Shown here: piece by piece, positions 1-37,836 of the stretch
Layout: each line of letters starts with the position of its first letter
Position numbering within the stretch: the stretch's first letter is position 1
Origin: a virus
Direction: 5' to 3' (one strand)
Length of the DNA: 37,836 nt
Virus record (IMG/VR): IMGVR_UViG_3300030523_000001
Notes under the pieces: model-generated
Told to the model about the DNA's origin: nothing
Databases searched by the model: none
The model's input: the letters and a program-made list of their open reading frames with translations, nothing else
Translations under genes and position numbers: made by a program

Positions 1-22
1 ATCGTGCCCGCGCTCGTGCGCC
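1..22. repeat. Terminal direct repeat (assembly overlap of a circular molecule), copy 1
   Basis: Exact 22/22 match to 37815-37836. Confidence 0.95.
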
Positions 23-267
23 TGTACCGTAGTGTCCCGTACAGCGTCCAGGCCCTCGACAAGGGCGTCTAACGCCATGTGGGGATCGCGCGGATACGCC
101 GGGATGATCGTGACCGTTTCATCGTCGGTGAGCGGGTCGATGCGGACGCACACAACATGCGGCCGGCCGTCGATGGCAAAGGGGACGACTACCAGACCGC
201 CACGGCGCTGATAGACCAGCAACGGCTTGTTCAGATCGAGGTAGAACAGTTCAATGGGCGGGATCAT
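1..267 (-). CDS. Hypothetical protein, N-terminal 89 codons of a 156-aa junction-spanning ORF (continues at 37814..37611)
   Basis: ATG at 267-265 overlaps the TGA of the upstream gene (ATGA coupling). Translation is MIPPIELFYLDLNKPLLVYQRRGG...HERGHD, then runs off position 1 with no stop. 267+204 nt = 471 nt, which is divisible by 3. Confidence 0.6.
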   Translation of the reverse strand, partial: MIPPIELFYLDLNKPLLVYQRRGGLVVVPFAIDGRPHVVCVRIDPLTDDETVTIIPAYPRDPHMALDALVEGLDAVRDTTVQAHERGHD

Positions 268-677
268 GGCGCGATCCGTCCGGCGCCGGCGTCCATCTCA
301 TCGTGGCCCGCCAGTTCCGCTTCTTCGCTGCGCGCGAGCTGCGACCGGGCCATCCAGCGATCAAACGCCCACTCCTGGGTGGCCCAGTCGTCGTCACGGT
401 GCGCCTGGACCAACGGCCCCATCGCCGTAAGCTGCGCGCGGGCCATGATCTGGAGAGCCTCGGTGGCGTCGATGAGGGCACGATGCGCGGCCTCATTCGG
501 CAGCACCTCGTCGTCAGGCTGCCAGGTCTGGACCGCGTGGAGCACGACATGAAAGATCGTGTAACTATCGTCCACGTCGAGGGTCGGGGGGATGCCCTCG
601 GGGATGCCGACGGGCTGCGTACGATAGCTCTTGGACCGCTCCGGCGTGCGGGTGGTGTCTGTGGTTCTGTTAGTCAT
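264..677 (-). CDS. Hypothetical protein (137 aa)
   Basis: ORF in a chain of overlapping, translationally coupled minus-strand genes. No recognisable motif. Confidence 0.55.
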   Translation of the reverse strand: MTNRTTDTTRTPERSKSYRTQPVGIPEGIPPTLDVDDSYTIFHVVLHAVQTWQPDDEVLPNEAAHRALIDATEALQIMARAQLTAMGPLVQAHRDDDWATQEWAFDRWMARSQLARSEEAELAGHDEMDAGAGRIAP

Positions 678-888
678 GTGTCATACTCCTCTGCTGGGTC
701 GTGTGCGTGACGAGGCGCTGAAAGATAGCGCCAATACGGGTTTCCTGGTCCGGTGTGCAGACGGACGCCCACGCGATAGGGCGTCCGTTATGGGTCATGT
801 AGGCGATGTCGTCGTAGACATAGCGCATCCAGGACGGGGCGTAGGGCGTCGCGGGCGCCGGTGGTGATGTCTGCGGTGTGGCGGTCAT
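670..888 (-). CDS. Hypothetical protein (72 aa)
   Basis: ATG at 888 overlaps the stop of the upstream gene (ATGA). Same operon. Confidence 0.5.
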   Translation of the reverse strand: MTATPQTSPPAPATPYAPSWMRYVYDDIAYMTHNGRPIAWASVCTPDQETRIGAIFQRLVTHTTQQRSMTHD

Positions 889-1094
889 TGGACGGCGCTC
901 CTCGCAGCACTACGAGCCGTGATCATGGCGGCATAGGCGTTCCAGTCGTCTACCTCGCGCCAGGCGGCGGCGTTGGCAGGCATGAACGTACCGTTGCCCA
1001 CGTAGACGTACGCGGCGCGCTCGGCGGCGGGGACCGCGCCCCTTAATGCAATTGCATTAAGGGGCCGTGTGGTCGTGGCTGTACGTTTGCTCAT
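885..1094 (-). CDS. Hypothetical protein (about 69 aa from ATG 1094; TTG alternative at 1100)
   Basis: Starts 2 nt after the TGA of the SWIM gene. It contains the 28-bp palindrome at 1038-1065 in its coding sequence (..RPLNAIALRG..). Confidence 0.5.
   Translation of the reverse strand: MSKRTATTTRPLNAIALRGAVPAAERAAYVYVGNGTFMPANAAAWREVDDWNAYAAMITARSAARSAVQ
1038..1065. repeat. 28-bp perfect palindrome GCCCCTTAATGCAATTGCATTAAGGGGC
   Basis: Checked base by base. AT-rich core in a GC-rich gene. The half-site ATTGCATTAA recurs at 33761-33770. Confidence 0.95.
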
Positions 1095-1096
1095 CG

Positions 1097-1546
1097 TCAA
1101 GCTGCCCGCATGGCGCTGGCATTCGCGGCGGCGACCTGGCGCTCCAACGCGTCCACCTCGTGCAGATAGACGACGTACTCGTCAGCCTGTCGGTCGGTAT
1201 CGGCCAGGGCGCGCAGGGCCGCGTCGAGCTGGCGCTCGGCCTGCTCCACGGCGTCGCCGACGTGGGACACGACCCCGCCCCGCACCGGCCTCTTGATGCC
1301 GCTCGGCGCGCCGGCCGACATCGGCACGGCCACCGGGGCCTCGGCCTCCTTCGTGACGAAGAAGGCCACGTTCAGGGACCGCACGAACTTCATGTGCTTA
1401 CACGTTTTTCGCGCGGGACAATCACATTGGTTGGCGCTGGTCTCGTACCAGGTGTGCGGGTCGGTGCCGGACTGAACGCGATACCAGCCACGGTGCGCGG
1501 TGAGTCGAACGGTGGGCTTGTACGTTGCGGTAGACTTGGTGTACAT
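1097..1546 (-). CDS. SWIM zinc-finger protein (149 aa), first gene of the minus-strand operon that wraps the junction
   Basis: CxCx5CxH signature in ..NQCDCPARKTCKHMKF.. . GAGGT Shine-Dalgarno upstream of ATG 1546. C-terminal coiled-coil-like region. Confidence 0.65.
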   Translation of the reverse strand: MYTKSTATYKPTVRLTAHRGWYRVQSGTDPHTWYETSANQCDCPARKTCKHMKFVRSLNVAFFVTKEAEAPVAVPMSAGAPSGIKRPVRGGVVSHVGDAVEQAERQLDAALRALADTDRQADEYVVYLHEVDALERQVAAANASAMRAA

Positions 1547-1570
1547 GGCGATCTAACCTCGCTGTGTCGT

Positions 1571-1605
1571 GCCGGCGGCTGGTTGCACAGCGCGCCGGCT
1601 TTTTT
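1571..1605 (+). terminator. Hairpin (GCCGGCG / CGCCGGC) followed by T6 on the plus strand; lies in the 5' UTR of the minus-strand SWIM operon
   Basis: Stem at 1571-1577 and 1593-1599, T-run at 1600-1605. No plus-strand gene ends here, so its role (antisense terminator or UTR structure) is unclear. Confidence 0.3.
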
Positions 1606-1632
1606 CGTGTGTAGGTCATTCCCTACTCCACC

Positions 1633-1661
1633 AGTATAACATACTAAATATGTTTTGGCAA
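1633..1661 (-). promoter_or_regulatory. Sigma-70-type promoter for the SWIM operon
   Basis: Minus strand reads TTGCCA, 17 nt, TGt-TATACT (extended -10). Located in the AT-rich divergent region 1610-1745. Confidence 0.5.
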
Positions 1662-1751
1662 TGTATATGTAGTATCTTATCATTTATGGTATGCTATAAA
1701 TAGAGCTAGCGCGTATTAGGCTAGACTACGGGTAGCTGCTAGGAGGCAGAC

Positions 1752-1976
1752 ATGTCATTGACAAGTGAGAGGCTAGAGCGCGTGCCACGTAAGGCAGGGA
1801 CCGAACCGATAGGAAAAGAGGAGGACCGCTTCACCATCATCTTTAGCGTGGAGGCCGGCCAGCGCCTACGCACACTCGCACGCCAGATGGAGCTGCCCGT
1901 ATCCGTCATGCTGCGGCTATGGGCGCTCGACCGGATCGGCGAAGAAGAGCGGCGCGTGCGGGGCCGCGACGAATGA
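1752..1976 (+). CDS. Ribbon-helix-helix (CopG/Arc/MetJ-like) DNA-binding protein (74 aa)
   Basis: AGGAGG 5 nt upstream of the ATG. A beta-strand then two helices: ..DRFTIIFSVEAGQRLRTLARQMELPVSVMLRLWALDRI.. . TGcTATAAA extended -10 at 1692-1700. Confidence 0.65.
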   Translation: MSLTSERLERVPRKAGTEPIGKEEDRFTIIFSVEAGQRLRTLARQMELPVSVMLRLWALDRIGEEERRVRGRDE

Positions 1977-2049
1977 GACCTGTGCGTCGTCCCCAAGTAG
2001 ATCGTACTTATAGCGGGCCTTGGGTACTGATAAGGAAGTGGCGCTCGTC

Positions 2050-3192
2050 ATGACCACAGAAACTAGCCTCACCACGTTGCCGTCTATGGCCATAGCTCCG
2101 ACAAGGAAGCGGGCTTATAGTGCACGCAACCCGCTATCGCAGGCCAGGGCCGACCGAGTACGTCGGCTCGTCGAAGAGTTACCCGTGACGCCCACAATTC
2201 GGCAGGTGTACTACATCCTAGTCGGAGAGCACTTGATTGAGAAGACCGACGTCGGATACAAATCCTTGGTGCGTCAGTTAGGTGCGATGCGCAAGGGTGG
2301 TGAGTTGCCCTATAGCGCGCTCATCGACGGGACACGCGAACGAAGGTTGACGCTCACGTTTTCCACACCGTCCAATGCCCTGGCCTACGCGCGCGGCATC
2401 CACCGGCGCGACCCCTGGGCATCTCAGGCCGTGGCTCCCGAGGTGTGGGCCGAAGCCGATACGTTGAGCGGGATGTTATGGCAGGTGGCGTCCCCGCTCG
2501 CCGTACCTGTCGTGGTCTGTCGTGGCAATTCCAGCCTAAGTCAACTCTATATGAGTGCCGCCGTTATCCATAAACGCTGGGAAAACAGCCGACAACGCAC
2601 GGCCATTCTCTACGCGGGTGACTTCGATCCGGCCGGCATGGATATGTCCGATGGGTTGCACGGGCGCCTGGTGGAGGTCGGAGCCCCCGGATATGCGTTC
2701 ACCGTCACGCGCGTTGCCATCACGCCCGAGCAGATTGAAGAGCACCACTTGCCACCCCATGACCCCAAGACCAAGGACGGACGCACGCCGCAGTTCATCG
2801 CCCGCTACGGCGTCGGGTGCGTCGAGGCCGACGCGCTCCCGCCGGCCGCGCTAGCCACGGTGGTCGAAGATGCCATCATGCGCTGCGTGACCGACGGAGA
2901 TGCCTGGGACGAAGCGCGGATACAAGAAGGCATCGACCGCGAGGCGCTGGGCGATCTCATCACGCGGGAGGGCGACGCCCTGGACATCAGCGCCTCGCGT
3001 GATGATAAGCCGTTCGACGTGTCCGTCGTGGTCGAAAAGGTTTTGCAGGCTATGATTCACGCCTCGGCCCGCGGACAGGGCAGCCTGACCCGCACCGCCC
3101 TGCGATGTGCTATCGAGGAGACCAATGCAATGCGCCGCGCCCTCGAAAAGTGCGAGCGGGAGGTCATACGGATGAATAGTGAATCATGGTGA
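2050..3192 (+). CDS. Top6A/Spo11-like protein (5Y-CAP winged helix plus Toprim), 'Mini-A'-like
   Basis: TIRQVYYIL (YY at 2209-2214) matches the R-x-x-Y-Y catalytic-tyrosine motif of Top6A/Spo11. Toprim elements are present: VWAEADTL (Glu), CRGNSS (G-x-S), LYAGDFDPAGMDM (DxDPxG). ATG 2050 is preferred over the TTG at 2020. Confidence 0.55.
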   Translation: MTTETSLTTLPSMAIAPTRKRAYSARNPLSQARADRVRRLVEELPVTPTIRQVYYILVGEHLIEKTDVGYKSLVRQLGAMRKGGELPYSALIDGTRERRLTLTFSTPSNALAYARGIHRRDPWASQAVAPEVWAEADTLSGMLWQVASPLAVPVVVCRGNSSLSQLYMSAAVIHKRWENSRQRTAILYAGDFDPAGMDMSDGLHGRLVEVGAPGYAFTVTRVAITPEQIEEHHLPPHDPKTKDGRTPQFIARYGVGCVEADALPPAALATVVEDAIMRCVTDGDAWDEARIQEGIDREALGDLITREGDALDISASRDDKPFDVSVVVEKVLQAMIHASARGQGSLTRTALRCAIEETNAMRRALEKCEREVIRMNSESW

Positions 3193-3428
3193 TAGCGAGG
3201 GGAGTTATCGCACCTAATGGTCCATGTGAGGACGTGTCGTAGGACGACACAGCAGGCACGGTAAGAGCGCTTTCCTTGCCTGCCCCCCCTGCGTAGGCCC
3301 GCACACGGCGCGCCTGGTCGCGGTGCGCCGGCAATGATGAGGGGAACATAACAAGCAACATGGGCGGGAGGTGAAGATGGTACGACGCACCTTCACCCCC
3401 CTAAACACCACACCACACGGGAGGAGGC

Positions 3429-3572
3429 ATGACGCCTACCAGTAGCGTACCGCACACGGCGCATGGCGCGGACATCGCGACCATGCAGAAGCTGGCCGGA
3501 CACTCGAATGTGTGGACAGGGGTAAGGGGAGTGGCTATGTGCATCACGGCAGGAAGGGCATCGCGATGGTAA
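3429..3572 (+). pseudogene. Possible relic of the C-terminus of a tyrosine recombinase
   Basis: Short frame encodes ..VPHTAHGADIATMQKLAGHSNV.., resembling the R-H-T...D-I-x-x-[IV]-Q-x-L-L-G-H-S box II region. The upstream domain and the catalytic Tyr are absent. Confidence 0.3.
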
Positions 3573-4453
3573 CGCGTGCTCCGGCCCCGCTCTTCACCTT
3601 CAAGGACGAAGAGCGGGCCGCACAAGATAGTCGGTTAGATCCCATCATCGCCGATCTGTGGAAGGCCGGCGGTATACCGTGGTGGCGTGCCCAACCAGAG
3701 ATTCAAGCCGCGCATGAGGAGTGGCTGACGAGGACGATGGCCGGGGACGACGGTGCGATGGCCGACTATCTCAATATGGTGCTTGCCATGGCGATCGCGG
3801 CGTCCGCGCCCTTTGTCCCCGTTGACATCTGGCCCAACATCCCGCCCCCGGCCAAGCTAGACCCCGATGCACGCGTGGCCTTCCAGGTCATCGCGAATAC
3901 GATACGAGAAGGGGCCGGAGTGTTCACGGCCGGCAAGGTGCGTCGGAACAAGCACTATGCGCTGCTCGTCGCCCATCTCCTTTTCTGGCCCGAAGAGATA
4001 CGCCAAGGGGGCGATATTTTCGACCTGTGCTACCCGTGGCCATTCGTCATACGGATAGATGAGGAAGGGTCCCCCCGGCTCGAACGCCAAGAGGACATTC
4101 GCGATGAGGGATGGGGTATTGCCCAACGCATCGAGGCTGCTCTATTCGATGATGCACGGCAGGTTGACCGTCTACCTTATGGAACGAGTCAGACAGCCAG
4201 GAGCAGGCGCGATATGAAGGCGGAAAGGCGTCTGTTCGCGGGAGAGATCGCCAATCGACTCTATGAAACGAACAGTGCCGAGGAGATCGCCAAGCTCCCC
4301 GCTTTCACCGCCGCGCTGACGGCTGACGGCGGCGCCGTCGTCGGCACTATAAAATCCGGCGACGGGGTGCGCAAACTCATCCGCCTCTATCGAGAGGCCA
4401 ACAACCTGCCGCCCTTACCCCGCGGCCGGCCACCAAAAACGCCTAAATTGTGA
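3566..4453 (+). CDS. Hypothetical protein (about 295 aa) with a basic C-terminal tail (..PRGRPPKTPKL)
   Basis: Long ORF on the same strand as the replication block. ATG 3566 preceded by GGAAGGG. No recognised domain. Confidence 0.55.
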   Translation: MVTRAPAPLFTFKDEERAAQDSRLDPIIADLWKAGGIPWWRAQPEIQAAHEEWLTRTMAGDDGAMADYLNMVLAMAIAASAPFVPVDIWPNIPPPAKLDPDARVAFQVIANTIREGAGVFTAGKVRRNKHYALLVAHLLFWPEEIRQGGDIFDLCYPWPFVIRIDEEGSPRLERQEDIRDEGWGIAQRIEAALFDDARQVDRLPYGTSQTARSRRDMKAERRLFAGEIANRLYETNSAEEIAKLPAFTAALTADGGAVVGTIKSGDGVRKLIRLYREANNLPPLPRGRPPKTPKL

Positions 4454-4558
4454 CGTTTTCACCAGGGGAGTATGTTAGGCCGATTAAAAGCGAAAAAGTA
4501 GTTTAGACTGTAGGTAGCAGAGTTTCGCCAACAGGCGATCTAGCAAAAAGGAGCGCGC

Positions 4559-4762
4559 ATGATGCAAGCAACTCAGACCCCCGCACGGATTGCCGTCAGC
4601 GTCACGACGGCATCGGCGATTATCGGCCTCCCGGTGTCAACCATCCGTTTCTGGTGCAAAAACGGGAAGATCCCGGCCCATAAGGCGGGCAAGACGTGGC
4701 TCATCCGCGTCGATGAACTCGACAAGTTGACACGGGCCGATGAAGTACTCTCGGCAAAGTAA
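4559..4762 (+). CDS. Excisionase/MerR-superfamily helix-turn-helix DNA-binding protein (67 aa)
   Basis: AAAGGAG upstream. ..VTTASAIIGLPVSTIRFWCKNGKIPAHKAGKTWLIRVDELDKL.. is the typical Xis/AlpA-type HTH pattern. Confidence 0.7.
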   Translation: MMQATQTPARIAVSVTTASAIIGLPVSTIRFWCKNGKIPAHKAGKTWLIRVDELDKLTRADEVLSAK

Positions 4763-5111
4763 AGCGCGTACCCCGGCAAGAGTTTGGCCACCAACCCGGG
4801 AATACGCGCCCCCACCAGCGACACACGGCCCTACTGGCGCAAGGCAAGCCCCAGAGGTCTGGGACCTGTGTGTTGTCTATGGTCCCTCTATCATGAGGGC
4901 CAGCCGGCGATCTGTCAAGGAGACAATTAGAAAGGCAATGACCCCGCCCGATTGGTGCGGGACACAGAAAAGGCCAGTATCACCATCCTCCCGCCAAGTT
5001 GGTAGTGATGACCGGCCCTTAGAAAAGAACGGAGCTGTGGACTATGTCCTTCTCTATGGTACCACGTCTTGGTACCCAGGCGCTAGTTAGCACCATCATC
5101 GGGCGTGTGCA

Positions 5112-7010
5112 ATGAGCGCCTACCCCCACGACTACAGCGATGACCCGCACTATTCTTCCACGGAGGACAACCTCTCTATCGAGGTCTCACGGCTCCGCAC
5201 GGAGAATACCCATCTTCGAGATATCGTCGACACGCAACGCGCCCGGATCGCGACGCTCAAAGCCGAGCAGGACGCACACAAGGCGCTGCGCGACAATCCC
5301 AATCTGACACCCCTGCGCAAGGACACGCTCGAAGTCGTCTACGAACTGCTCGGCTGTCCGCTCGGCACATCGCCGGCTACGCGCCCCTACCCCGATACCA
5401 TCATCAGCCACGAAAAGGTAGCTCAACGCCTTGGCGTCAGCGCCAAGCAAATCGGCAAGCACCTGGCCGACATGGAGATGGATGGCTGGGTCAAGCGATC
5501 GCTGGCCACCGGCGTCAATCCCGAGAACGGTAAGCCTGTCAAGCACTACCACTACGCCCCGGTCGAGGGACAGGCATTCCTCGCCAGCGTCGGCACCCCC
5601 GACAAGCTCGTAGAGCATCGCGCCCCTGGCACAAGCACACTGAAGGCCGATGCGGAAAAGAGCGCGGCCAGGCGGCGATTAATTGAAGCTCGCTGCCCGG
5701 TGTGCAAGACGACGGATTGCACGATCCATTGCAGCAACGGCCACACGACCCACATGGATGACGTAGACGACGCACAGCCACAACGCGCCTTATCCATCGT
5801 GCGCAACGTACGAGCGACAGACGAGAAAACCGTGAGGGAAGAATCTTCCCTCACGCAAAACGCCCCCGGCGTGATGGAAGAAATGTCCGATAGCTACCTA
5901 TCCAGTGAAGGTACGTATCCGGGGGAAGAAACGGCGCTCCCACTCGACGAGGAGCCCGTGAGGGAAGAATCTTCCCTCACGGTGCAGGACGCTATCGCGA
6001 CACTGGAGCCGGCCGTCACCCGCCACCACGACGCCGTGTGCATGAAAGGGGGCAAGCCTAAGTACCTCTCGATCGGGCGTCCGCTGACCGAGGCCGATGT
6101 CATCGCGCATCTCCTCGGGAAGCAGACGTTCGGGGCGGGCTTGCTAGACGAAACACCCGACGGCCCGCGCGTCCAGGCGTTGGTCTGGGACGAGGATGGC
6201 CGGTTCGACCGTTTAACGCGCTCGGCGACACGCCTGAATAACGCGGGCCTCCGTCCGCTGCTCGTGCGCAATCCTATTGATCCCCAGCGGGGCCACCTCT
6301 GGCTGTTGTTCACGGCGCCGTGTGATCCGGCGTGGGCCATTGCAGCCGCGGAGCGTATCGCCCCGGAGCTGCGCAACGTGGAAGAGCGTTTTCCCGACCT
6401 GAACGAGAAAGGGGGGGCGCGCGTCCGGTTGCCTGGTGGCGCGTATGTGACAGGCGACGGGAGGCGCATCCCGACGCGCGTGGCAGCGGGAACGAAGGAT
6501 GGGCCTGGGGAGTGGCTCGACGGTACGACGCCAGAGGCGTGGGCGCTCATCGGCGTGGCCCTGTCGGACCCGGAGATCCTCGGGGCGACGTTTGTTCCGC
6601 GAGAGGATCGCCCCAAGTTGCGGCCCGCACGCCATGCGCCCCTCGTGCAGCGACGCCCGATAACGCCCAGGGCGGGCACCGCGTTCTTCGCCCGATTCAA
6701 TGCGGAGAACCCAATTGAGAGTATGGTTGACATCGACCGACGCGGTTTCTTTACGGCGCCATGGCGGTCTGAGCGAACGGCGAGCGTCCACGTCTACGCT
6801 GACGGTCAGCGGTGGAAGGACTTTGGGCCTGATAAGCGTGGTGGCGATGCCTTTGATCTATGGTGTGCGCTGAATGGATACTGGCCGACTGGGGCGGATC
6901 GTCCTGATCGGAAGCCGGCCTATGCCGCACTGAACCCCCATCCAGCACGAGAAGGGGAGGTGCCTATACCGGACGGTACCGCAGCCAGGCCGCAGGAGGT
7001 GTCACGATGA
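5112..7010 (+). CDS. Putative replication initiator/primase (632 aa): N-terminal coiled coil plus winged HTH, acidic linker, AEP-like core, degenerate CHC2-like C-terminal module
   Basis: wHTH ..VAQRLGVSAKQIGKHLADMEMDGWVKR.. . AEP-like motifs ..ALVWDEDG.. (DxD) and ..RGHLWLLF.. (His motif). C-terminus ..SVHVYADGQRWKDFGPDKRGGDAFDLW.. resembles a primase zinc-finger module without its cysteines. Confidence 0.5.
   Translation: MSAYPHDYSDDPHYSSTEDNLSIEVSRLRTENTHLRDIVDTQRARIATLKAEQDAHKALRDNPNLTPLRKDTLEVVYELLGCPLGTSPATRPYPDTIISHEKVAQRLGVSAKQIGKHLADMEMDGWVKRSLATGVNPENGKPVKHYHYAPVEGQAFLASVGTPDKLVEHRAPGTSTLKADAEKSAARRRLIEARCPVCKTTDCTIHCSNGHTTHMDDVDDAQPQRALSIVRNVRATDEKTVREESSLTQNAPGVMEEMSDSYLSSEGTYPGEETALPLDEEPVREESSLTVQDAIATLEPAVTRHHDAVCMKGGKPKYLSIGRPLTEADVIAHLLGKQTFGAGLLDETPDGPRVQALVWDEDGRFDRLTRSATRLNNAGLRPLLVRNPIDPQRGHLWLLFTAPCDPAWAIAAAERIAPELRNVEERFPDLNEKGGARVRLPGGAYVTGDGRRIPTRVAAGTKDGPGEWLDGTTPEAWALIGVALSDPEILGATFVPREDRPKLRPARHAPLVQRRPITPRAGTAFFARFNAENPIESMVDIDRRGFFTAPWRSERTASVHVYADGQRWKDFGPDKRGGDAFDLWCALNGYWPTGADRPDRKPAYAALNPHPAREGEVPIPDGTAARPQEVSR
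5831..5855. repeat. 25-bp perfect palindrome CGTGAGGGAAGAATCTTCCCTCACG, copy 1
   Basis: Verified arm by arm. Encodes VREESSLT in the primase linker. Confidence 0.95.
5957..5981. repeat. 25-bp perfect palindrome CGTGAGGGAAGAATCTTCCCTCACG, copy 2
   Basis: Identical to copy 1 and 126 bp downstream. Palindromic over 27 bp with flanking C/G. Confidence 0.95.
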
Positions 7011-7474
7011 CCCTCACCGTCGAGCGGCCCCAGGTCACACAGGACGCGTCATGCGCGATACAGGATGGGCCATGCGCGGTCGAGCCGGGGCTCCTACACG
7101 TCGAGGTTGACCCCGATGCCCCCTTCGTTGCGGGCCATCTCAGCGCCGTGGAGATGGGCAAGGCGGCGACGATCCTGGCGTACCTCCGCGAGCGCGGCGT
7201 CCTCGTCACCGCGTGCGCTAGCGGCGAGGAGATCCTGCTGACTATCGCGCAGGCCATCGCCCACGAGTTGCTGGTGCGCGTCGCCGCTAATAGCGCGCTG
7301 CTTCGGGCCTATCTGGCCTGCCCGCAGTGTGGGCGGCGCCACAGCCTGTCACCACCGTATGGCTGGTGCTGGCCGTGTAGCGAGGACGCGCGTCAGGGAG
7401 AGCGCGGGCCATGTGCGTTCCTGTCCCGCGTCGGTGAGGCGGGTGCTGATTACCCCTCCTTGGAGGTTCCATGA
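7007..7474 (+). CDS. Hypothetical protein with C-terminal zinc-ribbon (CPQC..CWPC), 155 aa
   Basis: ATGA overlap with the primase stop. Four-Cys motif ..ACPQCGRRHSLSPPYGWCWPC.. . Confidence 0.55.
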   Translation: MTLTVERPQVTQDASCAIQDGPCAVEPGLLHVEVDPDAPFVAGHLSAVEMGKAATILAYLRERGVLVTACASGEEILLTIAQAIAHELLVRVAANSALLRAYLACPQCGRRHSLSPPYGWCWPCSEDARQGERGPCAFLSRVGEAGADYPSLEVP

Positions 7475-7980
7475 GTTCCTACTACAGGCAATCCGACTTG
7501 ACGTTCTTTGCTCGCCAGCGCCCCGACGGTCGCATCGGTTTCTGGTGGCTAGCCGGTGATGATACCGCCCTGTGGACCGACGCCAAGACCGATCTCAAGC
7601 GGTCATTCAACCACGGGACGGGCTTGAAGTACGATGGCGCCGCGCGTGAGTGGACGATCCCCTCCTACTCGATCACGCGACTACAGCGCTGGGCCGATGC
7701 GTGGGCTGGACAGCAAGAGTGGAATGCTGCCCAGCGTAACGGCCAGCAACGGCACTCTGAACGCGCCCAGGACGCGCCAGCAGCGCCGGCGTCCTCGGCC
7801 TACCGCGTGCTCTATTTGCTGCCGGACGCTCCCTTGTGGGCGGCTGAGGCCGTGTACCGCGCTGCTCAGAAGCATGCCCATCCCGACATCGCCGGTGGCG
7901 ACCATGCCCAGGCCGTCAGCCTGAACACCGCGATCCAGGAGATACGCGCCGCGCAGAAGCCCGAGGCGAGGGCATCGTGA
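7471..7980 (+). CDS. J-domain (DnaJ-like) protein (169 aa)
   Basis: C-terminus ..AYRVLYLLPDAPLWAAEAVYRAAQKHAHPDIAGGDHAQAVSLNTAIQEI.. has the helix II - HPD - helix III layout. HPD codons at 7879-7887. ATGA overlap with the upstream gene. Confidence 0.6.
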   Translation: MSSYYRQSDLTFFARQRPDGRIGFWWLAGDDTALWTDAKTDLKRSFNHGTGLKYDGAAREWTIPSYSITRLQRWADAWAGQQEWNAAQRNGQQRHSERAQDAPAAPASSAYRVLYLLPDAPLWAAEAVYRAAQKHAHPDIAGGDHAQAVSLNTAIQEIRAAQKPEARAS

Positions 7981-8507
7981 GCGACTTGCAGCAGCTCATC
8001 CGGCAAGCGGTCCATCAAGGAGTGACTGGCGCAACTTGGCGAACCTCAAAGCCAGCCTCAGACGCGCTGGCCTTCATCTACACGGAGACCAAACCCATGA
8101 CTAAAGGCCCCAAGCGACACGTCGTAGACACGCTCGCGAACGCGCCGCAGAGTCGCTTTATGCAGCTCCACGAGTCCGTCGAGGGCCAGGCGCTGCCCCC
8201 GCTCCGTGCCGATTTCGTCGCGCACCTCGACCGGGTACGCGCCCAGGCCAACACCACGGACGCCAAGGAAGCGGCTTGTGCCGAGATGGCCGACCTCGAC
8301 GACGAGCGGAAAGGAGCGGCGTTGGCCCGGTTGCGGGAAGAGCACGGCCGCCTCTATGGCGTCTTGTTCCTGACTGACCTGCAGGGCTTGTCTCTCCGGG
8401 CGACCGGCCGGCACTTGGGGATGGACCATCACACCGTTGTAAAGCATCGCGGCCGGGCTATTGCGCTGATACGAGCCTGGTCTACAGACGACCGGCAAGC
8501 GAGTTGA
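7977..8507 (+). CDS. DNA-binding protein with sigma-70 region-4/LuxR-like C-terminal HTH (176 aa)
   Basis: ..LFLTDLQGLSLRATGRHLGMDHHTVVKHRGRAIALIR.. . GTGA overlap with the J-domain gene stop. Confidence 0.55.
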   Translation: MSDLQQLIRQAVHQGVTGATWRTSKPASDALAFIYTETKPMTKGPKRHVVDTLANAPQSRFMQLHESVEGQALPPLRADFVAHLDRVRAQANTTDAKEAACAEMADLDDERKGAALARLREEHGRLYGVLFLTDLQGLSLRATGRHLGMDHHTVVKHRGRAIALIRAWSTDDRQAS

Positions 8508-8874
8508 CCCTCGCCGCCACACCCGCGTCGTCAAAGTGGCGACGAATAGTGCGTGCGGCCTTGCTCGGTTCCAGTGAGATGCTGATGCGCTGCTTGACTA
8601 ACCCCGCATCTTTCGCCGCCGCCCGCACACTCGGGAAGTCGCCCTCCTTCATGCGGTCGAGGATGTCGGGGCGGTCGCGAGCGATGCGAGCGGTCAAATA
8701 ATCGGCGCTATTCCCACGATCAACAAGTGTTACGTCGTCACGCTTATTGGCTTGTTGCTCTAACGTAGGGCGCCAGGGGTCAAGCAGCATAGCCGGTTGT
8801 TGCGCCCGCGTCATCACCACGGCCGTCGATGTCTTGGCCGTCTCGCCTATCTCGGCCACGAGCAGCGCATCCAT
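8482..8874 (-). CDS. Hypothetical DNA-binding protein (130 aa), loosely ParB/KorB-HTH-like
   Basis: ..NSADYLTARIARDRPDILDRMKEGDFPSVRAAAKDAGL.. resembles HTH segments of phage/plasmid ParB-like proteins. Convergent with the upstream block. Confidence 0.4.
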   Translation of the reverse strand: MDALLVAEIGETAKTSTAVVMTRAQQPAMLLDPWRPTLEQQANKRDDVTLVDRGNSADYLTARIARDRPDILDRMKEGDFPSVRAAAKDAGLVKQRISISLEPSKAARTIRRHFDDAGVAARVNSLAGRL

Positions 8875-9042
8875 ACTGCCATAGGACTTCTCTGGCGGAG
8901 CGTAAGGCTAGTCACCTGTAGGGTGTTGCTCCTCGACTTATGCCATGCATCGGGTGTACTTGCGCTATATGTCCCCAATATGATATCGTTGGGTGTAGCA
9001 GTGCGCCTTCGGCGTTATTGACAGCAGCATCCATACGAAAAA

Positions 9043-9077
9043 GCCCGGTACACACCAATGCGGTGTACCGGGCTTTT
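9043..9077. terminator. Bidirectional intrinsic-terminator-like hairpin
   Basis: AAAAA-GCCCGGTACAC (9043-9053), 9-nt loop, GTGTACCGGGC (9063-9073), then TTTT. An 11-bp perfect stem flanked by an A-run and a T-run. Confidence 0.5.
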
Positions 9078-9104
9078 GTATGCCCATAAGCAAAGGGAGG
9101 CGAG

Positions 9105-9308
9105 ATGGCAACGGTGATGCGTGATGCACAGGGGCGTGCGCGGCTAACGCCGCCACGGCCGGTTAAATATAACCTTGCCTTGACGCCCCAGGAGAGAGAC
9201 GAGTTGGACCGCCGCGCGCTCGATGGCGGCTACTCAAATGTAGCGGAGTTTATCCGCCGCCAGCTCATCGGCGGTGAGTCGCGTACGGTGACGCCGCCGG
9301 CGGCCTAA
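9105..9308 (+). CDS. Ribbon-helix-helix protein (CopG/MobC-like), 67 aa
   Basis: AAGGGAGG upstream. ..VKYNLALTPQERDELDRRALDGGYSNVAEFIRRQL.. is a typical RHH accessory/regulator pattern. Confidence 0.6.
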   Translation: MATVMRDAQGRARLTPPRPVKYNLALTPQERDELDRRALDGGYSNVAEFIRRQLIGGESRTVTPPAA

Positions 9309-9320
9309 AGAGGATGGATT

Positions 9321-9803
9321 ATGGTAGATAGGTACCCGACGTCACCGCTGGTCGCCACCGACCTAACCGACCTAACCGACCTACGCGCCGCCGAGCGCGT
9401 CATCGCGGAGCGCGTCGCCGCCGTGAGCGCGATGCGGTCGGCCGCAATTGGACACATGGACCGCATGCGATTGACTATGAGAGACACGGCGAGTGCAGCC
9501 GATGCCGAGATCGCCGAGGCGCTGCGCGAGTTGTGGGCGCTTGCCAACCGGATCAGGACGCCGGAGCCCGGCGACGTCGTTGTGTGGGCGGATGTGGAGG
9601 ATGTCGTGCTCGCGGCCGTCTGCACGCTAGGCTCATTTAGGCAAGTACTCGCGCCTGTTATTGAGCAGATGGCGGCCACGGTGCAGGTGATGGGACCGCT
9701 GTTGCAACTGACTCAGGACGAAGTGGACGCGCGCGCGTCCCTGGTCATCGCCAAACGTACGACCGCGCTGGCCGAGGATGCGGCCCGTTATCCAATTCAG
9801 TAG
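9321..9803 (+). CDS. Hypothetical helical protein (160 aa), paralog of 13560-13985
   Basis: C-terminal ..LQLTQDEVDARASLVIAKR.. aligns with ..LQVTHEEVEGRAEILVEER.. in the other small gene. A 9-nt tandem repeat (ACCTAACCG x2 plus a partial copy) at 9361-9387 encodes TDLTDLTDL. Confidence 0.55.
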   Translation: MVDRYPTSPLVATDLTDLTDLRAAERVIAERVAAVSAMRSAAIGHMDRMRLTMRDTASAADAEIAEALRELWALANRIRTPEPGDVVVWADVEDVVLAAVCTLGSFRQVLAPVIEQMAATVQVMGPLLQLTQDEVDARASLVIAKRTTALAEDAARYPIQ

Positions 9804-9872
9804 TATCAACACACGCGACATGCCGGGCGCACTCTACGCGCCGGGCCGTATTCCTCCCTGACGAGTTACCCC

Positions 9873-12800
9873 ATGAGTGAGAACGAAAACGTCGGCATCG
9901 AACTGGGCGTGGACGCCGACGCCGCGCTCAGCACGTTGCAGGAGTTGACAGCGGCGGCGCTTACGGCAGACGATGCCATCCAGCAACTCAAGCAACATCA
10001 GGTTGAATTAGCGAACGCCATCCCCGGTAATCCCCAATCGTCGTCCTACACTGAGGTGGCGACGCGCTTCCAACAGATGGACCCGTCGCTCATCCGCGAC
10101 ACATATCCTGAGATCGCCCAGACACAAAATGCCCTCAATGCGCGGCGTACCGAGGTCCGGGCGCAGGCCATGGATTTCGTCGGGGCCAATCCCCAGGTCG
10201 CCGCGCAACCGCTCCCCGACACGCTGGCCCAGTTTCAGCAGGCCATGGTTCAGCGGGAGCAGCAGCAACAGGCCCAGCGCGAACGACAGGCCCAGCAGCA
10301 AGCGGCGGGCTTCATCCCCCCCGCGCGCTATGGCTACGAGGCAGCGCCCGTCCTTGCGCCACCAGTCGCGACGGCGGGAGCGGCGCCGCAAGGATTGCCC
10401 ACGGGTGGGTCCTCCGTCTCACCGACGAATGCGCCGCTGTCCCTGCCAACGCCCACGGGCGTCCCGGCGAACGCCCCTCTCGCCACGACGGGTGACGACC
10501 GCCTGGCGCAGGCGCTGTCCGCCCAGACGCCCACCCCGACACCGCTGACAAGTACGGCAACCGGCGTGCGAGACAACGACGCGCCCATGGGCGATGTTTT
10601 GCCCGTAGAGTCGGGTCGGTCCAACCCGACGCCGACATCCGTGGGCGTCCAGCCCGTCGCCCCTCTTGCCACCACAGGCGATGAGCGCCTGGCACAGGTG
10701 CTGACCGCCCAAAACCCGCCCGCCACGACGGCGACGACTGGCGCGGCCACAGGAGCCACGACTGACGCCGCGTCGGCAGCCACGGGGCCATTGCCTGGGA
10801 CCTTTGATGAATTGGCGGCGGCGGCACGCACGGCCGACACCCAACTCCAGGGACTCAAGCAACACCTGCTCGATGCGTTCAACGCCATCCCGCGCGGGTC
10901 ACAACCGGAGGCCGCGTCCTATGGCGAGGCGGTGGGGCGACTGCGGCAGATGGACCCGTCCCTCGTCCAGGAATTGCACCCCGACATCGCCCGGACACAG
11001 GCGGCCATCACGGGCCGTCAGTCCGCTATCGTCGGACAGGTGAGCCACTTCGCCGCTGACAACCCCGAGGCCGCCGCTGAACCCCTGCCCGCGCAACAGG
11101 ACATGCTCACGCGCTGGCAAGACCTGCTGCGGCAGCACAACGCGCAGCAGCAGGCCGCGACGGGGCCAGGACAGGGCGGGGACGACGCCTTGCCCAATGC
11201 GGGCGGCGCCACGTACTATCGGCAGAGCGCGCGCTCTGGCCCTTTCGTGCCCCCCGGCATGGAGCGCCTGGCCCGTTATGGCTACGACGCGACCCAGCAG
11301 ATGGACGCCCACGATGCACGCCAACGGTCGGGCCTGCCCGGACTCAACGGCGGCGGCAACAGCGGTAACGGCGGCAGCAACGGCAACGACACAACACAGC
11401 AGGACAGGACGGCCACCGTCCTGAGCGACCACATTGTGCAGGCGTTCAGTCGGAGCGCGGGTGGTCTTGTCGCGGGCGGCATCAGCGGCGCGGCGAACGC
11501 GGCTGGCATGGGCGCGACGGGCGACGTGCTGGCGGGGTTAGTACGCCCGCTGATGGGGATGATCGGTGAGGCGGCCCCACTCGCCCTGGGGGCCATCGGC
11601 GCTATCGGCGGTGTGGCGGGCGTCGGCCTGGGCGTCAACGCGTTGCAATCGCAATACGCGGGCGAGCAGCAGACACTCGCGGGCAGCGTCGGGACGACCA
11701 CGGGCGCCACGCCCTCATCCGAGTTGGACATCGCCCGACAAGCGGGCTGGCCGTTGATGTACCATGAGGCGCAATCCGTCGCCGCGGCCCAACAATTAGG
11801 CGATGTCGGGGTCCAGTCCGGCCAATTGGGCGGCGCCCTCACGGCGAGCATGGACCTCGCCCGTGTGGGTGGGATCGGCCTCGACCAGACGACCTCTCTC
11901 ACGAGCTCGCTCATGCAGGGCGGCATGTCCGCCAATCAGGTCGGTGATACCTACGCGCAGATGGACCAGGCAGCCCGCGAATCGGGCGTCAGCTTGGGGC
12001 GTTTGGTGGACGGCATCAAGGCGCTGAACCAGGCGGCGGGCGTCGGCCAGATCAGCGTCAATGGGATGGCGGCGGCGCAGGCGCTCTCCGACCAAACGGG
12101 GACGAAAATCAACATCGCGCAGGCGATGGCGGGCACCATCGGCTCGACGGGCACGAACGCGCTTGCACAGGGTTACATGTTGGGCCTTGATCCGGCGCAA
12201 TTCGACGCCGCCCAGCGCGACCCGGCGAAGTTGTGGGACGCCTACGCCAACACGGCGCGGCGCTACGACGTCGGATCGGGCGGGTCGCGTATCGCCCAGC
12301 AGGCGCTCTCCGAGGCAGGTTTCGACTTCTCGGGCATGAAGGGCAATCAAGCCGACACCTTCATCCAGAAACTGGTGGCGGAAGGCCCGAACGCGGCGCA
12401 AAAATATGAGGCCAGCCTTCAGAAGAAGGAGGCCGCCCCCGGAGCGCCCGGCCCGCACACGTTCGCGGAGTTGACCAAGGCCAGCGTGACCGTCGCCCGT
12501 AACATCACCAGCGCGTCCGATCAGTTCAAGATAGGGGTCGAGCAGGCGGCAGCGGGTTTTGTCACCTCGCTGTCCGGTGTGGATGGCCGTGGGACGGGTA
12601 TAGCCCACACCGTCGCCCATGCGCGCGCGGCGCATCGTGTCAACGCGGATGGCACCATCTCCGATTCAACGGGTATGCCTATCGTCAATATCCCACCGAG
12701 CCTCCAGACGGTGCAGGATCGCTTGAGGGGCAATGCAACGCGCTTTGGCAACGATGGCACGACCTACGCCTCTGATGGCACGCCGTTGGCTGGCACAGGT

Positions 12801-13529
12801 GGTGTGGGCACGCACCCCGGCCTAACAGGCAATCCCTACGGCACGGGTCTACACTATGCCGAGCAGCAGGGCATGTCTATAAAGAACATCGCGGGGTTCG
12901 CGCAAGCCGCGAGCCCTGAAGTGGTCCAGGCACTCGATGCGGCGTCGAAACGAACAGGAGTCCCCATTCAAGTACTCCTTGCCCAGGGCGCCCAGGAAAC
13001 GTCCAACTTCGATAAAAACGCGATCAGCAATGACGGCGGGTACGGTTTAGCGCAGATGACCGATCCCCACGTCGCGCAGCAATACCTGTCACAGGCAGCC
13101 CACGAGCTACACAAGCCCATCAACAGCGACTGGCATCAGATGGCCTTCAACCCCGCCATATCGGCGCAGGCGATGGCCGATTACGACAAGGCCAACTTCC
13201 TCTCCAAGCAAGGCGGGGGGCAATGGGATAAAGCGCTGGCGATGTACAACGGTGGCCCGAATGGATGGAACGTCACTGGTCATCCTGGTCAGGGGCGCGA
13301 CTACGGAACGGGCATCGCACAGCGTGCCGAGGAGGTGCAGCATCGCCTTGCCATCACGGTGACGACGCAGGATCAGAGCGGGCGACACACCGGACGGACA
13401 CACGTTACCCATAGTATCGACACGTCCAAGAAGCACGTCGGCGCGCAATCGTATGGTCCCGACCAGAGGCCGCCGTCGCCCGGACTGCCGAACCTGCCAG
13501 GCCATATCGGCGGCCCCATCCGACGTTAG
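9873..13529 (+). CDS. Large (1218 aa) tape-measure-like protein with C-terminal lytic transglycosylase (SLT/GH23) domain; VirB1-type wall hydrolase
   Basis: SLT motifs ..LLAQGAQETSNFDKNAISNDGGYGLAQM.. (catalytic Glu codon 12996-12998) and ..AMYNGGPNGW.. . Gly/Ala-rich hydrophobic stretch ..GGLVAGGISGAANAAGMGATGDVLAGL..GAIGAIGGVAGVGLG.. . A duplicated N-terminal unit of about 140 aa and P/T-rich linkers. Confidence 0.8.
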   Translation: MSENENVGIELGVDADAALSTLQELTAAALTADDAIQQLKQHQVELANAIPGNPQSSSYTEVATRFQQMDPSLIRDTYPEIAQTQNALNARRTEVRAQAMDFVGANPQVAAQPLPDTLAQFQQAMVQREQQQQAQRERQAQQQAAGFIPPARYGYEAAPVLAPPVATAGAAPQGLPTGGSSVSPTNAPLSLPTPTGVPANAPLATTGDDRLAQALSAQTPTPTPLTSTATGVRDNDAPMGDVLPVESGRSNPTPTSVGVQPVAPLATTGDERLAQVLTAQNPPATTATTGAATGATTDAASAATGPLPGTFDELAAAARTADTQLQGLKQHLLDAFNAIPRGSQPEAASYGEAVGRLRQMDPSLVQELHPDIARTQAAITGRQSAIVGQVSHFAADNPEAAAEPLPAQQDMLTRWQDLLRQHNAQQQAATGPGQGGDDALPNAGGATYYRQSARSGPFVPPGMERLARYGYDATQQMDAHDARQRSGLPGLNGGGNSGNGGSNGNDTTQQDRTATVLSDHIVQAFSRSAGGLVAGGISGAANAAGMGATGDVLAGLVRPLMGMIGEAAPLALGAIGAIGGVAGVGLGVNALQSQYAGEQQTLAGSVGTTTGATPSSELDIARQAGWPLMYHEAQSVAAAQQLGDVGVQSGQLGGALTASMDLARVGGIGLDQTTSLTSSLMQGGMSANQVGDTYAQMDQAARESGVSLGRLVDGIKALNQAAGVGQISVNGMAAAQALSDQTGTKINIAQAMAGTIGSTGTNALAQGYMLGLDPAQFDAAQRDPAKLWDAYANTARRYDVGSGGSRIAQQALSEAGFDFSGMKGNQADTFIQKLVAEGPNAAQKYEASLQKKEAAPGAPGPHTFAELTKASVTVARNITSASDQFKIGVEQAAAGFVTSLSGVDGRGTGIAHTVAHARAAHRVNADGTISDSTGMPIVNIPPSLQTVQDRLRGNATRFGNDGTTYASDGTPLAGTGGVGTHPGLTGNPYGTGLHYAEQQGMSIKNIAGFAQAASPEVVQALDAASKRTGVPIQVLLAQGAQETSNFDKNAISNDGGYGLAQMTDPHVAQQYLSQAAHELHKPINSDWHQMAFNPAISAQAMADYDKANFLSKQGGGQWDKALAMYNGGPNGWNVTGHPGQGRDYGTGIAQRAEEVQHRLAITVTTQDQSGRHTGRTHVTHSIDTSKKHVGAQSYGPDQRPPSPGLPNLPGHIGGPIRR

Positions 13530-13559
13530 CCGGCACACAGAGACGAAGGAAGCGCACAC

Positions 13560-13985
13560 ATGATGAGTGAGACTATGAACGGTGTCCCACGGGCACAGGT
13601 GGTAACAGCCGAGCGGCTGCACCTCCTCGCCGAGGCGCAGGCGCTAAAAGACCGGTTGCGTGAGTTAGAACGGGGGCATCGTGAGGTGATGGAGCCCCGT
13701 TACTACTTTTTGTGGCGGCTCTTGGGCAGCCAGCGGGAGGTCGTCGAGCGCGGGGAGGCGCCCGATTGGACGGCTATCCAGACGGGGGCCTCGGCGCTCA
13801 TTGAGTACTGCGGTATCCACTCTCAGATGGTGTGCGAACTATATAAAACGGTTGCGGCCTATATAGCTGTGGCCGAGATGGCGTTGCAGGTCACGCACGA
13901 AGAAGTAGAGGGCCGCGCCGAGATCCTCGTCGAGGAACGAGCACTGTCACCGCGCGCCGTCGCCGACGCGCCTCTGCTGCATTAA
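13560..13985 (+). CDS. Hypothetical helical protein (141 aa), paralog of 9321-9803
   Basis: Shared C-terminal motif (see 9321-9803). GAAGGAAG upstream. Confidence 0.55.
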   Translation: MMSETMNGVPRAQVVTAERLHLLAEAQALKDRLRELERGHREVMEPRYYFLWRLLGSQREVVERGEAPDWTAIQTGASALIEYCGIHSQMVCELYKTVAAYIAVAEMALQVTHEEVEGRAEILVEERALSPRAVADAPLLH

Positions 13986-14001
13986 AAGGACGGCGTAACC
14001 G

Positions 14002-16143
14002 ATGGGTACATGGTCGTTTTCGCCGTCCTATGATCTGACTATTTCACGCAAGAACCCCAAGGCGGGCACGCGCGGCCAGCCGGACATGCTGGCGTGGCAA
14101 CTGCGTACGCTCTCCGAGTTCCAGGGCCTGTTGGCGACCACCAACACGTCGAGCCAGGCCACCATCACCCTGCACGACCCCACGGGCGCGCTGATGGATA
14201 CCGTTGCCCCGCAGGCCATGGACGCCATAACAGTGCGCCTGCGCAATCGTCGGGGTGTGTGGGCGGGCGCGTGGGCCGGCTACGTCGATGAGTGTCACGA
14301 GATACACGACCCCGCACAGGGCCGCGTGGTGACGCTCAAGTGCAGGGGTCCGTTCAAGCGTTGGGAGGTTGGGCGTCAGAGCGCGGGCGACGTGTTGGCC
14401 CTCGCCTTTGCGGGTATGCGCAACATGGCCGGCGCGGAGGTGGTCAGGTATTCGGCGCGGGCTGTGGGCTACGATCCGGCCAACATCACGTTCGACCCGG
14501 TAGCCGACAGTGGCACTGGGCTCTATCCCTCCATCGCACAATCGACCATGACGAACCCGGATCAAGCGACGTGGAGCGCGCCCGTCCAGCAGATGCTTGC
14601 CTCCAGCGGGCTTGAGTTCTTCTTCGACGAGGACGGCTACGGCCATTACCGGCGCATGGGGTTCCTCGGCGCGTTCGACGCCCTGGGGCGACCCATCCAA
14701 AAACACGTCCCCCAAATCCCGCTGGAGGATGTGCTGCACGCCGACCTGGGCAATGGCGACACGGGCCTCGTCACGTCGGTTGAAGTTCGCTGGGGGCCGC
14801 TCCCTGTGACGGGCAAGACGGCGGCACACGCCTATGCGCCGCAGAGCATGGCTGACCAGTTAGGGTCGCGCCCACTCGTCATCCAGGCGCCGTGGATACT
14901 TGGTGGCCCAAGCGCCACCAACAATCAAGTTCCAGCCGGCGCACAATTCCTGGCTGAGACACTTTTAGACCAATACGCGAGCGGCGCCGCCACGGCCTCC
15001 GTCATCGTCATCGCTGATCCCGCGCAGTACAGGGTCGGGACGCTGGTCGATATGCCAGGTGTCCGCAAGGGGCAGGGTGTCACGCGCTACTATATTTCTT
15101 CGTGCATCTATCTTTGCCAATGGGGGGGGCAGTGGATTTGCACATTGGGATTGGTGTACGGGCGGGCGCCGGGCAACAGGTTCCCCTATGTGGACGGTAT
15201 TGCCTATCCCGTCTTAAAGGTAGACCCGACCTATGGACCGCAAAGCAACATCCCGTTCCTGGCCTTCGACCCGACGAATACCAAGAAGGTCACGACACCG
15301 CTGACGGTGCAGGCCCAACCGACTTTGGCCGTCAATCAGGCGACATCATCCTCGCTGCCCGTGGGCGCCGTCATCGAATTGCGGCAGACGGTGAGCGGCG
15401 GCGGGCAATGGGTGGGGCCGTCGCACCAGTATACGATTGTGGCCGCGCCGCAGGGGCAAGACCCCGGCGTGATCGGCTTGCAAGCGGGGGGGGGCACGGC
15501 CTACGCCACGATCATCACCCTCGGGTCGGGAGACAATGGCAGCGGGACGGGCACGGGCAATGGATCGACGGGCACAGCGACCAATCCGTTGATGCAGGGA
15601 CCGCCGACGCGGGCGCAGGGCACGGCCTCCAACGGGCAACCCGTGAGCACGTCGCTCACATTGGATAGCCCACCGAACACACTGGCGCAACGCGCATTGG
15701 CAGCGGCCTTGACCCACAACGGCGCACCGTATCAGGTTTTTCACGCGGGTCCCACGCACTACGACTGTTCTGGGCTTGTGGCGGCGGCATTTGGTGCTGT
15801 TGGCTTCCCCCTCGTCACGCCGAACAATTGGTCCAATGACGGTGAAAATGGGGACAAGGGCGTAAATGGCGGACCAGATGGGGAGTTCTACTACTTCCTG
15901 GCGCACGGCGCTGTTGAGCGTTCCAGTGTGGACGACGCGCAGCCGGGGGACCTCATATTTTGTTTCGAGGCGGGGCAATCACAACGCGGCTTCAGTCACA
16001 TCGCTTTCCTGCTTAGGCCAGGCGTCAGCTTTGGCGGCAACAGTCCCACGCTTGGCGTTGGACCTATTGCCATCGCTGGATTTCACAGCGACGCTGGCCC
16101 GCCCTTTAATCGCGCCCTAGATATGTCCCGCATCCATCTCTGA
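14002..16143 (+). CDS. 713-aa protein: N-terminal phage tail-hub-like region, Gly/Thr-rich linker, C-terminal NlpC/P60 endopeptidase
   Basis: NlpC/P60 motifs ..GAPYQVFHAGPTHYDCSGLVAAAFGAVG.. (Cys codon 15766-15768), ..QPGDLIFCF.. and ..FSHIAFLL.. (His 15997-15999). The N-terminal ..ATITLHDPTGALMDTV..ITVRL..WAGYVDE..VVTLKCRG.. is reminiscent of gpD/XkdQ-type hub proteins (weak). Confidence 0.75.
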   Translation: MGTWSFSPSYDLTISRKNPKAGTRGQPDMLAWQLRTLSEFQGLLATTNTSSQATITLHDPTGALMDTVAPQAMDAITVRLRNRRGVWAGAWAGYVDECHEIHDPAQGRVVTLKCRGPFKRWEVGRQSAGDVLALAFAGMRNMAGAEVVRYSARAVGYDPANITFDPVADSGTGLYPSIAQSTMTNPDQATWSAPVQQMLASSGLEFFFDEDGYGHYRRMGFLGAFDALGRPIQKHVPQIPLEDVLHADLGNGDTGLVTSVEVRWGPLPVTGKTAAHAYAPQSMADQLGSRPLVIQAPWILGGPSATNNQVPAGAQFLAETLLDQYASGAATASVIVIADPAQYRVGTLVDMPGVRKGQGVTRYYISSCIYLCQWGGQWICTLGLVYGRAPGNRFPYVDGIAYPVLKVDPTYGPQSNIPFLAFDPTNTKKVTTPLTVQAQPTLAVNQATSSSLPVGAVIELRQTVSGGGQWVGPSHQYTIVAAPQGQDPGVIGLQAGGGTAYATIITLGSGDNGSGTGTGNGSTGTATNPLMQGPPTRAQGTASNGQPVSTSLTLDSPPNTLAQRALAAALTHNGAPYQVFHAGPTHYDCSGLVAAAFGAVGFPLVTPNNWSNDGENGDKGVNGGPDGEFYYFLAHGAVERSSVDDAQPGDLIFCFEAGQSQRGFSHIAFLLRPGVSFGGNSPTLGVGPIAIAGFHSDAGPPFNRALDMSRIHL

Positions 16144-16268
16144 TGCGAGAGAGTGGCACCCATGTCCATCTACGACGCCACGTCTAGAGGAGACGGGCCG
16201 GCTCACGCGATCAGGCCGCATAAGCACACCAATCCGTCGTTAACCACGCCGTTCACAGGGGAGCCATT

Positions 16269-17201
16269 ATGCGAGACATCGACCGCCTTATCGACGCGGC
16301 CCGTCAGCAACGCTGGGGCGTCGAGCGGCGCAAATCGGGCCACTTCATGCTCACGCCGCCATCGCGAGGGTCCCCGCTCATTGTAGTCGCCGGTACGCCG
16401 AGCGACCACCGCGCCTACGCCAAAATTCGCGCACAACTCAAACGCGCCGGTCTCGTGTTGCCGGACGATCATACACCAAAGGAAACCTCAGCCATGCCAC
16501 GCCGACAAACCACACCCACGAAAACCAGCCGCAGTCAACGGGCGAGTGCTGCGAGCGCCAAGGCAGCCGTGACCCGCGTTCCGCGAACCAACGTGGTCGA
16601 CGCGTTGCCCACACCCCTCTCACGCGCGGATGAAGCGCGATTCGCAGCCGAGCAACGCGCCCTTGCCAAGGGCGACACGCTCCAGGCCGAGACCAAGCTG
16701 GATCGTGACCTGGCGCACCTGGCCGACCCAAACGCGGGCCGGCGCACGGTCACATCTAGGCAGAGAAGGGCGCCGCAGGAACAGGCGCTTGTCTACCGCG
16801 GCAGTCGCACACGCGGTGCCTTGGTCTTGGTCGCGCAAGAGATCGAGATCCTCGTGCCGGACGAGGACAACGACGCCAGGGTCGCCGAGATGCAGGCCGT
16901 CATCCCCGGCATGGACGAAGATAGCCAGCGCGCGGCGTGGGCCGCCGCTGCCGCCCTCCGCAATCGTGAGCCGGAGCCCTACGTGCCGCTCGCGGAGCGG
17001 TTGATCCTCAGTGGCATCCACTACCACTTCTCGCTCGGAAAGTCCACACTTGTCCACGAGGACGATGTGGACTACGTGCTCGCCTATCCCGCCTACCGCA
17101 TCGAGCGCGTTGGCGACATCAACGATAAAGAGGACGCGCTGCCGCCCGCGATTGTTCGTCGGAACACAGCGGCCGCGACGACCCAGCGGCAGAGGGCATA
17201 G
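16269..17201 (+). CDS. Hypothetical protein (310 aa) with HicA/YcfA-like N-terminal module and basic middle region
   Basis: ..RQQRWGVERRKSGHFMLTPPSRGSPLIVVAGTPSDHRAYAKIRAQLKRAGL.. resembles the HicA fold pattern (tentative). GGGGAG upstream of the ATG. Confidence 0.5.
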   Translation: MRDIDRLIDAARQQRWGVERRKSGHFMLTPPSRGSPLIVVAGTPSDHRAYAKIRAQLKRAGLVLPDDHTPKETSAMPRRQTTPTKTSRSQRASAASAKAAVTRVPRTNVVDALPTPLSRADEARFAAEQRALAKGDTLQAETKLDRDLAHLADPNAGRRTVTSRQRRAPQEQALVYRGSRTRGALVLVAQEIEILVPDEDNDARVAEMQAVIPGMDEDSQRAAWAAAAALRNREPEPYVPLAERLILSGIHYHFSLGKSTLVHEDDVDYVLAYPAYRIERVGDINDKEDALPPAIVRRNTAAATTQRQRA

Positions 17202-17203
17202 CC

Positions 17204-17458
17204 ATGGCAAAAAAGACACGGACGCCTACAGTCGATAGCGAGGGGGCCGGGGCGCGCTTGGCGGCGACGAAGGCGAAAGCGGCCCTGACGCCGCGTGACC
17301 TAGCCCTGCTGCACTGGCCGTCCATTCCACCACGGCCTTATGCGCCAACGACAGTGGTGCTCGATGAGAGCACCCAACGGGGCCGGGAGACACGAGGCCC
17401 GGACGGTACGGCCAGATGGTCGCCGAATGGTCCCGGCCCCGACGCCTACGGAGAGTGA
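17204..17458 (+). CDS. Hypothetical protein (84 aa)
   Basis: Tightly packed in the plus-strand operon, starting 3 nt after the previous stop. Confidence 0.45.
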   Translation: MAKKTRTPTVDSEGAGARLAATKAKAALTPRDLALLHWPSIPPRPYAPTTVVLDESTQRGRETRGPDGTARWSPNGPGPDAYGE

Positions 17459-17461
17459 TAT

Positions 17462-17728
17462 ATGAGCACGACAGATACCGCACAGCAGACGCCCCGCGAG
17501 ATCCTCGCCCACGCGCGGGAACGGAATGCACAACTGCAGGCCAAGGGCTTGGCGGCACAGCGCATCGGCCGGGGCCTCGTGGCCGTTGAGCGCGACGATG
17601 TACGGGCCACTTCGCATGACACCGCCTTGGCCCTCGTACGCTGCCAGGACCTGGTGGCGGATATGATGGCGTTGTCAACCGAGGTCGTCGAGGCGTGTGA
17701 GGGTGCCCTAGTGGCGTCCCACGAATAG
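17462..17728 (+). CDS. Hypothetical protein (88 aa)
   Basis: GGAGAG upstream. Tightly packed. Confidence 0.45.
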   Translation: MSTTDTAQQTPREILAHARERNAQLQAKGLAAQRIGRGLVAVERDDVRATSHDTALALVRCQDLVADMMALSTEVVEACEGALVASHE

Positions 17729-17736
17729 GAGGAACC

Positions 17737-18237
17737 ATGCCCCGCGTCTGTACCATCTGCACGCGTCCAGAGCGCGAGGCCATTGACCGGGCGCTGGTGG
17801 GTGGGACAGCGTGCCGAGAAGTTGCCGCGTTATACCGCGTTTCACCGGATGCGGTGGAGCGCCATAAAGGGGCGCACCTACCCCAAATGCTCACTGAAAC
17901 GCGGCAGGCGCGTGAGGAGGCGCACGCGCTCGATGTTGTGAAGCAGTTGCGCGTCATCAATGGCGTGAGCTTGCAGATCCTGAACGAGGCGCGACAGGGC
18001 AAGGACCCGCAGACCGCACTCAAGGCCGTGGATCGCATCCACCGGCAAATCGAACTGCAAGCCAAACTCCTGGGTCAACTCGATGACCGGCCGCAGATCA
18101 ATCTGCTGATGGCCCCCGAGTGGGTTCTGGTGCGGTCCGCGCTGCTCATGGCCCTTGCGTCCCATCCCGAGGCGCGGCTAGCCGTGACGACTGCGCTGAT
18201 GGCCGTAGAAGCGCCCTCCGCGTTAGGGGCCGCGTGA
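17737..18237 (+). CDS. Terminase small-subunit-like HTH protein (166 aa)
   Basis: AGGAGG upstream. MPRVCTICTRPEREAIDRALVGGTACREVAALYRVSPDAVERHKGAHLP is the Zn-knuckle plus HTH opening typical of many phage TerS proteins. It sits directly upstream of TerL with a 1-nt overlap. Confidence 0.5.
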   Translation: MPRVCTICTRPEREAIDRALVGGTACREVAALYRVSPDAVERHKGAHLPQMLTETRQAREEAHALDVVKQLRVINGVSLQILNEARQGKDPQTALKAVDRIHRQIELQAKLLGQLDDRPQINLLMAPEWVLVRSALLMALASHPEARLAVTTALMAVEAPSALGAA

Positions 18238-18995
18238 TGATCGTGTCGCCCATTGCCTCCGACCTGGCCCGTGCGCTGGACCCGGTGCTGCTCGCCGAGC
18301 AGGTGGGTATCGTACCCGATCCGTGGCAAGCTAATGTGCTGCGCTCGACGGCGAGCCGGCTGCTGCTCAACTGTAGCCGCCAATCGGGGAAGTCGACCAT
18401 TACCAGTATCCTGGCGTTGCACACGGCGCTCTACACGTCCGGTAGCCTCGTGCTGCTACTCTCGCCGTCGCTGCGACAGAGCGGCGAGCTCTTCAAGAAA
18501 GCGCTCGGTGTATACAAGGACCTCGGGCGACCCGTGGCGCCCGAGAGCGAAACGGCGCTCACGCTGACCCTCGATAACGGTAGCCGCATCGTGAGCCTAC
18601 CCGGCTCGAAGGACGGCAACATTCGCGGGTACAGCGGCGTCAACCTTCTTGTCATCGACGAGGCGGCCTGGGTCGCGGAGAGTCTGTACATGAGCGTCCG
18701 GCCCATGCTGGCGGTCAGCGGGGGGCGGATGCTGGCCCTGTCCACTCCCCACGGGACGCGCGGGTGGTTTTACGAAGCGTGGCGTGGCGTGGAGCCATGG
18801 GAGCGGTACGAGGTGCCGGCGACACTCTGCCCCCGCATCTCGCCGGCGTTCCTGGCCGAAGAGAAGCGCAGCATGGGCGACTGGTGGTTTCAGCAAGAAT
18901 ACGGCTGCACATTCAGTGAAGCCGAGACACAAGCGTTCCGCCGCGAGGACGTCGAGCGCGCCTTTAGGGAGGATCTTGAGGAATGGGATTTATAA
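18237..18995 (+). CDS. Terminase large subunit, ATPase domain only (252 aa)
   Basis: ..PDPWQANVLRS..LLLNCSRQSGKSTI.. (Walker A), ..LLVIDEAAW.. (Walker B), ..LSTPHGTRGWFYEAW.. . Ends where the nuclease domain normally begins. Confidence 0.7.
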   Translation: MIVSPIASDLARALDPVLLAEQVGIVPDPWQANVLRSTASRLLLNCSRQSGKSTITSILALHTALYTSGSLVLLLSPSLRQSGELFKKALGVYKDLGRPVAPESETALTLTLDNGSRIVSLPGSKDGNIRGYSGVNLLVIDEAAWVAESLYMSVRPMLAVSGGRMLALSTPHGTRGWFYEAWRGVEPWERYEVPATLCPRISPAFLAEEKRSMGDWWFQQEYGCTFSEAETQAFRREDVERAFREDLEEWDL

Positions 18996-19759
18996 CCATT
19001 GGGGTCGATATTGGCCAGAAGCGAGACCCCACGGCCATCGCCGTGGCCGAAACGGTGTGGCAGGCGACCCCGAACGGCCGTGGCGTGGAAGAGCGCTACA
19101 CCATCCGCCGCACCGAACGCCTGCCGCTGGGCACGGCGTACCCCGTCGTTGCCGAGCGCATCGCCGGTGTCGTCACGAATCTCCATAAACGAGCGGAGCC
19201 CCCAGGGGGGCCACAGATGGAATACGACCCGGTGAGTGGCGTCTACCAGACGGCGACGGTTGCGCCGCCAGAGATCGTCCTCTATGTAGACGCGACGGGC
19301 GTGGGCCAGCCGGTGGTCGACCTGCTCGCGCGCGCGGGTGTCCAGCCTATTGCCGTCTACTTCACGCACGGCGATAGGCGCACCGTGCGCGAGGATGGCA
19401 GCGTCGCGCTCGGTAAAGGGTGGCTCGTGTCCCGCCTTCAATCCCTCTTACAGACCGACCGGCTGCTGTTGCCCAAGACGGGCGAGGCGGCCGCCCTGAC
19501 GGAGGAATTGCTGAACTACGAGATTAAGGTCTCGGAGGATGCCAATGAGCAGTACGGCGCGTTCCGCGTCGGGACCCACGACGACCTCGTGACTGCGATT
19601 GGCCTGGCCACACAAGGAGCCCCCGAGATTGAGACCACGGAGATTGTCTACCTGGAGGACATCGTAGGTGACTACCGCATCCATATCGGAGGCGGTGAGT
19701 CGTACCAAAACCCACACCAGCAGGCGCTATCGGAATGGCGCCGCTACTTCGGTCGTTGA
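18983..19759 (+). CDS. Terminase large subunit, RNase-H-like nuclease domain as a separate ORF (258 aa)
   Basis: MGFITIGVDIGQKRDPTAIAV.., ..LYVDATGVGQPVVDLL.. and ..GTHDDLVTAIGLA.. are the three acidic motifs of terminase nucleases. Overlaps the ATPase ORF by 13 nt in the -1 frame. Confidence 0.65.
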   Translation: MGFITIGVDIGQKRDPTAIAVAETVWQATPNGRGVEERYTIRRTERLPLGTAYPVVAERIAGVVTNLHKRAEPPGGPQMEYDPVSGVYQTATVAPPEIVLYVDATGVGQPVVDLLARAGVQPIAVYFTHGDRRTVREDGSVALGKGWLVSRLQSLLQTDRLLLPKTGEAAALTEELLNYEIKVSEDANEQYGAFRVGTHDDLVTAIGLATQGAPEIETTEIVYLEDIVGDYRIHIGGGESYQNPHQQALSEWRRYFGR

Positions 19760-19792
19760 GTGACCGCCCAACATTATAGAGGACACAACACG

Positions 19793-20299
19793 ATGACCAC
19801 AACCAATCGACCCACGCCAGCAACGGCGAGCACGCTACACTCCATGCTCGACGCCCTGCTGTCCCCCCCGCCCGCTGCCGCGCCCGAGCCGCCGACGGCG
19901 CACCCCAGCACGACGACGCTGGTGGAAGACTTGAGCGCCATTGTGCGACGTAGCCAGGCACGGCCACAGCCGCCGCGCACGGCTCCCGGCGCCGCCTCGG
20001 CGGCCACGCTGACCGAGACGACGCATAATCGCGCCAACGACACGAACCAGGACGGGACGCTCGTCCACAACGTGTCGTTGTGTGAGGGCTTAAACGTGCC
20101 ACTGCAAGCGTACCGCTGGGAGCCCCTGCCCACCTCTGATGATCCGTGGGGGTTGCGCGAGCGTATGGACGTGCTGGAGACCGCGATTGCCGCGCGCACC
20201 ACGCCGACGCGCCCCGTACCGGCCACCCCCGCCATGTCGTCGCTCACCGAGGCGCGACTGACGAAAGCCCATCAACGGCTCAACGAGATACTGGGCTAA
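19793..20299 (+). CDS. Hypothetical Pro/Thr/Ala-rich protein (about 168 aa; GTG alternative at 19760)
   Basis: ORF following the terminase. AGAGGA upstream of ATG 19793. Low complexity in the N-terminal half. Confidence 0.4.
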   Translation: MTTTNRPTPATASTLHSMLDALLSPPPAAAPEPPTAHPSTTTLVEDLSAIVRRSQARPQPPRTAPGAASAATLTETTHNRANDTNQDGTLVHNVSLCEGLNVPLQAYRWEPLPTSDDPWGLRERMDVLETAIAARTTPTRPVPATPAMSSLTEARLTKAHQRLNEILG

Positions 20300-20321
20300 T
20301 CAGCCAAGAGAGGTAGACATA

Positions 20322-20906
20322 ATGAATCTCAACTCACCGCAGGCCATGGAGGCGGCCGCCTTCCAACAACTGCAAAACACGTTAATTAACCAGGGCCGCG
20401 ATTCCCAGTTATCCCTCCAACACAAGGCGACGTGGGAGCGGGAGCACCGCATGGTCTGGACGGAAGCGCCCCTCGCCGTGAGAACGGCCATCAGGGCGCG
20501 TCAGGACGCGATCCAGCGCGAACAGCAGCGTCTCGAAGAGATGGCGAAGGCGCGCTATAACGCCGGCCTGGAAGCCCTCAAGCGGCGCTACCGTGAGCGG
20601 CGCGACATCACGGGCGTCGAGTACGACGCGGGCCAGCGCGAACTACATAACGAGTGGCAAGCACGCCGGGTCGACCTGGCGCGGCGTTACGTCCACACGT
20701 TCGCCGACGCGCGGCTGAAAGAGATTCAGGAGCAAGCCCATACCGTGTCCACAGCGGCGCGGGACGCGAAATGGGAGCGCGAGGGCGCGGCCCTCATCGA
20801 GAGCTACGCCATGCCCGAGCCGCCGGCGTGGGCTACTGAGCCCGAACAGGCAGAGGCGGTCGAGAAGACGACCGGGCGACGCCGGCCAGCGACAGCCGCG
20901 CGCTAA
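20322..20906 (+). CDS. Hypothetical coiled-coil protein (194 aa)
   Basis: AGAGAGG upstream. Charged heptad-like sequence (..QREQQRLEEMAKARYNAGLEALKRRYRERR..). Confidence 0.5.
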   Translation: MNLNSPQAMEAAAFQQLQNTLINQGRDSQLSLQHKATWEREHRMVWTEAPLAVRTAIRARQDAIQREQQRLEEMAKARYNAGLEALKRRYRERRDITGVEYDAGQRELHNEWQARRVDLARRYVHTFADARLKEIQEQAHTVSTAARDAKWEREGAALIESYAMPEPPAWATEPEQAEAVEKTTGRRRPATAAR

Positions 20907-20966
20907 AGCATGGGGCGTATGACGCGCCCGGTGACATGACATGACCGAAAGGTGAGGGTGGGGCCG

Positions 20967-21734
20967 ATGCCCGAGGGGCGAGTTATCGCAGTGGATAGTG
21001 ACAGCGGCGGGGGGCTGATACGGCCCCTGCGCCGGCAGCCGGATACGCGCTTTACAGGCGCGGGGGTGGTTCAAGACGGCTCTCCGCCTGTGCAGGTGGG
21101 CGATTGGGTATCGTTTATGTTGGCGGACAGCACGCCGGGCCAGGCGCGCCTGGCCGTTGAGGTGCGTCATGCGCCCCCACCCGCGCACGAGGCGGCCATG
21201 CAGGACCCCGCGTGGAGCGGGTCCTGGGCCAACATTGAGCGCGACCACGAGGAGTACCGGCAGGCAGTCGAACGCCGGTACAAGCGCGGCGAGGTGACGA
21301 TTTATCAGCGGGCGGGTCTCCTCGCGGACGCGGAGTACGCGCGGGCAACGCATCTCGTGCGCATTGTACGCATGAGGGCCGACGGCCACAATGGGGCGCT
21401 GGAACAGGGCACGATTTGGAGCGTGAAGCCGCGCGGCTTTGCGTTTGTCTGCACGGCCACGGGCGAGCATCTCTTCATGCACGCCTCCCATGTAGTCGGC
21501 GTCCCCTTTAGCGAGCTGCGTCCCGGCGACACCGTGACCTATCGGCGCACCCGCGACCCACGCGGCAAAGGGTTCATCGCCACGCGGGTCGAGCGCATTA
21601 AGCGCGCGCCCGTCACCGCCACGACGGCACACGTCCCCGCGCCCGAGGAGCCCACGCCGGGACGGTGGCGGGTCCCCGCGGGGTGGCCGGCCGATGACGA
21701 GGACGCCGAGGATGATTGGGGTGCGGCGTCGTAA
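20967..21734 (+). CDS. Protein with two cold-shock/S1-like OB domains (about 255 aa)
   Basis: ..GRVIAVDSDSGGGLIRP..VQVGDWVSF.. and ..GTIWSVKPRGFAFVCTATGEHLFMHASHVVGVPFSELRPGDTVTYR..GKGFIATRV.. follow the CSD pattern (G-x-V-x-W, GFGFI-like, F-x-H, GD-x-V-x-F). Confidence 0.55.
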   Translation: MPEGRVIAVDSDSGGGLIRPLRRQPDTRFTGAGVVQDGSPPVQVGDWVSFMLADSTPGQARLAVEVRHAPPPAHEAAMQDPAWSGSWANIERDHEEYRQAVERRYKRGEVTIYQRAGLLADAEYARATHLVRIVRMRADGHNGALEQGTIWSVKPRGFAFVCTATGEHLFMHASHVVGVPFSELRPGDTVTYRRTRDPRGKGFIATRVERIKRAPVTATTAHVPAPEEPTPGRWRVPAGWPADDEDAEDDWGAAS

Positions 21735-21782
21735 ATGACAAGGGGGGGGACCATTATCCCGGCGCGTTAGCCGGCCTGGGGC

Positions 21783-21811
21783 TTGACTGTCTCCTCGTTT
21801 GATGCCATAAT
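21783..21811 (+). promoter_or_regulatory. Near-consensus sigma-70 promoter driving the low-GC cargo cassette
   Basis: TTGACT (21783-21788), 17 nt, TGc-CATAAT (21806-21811). Confidence 0.55.
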
Positions 21812-21879
21812 GGCACCAACGAAACGGCGGTCTCCGATGGTGTTGACCAGGAGGTCCCCCCGTAGGATGGAGGGAGCAA

Positions 21880-22173
21880 GTGGCGGTTTATCACCGCCTC
21901 GCATCACCAACACAAACAGCCTCCGATGCGCAGAAGCAACAGGCAAGTCAGGAAATGTGGGGAAATCCTCCACGCGGTAGCAATATTCCGGCCGTGCAGG
22001 CGTACCACGGCTCCCTACCTGCGGGAAAGGAAGGGATCGAGTTTGAGACGGACATTCCTCCTGACGACTGGAATCCGCCCGGTCAGGCATACTGGCGCGG
22101 TCCACGCCCCGGTGTCGCCGTCGATCAAGATGTTGCCAAAATCAAGGTAAGAATCATACGAGTAGTCCCGTAG
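21880..22173 (+). CDS. Hypothetical protein (97 aa, GTG start), atypical codon usage
   Basis: GGAGGGAG about 5 nt upstream of the GTG. Third-position GC is visibly lower than in neighbouring genes. No secure family assignment. Confidence 0.4.
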   Translation: MAVYHRLASPTQTASDAQKQQASQEMWGNPPRGSNIPAVQAYHGSLPAGKEGIEFETDIPPDDWNPPGQAYWRGPRPGVAVDQDVAKIKVRIIRVVP

Positions 22174-22190
22174 TACGGCCCCCGATAGGA

Positions 22191-22571
22191 TTGTCCATGA
22201 GTTCGTTACCTACTGCTTTTATTCAAGTGCCCTTGCGACCGGACCAGTTAGAACGGGGGCTTCCGTCTTTCTCTAACGACGAAGTGCCGGGTGTTCCGGT
22301 CACCATGGTCGCGGCGGACCCGGCTGAATTGGAGAAGCGGTGGGGGCTGCATTTTGACGATACGTTTGACAATCTGGATTACGTCAAAGTCGCCGTGGTG
22401 CAGACGCGCTCAGGCGCCCGTCTAACGCTCCTCGTCCATAGGGGCAACCCCGTCCCCGGTGTTGAGTTGTGCGCCGTCGATGCGAGCAGTGCGAGTATTC
22501 AAGCGGCGCAGCTCCTGGCGCGTAGCCTTGGTGTATCGCCGATTTGGCAAGTACCTGAGTACGCCCACTAG
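22191..22571 (+). CDS. Hypothetical protein (124-126 aa; TTG 22191 or ATG 22197)
   Basis: Follows 21880-22173 by 17 nt. No motif recognised. Confidence 0.45.
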   Translation: MSMSSLPTAFIQVPLRPDQLERGLPSFSNDEVPGVPVTMVAADPAELEKRWGLHFDDTFDNLDYVKVAVVQTRSGARLTLLVHRGNPVPGVELCAVDASSASIQAAQLLARSLGVSPIWQVPEYAH

Positions 22572-22585
22572 CTCGATACATTGCC

Positions 22586-22786
22586 ATGCTAACGACCGCC
22601 ATCACCGGCCGCCCGATCCCCTGCTGGGCGTGCCTCAAGCCCGCCCACGGGGCCATCGACGGCCATCCCTACTGCGCCGCCTGCATCGCGGCTACCGTCC
22701 CCACACAAACGCGCTATCTGCCCGGCCAGGAGGACAAGCGGGCCACTGGCAATGGTGGCGCGGACTGGGGCGCTCCTAGCCGTTGA
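22586..22786 (+). CDS. Small Cys/His-rich (zinc-ribbon-like) protein (66 aa)
   Basis: ..CWACLKPAHGAIDGHPYCAAC.. . High third-position GC. Its 3' end is duplicated at 23447-23508. Confidence 0.4.
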   Translation: MLTTAITGRPIPCWACLKPAHGAIDGHPYCAACIAATVPTQTRYLPGQEDKRATGNGGADWGAPSR

Positions 22787-22791
22787 CCTTC

Positions 22792-23337
22792 TTAGCGCAG
22801 GGCCGGCGCAACGGCGTCCCACATCTCCACCACAGCGTCGCGCCACCCCTCAAGATAGGCCGCGTCATCAGCCTCTGTAACTGCCTTCATGTAGCGGGTA
22901 TGGACGTCCGAACCTTCGACTAGATTGACGTTCAGCTCCAGTCCGAGGTCGCGTAGAACCCAAAACTCCACTCTAAGGGCTACGTCGAGATTTCGCCTGT
23001 CTCCGTCCACGCGGAACTGCTGGGATAGCGCTTCACGCACATGCCGGACGTCGAGCGACCTGAACTCTGCCACATCCAGTAGTTCAACCCGCGTTGCCTT
23101 CTCCGTCGCCCACTCAATCCCATCCTCATGGCCATGCTCATACCATCGCTCACGCGCCCCCCCGAGCCTTTCCAGCAGCCGGACAATCTTCGGGTCGGCA
23201 ACAGCCGGACGTGCTTCGATCATGTCTAACTCCTTCTCCAACGCAACCGCACAGACCTTCGACACATTCACGCGATCCCTCATCCGCTCCATGCGCCCAT
23301 ATAGCGGATCAGGAATAGTGAGATTTAACCGCGCCAT
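22792..23337 (-). CDS. Ribbon-helix-helix protein with a C-terminal extension of about 140 aa (181 aa)
   Basis: GGAGGTG upstream of ATG 23337. MARLNLTIPDPLYGRMERMRDRVNVSKVCAVALEKEL is an RHH opening. The longer 277-aa ORF in the track runs into the promoter region and is rejected. Confidence 0.6.
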   Translation of the reverse strand: MARLNLTIPDPLYGRMERMRDRVNVSKVCAVALEKELDMIEARPAVADPKIVRLLERLGGARERWYEHGHEDGIEWATEKATRVELLDVAEFRSLDVRHVREALSQQFRVDGDRRNLDVALRVEFWVLRDLGLELNVNLVEGSDVHTRYMKAVTEADDAAYLEGWRDAVVEMWDAVAPALR

Positions 23338-23373
23338 ATTCACCTCCGCGTATACTACGTAGCTACAATACGC

Positions 23374-23402
23374 ATTGTACGTGTAGCACGCATCGTTGTC
23401 AA
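23374..23402 (-). promoter_or_regulatory. Consensus-like promoter for the RHH gene 22792-23337
   Basis: Minus strand reads TTGACA, 17 nt, TACAAT. The -10 lies within the inverted repeat TACAAT-ACGC-ATTGTA (23364-23379), a possible auto-operator. Confidence 0.55.
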
Positions 23403-23538
23403 CCGCTCCCCTGTTTCTTAGGTGGTACGGATAGCGGGCTCCGCCAATGGAGCGGGAGCCAGCCACCACGAACGGCACGGACTGGGGCGGCGCTCCCAGC
23501 CGCTGACCCGCCTGCGGCGCGCTGACCTGTACACGACA

Positions 23539-23554
23539 TAGAACATATGTTCTA
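23539..23554. promoter_or_regulatory. 16-bp perfect palindrome TAGAACATATGTTCTA = Cheo-type LexA (SOS) box GAAC-N4-GTTC
   Basis: Exact GAACATATGTTC core. Its 3' end overlaps by 2 nt a plus-strand TAGAAT -10-like hexamer (23553-23558), about 345 nt upstream of the relaxase start. Confidence 0.45.
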
Positions 23555-23898
23555 GAATGTATGCGTACTCCATCAGCAGGGAGCGTCGGGTGACCGATAG
23601 AGGGTGTCGGTAGGAATGGCCCCATGAGGGCCGTTGCGCGCCGTATGCGGCTTGTGCGTGCGCGTGACGCGGCCCTCCGGCCGTTGCCATCTCTTCGTTA
23701 GCCGCCCTCTCTTCTTCCAGTAGTCGCGCCCCTACCGTCACGCGCGACCGTGTATGCTAGTGGCAGGGGTTCGCGCAGCAAACCAGTACTCACTACCGAA
23801 TTGTTCGCTGGCGCTCACAATATCGTCCGTTCGCCCCGGCCGCTCTCCGCGCCTGGACACGCACGACCTGGCCCCTTGAAAGAGAAGAGGGGTGTGCG

Positions 23899-25773
23899 GT
23901 GTATGCGGTACTGAGGGTTGCGAAGCTCAAGACAATGGGTGAGATCGGCGCGTTAGGGAAGCATAACGAACGGACACGCGACACGCCGAACGCCGACGGG
24001 GAGCGCCTGCAAGAGAACGTCCGCCTGGCGGGAACGGGCGACTGGTGCGCCGACGCGCAATGCCGTCTTGACGATGCGCCGACGATACGCGCCAATGCCG
24101 TCCTCGCCATGGAACACGTCATGACCGCCAGCCGTGAGTTCTACCAAGCGGGCGACGTCGGCGAACAGGCCGCACGCCTGTCCGAGTGGACCGAGCGAAG
24201 CATGGCCTGGCTCCGCGAGACCTACGGCGACAAGAACGTGGTCGCCGCGGTGCTACACCGCGACGAAATCACGCCGCATATCCAGGCCCTCGTCGTTCCA
24301 ATTGACGAACGCGGCCGCCTCAACGCCCACGCCTACACGGATGGACGTGCGATGCTGGCGCGGATGCAAGACAGCTATGCTGCGGCCGTGCGCGAGATGG
24401 GCCTGGAGCGGGGCGTGCGGGGCAGTGTGGCCGAACACCAGACGGTCAAAGAGTTCTACGCCAAGATCGAGGAACCGACGCCAGCGCCCGAACTCGTCAA
24501 GGAGCGCCTTGAGGTAGACCGTCCGGGCCGTATCGTCGCTAACCCTGAGCGGTACGCAAGCGAGCAACAGGAGAAGATTGCCGAGCGCCTGGCCCCGGTC
24601 GTGGACGCCGCGCTCACGAAGGCGACGCACTACGAAGCGCAGGCCGCGAAGGCCGAGGCCAACATCGTCGTCTTGCAGCAGCAGGTCCGCGAGATCGCGC
24701 GCGAGCGGGACACGCTGAGAGAGGACTACAAGGTGCTGGCGGCGCAGGTCCGTGCCATCGACCTCCCGACCGTGATCGAGCGGTTAGGCGGTCAGGTGGA
24801 CCGCTACAACGCGCACAAGTACCACCTCGATGGTGAGCACATCAGCATCAACGGCGAGCGGTTCTATAACCACGACCAGCAAAAGGGCGGCGGGGGGGCT
24901 ATCGACCTGGTGATGCACGCGGCCAGCTACGACTACCGCGAGGCCGTCGCCTATCTCAGGGACACGCACGGCGCGGACGCGGCCATAAGCGCCGCGACGT
25001 GGCATGGCGCACGTCACGCGCAGGACGAGGCCCGTACGATCGTGGAGCACGCCGAGCGCCCGACCTTCCGCGCGCCGACGCCGGATGAGGCGCGTTGGGC
25101 ACAGGTGAGAAACTACCTCGTTGCAGAGCGCCAGCTACCGGCGTCGTTGGTCGACGACCTGCACGCGCGGGGGGCGGTCTACGCCGACAGCCGGAGTAAC
25201 GCTGTCTTTCTGCGCACGAATGAGGACGGCCAGGCCGTGGGTGCGTCGCTACGGGGGACGGCGCCGGGTTCGGAGTTCAAGGGGCTCGCCACCGGCACGC
25301 GCCGCGACGAGGGGCACTTCTCGTTCACCGTCGGCAAGGCCGAGATGCACGCCGCGCCCCAGGTCTACATCACCGAATCGCCCATCGACGCGCTGAGCCG
25401 CGCCGCGCTCTTGCTGGCGGCGGGCGATCGCCACGAGATGACGTTCGCCTCGACCGATGGACACGGAGAGTTGCCACGGCGGCAGATCGACGAGGGGCTC
25501 GCCCGGCATGCGTTGGTCCATTGCTCATTCGACAACGACGCCGGCGGGGCCACGCTGTGGAAACGGGTCCAGGAGGCGTACCCACGCGCCGAGGCCATCG
25601 TGCGGGATCGCCCGCCGACGGGCTGCAAGGATTGGAACGACGCCCAGCGCCAGCCCGCGCAGCGCCAAGAGCGCCAGGGAGAGCCGAGCCACCAGCGCGC
25701 GCACACGCCGAGCCATGGGCAGGGCGTGGGGCGGCACACCGGCCGGGACGAGCACGACGACCGGCGCCTCTAG
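23899..25773 (+). CDS. mob: MobV-family (Mob_Pre) relaxase fused to a DUF3991-like/Toprim primase-type C-terminal domain (624 aa, GTG start)
   Basis: N-terminus MYAVLRVAKLKTMGEIGALGKHNERT.. and ..VLHRDEITPHIQALVVPID.. (HxDE..PH.H) are MobV signatures, as is ..GLERGVRGSVAEHQTVKEFY.. . C-terminal motifs are ..GGGGAIDLVMH.., ..YITESPIDALS.. (Toprim Glu) and ..SFDNDAGG.. (DxD). Confidence 0.8.
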   Translation: MYAVLRVAKLKTMGEIGALGKHNERTRDTPNADGERLQENVRLAGTGDWCADAQCRLDDAPTIRANAVLAMEHVMTASREFYQAGDVGEQAARLSEWTERSMAWLRETYGDKNVVAAVLHRDEITPHIQALVVPIDERGRLNAHAYTDGRAMLARMQDSYAAAVREMGLERGVRGSVAEHQTVKEFYAKIEEPTPAPELVKERLEVDRPGRIVANPERYASEQQEKIAERLAPVVDAALTKATHYEAQAAKAEANIVVLQQQVREIARERDTLREDYKVLAAQVRAIDLPTVIERLGGQVDRYNAHKYHLDGEHISINGERFYNHDQQKGGGGAIDLVMHAASYDYREAVAYLRDTHGADAAISAATWHGARHAQDEARTIVEHAERPTFRAPTPDEARWAQVRNYLVAERQLPASLVDDLHARGAVYADSRSNAVFLRTNEDGQAVGASLRGTAPGSEFKGLATGTRRDEGHFSFTVGKAEMHAAPQVYITESPIDALSRAALLLAAGDRHEMTFASTDGHGELPRRQIDEGLARHALVHCSFDNDAGGATLWKRVQEAYPRAEAIVRDRPPTGCKDWNDAQRQPAQRQERQGEPSHQRAHTPSHGQGVGRHTGRDEHDDRRL

Positions 25774-25809
25774 CCACGTGACGCTGAGAGGGCGCGAGAG
25801 CGCATGAAG

Positions 25810-25860
25810 AAGGGCCGTGGAAGGTGGCGCTTTGTCGCACCCTTCGCCCTTCCACGGCCC
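25810..25860. terminator. Long hairpin between the convergent relaxase and coupling-protein genes
   Basis: AGGGCCGTGGAAGG (25810-25823) pairs with CCTTCCACGGCCCT (25847-25860). A 14-bp perfect stem with an inner imperfect stem. Confidence 0.5.
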
Positions 25861-25883
25861 TGTCATCGCGCCAAGCGACGGGT

Positions 25884-27974
25884 TTAGCGTTCGGTTAGCG
25901 CATAGTCCTGCGCGTACTCTCTCTCCTCGTCGTCCGACAGCCCCAGGACGCCGGACGCGCCAGCAGTTTCCGCCGCGTCGACGTCACCATCCTCGTCCGT
26001 ACCCTCATCGACGCCACCAGCGTCGGATGCCTCGCCCGCATCGTGGGCCTGTGTTGGCTCGTGCTCGGTGGTCAAAGGGCCGGCGTCGGGAGCGGTGTCC
26101 TCATCGTGGCCGTCGATGAACACAGGGGCCACGAGCGGGCCGTTAGGACGCGGCGGGCCAAGCGGGGACACCCAACTTTCACCCTCGACCGGCGCGCGGT
26201 CCCTCACCTCGGGGTCATCGTAGTACCGACGCTGAGTGAGCAACGCGGGCCGGCACTGGGGCATCTTCACCAGCAACTCGTCGGCGCGGATATTCATCAC
26301 CTCGTCGGGGGTCAGCAGCGCCCGCTTGGTCTCGCTCTGCGACGCCCCGCCGCGGTCGGTGGTGACGTGGAAGCGCCCGCGCTGCACGCTGCTACTCTGC
26401 GCCACCTCCGTGGCCTGCCCCAGCACGGACTCGCTGAACCATTGGGCGTCGTCGTCTACCATGTTGGAGAGGCCAAGCTTGGTGGCGCACGCGGCCTTGA
26501 TAGCGGTGAAGCCCTCCTCGCCGTAGGTCTGCACGAGCTGCACGGTGGTTTGCACGGCGTAGATGCCGTAGACGCCGGCGCTGCGCAGCAGGTTGATGAC
26601 CGTGGTGAAGCGTGGGACATAGCCGATAGCGCCCCACTCATCGGCGTAGAGCATCACATCGCGCTTCAAGCGGCCACCGGGTGTCGTGCGGGCGCTGGAG
26701 CCCAGCACGCGATAGAGGTCAAGGAAGAACGTCGCCGTGAGCGGGCGCAGTTCGTCAATCAACTCCGGGTCTAGGGCGATGAAGAGAGCGACCGGCCGGC
26801 CCTGGCCGCTGCCCAGGCGCGTCAGGTCGATTTCGTGCGTCGAGGTCGTCGCCTGGATCATGGGCTCGGAGAGCAGCATGAACTTGGGGCTAATTTCGCT
26901 CCAGATCGACCCGAGTAGCTTGTCATTCTTGCGCAGGTTGGACATAAAGCCGCGGGCCGCCTTGCGGGCGAGTGGCGCGGGGCTGTGGAGCAGTTCGTCC
27001 ATGACCCACTCCGCGCCATGGCCGTTGAGGAAGTCGTCGAGGTGGGCGAGCGTCACGGTCTCACCGCTGGGGTCCTTGCCCTGCAAGTGGAAGATGGCGG
27101 GCATCATCACGTCACGCGCCCAGTTATCCCACACCGGCTCCTTGTCGTTCGCGCCGGTGTTTTTGATCCAGGCATTCGTCCAGAGGGCCGTCAGGAGCGG
27201 GCTTGTGCAGCAGCGCAGGGGGTTATACGCCATGCTCGTCTCGGGCGAGGTAAAGTTGAGCAGCCACACGTCGTAGTGCGTGCTGAGGTGCGTGTACGCC
27301 TTCTGGAGCAGTTCCAACTTCAGGTCGGTGATAACCAGATCACGGACGCCCGTCTCGCGCAGGATGTTCGAGAGAATGAAGCCCGCCGTCTTCCCGCTGC
27401 CCATGACGCCGATGAGCAGCGTGTTGAGCACCTGCACGGAGCGGTCCATGGCAATGCTGACGCCGTGGCGCGTCCCGAGCAGGAGCGGCGCGCCTTTATA
27501 GGCGACGCCGCGCATCTCGGCGCGCGACATCCACCGCGCGCTCCCGTGCGCCGTCGAGGGCTTGAGCTTGTGCGGTCGTGTGTACATGAACCATCCGATG
27601 CGCCAGGCCAGCATACCCAGTAACACGAGTGGGAGCAGCACCTCGATGGCAATCACGCCGCCTAGGCCGCCGTGCGCCCGTGTGTGCAGCCACGCATAGC
27701 GCGCGTCGATGTTCGCTGTCCATTGACTCCACCCGATCGCCCGCACATGCGCGGTGAGCGGGCTGCTAATAGCCTGGATGAGCACCGCCGGGGGATAGGC
27801 GAGCCACACGTAGATGTGCCGCCACGCGGCCTGTGGCAGGCCCAGGAGCCACGCCAGCACGACAAGGCCGAGCACGGAGAGGGCGATGCGGGTACGACGG
27901 GAGAGGCTAGCCACACGCCCCATAGCGCCCTCACTGACCTGAAAAAAGAGGTGAGGTGTACGGACTGTTTTCAT
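25884..27974 (-). CDS. Type IV secretion coupling protein (VirD4/TraG/TraD family), about 696 aa
   Basis: N-terminal TM segments. Walker A ..LIGVMGSGKTAGF.. and Walker B ..VMLYADEWGAIG.. . ..SAGVYGIYAVQTTVQLVQTYGEEG.. is typical of T4CPs. ATG 27974 (GAGGGGG upstream) is preferred over the 28184 start. Confidence 0.8.
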   Translation of the reverse strand: MKTVRTPHLFFQVSEGAMGRVASLSRRTRIALSVLGLVVLAWLLGLPQAAWRHIYVWLAYPPAVLIQAISSPLTAHVRAIGWSQWTANIDARYAWLHTRAHGGLGGVIAIEVLLPLVLLGMLAWRIGWFMYTRPHKLKPSTAHGSARWMSRAEMRGVAYKGAPLLLGTRHGVSIAMDRSVQVLNTLLIGVMGSGKTAGFILSNILRETGVRDLVITDLKLELLQKAYTHLSTHYDVWLLNFTSPETSMAYNPLRCCTSPLLTALWTNAWIKNTGANDKEPVWDNWARDVMMPAIFHLQGKDPSGETVTLAHLDDFLNGHGAEWVMDELLHSPAPLARKAARGFMSNLRKNDKLLGSIWSEISPKFMLLSEPMIQATTSTHEIDLTRLGSGQGRPVALFIALDPELIDELRPLTATFFLDLYRVLGSSARTTPGGRLKRDVMLYADEWGAIGYVPRFTTVINLLRSAGVYGIYAVQTTVQLVQTYGEEGFTAIKAACATKLGLSNMVDDDAQWFSESVLGQATEVAQSSSVQRGRFHVTTDRGGASQSETKRALLTPDEVMNIRADELLVKMPQCRPALLTQRRYYDDPEVRDRAPVEGESWVSPLGPPRPNGPLVAPVFIDGHDEDTAPDAGPLTTEHEPTQAHDAGEASDAGGVDEGTDEDGDVDAAETAGASGVLGLSDDEEREYAQDYALTER

Positions 27975-27985
27975 GGTCTGCCCCC

Positions 27986-28237
27986 TCACCGTATCCGGCG
28001 CTTGAAGAACACTTCGTACCGGGTCGTCAGGCCAGGCGACCAGTAGCCGATCCATGCCCCGGTCTTGCGGGACACCGGGACCACATTCAGCATTTCCCAG
28101 CCCTGTTGCCCCATCTCGGCAACGGTGCGCCCCATAAACACGGCCAGGTCGTCGCACATGACCGTCTGAAAGCAGTACTCCCACCGCGCGGTGGTCGGGT
28201 CGGTAGCGTTGTTCGGTTGCTCGTACGTATGCATCAT
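27986..28237 (-). CDS. DUF4177-like small protein (83 aa)
   Basis: ..WEYCFQTV...MGQQGWEMLNVVPV...YEVFFKRR.. pattern. AGGAGGG upstream. Confidence 0.45.
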   Translation of the reverse strand: MMHTYEQPNNATDPTTARWEYCFQTVMCDDLAVFMGRTVAEMGQQGWEMLNVVPVSRKTGAWIGYWSPGLTTRYEVFFKRRIR

Positions 28238-28240
28238 GGC

Positions 28241-28678
28241 CTAACCCTCCTTATCGTCTTCTACGATGTGGCCCACCTCAATCGGGGCGAGCATCAACGG
28301 TTCGGGCGCGGCGTCGAGTGCGGGGCGTCCGTCCCACAGCACCCGCGCCTCCTCGGCGGCAATCTGCGCGGCCAGGCGCAGGACCGTGCGGGGAGAGGGC
28401 AAGCCCTCCGCGCGTAGTCCGGCGATCAGGCGCGGCCCATCCTCACTCCGACACACCAGCAGGCAGGCTAGCAGCAGGCCGCCCACGATGGCGAGCGGCA
28501 GCGCCAACGCGGGGAAAAGCGCGGCGCTCATGAGCACACCCGCCGTGAGGCCCACGCCAGCGGTAAGTATGCCCGCACCCTCCTCATTACGGGCCTGCCA
28601 TTCGCCCATGTGGCGCGACAACTCGTACCAGGGCATCCAGCGATACCAGCGGATACGGGTGCGATAGGGTGGTCTCAT
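28241..28678 (-). CDS. Membrane protein (about 145 aa, two predicted TM helices)
   Basis: AGGAGGGA upstream of ATG 28678. Hydrophobic ..AGILTAGVGLTAGVLMSAALFPALALPLAIVGGLLLACLLV.. . Confidence 0.5.
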   Translation of the reverse strand: MRPPYRTRIRWYRWMPWYELSRHMGEWQARNEEGAGILTAGVGLTAGVLMSAALFPALALPLAIVGGLLLACLLVCRSEDGPRLIAGLRAEGLPSPRTVLRLAAQIAAEEARVLWDGRPALDAAPEPLMLAPIEVGHIVEDDKEG

Positions 28679-28688
28679 AGTTCCCTCC

Positions 28689-29930
28689 TTAGTGCAAAAA
28701 TGGTATTTGTTTGACGGCGAGCGCACGACCACGCGAGAGGGCCATACCCAGGCCCGCGTCCGTGACCGACGTCGCGACCGCGCCCAGGATCGCGCCCGTC
28801 GAGCCCACGAACGACCCGACGACGGCGGGCGTCTTGTAGAGCAACAAGACGAGGCCGAGCGCGCCCAGCGCCGCCGAGAAGCCGCCCAGCTCGGAGAGGG
28901 GGCCGCCGCCGGCGAGCATGACGGCGATCACTTTCAGCACGACGCTGTACCCGAGCGGCCAGAGCGCCAGCGAGAGGGTCATCTTGACCCAGGCGCGGGC
29001 GATGATCTCCACGTACGGCGACACATAGCACGCCAGGCAGAGCGGTCCCACCAGGAAGAGCGCGCCGAGCATCGCCAGGCCGAAGTCGCGCACGACGACG
29101 GACAGGAGCACGAGCACGAAGGCGAGGAGCATCACCACGACGTCGAGGATGCCCTGGAGCGACAAGACGGCGTGCAGGCTATAGATCGCGCCCCGGATGG
29201 CCTGCCAGGCGCTCTCATGCGCGTCCAGGGGGATGCCATTGATCACGTCGGCGACGGCGTTGATGACCCCAAGCCCCCAGCCCATCAGCGTCGGGTAGCC
29301 GGCAATGAGCCCGGACACAACGACGCCCCGCCGCACGGGGCTCGTCAACTGGGCGAAATCCCCATGTCCTAATTGCTCCAGGTAGCGCGCGAACACGCCG
29401 AAGAGCAGGAGGCCGAAGAATAGGGTCGCGGCCAGTTCTTGCAGCGACGTCTGCACGTTGCGGATACCGCCCCAAGAGACCTCGTGGGGAATGTCGGGGG
29501 TATAAGTCAAGTCGTGCTGAAAGGGCGCGACCAGGCCGGTGAATCCGTCGCTCAGGTGGTGCTCAATGGGCGAGAACAACCCGACAACCAGGCCGTTCAC
29601 GACCGTACCGAGCGCGCTAAAGAGCGCCCCGACGCCCGCGCCGAGGTCGGGGCACCAGTTGAACAGGCCGGTGCAGTAGTGGGTTGGGTGCGCCGGGTTG
29701 ACGCCTTGCGGGAGGGGCGAGGGCGTCGGACTAGGCGACGGCATAACGGTCGGCGATGGATAAGGTGTCTGCGTGGGCGGCGGTGTGTAGGTCGGGTAGG
29801 GCGTTTGCGTGGGGATCGCCGTGGCGGTCGCTATAGGCGGTCGCGCGGCGGCCAGGCCCATGGACGGACCCAATAGCAGGGTAGCTAGCAGGAGGCCGAG
29901 CGCCAGGGCGAGGACGCGAGAGGAGCGCAT
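28689..29930 (-). CDS. Polytopic T4SS membrane protein (VirB6/TrbL-like) with signal peptide and Pro/Thr-rich spacer (413 aa)
   Basis: MRSSRVLALALGLLLATLLLGPSMGLAAA, then ..PTQTPYPTYTPPPTQTPYPSPT.., then at least five hydrophobic segments. Located between VirB4 and the T4CP. Confidence 0.5.
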   Translation of the reverse strand: MRSSRVLALALGLLLATLLLGPSMGLAAARPPIATATAIPTQTPYPTYTPPPTQTPYPSPTVMPSPSPTPSPLPQGVNPAHPTHYCTGLFNWCPDLGAGVGALFSALGTVVNGLVVGLFSPIEHHLSDGFTGLVAPFQHDLTYTPDIPHEVSWGGIRNVQTSLQELAATLFFGLLLFGVFARYLEQLGHGDFAQLTSPVRRGVVVSGLIAGYPTLMGWGLGVINAVADVINGIPLDAHESAWQAIRGAIYSLHAVLSLQGILDVVVMLLAFVLVLLSVVVRDFGLAMLGALFLVGPLCLACYVSPYVEIIARAWVKMTLSLALWPLGYSVVLKVIAVMLAGGGPLSELGGFSAALGALGLVLLLYKTPAVVGSFVGSTGAILGAVATSVTDAGLGMALSRGRALAVKQIPFLH

Positions 29931-29942
29931 GGGATAACCTCC

Positions 29943-30086
29943 TTACACGCCGCCGCAGAGGTGGAGCACCCAGGCGGCGACGTTCACATAGACGGGTAAC
30001 AGCAGGAGGAACACCCCCATGCTGACCAGGGGCACGAGGACGCAGTAGAAGAGAACCACCGCCACATCGTCGCGGGTGACACGCAT
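29943..30086 (-). CDS. Small hydrophobic protein (47 aa), below the ORF-track cutoff
   Basis: ATG 30086 is 1 nt after the VirB4 TAA. MRVTRDDVAVVLFYCVLVPLVSMGVFLLLLPVYVNVAAWVLHLCGGV. Its stop is followed by GGAGG and the VirB6-like start. Confidence 0.4.
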   Translation of the reverse strand: MRVTRDDVAVVLFYCVLVPLVSMGVFLLLLPVYVNVAAWVLHLCGGV

Positions 30087-30087
30087 C

Positions 30088-32784
30088 TTAACGCTCCCTC
30101 TTCGCGGCCAACTCGGCGATAGCGGCCGCCACGCTGCCCAGGCGCGCGATCGACTCGTTGCGCGCGGGCACGTCCGTCCATGTCTCGGTCGTGAAGCAGG
30201 CGTACTCCAGCGGCGGCGCCATCACATCGACCTCGCCGCGGCGACGGCTGCCGTCCTTGGCCTGACGGAACAAGACCATCTGACCCTCATGCAACGACGT
30301 CATCACATGCGCCTCCTCGACCGAGCATTGCAAGGCGCGCGCGGCCCACGCCGCCGTGTCCTCGTCGTCGCGCACGTCGGCCAGCCGGAACACGCAGCGC
30401 AAGCTCGCGGCGTCGAAGATCGGCTTGGTCGCGGGCTTAATCAACTCACTGACCTGTTGACTGGCAAAGGCGAGGATGAGCCCGATATGCCGGCTACGTT
30501 TGGCCCAGTTGGTCAACTCACGCCCGGCGCCCATGAACTCGGACAGGAACCAGCCCTCATCAATCGCGAGGAACTCCGCGCTGGCTCCGCGCGTCGCGTC
30601 GAACGTGCTCTTGGCGCGCTGGGCCATCGTGTCCGTAATCACGAAGAGCATCAGCGCATAGAGCGGCGGGTCGAGGTCGTCGAGGTTCCAGCACAGGACG
30701 TCCTCCGCGATGTTGACGCCGGTCGCGCGGTCCACCAGGTGCGCGTAGCGGCCCTCGCCGTGCGCAGGGTCAGTGACGTATTGCAAGAGCGTGGCGTGCA
30801 CCTTCTCCAGCAGCTCACGCTTGCGTTCAGTCACACCCGCGACGGCCGCGCGCGCCACCAACTCGGCGACCAGCTCGCGCTCAAGGGGCGCGTCCTCGCC
30901 TAACAGCGCGCGCTCCTCCCCCACCGGCGCCGCGTGGCGGGCGTAGACGGCCTGGATAGCGCGGTCAAGTTCGCTGCGCACCTCGCCGTCCAGTTCCTGC
31001 CCAGGGTTGCACAGCAGGATCTCGTGGGCCGCCACCAGGAAGCTCACCTTGCGGTTCAGTTTCTGGCCCGCCGGCAGGTCCCATAGGTTGATGATCGGCG
31101 GATCGTCCTGCTTGCCGGGCGCGATGTAGGCCCCGCCGCACAGCGCGACGAATGGCGCGAAGTGGTCGGCGCGGGCAATCAACGTCACCCGATGGCCTCG
31201 GTAGCGCGACCACAGGGCGCATCGTAAGAGCCAGAACGTCTTGCCCATGCCCTGAGAGCCCGTGACCGTCATGACCGACGTGGACAGGCTGGGGTGGATG
31301 AGATCGAGCAAGACGAGCTCGTGGCCACGGCTGGCGAAGCCAACGGGGAAGCCGGTCGGTGTGCCGGGATTGTGCGCCAGGAAGGGCAGCCCATTCCCGA
31401 TGGCGCTTGTGTGCCAGCGCTTGGCACGCCGCCGCGCCGTGTTCTGCCCGAGGGGCAACGACGCGCGCCAGAGTGGTCCCTGATAGCCGCGCCCCTTGCC
31501 GGGCTGGATGCCCAGGCGCGTGCCGATCAGGGAGAGCGCGCGACGCGTGGCCGTATCGAGCGCGGCCAGGCTCGCGGCCTGGAGCGTCAGGACGACGGTG
31601 GACAGCGCCAGGCCCTCCACGGCGCTATGCAGGTCTTGCGCGAGCGCGCCCGCCTCTTCCAGCGCGTCCTCGTCGTCGAGTGAGGGCAGGCGCTTGCGTT
31701 CGTAGGCACGGCGCACCGACGCGGCCGACGCCTTGCGCTTGCGCAGCACCCGCGTCCGTTCACGGAGGTTGTCCAGCCCGCGCAAGTGCCACGACAGCCG
31801 TGCCGTACACTCGATGGCAATGAGATCGCCCAAGTAGCCGGGACTCGTCAATTCCTTGGGCGTGAGCAAATAGAGTGAGCGTGTGTAGACCGTCGTACCG
31901 TCCTCGGTGACGTGCGCGATCTCGCGGCGGCGCTCCTGCCAGTGGTGGGGCGTGAGCATAGCTGCCAGGGTGCCCGCGTCGCACGCGTCGGCCAGCTCAT
32001 CGGGTTGCATGGCGCCAGGGTTGGCCGTACGCCACAGAAGCGCCAGGACATCGGGGCGACGCAGGCGATGGGCGGCCAGGTCAGACGCCTTGACCTGAGC
32101 CAGCGTGTCGTCTACGGCCGCGTCGAGCCCGTGGCGGTCGATGCGCTCCTCATCCACGCGCCGTAGTCCGAGCTGGTCGCGCGCCTCGTCGATGACGCCG
32201 GCCAGGCCACCGCGCGCCTCCGGGGCAGGGGCGACGATGAGGTAGCCGGAGAGATCGGGGACGTGGGTACGCGCCACCTCGCGCTCTAACCATTCAAGCG
32301 TCGGAGCGGCAATCCCGCGTAGCGTGCGGTCGGGCGTGGTCACGGTCGCGCTCACCGCGTCGATGACGGCCTCGGGGCGCACGGGGTTACTCTCGATGAT
32401 GACCTGCAACGGTTGCGCCTGGGCCAGGCCATGCACGAGGGCGGCGAACTCGCGACAGACGCGCTCCTGGTCGTGCGCGCCGAGACTGCGCAGGTTGAGG
32501 AAAGCGTCGACCCGCACGATAGCCAGGCAGGACCCATCGGCCAAGATGAGCGTCCCGTCCGGCTCGACCGTGAAACGGCCGGGGCCGGAGGGCAACGGCA
32601 AAGGCCCGGCGTCCGCCGACGCGACGCGCGACGGTTTAGGGACGCCGCCGTGAGAGGGCGTTGAGGCGTCGCCAGAGGGACGCGAAGGCAGGGCGCGACG
32701 GACAGCCCTGGCCCAGGCGTGCGGCGGCCGCAGCGGCGTGGCGCGGCCCGTGGGGCGTGTGGAGCGGGATGGGTTGGTTGTCAT
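30088..32784 (-). CDS. VirB4/TraC-type conjugation ATPase (about 898 aa; start uncertain between 32904 and about 32600)
   Basis: Walker A ..VTGSQGMGKTFWL.. and Walker B ..FLAIDEGWFL.. . ..RSRHIGLILAFASQQVSEL.. is also typical. The N-terminal about 100 aa are low complexity. Confidence 0.8.
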   Translation of the reverse strand: MTTNPSRSTRPTGRATPLRPPHAWARAVRRALPSRPSGDASTPSHGGVPKPSRVASADAGPLPLPSGPGRFTVEPDGTLILADGSCLAIVRVDAFLNLRSLGAHDQERVCREFAALVHGLAQAQPLQVIIESNPVRPEAVIDAVSATVTTPDRTLRGIAAPTLEWLEREVARTHVPDLSGYLIVAPAPEARGGLAGVIDEARDQLGLRRVDEERIDRHGLDAAVDDTLAQVKASDLAAHRLRRPDVLALLWRTANPGAMQPDELADACDAGTLAAMLTPHHWQERRREIAHVTEDGTTVYTRSLYLLTPKELTSPGYLGDLIAIECTARLSWHLRGLDNLRERTRVLRKRKASAASVRRAYERKRLPSLDDEDALEEAGALAQDLHSAVEGLALSTVVLTLQAASLAALDTATRRALSLIGTRLGIQPGKGRGYQGPLWRASLPLGQNTARRRAKRWHTSAIGNGLPFLAHNPGTPTGFPVGFASRGHELVLLDLIHPSLSTSVMTVTGSQGMGKTFWLLRCALWSRYRGHRVTLIARADHFAPFVALCGGAYIAPGKQDDPPIINLWDLPAGQKLNRKVSFLVAAHEILLCNPGQELDGEVRSELDRAIQAVYARHAAPVGEERALLGEDAPLERELVAELVARAAVAGVTERKRELLEKVHATLLQYVTDPAHGEGRYAHLVDRATGVNIAEDVLCWNLDDLDPPLYALMLFVITDTMAQRAKSTFDATRGASAEFLAIDEGWFLSEFMGAGRELTNWAKRSRHIGLILAFASQQVSELIKPATKPIFDAASLRCVFRLADVRDDEDTAAWAARALQCSVEEAHVMTSLHEGQMVLFRQAKDGSRRRGEVDVMAPPLEYACFTTETWTDVPARNESIARLGSVAAAIAELAAKRER

Positions 32785-33106
32785 GGCGTACGTCCTTACT
32801 GGCGCTGATGTAGGTATGACGGCGCAGGCTGTAGAACAGGTGTTGCCGGATGGTGGGCTCCCGGTTGGGATCAGCCATGGCGTAGAACACGAGGGCGAGG
32901 CCACCTCCGGCGATGCTCGTCAGGATGATGTGGCCGAACACGGCAAGTAGCGTCGTGCCGAAGACAAAGGCCCCGAGCCACCAGACACCGCCGGCAGCGA
33001 TCCCGGCCGTGAGCAAGGCCACGGTCTGCGCGATAGTGAGGTTGGCCGGACCGCGCCACGGCTCGTTAGGGACGCGCGGGGAGCGACGGTTGGTCATAGG
33101 TTGCAT
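32636..33106 (-). CDS. VirB3-like small membrane protein (2 TM); 3' end uncertain because the frame overlaps the VirB4 5' region
   Basis: From ATG 33106: MQPMTNRRSPRVPNEPWRGPANLTIAQTVALLTAGIAAGGVWWLGAFVFGTTLLAVFGHIILTSIAGGGLALVFYAM.. . Its position directly upstream of VirB4 is the usual one for VirB3. Confidence 0.4.
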   Translation of the reverse strand: MQPMTNRRSPRVPNEPWRGPANLTIAQTVALLTAGIAAGGVWWLGAFVFGTTLLAVFGHIILTSIAGGGLALVFYAMADPNREPTIRQHLFYSLRRHTYISASKDVRHDNQPIPLHTPHGPRHAAAAAARLGQGCPSRPAFASLWRRLNALSRRRP

Positions 33107-33195
33107 AGCGGGGTATCTCCCTGATAGAGAAAAGCGGTGGACGCCGGCCAGAGCCAGGTCCACCGCCAGCCTCGGTGCGGATTGATGATGCAGGG

Positions 33196-33420
33196 CTAGC
33201 CGATGTTGGCCCCGGCCTGCTTGGCGAGCGTGGCGGCGATAACCCGGATCAAGATGAGCAGGGCCATGCCCACGAGCGCCGTGCGCGTGACATCGGCGCC
33301 GTGGCGATAGCCCAGGATGCCGGCGAAGACACCCATGAACACGCCGACGATGCCCAGGCCAACGGCGGCCAGGACGATCTGCGTGCCAAAGGTGTTGATG
33401 AGATCGAGGAGCGTTTGCAT
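33196..33420 (-). CDS. Small two-TM protein, VirB2/TrbC-pilin-like; first gene of the T4SS operon (74 aa)
   Basis: Two hydrophobic helices separated by ..YRHGADVTR.. . AAGGA upstream. Operon position is consistent. Confidence 0.4.
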   Translation of the reverse strand: MQTLLDLINTFGTQIVLAAVGLGIVGVFMGVFAGILGYRHGADVTRTALVGMALLILIRVIAATLAKQAGANIG

Positions 33421-33504
33421 GGTCTACGAATCCTTTTGCTCGTGATCCCGTGCCATACTGCATCACCCATGGTAGAGTTGAAGGCGAAGCATATGGGACG
33501 GCTC

Positions 33505-33536
33505 TACGTGATAGTGGATGTACGTGATAGTGGATG
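33505..33536. repeat. Perfect tandem duplication of a 16-mer (TACGTGATAGTGGATG x2)
   Basis: 33505-33520 is identical to 33521-33536. Located 85-116 nt upstream of the T4SS operon start, in the 396-bp divergent control region. Confidence 0.95.
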
Positions 33537-33816
33537 TGCCTGTTGTTTCCACGGGCCGGGCTGTCTGAAGCAGTCGCGGCCTTTTGTCGTTCTCTTTCTC
33601 TCGCTCGATACGTCCCGTTACCCCCTCCCTCTCCACGCCGTTGCTGCTGTAGCACTCGCGCCCGCGTAGCCCTATGCGGTAATGTGGAGCCCCGTGCCAC
33701 GCCGTTACCTGTAGCGAAACTGCTACATTTAGGACGACCTAGGCGTAGTGTAGCACAAGATTGCATTAAAAGCGGTTGCAAACAAGGATTGCCGTTGCTG
33801 CGTATAATTGAGGGGA

Positions 33817-34034
33817 TGTGGATGGCGCGAACCAAAAAGGAGAAAACATTGGATGCCAACGTGACAGTACGTATGCCCCGCGACCTGTACGAGCGCCTAG
33901 AGGCGGTCGCCAATCTCGACCAGCGCCACATCGGGGAGATGGCGCGCATGATCCTGGCTGAATGTCTACCAGCCGTGGAGCGGCGACTGGCTGCACGAGC
34001 GGACCAGGAGCGCGAGGAGCTGCTAAAGCAATGA
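33817..34034 (+). CDS. Ribbon-helix-helix protein (70-72 aa; ATG 33817 or 33823)
   Basis: ..NVTVRMPRDLYERLEAVANLDQRHIGEMARMILAECL.. . TATAAT at 33804-33809 lies only 7 nt before ATG 33817, so the mRNA may be leaderless. No convincing -35. Confidence 0.6.
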
Positions 34035-34393
34035 GTGCGCGGTCTATCGCCCACAGCGCAGCGGCGCGGCTGGCACAGTTCATCACGGCAGCCAGCCGGC
34101 GACCGTGGGCCGTCCTCTGGATACCGATCCCTACCGCATGGCAAATCGCGGCGCAGTCGGCCAGCGCCAACCGTGTGGCGTGGACGGCGCTCGCGCTTCT
34201 GCTCAGTATCCCTGAAGTGATAGGGTTGGTGTGCATCCTGGCGCTCTTGGTGTGGAGCATCTGGTCGGCGGGCAAAACCGTCAAGCGACGCCGCGCCAAC
34301 CAACCACCACGCCTGTGGGTCTATCCCTGGTACGCGCGCATCGGGTGGTGGTTTGGCGCCGGATTTTTCTTGACCAGCGTCATCGTCCATTAA
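34031..34393 (+). CDS. Membrane protein (120 aa)
   Basis: ATGA overlap with the RHH stop. TM segments ..VAWTALALLLSIPEVIGLVCILALLVWSIW.. and ..IGWWFGAGFFLTSVIV.. . Confidence 0.5.
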   Translation: MSARSIAHSAAARLAQFITAASRRPWAVLWIPIPTAWQIAAQSASANRVAWTALALLLSIPEVIGLVCILALLVWSIWSAGKTVKRRRANQPPRLWVYPWYARIGWWFGAGFFLTSVIVH

Positions 34394-34641
34394 CGCGGGG
34401 TGAGGACGTAGCACGGCACGATCCCGGCGCACAGCGATCCGCACGGGGGATAGTGCCCCACTTCTTGAAAAGATAGATGTGCTAGGTACAGGCGTGCCAC
34501 CCGCCTTCTGCGGTACGCTACAGGCGCGGACGGTTCACGGTGTTTGTGTTGCTACCGTGGGCCGTTCGCCTGTCCTGCGCGCTCTCAACGCGTCAGAGGA
34601 GGGTGCCCCGCCACTCGGCATCAATCCGCCTCTGCCCTCTG

Positions 34642-35379
34642 CTAGGCCCCCCGCTCGTAGGCATCGCGCGCGCGGCGGCGGTCGACCGCACGCCAATACG
34701 CGTCAAGCGGCGCTGGCGCGCTCCCCGCCTCATCCGGCGTTGGCGGCGCGGCCACAAGAGGTAGCACTTGTTCCTGATCCTGCCCCTGAGTCGGAACCGG
34801 GACGACTGCCGCCCGCGCCTCGGGCGCGTCGCCGGCGTCGTCGTCCAGCGACCCGGCCTCCAGCGCGGCGCGCTCCAGGTCCATCGCCGCGCGGGTGTCC
34901 AGCCAGTCCGTAAGCGCCTCCACACAGCGCAGGATCGTCGTGTGGGCGGTCGAGCGGCAGACGCCAAAATCAGCCCCGATACGCGCGTACGAGTGCCCCT
35001 CGTCGAAGCGGGCGCACAGCATGCCGTAGGCGCGCTCGTCGCGGTCCTTCAGCGCCTGTAACGCCGTGATAAGCCGCTTCACCGCGCCGCGCTTGGGGTC
35101 GGGTCCGCACAGGTACGTCACCATCTGCGCGGACAGCACCGGCATCCCCGCGCCATCGTAGAGCAGTGAGGCGTAGGGGCGCGGGTCGATCATGGTGAGC
35201 GCGCCGTCGTGTGCGACAATTCCCGCCTCGATCTTGTCGCGCGTCACGAACGTCCCCGGAAAACCGCGCGCCGTCATCTCTTCGTCACGCGCGTCGTAGC
35301 GATCGCGCCCCCGCGCGTCGGTGTCTGGCTGGCTACCTGTGGTGTGGCGTGTGGTGGACCGGCCGATGGCTTGTGTCAT
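34642..35379 (-). CDS. Regulator with sigma-70 region-4-like HTH (245 aa)
   Basis: ..ERAYGMLCARFDEGHSYARIGADFGVCRSTAHTTILRCVEAL.. . AAGGGG upstream of ATG 35379. Confidence 0.5.
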   Translation of the reverse strand: MTQAIGRSTTRHTTGSQPDTDARGRDRYDARDEEMTARGFPGTFVTRDKIEAGIVAHDGALTMIDPRPYASLLYDGAGMPVLSAQMVTYLCGPDPKRGAVKRLITALQALKDRDERAYGMLCARFDEGHSYARIGADFGVCRSTAHTTILRCVEALTDWLDTRAAMDLERAALEAGSLDDDAGDAPEARAAVVPVPTQGQDQEQVLPLVAAPPTPDEAGSAPAPLDAYWRAVDRRRARDAYERGA

Positions 35380-35463
35380 GGGGTGCCCCTTTCAGCATGA
35401 CAAACGTGCGCGCCAGACACGCGCACACGACATAAGTATACGGATGGGACACTAACGGGGCCT

Positions 35464-35614
35464 CGCGCGCGGGCACGCGGGGAGCCGCCGCAACTCAAAA
35501 TAAAGACGACACCGTGTCGTCTTTACGCGCGCCCGCACGCGCAGGGAGCCGCCGTTGAGGAAAAATTTCCTCAACCGCCCCAGGCTCGCGCGCCCGCACG
35601 CGCAGGGAGCCGCC
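35464..35614 (-). CRISPR. Orphan CRISPR-like mini-array: two identical 28-nt repeats plus one degenerate repeat, spacers of 33 and 36 nt
   Basis: CGCGCGCCCGCACGCGCAGGGAGCCGCC at 35526-35553 and 35587-35614 (61-nt period). A degenerate copy at 35464-35489 has 2 substitutions and a 2-nt deletion. Orientation is inferred from the repeat hairpin, the AT-rich flank next to the perfect repeat and the terminator in the distal spacer. No cas genes in the window. Confidence 0.4.
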
Positions 35615-35618
35615 ATCA

Positions 35619-35939
35619 ATGAAACGGCAAATTATCCATATCGAATATTTGCCTGATGCGAACGCCCACGCGACCCAGTCACCACTCAAGCAGAAGGAGC
35701 GGCGACGGTTGGCGGTGGCAATGGCAGGGCGACATCCAGACTGGCCGCACGAGAAGATTGGCCGCTTGGTGGGGTTGAGCCGAGAAGCCGTTGACAAGAT
35801 CATGCAAGCCGAAGAGATCATAGCGCAAATAAACCCGAATGGTAATATTACCATCCCCGATACGACAGCCCGCGCCATGACCGAAGCGCTCCCCGCCACG
35901 TACACACCGCGGGCCGAAGCGGCAACCGCGGGCAATTAA
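35619..35939 (+). CDS. Small HTH protein (106 aa)
   Basis: ..RRRLAVAMAGRHPDWPHEKIGRLVGLSREAVDKIM.. . The start abuts the last repeat of the mini-array. Confidence 0.45.
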   Translation: MKRQIIHIEYLPDANAHATQSPLKQKERRRLAVAMAGRHPDWPHEKIGRLVGLSREAVDKIMQAEEIIAQINPNGNITIPDTTARAMTEALPATYTPRAEAATAGN

Positions 35940-36838
35940 GAGCGTAGCCAGCGCAGCACGCGTACACGCAGAGAGGTCACAGAACGCGCGGTAGGCGTCG
36001 GTGCGGCCCCTGAGTCCTGCGGAGCGGCTGGCGCGTCCTGGGCCGCGTGTGGGGCGTCCTGGGCACGCAACCGCTCACGTAAGACGCCGATCTCTTCGGC
36101 CTGCTGCTGGATGGTCGCGACCAGCTCGCCGATGAGGTCGGACCCCGCAAGGTCGGACAGCCGCCGGTCACTGTCCGCCGGACGTCCGGATATGTCCGGA
36201 CGGCGTCCGGGCGTTATGTCGATAACATTGGTAGCACGCTCATCACCAGGGCCGTTAGTGTCCGCGACTAGACCGGACGGGCGTCCGCTGGCAGCCATCA
36301 ACTCCCGCACGTCGCCCACACGCACGAGCTTTTTATGATTACCGTCAACCGCCGGGAGCTTCCGGCCGGTGATCCACCGCCGTAAGGTGCGCTCCGTCAC
36401 CCCGGTGAGATGGCTTGCGGCGGCGACAGTGACATACTCGTCCATAGCCGTATCTCCCTCCCTTGGACGTGCGCGCGTCTTATGCCGGTTTCCGCGCTGA
36501 CTCCCATGGCGGTTCTTTTGCACCATGTCCCGCGAATTATCGGCGGGCGTGCCCAGGAAGAGATGAGCAGGGTTACAGCACAGCGGACGGTCACAGCGAT
36601 GAAGAACCAATAGCTTATCAGGGATGGGGCCGTGTGTAATCTCCCACGCCGCGCGGTGGGCTTTGACCGATCGACCGTCGAGGTTGAAGTGCCCGTATCC
36701 GGTACTGGTGCGCGCGACCGTCCAGAGCCAACAGGGGATGTTGTTCCAAAGTGGGCCGGTTTTGTTGACTTTGGACCAGAAACGCTGCGCGGTGTAGGAG
36801 GAAATAAAAGATAGGTGTGGGGTAGACTGAGGTTGCAT
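35936..36838 (-). CDS. HNH endonuclease (HNH_3-type) fused in frame to a MerR/excisionase-type HTH and coiled coil (300 aa)
   Basis: ..CWLWTVARTSTGYGHFNLDGRSVKAHRAAWEITHGPIPDKLLVLHRCDRPLCCNPAHLFLGTPADNSRD.. is the HNH_3 pattern. ..EYVTVAAASHLTGVTERTLRRWITGRKLPAV.. is the HTH. AGGAGG upstream of ATG 36838. Confidence 0.7.
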   Translation of the reverse strand: MQPQSTPHLSFISSYTAQRFWSKVNKTGPLWNNIPCWLWTVARTSTGYGHFNLDGRSVKAHRAAWEITHGPIPDKLLVLHRCDRPLCCNPAHLFLGTPADNSRDMVQKNRHGSQRGNRHKTRARPREGDTAMDEYVTVAAASHLTGVTERTLRRWITGRKLPAVDGNHKKLVRVGDVRELMAASGRPSGLVADTNGPGDERATNVIDITPGRRPDISGRPADSDRRLSDLAGSDLIGELVATIQQQAEEIGVLRERLRAQDAPHAAQDAPAAPQDSGAAPTPTARSVTSLRVRVLRWLRS

Positions 36839-37029
36839 GACGGCCTCCTAATCAGGTCGCTGTGCTATGCCGGCGGTGTTACGAGCACACGCCGGCTTGT
36901 GTATGTCTACTTTCCAGTATACCGCCGTCTGAGCATGCGCCGGACACGTCCGGACATGTCCGCAGCCACGGCGACGGACACCATTTCATCGTCCATCATC
37001 GCCGCAGTGTACCATGGCGCGTATGCGAA

Positions 37030-37058
37030 GGGGCCGTAGACGTGATGCCTACGGCCCC
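37030..37058 (-). terminator. 10-bp perfect hairpin downstream of gene 37088-37480
   Basis: GGGGCCGTAG (37030-37039) pairs with CTACGGCCCC (37049-37058). The T-tail on the minus strand is weak. Confidence 0.35.
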
Positions 37059-37087
37059 CTGGCCCTTTACCGGACGTCCTGTGACCT

Positions 37088-37480
37088 TTAGGCGTGCAGC
37101 GGGGGCGAGTTCTGGTCGGCCTGCTCCTTCGCGGCCGCTCTATCGGCCGCGTTCTTTGCATAACGCGCCTTATCGTCCGCGATCTCGGCCAGACGTTCGC
37201 GGCATTGCGCGCCGTCGTCGTCGCCGAGGTGGTCGGCGGCATCGGTCGCCAACCGCGCGGCAATGCGCATCGTCGCGGACATCAGGCGGTACTTCGGGGT
37301 CGGATGGCCGTCCGAGTCGCCGTCCGCGTCGCCGCCGTGGGGCTCGATGGTGTGCAGATAGTAGCGCAGGAGGTTGATGGTGTCCCAAAGGTCCTCCGCA
37401 TCGACGTGAGCGTAGCCCCACTCGCCCTCAGGGGAAAGCTTGTCGCCGTGGGGCATCTTGATCTCGCATGTATCGGTCAT
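37088..37480 (-). CDS. Hypothetical acidic protein (130 aa)
   Basis: GAAAGGA upstream of ATG 37480. No motif recognised. Confidence 0.5.
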   Translation of the reverse strand: MTDTCEIKMPHGDKLSPEGEWGYAHVDAEDLWDTINLLRYYLHTIEPHGGDADGDSDGHPTPKYRLMSATMRIAARLATDAADHLGDDDGAQCRERLAEIADDKARYAKNAADRAAAKEQADQNSPPLHA

Positions 37481-37610
37481 GTGTCGTTTCCTTTCATAAT
37501 CGTGGTTATGGTCGTTTCTCGGTCTCGGATAGATAGCTGGTCGCCGTCCCTCTCCCTCTCCTCCCCCTGAGGCGGTCCCCGCGCCTCCCGTCTACACCCG
37601 TGCCATCGTG

Positions 37611-37814
37611 TCATCGTGCCCATGTCCCACCGGACGCCCGCGCCACAGGGCGTGATCGCACGAGTGGCGTCGATGGCGGGCAGACACGGCGCGCGGGGAC
37701 CAACGCTCCCGCCTGCTGACGCTGCTCAGGCTGGGGTGTATACCGCGCCTCTGCCGCGTCCTGCGCCGCCGTCTGGATGGCTCCTACGGCACGCTCACAC
37801 AACAGCACGGCTTC
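37611..37814 (-). CDS. C-terminal 67 codons plus stop of the junction-spanning hypothetical ORF (N-terminal part at 267..1)
   Basis: Reading ..HERGHD|EAVLLCERAVGAIQTAAQDAAEARY.. across the overlap keeps the frame. TGA at 37613-37611. Confidence 0.6.
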   Translation of the reverse strand, partial: EAVLLCERAVGAIQTAAQDAAEARYTPQPEQRQQAGALVPARRVCPPSTPLVRSRPVARASGGTWAR

Positions 37815-37836
37815 ATCGTGCCCGCGCTCGTGCGCC
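37815..37836. repeat. Terminal direct repeat (assembly overlap of a circular molecule), copy 2
   Basis: Exact 22/22 match to 1-22. Confidence 0.95.

Follow-up and report, generated by a model that had tools for sequence, protein, structure and literature searches.

The window (the whole 37,836-nt stretch of DNA analysed here) is a circular element from a rock-dwelling (Antarctic endolith) microbial community. Its end-to-start junction is spanned by two independent contigs with a 22-nt overlap, which confirmed the circularity proposed in the first-pass annotation, and the unique length of the circle is 37,814 bp. Positions 17737–19759 hold three translationally coupled ORFs, which encode a small Zn/HTH protein, the ATPase of a large terminase (TerL) and a TerL nuclease. 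The features of the module and of the surrounding replicon are listed in Table 1.

Table 1 Coding features of the circular element.
Feature	Size (aa)	Coordinates	Strand	Remarks
Probable replication protein	632	5112..7010	+	HTH and primase-polymerase-like core; backbone
160-aa protein	160	9321..9803	+	Directly upstream of the tape-measure-like gene; travels with the cassette
Tape-measure-like protein	1218	9873..13529	+	Long, helical, Gly/Ala-rich; C-terminal SLT lytic transglycosylase
141-aa protein	141	13560..13985	+	Between the tape-measure-like gene and the hub gene
Baseplate hub/tail-associated lysin	713	14002..16143	+	C-terminal NlpC/P60 peptidase
310-aa protein	310	16269..17201	+	HicA-like N-terminus; between hub and terminase module
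Two small ORFs	84 and 88	17204..17728	+	Just before the small terminase-like gene
Putative small terminase subunit	166	17737..18237	+	AGGAGG Shine-Dalgarno site upstream
Large terminase, ATPase chain	252 (from ATG 18237)	18234..18995	+	
Large terminase, RNase H-like nuclease chain	258	18983..19759	+	Own Shine-Dalgarno site
Three downstream genes	168, 194 and 255	19793..21734	+	P/T-rich, coiled-coil and cold-shock-domain proteins
MobV-type relaxase		23899..25773	+	Fused to DUF3991 and Toprim primase domain; backbone
Type IV coupling protein		25884..27974	-	Backbone
VirB6-like polytopic membrane protein	413	28689..29930	-	~8 hydrophobic segments
VirB4-like ATPase		30088..32601	-	Backbone
HNH_3 + HTH_17 endonuclease	300	35936..36838	-	Free-standing; homing-endonuclease type

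The ATPase ORF has two possible start codons, GTG 18234 and ATG 18237, in an overlap with the TGA stop of the preceding ORF, and ends with TAA at 18995. The nuclease ORF starts at ATG 18983, with AGGGAGGA located 10 nt upstream, and overlaps the ATPase ORF by 13 nt in the -1 frame. The break between them falls exactly at the interdomain linker of one-chain TerL proteins. The Walker A (RQSGKS) and Walker B (DEA) motifs are invariant across the ATPase alignment (A1). The acidic residues D103 and D200/D201 of the nuclease are invariant in its alignment (A2), and D9 is conserved where the region is present. The ATPase matched Pfam Terminase_6N (3.5e-8, above the curated cutoff) and phrog_7579 (5e-61), and its family profile retrieved the solved ATPase domain of P74-26 TerL (4zni, 1.4e-21) and T4 gp17 (1e-14). 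The nuclease matched Pfam Terminase_6C (1.9e-4, just below the curated cutoff) and phrog_27743 (2e-19), and its family profile retrieved the P74-26/G20c TerL nuclease domains 5tge, 5m1f and 5m1q at ~1e-18. The N-terminal ASCE ATPase domain and the RNase H/RuvC-like nuclease domain of a TerL are both present, but on two ORFs with a separate Shine-Dalgarno site and start codon instead of one polypeptide. The portal and capsid genes beside which a TerL gene is expected are missing from the window, whereas related phages with a split module have them.

These ORFs, motifs and profiles bear out the first-pass annotation, which had described the two overlapping TerL ORFs and had suggested profile searches of both halves; the matches to Terminase_6N, PHROGs and solved TerL domains are the outcome of such searches. 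The annotation had also raised a possible frameshift error at the ATPase/nuclease junction. The same split pair of proteins was found in three independent assemblies, one from JGI and two from ENA, which excludes a sequencing error.

The putative small subunit comprises a Zn-stabilised HTH (invariant C5, C8, H43, and H47), a long hairpin of helices and, at the C-terminus, two more helices. Its gene is coupled to the ATPase gene via a TGA/ATG overlap and adjoins it in 59 of the 80 genome loci. The protein shares 37–38% identity with the product of the ORF that immediately precedes TerL in Thermus phage Riverbug and Meiothermus phage MMP17, and searches of Pfam, PHROG and NCBIfam gave zero matches. 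Its alignment (A5) comprised 73 sequences, and an AlphaFold2 model (mean pLDDT 79) consisted of the HTH, a 50-residue helix hairpin and two further helices. This model gave only local matches to LuxR-type HTH domains (probability 0.7–0.8), and a Foldseek search of the PDB matched no solved TerS fold (best E=1). The earlier designation as TerS-like draws on the HTH and the gene order, the gene lying directly upstream of and being co-translated with TerL, also in bona fide phages, whereas neither sequence nor fold resembles a characterised TerS. All three module genes are under purifying selection (dN/dS 0.10–0.49), with values of 0.20–0.49 for the small gene, 0.10–0.19 for the ATPase and 0.11–0.27 for the nuclease.

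The element carrying this module is a circular 37.8-kb conjugative plasmid with a relaxase-primase, a coupling protein and a VirB4-like ATPase. The relaxase and the type IV coupling protein, hallmarks of conjugation that had been annotated before, were both verified by Pfam matches (Mob_Pre 1e-34, DUF3991 2e-15 and Toprim_2 2.5e-8 for the relaxase; T4SS-DNA_transf 9e-44 and TraG-D_C 3e-20 for the coupling protein). The coupling protein, VirB6-like and VirB4-like genes together form a transfer block on the minus strand (25884..32601). The VirB4-like ATPase matched NCBIfam TraC (5e-19) and CD1110-family VirB4 (1e-16), and matches to VirB4/TraC models overall ranged from 5e-19 to 3e-6, all far below the curated cutoffs. 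Of the T4SS that had been called complete, a VirB4-like ATPase and one VirB6-like protein were recognised; the two supposed cell-wall hydrolases are phage tail parts (described below) and not demonstrable T4SS parts, so that the claim of completeness is unsupported. A weak NCBIfam PrimPol match (6e-4) and motifs read from the translation suggest that the 632-aa protein is probably the replication protein. A 390-aa protein is Toprim/JetD-like, and a 602-aa ORF is probably spurious. The element replicates as a plasmid and has no integrase, and neither a helper-sensing regulator nor a pac or cos site was recognised on it.

The HNH gene is not considered part of the packaging module. It matched Pfam HNH_3 (8e-13) and HTH_17 (4e-6) as well as PHROG HNH families and a PADLOC homing endonuclease. 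Its earlier interpretation as a terminase partner is unsupported, as it is of the homing-endonuclease type, 16 kb away and on the opposite strand. Assignment as the HNH protein of HK97-like cos phages was also rejected, since it is not of the short TerS-adjacent type.

As had been noted from the sequence alone, the window appears to lack portal, capsid, protease, tube and sheath genes. Searches with Pfam, PHROGs and NCBIfam found none of these and no scaffold gene, and profiles built from the portal, capsid, scaffold and protease proteins of relatives gave nothing at E<=1 against the six-frame translation; capsid and portal detection used sequence profiles and one structure prediction. The complete capsid, portal and tail set of a phage-plasmid is lacking.

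The element is not devoid of virion genes, however, because it has a tape-measure-like gene and a baseplate hub gene, both of which had been overlooked. The SLT domain of the tape-measure-like protein was detected at residues 1022–1130 (Pfam SLT, 3e-7). Its N-terminal part contains an internal duplication of ~300 aa, in which residues 1–113 and 310–420 align to the same N-terminus of an 886-aa SLT protein of the relative L177; the two proteins are 48% identical. The hub was examined with an AlphaFold2 model from a 37-sequence alignment (mean pLDDT 68). On the basis of this model, the fold of its N-terminal ~400 aa is regarded as established as gp27/Mu gp44/P2 gpD/XkdQ-like. Foldseek matches in the PDB included the diffocin hub (8v3w_H, 8e-17), the MuSo2 43-kDa tail protein (4e-14), Mu gp44 (3e-12), T4 gp27, VgrG and phage tail-associated lysins (E 8e-17 to 1e-9, probability 1.00), and matches in BFVD were SPO1 Gp12.1 (6.5e-19), "late control GPD" and XkdQ. 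The NlpC/P60 domain was detected by Pfam (NLPC_P60, 6e-5). Both the fold and the position of the gene, which follows the tape-measure-like gene via the 141-aa gene, are those of a hub. XkdP/gpX proteins hold the slot between tape measure and hub in other tail clusters. The hub is 85% identical to that of the contractile-tail/baseplate cluster of L177, whose order is 498-, 182-, 166- and 62-aa genes, the SLT protein, the hub and a Baseplate_J gene. L177 was seen over 22 kb only and its Baseplate_J label is a weak precomputed match; instead of a phage, L177 may represent a tailocin or a contractile injection system.

The tape-measure-like gene, a small gene, the hub, the terminase module and three accessory genes form a mobile "virion-parts cassette" of ~12 kb. 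It is present on at least three backbones, i.e. that of the window, that of the conjugative-type L180 and those of the DnaB/Toprim replicons L178 and L011. The 160-aa protein has same-position homologs in L096/L180 (69% identity), L183, L186 and L187, and a 165-aa gene takes this position in L178. It gave no match in family searches, and its position suggests a possible tail-assembly chaperone. The 141-aa protein is kept at its position in L099/L182 (84% identity), L093 and L183–L187. Residues 2–74 of the 310-aa protein matched a PADLOC HicA-like model (1.5e-9) and phrog_2089 (6e-12), and the protein is kept in cassette relatives. The 84- and 88-aa ORFs are conserved among close relatives only, and the latter precedes an alternative terminase in L185 and L187. 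The three downstream genes, including the cold-shock-domain protein (Pfam CSD, 6e-8), are common to L093–L097, L011, L178 and L180. The dN/dS values are 0.19–0.36 for the tape-measure-like gene, 0.19–0.24 for the 141-aa gene, 0.09–0.27 for the hub gene and 0.12–0.42 for the three downstream genes.

The split terminase is widespread. More than 7,500 ATPase homologs were found, the top 120 of which are all 217–273 aa long. The survey of related loci that the first-pass annotation had called for showed separate ATPase and nuclease genes in about 75 of 80 loci; an ATPase-only ORF was present in 75/80 and the nuclease homolog, found in 69, was a separate ORF in every case (69/69). The order and spacing of the nuclease gene vary, sometimes with other genes between the halves. 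Split loci occur in over 10 phyla of bacteria and, among archaea, in bins of methanogens and haloarchaea, and the fused TerL form is found in sister lineages. The split is the ancestral state of a very large clade and is neither peculiar to this element nor due to a frameshift.

The three-gene module is the sole content common to the window and 160 distant loci. Most of the related loci are small capsid-less integrative islands, and some are true phages. No portal or capsid gene was present in 42 of the 48 genome loci with enough flank, as tested with profiles built from relatives and, on 94 neighbouring ORFs, with Pfam. The islands consist of an integrase, a PrimPol/D5 primase-helicase, sometimes Mom, the module and then cargo, and one that was fully delimited (L181, ~12.8 kb) has no space for capsid genes. 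This layout is a satellite architecture. The ATPase gene also occurs on small plasmids without capsid genes in Salinibacter, Streptomyces and Rhodococcus; the small gene upstream and a nuclease-type ORF after it were checked in the Salinibacter and Streptomyces plasmids. In the true phages, the same split module is followed by SPP1-like portal, scaffold and capsid genes, which implies that compatible helpers exist. In the terminase tree, these phages branch as the sister group of the clade with the islands and the window, and the capsid-less islands form large coherent clades. Contigs bearing close homologs cluster at 30–44 kb, like the genomes of related phages. In five relatives (L183–L187), the slot is occupied by an unrelated small protein and a single-chain T4 gp17-like TerL, with no portal gene after it. 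This is a non-orthologous displacement, and the exchange of the split TerL for an unrelated intact one implies selection for terminase function.

Among characterised phages, the TerL proteins of P74-26/G20c, Riverbug and MMP7/MMP17 share their Walker A/B motifs and the acidic triad of the nuclease with the window. Over the N-terminal half of the Riverbug and MMP17 TerL proteins, identity with the ATPase chain is 51%, and the likeness extends to the homologous small gene directly upstream. The Riverbug and MMP proteins are, however, single chains of 415–417 aa followed by portal, protease, capsid and full tail genes, whereas the window has two ORFs and none of these following. The hub shares its fold over ~400 residues with those of Mu (gp44), P2 (gpD), T4 (gp27), XkdQ, diffocin and SPO1 (Gp12.1) at a probability of 1.00. 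As in phage tail modules, it lies after a tape-measure-like gene, and its C-terminal lytic domain is like that of tail-associated lysins. Baseplate wedge, spike and fibre genes do not follow it, in contrast to its homolog in L177.

Satellites of the SaPI/PICI type use the large terminase of the helper, whereas the window family has its own complete terminase. To our knowledge, satellites almost never bring a large terminase, which counts against interpreting the plasmid as one. SaPIs/PICIs, PICMIs and some VEIMEs likewise combine an incomplete virion set with packaging-specificity genes, and they redirect packaging by means of a small terminase of their own; the terminase, tape-measure-like and hub genes of the window are such a combination. 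The related islands have the classical satellite layout (integrase, primase-helicase, packaging genes, and cargo) and the small size, while the window element is without integrase and, at 37.8 kb, far larger than classical satellites. Capsid-forming PICIs (cf-PICIs) make their own capsids and steal only tails. The window is their complement, with a terminase and tail-tip proteins and no capsid, portal or tube. For VEIMEs, homologs of TerS and "motor-like ATPases" have been described (PMC9618062). Mycobacterial EPIPs are reported to combine a tape measure gene with the gene of a small terminase subunit, and a large one is not listed for them (PMC12822802); they share with cf-PICIs and the window a partial virion set plus packaging genes. 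NitKor-E1, which is integrated in Nitrosopumilus koreensis and carries TerS and TerL only, was considered a probable relic (Krupovic et al., 2019, PMC6563490). Compared by description, it resembles the window family as a mobile element that does not look viral and has just an adjacent TerS and TerL in common with tailed viruses, but it is a single case as opposed to a large clade with many phyla, purifying selection and a split TerL.

Phage-plasmids encode whole virions. They and transduced plasmids are about the size of a phage genome and travel in phage heads, as is proposed here for the window. Plasmid sizes track capsid capacity, and terminases drive plasmid packaging (Humphrey et al., 2021, PMC8494744). 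Transduced staphylococcal plasmids are packaged by phage or SaPI terminases at pseudo-pac sites, whereas the window plasmid encodes the terminase itself.

We consider the best explanation to be that the conjugative plasmid is also a helper-dependent phage satellite, with a probability of roughly 0.5. Of the three readings offered in the first-pass annotation, this one (a capsid-hijacking satellite) is favoured by the intact TerL halves, purifying selection, the capsid-less relatives, the occurrence of the cassette on several backbones and the terminase displacement. In addition, a review has interpreted the presence of terminase genes in a mobile element as a sign of mobilisation by phages (PMC11389934). 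In the proposed cycle, a helper tailed phage would replicate in the same cell as the plasmid. Candidates are phages with a split terminase and an SPP1-like portal or a contractile-tailed L177-like element, whose hub is the 85%-identical one. The small subunit would bind a site on the plasmid, and the ATPase and nuclease chains would assemble on it and on the helper portal, where they would cleave the plasmid and drive its DNA into the procapsids of the helper. The plasmid size would suit the normal head of related phages, and the tails that complete the particles may be nucleated or altered by the plasmid's own tape measure and hub. The plasmid would then have two exits, conjugation and helper-dependent transduction. 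Entry of the DNA into helper capsids, the choice of helper and the contribution of the tail proteins are inferred steps of this model. Several points count against it: a TerL foreign to the helper has to fit the helper's portal, which narrows the choice of helpers; no integrase, helper-sensing regulator or pac or cos site was recognised on the element; its size far exceeds that of classical satellites; and the fold of the small subunit matches no solved TerS.

A less probable alternative is that the terminase and tail-tip proteins sabotage superinfecting phages and thereby protect the host and the plasmid, either at the DNA stage, where phage concatemers would be cut or packaged wrongly, or during tail assembly, which a foreign tape measure and hub would poison. 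PICIs and PLEs combine interference with satellite transfer, and the two could coexist here. The islands carry conflict-type cargo by the module (a GT4-conflict glycosyltransferase, an AAA ATPase, and Mom), and known satellites disturb helper packaging (PMC11417361, PMC9618062). The small gene of close relatives shows 42–61% amino acid identity as compared with 77–95% for the ATPase and nuclease, and such faster divergence is expected of a specificity determinant in an arms race. On the other hand, PADLOC models matched no module gene, an intact terminase with a cognate DNA-binding subunit exceeds what interference needs, and the same module is the genuine packaging enzyme of related phages.

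It is improbable that the genes are the relic of a phage-plasmid, or of a prophage in a conjugative plasmid, and are roleless or transiently conserved. Only part of the virion gene set is present, homing endonucleases and mosaicism point to frequent rearrangement, and the archaeal element with TerS and TerL only was read as a likely relic (Krupovic et al., PMC6563490). This reading, which the first-pass annotation had included as a decaying remnant, is already disfavoured: all cassette genes have dN/dS values clearly lower than 1 across synonymous divergences of dS about 0.2–2, the catalytic residues are intact and the cassette recurs on different backbones. The large coherent clades of capsid-less islands, in which the module is conserved, and the swap of the terminase for another intact one in the same slot also contradict it.

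Recruitment of the terminase and lytic tail proteins for conjugation or plasmid maintenance is more doubtful still. For example, the SLT and NlpC/P60 proteins might act as T4SS cell-wall hydrolases, and the terminase might resolve or process plasmid multimers. The two lytic domains match the Gram-positive conjugation pair, in which ICEBs1 CwlT combines a muramidase with NlpC/P60; searches of the plasmid detected no further peptidoglycan hydrolase, and the cassette is on at least two conjugative-type backbones. However, signal peptides and membrane anchors are absent from both lytic proteins, and the cassette also occurs on DnaB/Toprim replicons whose visible parts contain no T4SS genes. We know of no precedent for a terminase acting in conjugation. 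The module is far commoner on non-conjugative islands and small non-mobilisable plasmids. The earlier suggestion of plasmid DNA processing is unsupported.

The least likely explanation is a self-sufficient virus or phage-plasmid with capsid, portal and tail-tube genes too divergent to be detected: ORFs without assignment exist (3512–4453, 313 aa; 16269–17201, 310 aa; 22792–23625, 277 aa; and 19793–20906), the hub fold escaped Pfam and PHROGs and surfaced only by structure prediction, and close relatives are entered as viral in IMG/VR, but the portal-sized ORFs are all explained (the 390-aa Toprim/JetD-like, 632-aa PrimPol-like, 413-aa membrane and 602-aa probably spurious products), the profiles of relatives found nothing in six frames at E<=1, the normal portal slot after the terminase holds only the 168-, 194- and 255-aa genes, and conjugation, replication and regulatory genes fill much of the remaining coding capacity.

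Beyond the helper-dependent satellite proposed for the window itself, we tentatively suggest, at somewhat less than even odds, that the relatives represent a large, ancient and unrecognised class of capsid-less elements which use their own complete split terminase to load themselves into helper procapsids, and to which the window lineage adds a tape measure and a hub. If so, the class would span bacteria and archaea and range from integrative islands and small plasmids to full conjugative plasmids. The window lineage would then be the first conjugative plasmid that is simultaneously a phage satellite, a mirror image of the capsid-forming PICIs.

The terminase genes of the window, read from the sequence alone as a small-subunit-like gene followed by a large terminase divided into ATPase and nuclease reading frames, were confirmed as three ORFs at the positions first proposed. 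The ATPase and nuclease genes overlap by 13 nt in the -1 frame, and a canonical slippery heptamer is absent from this overlap. Profile searches of both halves bore out the assignment. The ATPase chain matched Pfam Terminase_6N (3.5e-8) and, far more strongly, phrog_7579 (5e-61), a PHROG profile of 239 positions annotated as large terminase; the nuclease chain matched phrog_27743 (2e-19), and its match to Terminase_6C was slightly below the Pfam cutoff. Solved structures were searched with one profile per half, made from that half and its relatives. The ATPase profile matched the TerL ATPase domain of Thermus phage P74-26 (4zni, 1.4e-21) and also T4 gp17, and the nuclease profile matched the TerL nuclease domains of P74-26/G20c (~1e-18). 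Split and fused homologs alike keep the Walker A and Walker B motifs and the acidic residues of the nuclease without variation, and the split point coincides exactly with the linker that joins the two domains in fused phage enzymes. The model of the small subunit had no significant match to solved structures, TerS included, by Foldseek; the protein is a putative TerS by position, synteny and architecture.

A protein search with the ATPase returned more than 7,500 homologs, and the best 120 (70-100% identity) are all 217-273 aa long. In a genome scan with one genome per species, 80 loci (53-73% identity) were found in Armatimonadota, Chloroflexota, Acidobacteriota, Gemmatimonadota, Actinomycetota, Planctomycetota, Bacillota, Pseudomonadota and Patescibacteria and in archaeal bins (Methanomicrobia, Methanospirillum, Halobacteriota). 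Binning errors are possible for any single metagenome-assembled genome among them all. The first-pass annotation had called for a survey of homologous plasmids for the split. Of the 80 loci, 75 have an ATPase ORF that ends after ~235-296 codons; 69 have a recognisable nuclease homolog, which is a separate ORF in every one. Besides the order small subunit, ATPase, nuclease, an extra gene may stand between ATPase and nuclease, or the nuclease gene may lie upstream of the other two; this variable order and spacing indicates that ATPase and nuclease are truly separate genes. The fused enzyme was seen in five Planctomycetota loci, beside an HK97-type portal and capsid. Taken together, the loci indicate that the split is ancient and clade-wide. 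An indel in the overlap had been considered as its cause. This was rejected because the identical protein pair was called in three assemblies (one JGI and two ENA), the split is clade-wide with variable order, and the nuclease gene has its own Shine-Dalgarno sequence and ATG.

Seven archaeal-bin loci (L047, L050, L051, L055, L058, L060, L090; Methanomicrobia, Methanospirillum, Methanocrinis and Halobacteriota) carry the split module at 55-59% identity, two of them in the order nuclease, small subunit, ATPase; this represents either unusually high cross-domain conservation or mis-binning. Two to three tandem or nearby nuclease-chain paralogs occur at L027, L033, L036, L099 and on Salinibacter pSR31, where one matches phrog_27743 (1.5e-44) and another phrog_13702, annotated 'terminase large subunit'.

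Only the small-subunit, ATPase and nuclease genes are common to the window and distant loci, and three genomic contexts were distinguished. The first is that of true phages (IMG/VR contigs), in which an SPP1-like portal, a scaffold protein and a capsid-sized gene come after the module. Of the 48 genome loci with sufficient flanking sequence, 42 are small integrative islands without structural genes. Their lack of such genes was tested with profiles from the portal, capsid, scaffold and protease genes of relatives and by a Pfam scan of 94 ORFs (300-640 aa) from the neighbourhood, in which the commonest families were serine recombinases, DUF3631, methylases, transposases and flanking housekeeping genes. 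The usual island order is integrase, PrimPol/D5_N primase-helicase, sometimes Mom, module and cargo, for example a conflict-system glycosyltransferase or an AAA ATPase. One island of ~12.8 kb (L181, the same as L014) is bounded on both sides by chromosomal genes and has only an Ala-rich coiled-coil protein after the module. The 424-428-aa post-module proteins of some islands were considered as possible portals; that of L014/L181 is this coiled coil, and that of L106 is unrelated to it with no family match. The third context is small non-mobilisable plasmids of Salinibacter ruber (11-32 kb), Streptomyces virginiae (16 kb) and Rhodococcus (16 kb). In an approximate neighbour-joining tree of the ATPase, the group of the window is nested in a large island clade, and the phages with the SPP1-like portal form the sister clade.

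Mom is a DNA-modification enzyme of phage Mu, and a Mom-family protein (Pfam Mom 2.4e-49) is encoded directly upstream of the module in ~10 capsid-less islands. Long coiled-coil, tape-measure-like proteins are often encoded downstream of the module on capsid-less plasmids and islands; they match phrog_167, phrog_1538 or phrog_30292 or are the Ala-rich 428-aa proteins, and the likeness may be low-complexity similarity only.

Profiles of structural genes from relatives gave no match to the six-frame translation of the window even at E<=1, in agreement with the absence of portal and capsid genes noted earlier. Scans for tRNAs, Rfam families and repeats revealed no pac, cos or att marks near the module. 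Tail genes had also gone unrecognised. Tube and sheath genes were indeed not detected, but a 1218-aa tape-measure-like SLT protein and a 713-aa NlpC/P60 baseplate hub had been overlooked. The hub was modelled by AlphaFold2 from a 37-sequence alignment (mean pLDDT 68), and the model matched baseplate hubs with a probability of 1.00 (diffocin hub, 8e-17). Further matches included Shewanella MuSo2, Mu gp44, T4 gp27, VgrG, hubs of pyocins and contractile injection systems, siphophage tail-associated lysins, SPO1 Gp12.1 and 'late control D'. The hub N-terminus gave two marginal SPO1-like matches and no others in tblastn against phage genomes. An 85-kb contig, L177, encodes a hub homolog 85% identical to that of the window and an 886-aa SLT protein 48% identical to the 1218-aa protein, and its predicted gene order (see table) is that of a contractile-tail module. 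The 85%-identical hub is carried by contigs of 85-116 kb (L177, Ga0500067_000066). The Baseplate_J-like protein of L177 had no tblastn match in phage genomes. The tail set of the window consists of the tape-measure-like protein, a small protein and the hub, without wedge, fibre, tube or sheath genes.

Relative to the 886-aa homolog, the tape-measure-like protein has an N-terminal internal duplication of ~300 aa, with residues 1-113 and 310-420 aligning to one and the same L177 segment; this would lengthen the tail if the protein really acts as a ruler. Relatives (P0261, P0278, P0279) conserve the hub part but exchange the lytic domain at its C-terminus (NlpC/P60, Amidase_5, Peptidase_M23, Glyco_hydro_19). 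The origin of one distant hub homolog in a Chloroflexi bin is a hint as to the host phylum.

The tail genes and the module belong to a cassette with the order 160-aa gene, tape-measure-like gene, small gene, hub, a few small genes, small subunit, ATPase, nuclease, two small genes, coiled-coil protein and cold-shock-domain protein. Copies of it are found on further elements of ~35-41 kb that have VirB4/TraG-like genes (L096, L099/L182, L180) and on DnaB+Toprim replicons (L178/L179) in whose visible part no T4SS genes occur; an abridged version that lacks the tail genes lies on an integrase+DnaB+Toprim element (L011). Five IMG/VR relatives (L183-L187) have hubs 73-89% identical to that of the window, and in these the slot from the hub-proximal small genes to the cold-shock-domain gene is occupied by a 127-aa protein of another kind together with a 511-aa TerL in a single chain. 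The latter is T4 gp17-like (3ezk, 2.7e-14), shows 25-31% identity to the split ATPase and is followed by no portal. Such a swap of intact terminases in one slot would be hard to explain unless terminase function is selected there. In comparisons with close relatives, dN/dS was 0.10-0.19 for the ATPase, 0.11-0.27 for the nuclease and 0.20-0.49 for the small gene, and amino-acid identities were 77-89%, up to 95% and 42-61%, respectively. The far greater divergence of the small protein fits an exchanged or fast-evolving subunit for DNA specificity. The tape-measure-like and hub genes are both under purifying selection.

Two independent contigs (JGI samples 3300031452, from an Antarctic endolith community, and 3300050280) span the end-to-start junction of the window uninterrupted, and its 22-nt terminal repeat is the overlap at this junction, which makes the replicon a 37,814-bp circle. 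DNA-level similarity to plasmids was limited to a single weak Salinibacter match. Sequence searches against the PDB with two L177 genes and the 313-, 632-, 390- and 1218-aa proteins yielded nothing informative, and the 390-aa protein matched no Pfam family. The J-domain-like protein is common to cassette relatives L011, L187 and L178. The 602-aa ORF overlaps the VirB4-like gene and is probably spurious; metagenome callers give several small genes instead. The HNH endonuclease, suggested earlier as the partner of a cos-type terminase, was ruled out in that role by its domain type, size, distance and strand. Homing-type free-standing endonucleases with HTH_17 are frequent on these elements, the window having the HNH_3 type and L177 a GIY-YIG/NUMOD3 type.

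Features of the window and of related loci (window coordinates unless a locus is named)
Feature	Location	Strand	Remarks
Toprim/JetD-like protein, 390 aa	2020-3192		DxD segment; phrog_6247 'DNA topoisomerase' 1e-43; weak JetD (Wadjet)
169-aa protein	7471-7980		C-terminal J-domain-like segment, HPD motif (KHAHPDIAGGD)
Tape-measure-like protein	9873-13529
Baseplate hub	14002-16143
310-aa protein	16269-17201		between hub and terminase; HicA-like N-terminus, PADLOC 1.5e-9
Small-subunit-like gene, 166 aa	17737-18237	+	strong ribosome-binding site AGGAGG
ATPase gene	GTG 18234 or ATG 18237 to TAA end 18995	+	start overlapped by TGA of upstream gene
Nuclease gene	ATG start 18983	+	AGGGAGGA 10 nt before start codon
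MobV relaxase fused to DUF3991 + Toprim	23899-25773	+	backbone
Coupling protein	25884-27974	-	backbone
602-aa ORF	32636-34444	-
HNH_3+HTH_17 endonuclease, free-standing	35936-36838	-	backbone
Polytopic VirB6-like protein			backbone
VirB4-like ATPase			backbone; matches far under curated cutoffs
Probable Rep protein			backbone; HTH+PrimPol-like
Sigma-like HTH proteins			backbone
Contractile-tail order	L177		498-aa (cut), 182-, 166-, 62-aa genes, 886-aa SLT protein, 141-aa gene, hub, 148-, 157-aa genes, 394-aa gene (weak Baseplate_J match), 597-, 321-aa genes
GIY-YIG/NUMOD3 endonuclease	L177 5134-6330		between tape measure and hub genes
Replacement terminase slot	L187 12681-14989		127-aa protein + 511-aa TerL
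HicB-like antitoxin gene	L178 20169-20630		related element; cf. 310-aa HicA-like protein, a few kb away
Coiled-coil proteins	pSR11 (L004) 7132-9018; pSR31 (L003) 7206-8597; L181 11717-13003
Nuclease paralogs	pSR31 (L003) 5178-5780, 5798-6436, 8620-9240
Mom gene	L017, L023, L027, L030, L032, L033, L036		adjoins module, upstream

PICIs are satellites with small terminases, and capsid-forming PICIs carry whole head modules. According to a 2019 survey, the terminase complex had not been found in non-viral mobile elements, and a thaumarchaeal element with TerS and TerL only was noted by Krupovic et al. (PMC6563490). Some VEIMEs carry small terminases (PMC9618062), EPIPs a small terminase and a tape measure (PMC12822802), and plasmids are transduced by phage or SaPI terminases (PMC8494744). 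Unlike the PICIs, VEIMEs and EPIPs known with small terminases, the element in the window has a complete split terminase. A large terminase made of two genes did not turn up in phrase searches of the literature. In PHROG and NCBI the annotation runs 'terminase family protein', then 'hypothetical protein', which shows that databases hold the terminase pieces without recognising them.

From comparative genomics, we classify the element as a satellite-like hitcher with a complete split terminase and tail-tip genes on a conjugative plasmid. We give a probability of about one half to the plasmid being also a helper-dependent phage satellite, the simplest account because an intact, selected terminase and a tail-tip set occur on replicons unable to build heads. 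The observation in the first-pass annotation is confirmed, and its interpretation is upheld in part and extended, but without the HNH partnership. As a satellite, the plasmid would be packaged into the heads of another phage in a helper-dependent manner; with a tape measure and hub of its own, it might start tails on the tube or sheath proteins of the helper, or change the specificity of penetration. SPP1-like portals occur together with the same split enzyme in related phages, so portals predicted to be compatible do exist. The size of the window (37.8 kb; relatives 30-44 kb) is within the range of the related phage genomes (33-53 kb), so capsid remodelling would not be needed.

Anti-phage interference is plausible as a second or additional role; the module was rejected as a known defence system because none of its genes matched any PADLOC defence model. 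It is possible that the lytic domains serve conjugation, with the SLT and NlpC/P60 proteins acting as T4SS hydrolases. Neither protein has a membrane anchor, the hub fold and the L177 synteny led us to reject this role for the 713-aa protein, and a conjugation role leaves the distribution of the module unexplained. A relic of former phage genes is disfavoured; the ATPase and nuclease keep their catalytic residues and low dN/dS. A cryptic complete virion is unlikely, the portal- and capsid-sized ORFs of the window being all assigned or membrane-like except for the 313-aa (3512-4453), 310-aa and 277-aa (22792-23625) proteins. Further unassigned ORFs lie at 9321-9803, 13560-13985 and 19793-20906.

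Pipelines such as IMG/VR count elements of this kind as viruses because of the terminase, and the contigs entered as viral include several close relatives without capsid genes; this affects virome statistics in soil, rock and sediment metagenomes. The two-chain TerL is natural and widespread, its ATPase and nuclease being distinct proteins whose genes sometimes lie apart or in reverse order, and the family is a ready system for studying domain cooperation in translocation, cutting and portal docking. If the plasmid is indeed a satellite, the satellite concept would widen to elements that bring the whole packaging motor and not the specificity subunit alone, and conjugation and phage particles, the two main transfer routes, would be joined in one replicon.

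Follow-up and report, generated by a model that had tools for sequence, protein, structure and literature searches.

The window, by which we mean the whole stretch of 37,836 nucleotides analysed here, is a conjugative plasmid-like circle of roughly 37.6 kb. It encodes a relaxase, a coupling protein and a VirB4/TraC-like ATPase (Table 1), together with SLT and NlpC/P60 cell-wall hydrolases. The intergenic region 35380-35618, between a 245-aa gene on the minus strand and a small HTH-like ORF on the plus strand, holds a short array of repeats that reads on the minus strand. Neither of its neighbours, the regulator-like 245-aa gene and the small HTH-like gene, is a rep or par gene. The 245-aa gene is 87-91% identical in at least 10 loci of sibling plasmids (designated below by L and a number). 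The small gene could start at ATG 35619, or at an in-frame TTG at 35709 that follows a strong AAGGAG (35694-35699). Since the conserved part of this gene is preceded by a 1-nt indel in sibling L139 and the AAGGAG precedes the TTG, the first 30 codons of the 106-aa ORF are doubtful.

Table 1. Features of the window and of sibling plasmid loci; positions are those of the window unless a sibling locus is named
Feature	Position	Strand	Details
130-aa gene	8482-8874	minus	contains protospacer 8719-8751
Mob_Pre relaxase fused to Toprim domain	23899-25773		
Type IV coupling protein	25884-28184		
VirB4/TraC-like ATPase	30088-32904		
245-aa gene	34642-35379	minus	weak Sigma70_r4-like match; directly downstream of array, same direction
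Conserved trailer flank and upstream region of 245-aa gene	35380-35461	minus	GCCCCGTTAGTGTCCCATCCGTATACT...
Degenerate trailer repeat	35462-35489	minus	reads GGCGGCTCCCCGCGTGCCCGCGCGCGAG; ungapped; 24/28 against family consensus; nhmmer E = 0.06
Spacer 2, 36 nt	35490-35525	minus	12-bp hairpin 35501-35525, then TTTTGAG on minus strand
Second CRISPR repeat	35526-35553	minus	identical to 35587-35614; nhmmer E = 8e-5
Spacer 1, 33 nt	35554-35586	minus	between the two intact repeats; begins with palindrome 35554-35575
Spacer 1 palindrome, 22 nt	35554-35575		GTTGAGGAAA-AA-TTTCCTCAAC; 10-bp arms, 2-nt loop
Leader-proximal CRISPR repeat	35587-35614	minus	reads GGCGGCTCCCTGCGCGTGCGGGCGCGCG; exact duplicate of 35526-35553; nhmmer E = 1e-5
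Putative leader/promoter/operator segment	35615-35657	minus	AT-rich, 33% GC; adjoins first repeat; shared with divergent small gene
Small HTH-like gene (106-aa ORF)	35619-35939	plus	divergent from array; HTH matches below threshold, E about 0.02-0.04
HTH-gene hot spot, window	35839-35854		ATGGTAATATTACCAT
HTH-gene hot spot, L134			AGCATAATATTATGCT
HTH-gene hot spot, L140			TTATTAATATTAATAA
HTH-gene hot spot, L139			GAATCCTACTAGTAGGATTC
HTH-gene hot spot, L165			GGCAAATTATTCATATGAATAATTTGCC
Target of L146/L167 spacer	window 8719-8751		32/33; 5' flank AAG (type I-E orientation); in 130-aa gene 8482-8874
Target of L163 spacer	L140 3107-3139		33/33; 5' flank AAG; HTH-gene homolog
Target of spacer common to L147, L163, L165, L175	L187 4279-4311		33/33; AAA; 130-aa-gene homolog
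Target of L178 spacer	L183 7721-7753		30/33; 5' flank not AAG; DnaB gene
Target of L140, L147, L175 spacers	L134 3205-3248		partial, overlapping registers; various flanks; HTH-gene homolog

The plus-strand 28-mer CGCGCGCCCGCACGCGCAGGGAGCCGCC occurs exactly twice in the window, 61 nt apart start to start, precisely where an earlier note on this DNA had placed two identical repeats. Its chance expectation is 0 in 100 shuffles, even with three mismatches allowed. The third, decayed copy described in that note is real and matches the repeat consensus of the plasmid family at 24 of 28 positions, but it starts at 35462, 64 nt rather than 61 nt before the next copy, so that the array consists of units of 61 and 64 nt. 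The total is three repeats and two spacers, a tiny array. A fourth decayed repeat considered at 35648-35676 receives no support from the family HMM, and the same model found no further arrays elsewhere in the window. The intact repeats match the family consensus at 26 of 28 positions, with two substitutions. A G-to-A change on the plus strand converts a C-G pair into a U-G pair, so that the stem is kept only in minus-strand RNA, the same change being expected to break it in plus-strand RNA. In the trailer repeat, folding indicates that the core hairpin is lost.

Both spacers are hairpins. The 22-nt self-complementary start claimed for spacer 1 is borne out exactly. The hairpin of spacer 2, which the earlier note had taken for a terminator with a 10-bp stem, is indeed called as a terminator oriented for the minus strand, but its stem is longer, with 12 bp. 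Spacer 2 is thus predicted to be an intrinsic-terminator-like element that would end the array transcript. On the opposite side, a -10-like GATAAT lies on the minus strand at 35636-35631, inside the leader segment, where a sigma-70 promoter scan called no full match. The predicted RNA from GATAAT to the terminator, about 130 nt long, is much more strongly folded than its shuffled counterparts (z = -5.9).

An AT-rich leader abutting a perfect repeat had been proposed. The segment exists, but as a leader it is unusual. It runs into the annotated start of the 106-aa ORF and is a copy of a segment found at a spacer hot spot (see below), being homologous to the hot-spot palindrome segment within the L165 HTH gene (MKRQIIHIEYLPD versus VKRQIIHMNNLPD). 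It also contains an imperfect palindrome (35626-35653), of which L134 and L139 have perfect versions with symmetric differences.

In agreement with the earlier claim that cas genes are lacking, none of 26 of the window's ORFs, each scanned against some of the libraries PHROGs, Pfam, PADLOC and NCBIfam, matched a Cas family. No acr or aca gene was recognized adjoining the array.

Sibling plasmids and the ancestry of the repeat

Copies of the array region recovered from other samples are all identical, and close relatives are therefore uninformative. The siblings were reached through homologs of the small ORF, which led to plasmid contigs carrying a repeat family with the consensus GGCGGCTCCCCGCGCGTGCGGGCGCGAG and a period of 61 nt. 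In plus orientation these repeats read CTCGCGCCCGCACGCGCGGGGAGCC(G/A)C(C/T) and form clusters of two to five at a 61-nt period; the pattern of the family can also be written GG(C/T)GGCTCCCCGCGCGTGCGGGCGCGAG at the same period. When metagenomes were scanned with the family consensus, 39 loci emerged, mainly on plasmid-like contigs; most are GenBank JAABU* entries, and many lie on contigs of 16-39 kb. Sibling arrays hold up to seven spacers, and several loci carry more than one array (one to three mini-arrays per locus). The same consensus retrieved a single entry among viral contigs, a sibling plasmid filed as such, and a scan of viral-contig proteins with the 245-aa protein returned nothing. 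Coupling proteins, relaxases, ParB, integrases or a Tn3 transposase are encoded on the sibling contigs that were examined. The siblings have a mosaic make-up, with modules in common at a protein identity of 87-96%. The clade was recovered from related environmental metagenome samples.

Cas proteins are absent among the sibling contigs examined. When sibling ORFs were compared with the proteins flanking Streptomyces type I-E arrays, the only matches were ParA, ParB and integrase, and no cas homolog appeared.

The family behaves as a set of arrays in turnover. Among the 76 unique spacers, the repeat-plus-spacer unit measures 61 nt for 51 and 62 nt for another 12, and 51 start with G when read in type I-E orientation. 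Flank conservation is confined to one side of the arrays, which in that orientation is the leader side, and L147 and L165 have their two leader-distal spacers in common while differing at the leader end. In the window and in L140, L171, L172, L173 and L175, the 245-aa gene is preceded by an array that runs in the same direction. Siblings hold one, two or seven different spacers at this equivalent locus, and the flank of the trailer repeat is conserved: the window segment 35380-35461 also follows the last repeat in L172, L173 and L175, while in L140 and L171 only its start (GCCCCGTTAGTGTCCCA) does so, the rest (CCGTATACT) being found beyond an insertion of about 230 nt. Spacer turnover, polarised sharing and one-sided flanks are properties of arrays that gain and lose spacers.

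Type I-E repeats of 28-29 nt contain a palindromic core that forms the Cas6e hairpin, and their conserved 8-nt 3' end (AUGGUCCC or AUAAACCG) gives rise to the crRNA 5' handle. The cas operon of this subtype comprises cas3, cse1, cse2, cas7, cas5, cas6e, cas1 and cas2, and its targets carry an AAG PAM 5' of the protospacer, the G of which is carried into the array.

A scan with the query GCTCCCYGCGCGTGCGGG of genomes, one per species, located the matching core in arrays with a 60-62-nt period at no fewer than 45 loci, 45 of 120 among the matches listed. These loci, again among the matches listed, belong mostly to Streptomyces, Kitasatospora and Salinactinospora, with the full repeat (C/G)TGCTCCCCGCGCGTGCGGGGATGGTCCC. 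The window core GCTCCCTGCGCGTGCGGG agrees with the type I-E core at 17 of 18 positions and the sibling cores at all 18; over the whole repeat, aligned on the core, the window and Streptomyces sequences are identical at 20 of 29 positions. The search for related repeats suggested earlier found the core in these arrays, but no identical repeat adjoining cas genes emerged among the genome matches listed or the metagenome loci. With a sibling array as query, blastn retrieved only Streptomyces type I-E arrays, at 70-80% identity; with the window locus as query it returned nothing from phage and plasmid records. Viral-contig scans with the window core gave only single chance matches inside genes, and Rfam reported no CRISPR-DR or other family in the locus, either at gathering thresholds or at E values up to 10.

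Compared with the type I-E repeat, the 28-nt length, the palindromic core and the 61-nt period are all present, the second window unit being 64 nt, while no cas operon adjoins the arrays among the window and sibling ORFs. The family consensus folds as CCCGC-GCGU-GCGGG, and the window stem is kept in weaker form through its G-U pair. The earlier comparison with Cas6-processed repeats holds for this hairpin core, but the 8-nt type I-E handle is absent: the repeat ends in CGCGCG in the window and CGCGAGG in the family, unlike ATGGTCCC, and the stem has 5 bp in the window and family repeat against 7 bp in that of Streptomyces. Processing by a canonical Cas6e is unproven, given this divergent 3' end and the 5-bp stem.

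Spacer targets and palindromic hot spots

All family spacers were compared by BLAST with all fetched loci after masking of the arrays. Several match sibling plasmids, and the window plasmid is itself the target of a sibling array (Table 1). Among the four non-hairpin matches, the flank is AAG in two and AAA in one; several hairpin-type matches lack AAG. As AAG is expected, by estimate, at about 1% of positions at this DNA composition, two AAG flanks in four support the type I-E orientation and the involvement of type I-E adaptation machinery. One spacer of L173 is a PAM-less copy of that plasmid's own terminator, i.e. a self-match.

The search for protospacers of the window's own spacers, recommended in the earlier note for the 33-nt one, came back empty: there was no target in the fetched sibling loci or viral contigs, and PLSDB yielded only chance-level partial matches. 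Spacer 1 resembles a spacer at the equivalent locus of L140, but in a different register. An origin of spacer 1 from a palindrome in a sibling Rep/PrimPol gene was considered and rejected, all 19 close homologs keeping a VRE(E/D)SSLT-type motif and none encoding the LRKNFLN of the spacer.

The self-complementarity of the window spacers, which had been singled out as odd in spacer 1, is no quirk of this array but a property of the spacer repertoire of the whole family. Perfect stems of at least 7 bp occur in about 48% of the first 73 unique family spacers and in 2.3% of 392 control spacers from Streptomyces-type type I-E arrays, a more than 20-fold excess. Mean spacer GC is 0.50 in the family against 0.64 in the controls. 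The offset of the palindrome varies widely from spacer to spacer, the spacer end truncates some palindromes, and one target is sampled in different registers, which argues that they belong to the sources of the spacers. A structural need for a hairpin in the spacer RNA is disfavoured by the same offsets and cuts. A recurrent family of palindromic spacers of 30-36 bp has the form GTTGCCAG..GAATTAATTC..CTGGC.

The spacer sources that could be traced are two hot spots, hypervariable palindromes in the small HTH-like gene and in the 130-aa gene. Each ortholog of either gene carries a different perfect palindrome at the same position, as illustrated for the HTH gene in Table 1; in the 130-aa gene the window, L175, L183, L185, L187 and L188 all differ. 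We infer that only spacers from strongly divergent sites are kept without harming the carrier, and that the hypervariable palindromes are such sites. The abundance of palindromic spacers would then follow from the hot spots being among the few sites that reliably differ between siblings whose modules are otherwise nearly identical.

The spacer palindromes may instead mark a distinct biology, an idea that we put forward tentatively and consider rather unlikely. Spacers might be captured preferentially from self-annealing palindromic DNA, for instance single-stranded transfer or replication intermediates of rivals in which only palindromes would form the duplex needed by Cas1-Cas2. Alternatively, the arrays might have been exapted as libraries of rivals' palindromic cis-sites acting without Cas, which could titrate the DNA-binding proteins of these rivals, as an array-encoded incompatibility, or act through hairpin RNAs.

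Origin and likely use of the array

We are highly confident that this mini-array, devoid of cas genes, genuinely derives from CRISPR and has type I-E ancestry. The cas-less, minus-strand array of type I-E geometry recognized in the earlier note is upheld by the near-complete core match, the 61-nt arrays of the siblings and the AAG-flanked protospacers of the family. Among the three roles proposed there, a mini-array using host Cas against competitors is the best supported. The iteron or centromere role can be set aside, as the repeats are homologous to CRISPR repeats, each unit contains a different variable part and the neighbours are neither rep nor par.

On balance, we think it probable that this orphan mini-array, type I-E in ancestry, is expressed and that a type I-E-like host system processes it for use against sibling plasmids; the use of the host system in trans is our inference. 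On the minus strand, the AT-rich segment (35657-35615) is followed by a repeat, the 33-nt spacer, a repeat, the 36-nt spacer with its terminator, the trailer repeat and the 245-aa gene. Transcription from the leader side would produce a short RNA of about 130 nt, which Cas6e and Cascade of a type I-E-like system supplied by the host would process and load, and the resulting crRNA would direct interference against competing sibling plasmids. Host Cas1-Cas2 would add spacers to the plasmid array.

It is unlikely, in our opinion, that the window array is a decaying relic, once functional and now unused, whose remaining hairpins would be retained because they separate the small gene from the 245-aa gene in the manner of a terminator or insulator. 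Signs of decay are nonetheless present in the two substitutions of the repeats relative to the consensus, in a trailer repeat reduced to 24/28 and deprived of its hairpin, and in a spacer 2 that measures 36 nt rather than 33 and is a textbook terminator. Neither window spacer has a target in the collections searched, and orphan arrays of plasmids are often discussed as remnants (PMC9071438). However, the two intact repeats agree at all 28 positions, pairing in the minus-strand RNA survives the G-to-A change and sibling arrays at the same locus are intact with a different spacer content; the targets of the window spacers may simply be unsampled.

The traits of guide arrays seen across the family, i.e. 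up to seven spacers, turnover and non-palindromic spacers with AAG-flanked targets, make it improbable that the array acts as an RNA anti-CRISPR. Such a short transcript would mimic host repeats, sequester Cas6e or Cas7 and block productive Cascade assembly with its hairpin spacers, shielding the plasmid from host type I-E immunity. The compact cas-less repeat unit ending in a terminator and its strongly self-structured spacers are compatible with a decoy, as is the fact that the window plasmid is itself a CRISPR target, and Racrs provide a precedent for repeat mimics on mobile elements (PMC10651486, PMC11656645). The palindromes are not centred in the spacers, however, and the absence of a recognized acr or aca gene beside the array also weighs against this role.

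Equally doubtful is a role at the DNA level and independent of Cas, in which proteins would bind the spacer palindromes (as operators, centromere-like sites or copies of rivals' cis-sites that act as decoys and cause incompatibility) or the palindromes would form a terminator cassette tuning the 245-aa gene, with the repeats as a mere scaffold. The palindromes of the spacers and of the leader segment are of operator type and perfect or nearly so, the leader palindrome varies symmetrically among L134, L139 and L165, a divergent HTH-like gene adjoins the array, the 245-aa gene directly follows an array in the window and at five sibling loci, and a spacer of L173 copies its own terminator. All this would fit, but binding sites alone would account neither for the strict 61-nt period and the type I-E core nor for the AAG PAMs, the polarised sharing of spacers and the spacers that are not palindromic. 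In addition, a spacing of 61 bp is out of helical phase, the window array has no par or rep gene beside it, and a different palindrome in each unit is unlike iterons or centromeres of the sopC or parC type.

Taken as a host-dependent mini-array directed at siblings, the locus can be compared with several known systems. The type I-E arrays of Actinomycetota, exemplified by the Streptomyces avermitilis repeat GTGCTCCCCGCGCGTGCGGGGATGGTCCC with its AAG PAM, have the same palindromic core, a 28-29-nt repeat and a 61-nt period (PMC4762764). The S. avermitilis system is experimentally active, with a strictly conserved AAG PAM (PMC4762764). As in these arrays, G is the usual first spacer base in the plasmid family and AAG precedes two well-matched protospacers; flipped spacer orientations also occur, as they do in S. 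avermitilis (PMC4762764). Unlike them, the plasmid family lacks cas genes, its arrays are very short and about half of its spacers are palindromic; moreover, the core is shifted by 2 nt within the repeat, the stem has 5 bp and the 3' handle is different.

The orphan arrays of plasmids (Pinilla-Redondo et al. 2021, PMC9071438) are likewise short and cas-less, and the present array, too, sits on a conjugative plasmid and belongs to a family with spacers against plasmids, host Cas in trans being the proposed action in both cases. The family differs from them in that several mini-arrays occur per plasmid across a clade of mosaic siblings, that the targets concentrate on hypervariable palindromes inside backbone genes, and that the window repeat is not identical to any typed host repeat found. 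The mini-arrays of viruses SPV1 and SPV2 (PMC11656645) similarly contain one or two spacers without cas genes, target close relatives of their carrier and exploit host Cas, as the present array probably does. Here, unlike SPV1 and SPV2, the carrier is a conjugative plasmid. Racrs and solitary repeat units (PMC10651486) share with the locus a repeat mimic on a mobile element and a small unit with a terminator, the RNA being a prediction in our case. The window array differs in having two to three repeats and spacers of proper length, and in its family spacers turn over and have real protospacers.

Both orphan arrays on plasmids, proposed to enlist host Cas in trans when plasmids compete, and CRISPR targeting of one plasmid by another are already known (PMC9071438), as are mini-arrays that target relatives of their carrier (PMC11656645). 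Four features appear to be new: the occurrence throughout a clade of several cas-less mini-arrays per plasmid, a repeat with a non-canonical 3' end, a spacer repertoire strongly biased towards palindromes, and palindromic hot spots inside genes. Among the papers searched in full text, none mentioned 'palindromic spacers' together with CRISPR.

Natural systems in which attackers, targets and evolutionary dynamics can all be read from sequence are scarce. In this clade of small conjugative plasmids, cas-less mini-arrays resembling those of type I-E cross-target the backbones of siblings. Confirmation of this picture would show how plasmids that rely on a borrowed immune system distinguish themselves from almost identical rivals, and the system may also reveal either that spacer capture is biased or that arrays have been put to a new use.

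The small HTH-like gene and its internal palindrome

The small HTH-like gene (35619-35939, plus strand), divergent from the array, carries a perfect palindrome, AT-rich and 16-28 bp long, at a fixed place within its coding sequence, directly before a conserved (L/I)PDTT motif. The palindrome is distinct in sequence in each ortholog and constitutes a main source of the spacers of the family, i.e. of the arrays of sibling plasmids that share the window's repeat type.

The annotated start of this gene is uncertain. Within the 35619-35708 part of the 106-aa ORF, the first 13 codons (MKRQIIHIEYLPD) share homology with the hot-spot segment within the HTH gene of sibling locus L165, the equivalent region of L139 contains a frameshifting indel, and a better ribosome-binding site, AAGGAG (35694-35699), lies upstream of a TTG codon at 35709. 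Taken together, these sequence features suggest that the true protein may be only 76 aa long instead of the annotated 106 aa.

Palindromes in the window and in orthologs of the small HTH-like gene
Feature	Contig or locus	Position
HTH-gene palindrome	window	35839-35854
HTH-gene palindrome	L134	about 3221-3236
HTH-gene palindrome	L140	about 3122-3137
HTH-gene palindrome	L139	about 3128-3147
HTH-gene palindrome	L165	3651-3680
CGTGAGGGAAGAATCTTCCCTCACG, first copy	window	5831-5855
CGTGAGGGAAGAATCTTCCCTCACG, second copy	window	5956-5982
GCCCCTTAATGCAATTGCATTAAGGGGC	window	1038-1065

Neighboring and other genes

The small HTH-like gene is convergent, with a 4-nt overlap, with a minus-strand gene (35936-36838) whose 300-aa product combines an HNH_3 endonuclease domain and an HTH_17/MerR-like domain; siblings L134-L136 encode these as two separate genes. 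Further away, a 310-aa ORF (16269-17201) matches a HicA-like toxin model over its first 60 residues (PADLOC, E = 1.5e-9) and has no match beyond them. This otherwise conjugative element also has two adjacent ORFs, 18120-18995 and 18983-19759, with weak similarity to phage large terminase (N- and C-terminal domains); loci L185 (10899-11657) and L182 belong to the same observation. IMG/VR files one sibling plasmid of the same sample among its viral contigs (UViG_3300031452_000061).

Arrays and spacers on sibling plasmids

L139 has an inverted repeat of about 90 nt (3683-3775) just downstream of parB. It is made up of a family repeat, a spacer-like palindrome of 36 bp (GTTGCCAGATAAGGAATTAATTCCTTATCTGGCAAC) and a second repeat copy in inverted orientation, and its central ~78 nt are perfect. 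Further decayed repeat units with palindromes lie upstream of this unit (3500-3620), and on the same contig a tRNA-Ile(AAT) gene (3322-3394) separates the small HTH-like gene from an array. One spacer reaches 55 nt in L140 (3760-3814) and in L169, and 44 nt in its L141 counterpart, because of the tandem expansion of an 11-nt unit, CCTAACTCTTG, whose copy number varies among these otherwise identical contigs. The sole spacer of L173 (array 3224-3311) is identical over 32/32 nt to a terminator-like hairpin of the same contig (2181-2212) that lacks an AAG PAM.

Palindromes elsewhere in the window

A perfect 25-27-bp palindrome occurs twice in ORF 5112-7010, each copy encoding VREESSLT in the linker of a replication-type protein with a weak PrimPol-like match. 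Most of 19 close homologs have two or three copies of this coding motif, and two have a single one. The palindrome could represent an origin or a protein-binding site within the gene. Directly upstream of ORF 1067-1639 lies a perfect 28-bp palindrome; L155 carries a symmetric pair of changes at this site and L147 has a different, 36-bp palindrome in its place.

A minus-strand gene of 130 aa (8482-8874) contains a protospacer (8719-8751) that matches the single spacer of siblings L146 and L167 at 32/33 positions and is accompanied by the AAG PAM expected 5' of type I-E protospacers. In the orthologs of L175, L183, L185, L187 and L188 the palindrome at this position is a different one, about 25-31 bp long, and two of these are also matched by family spacers.
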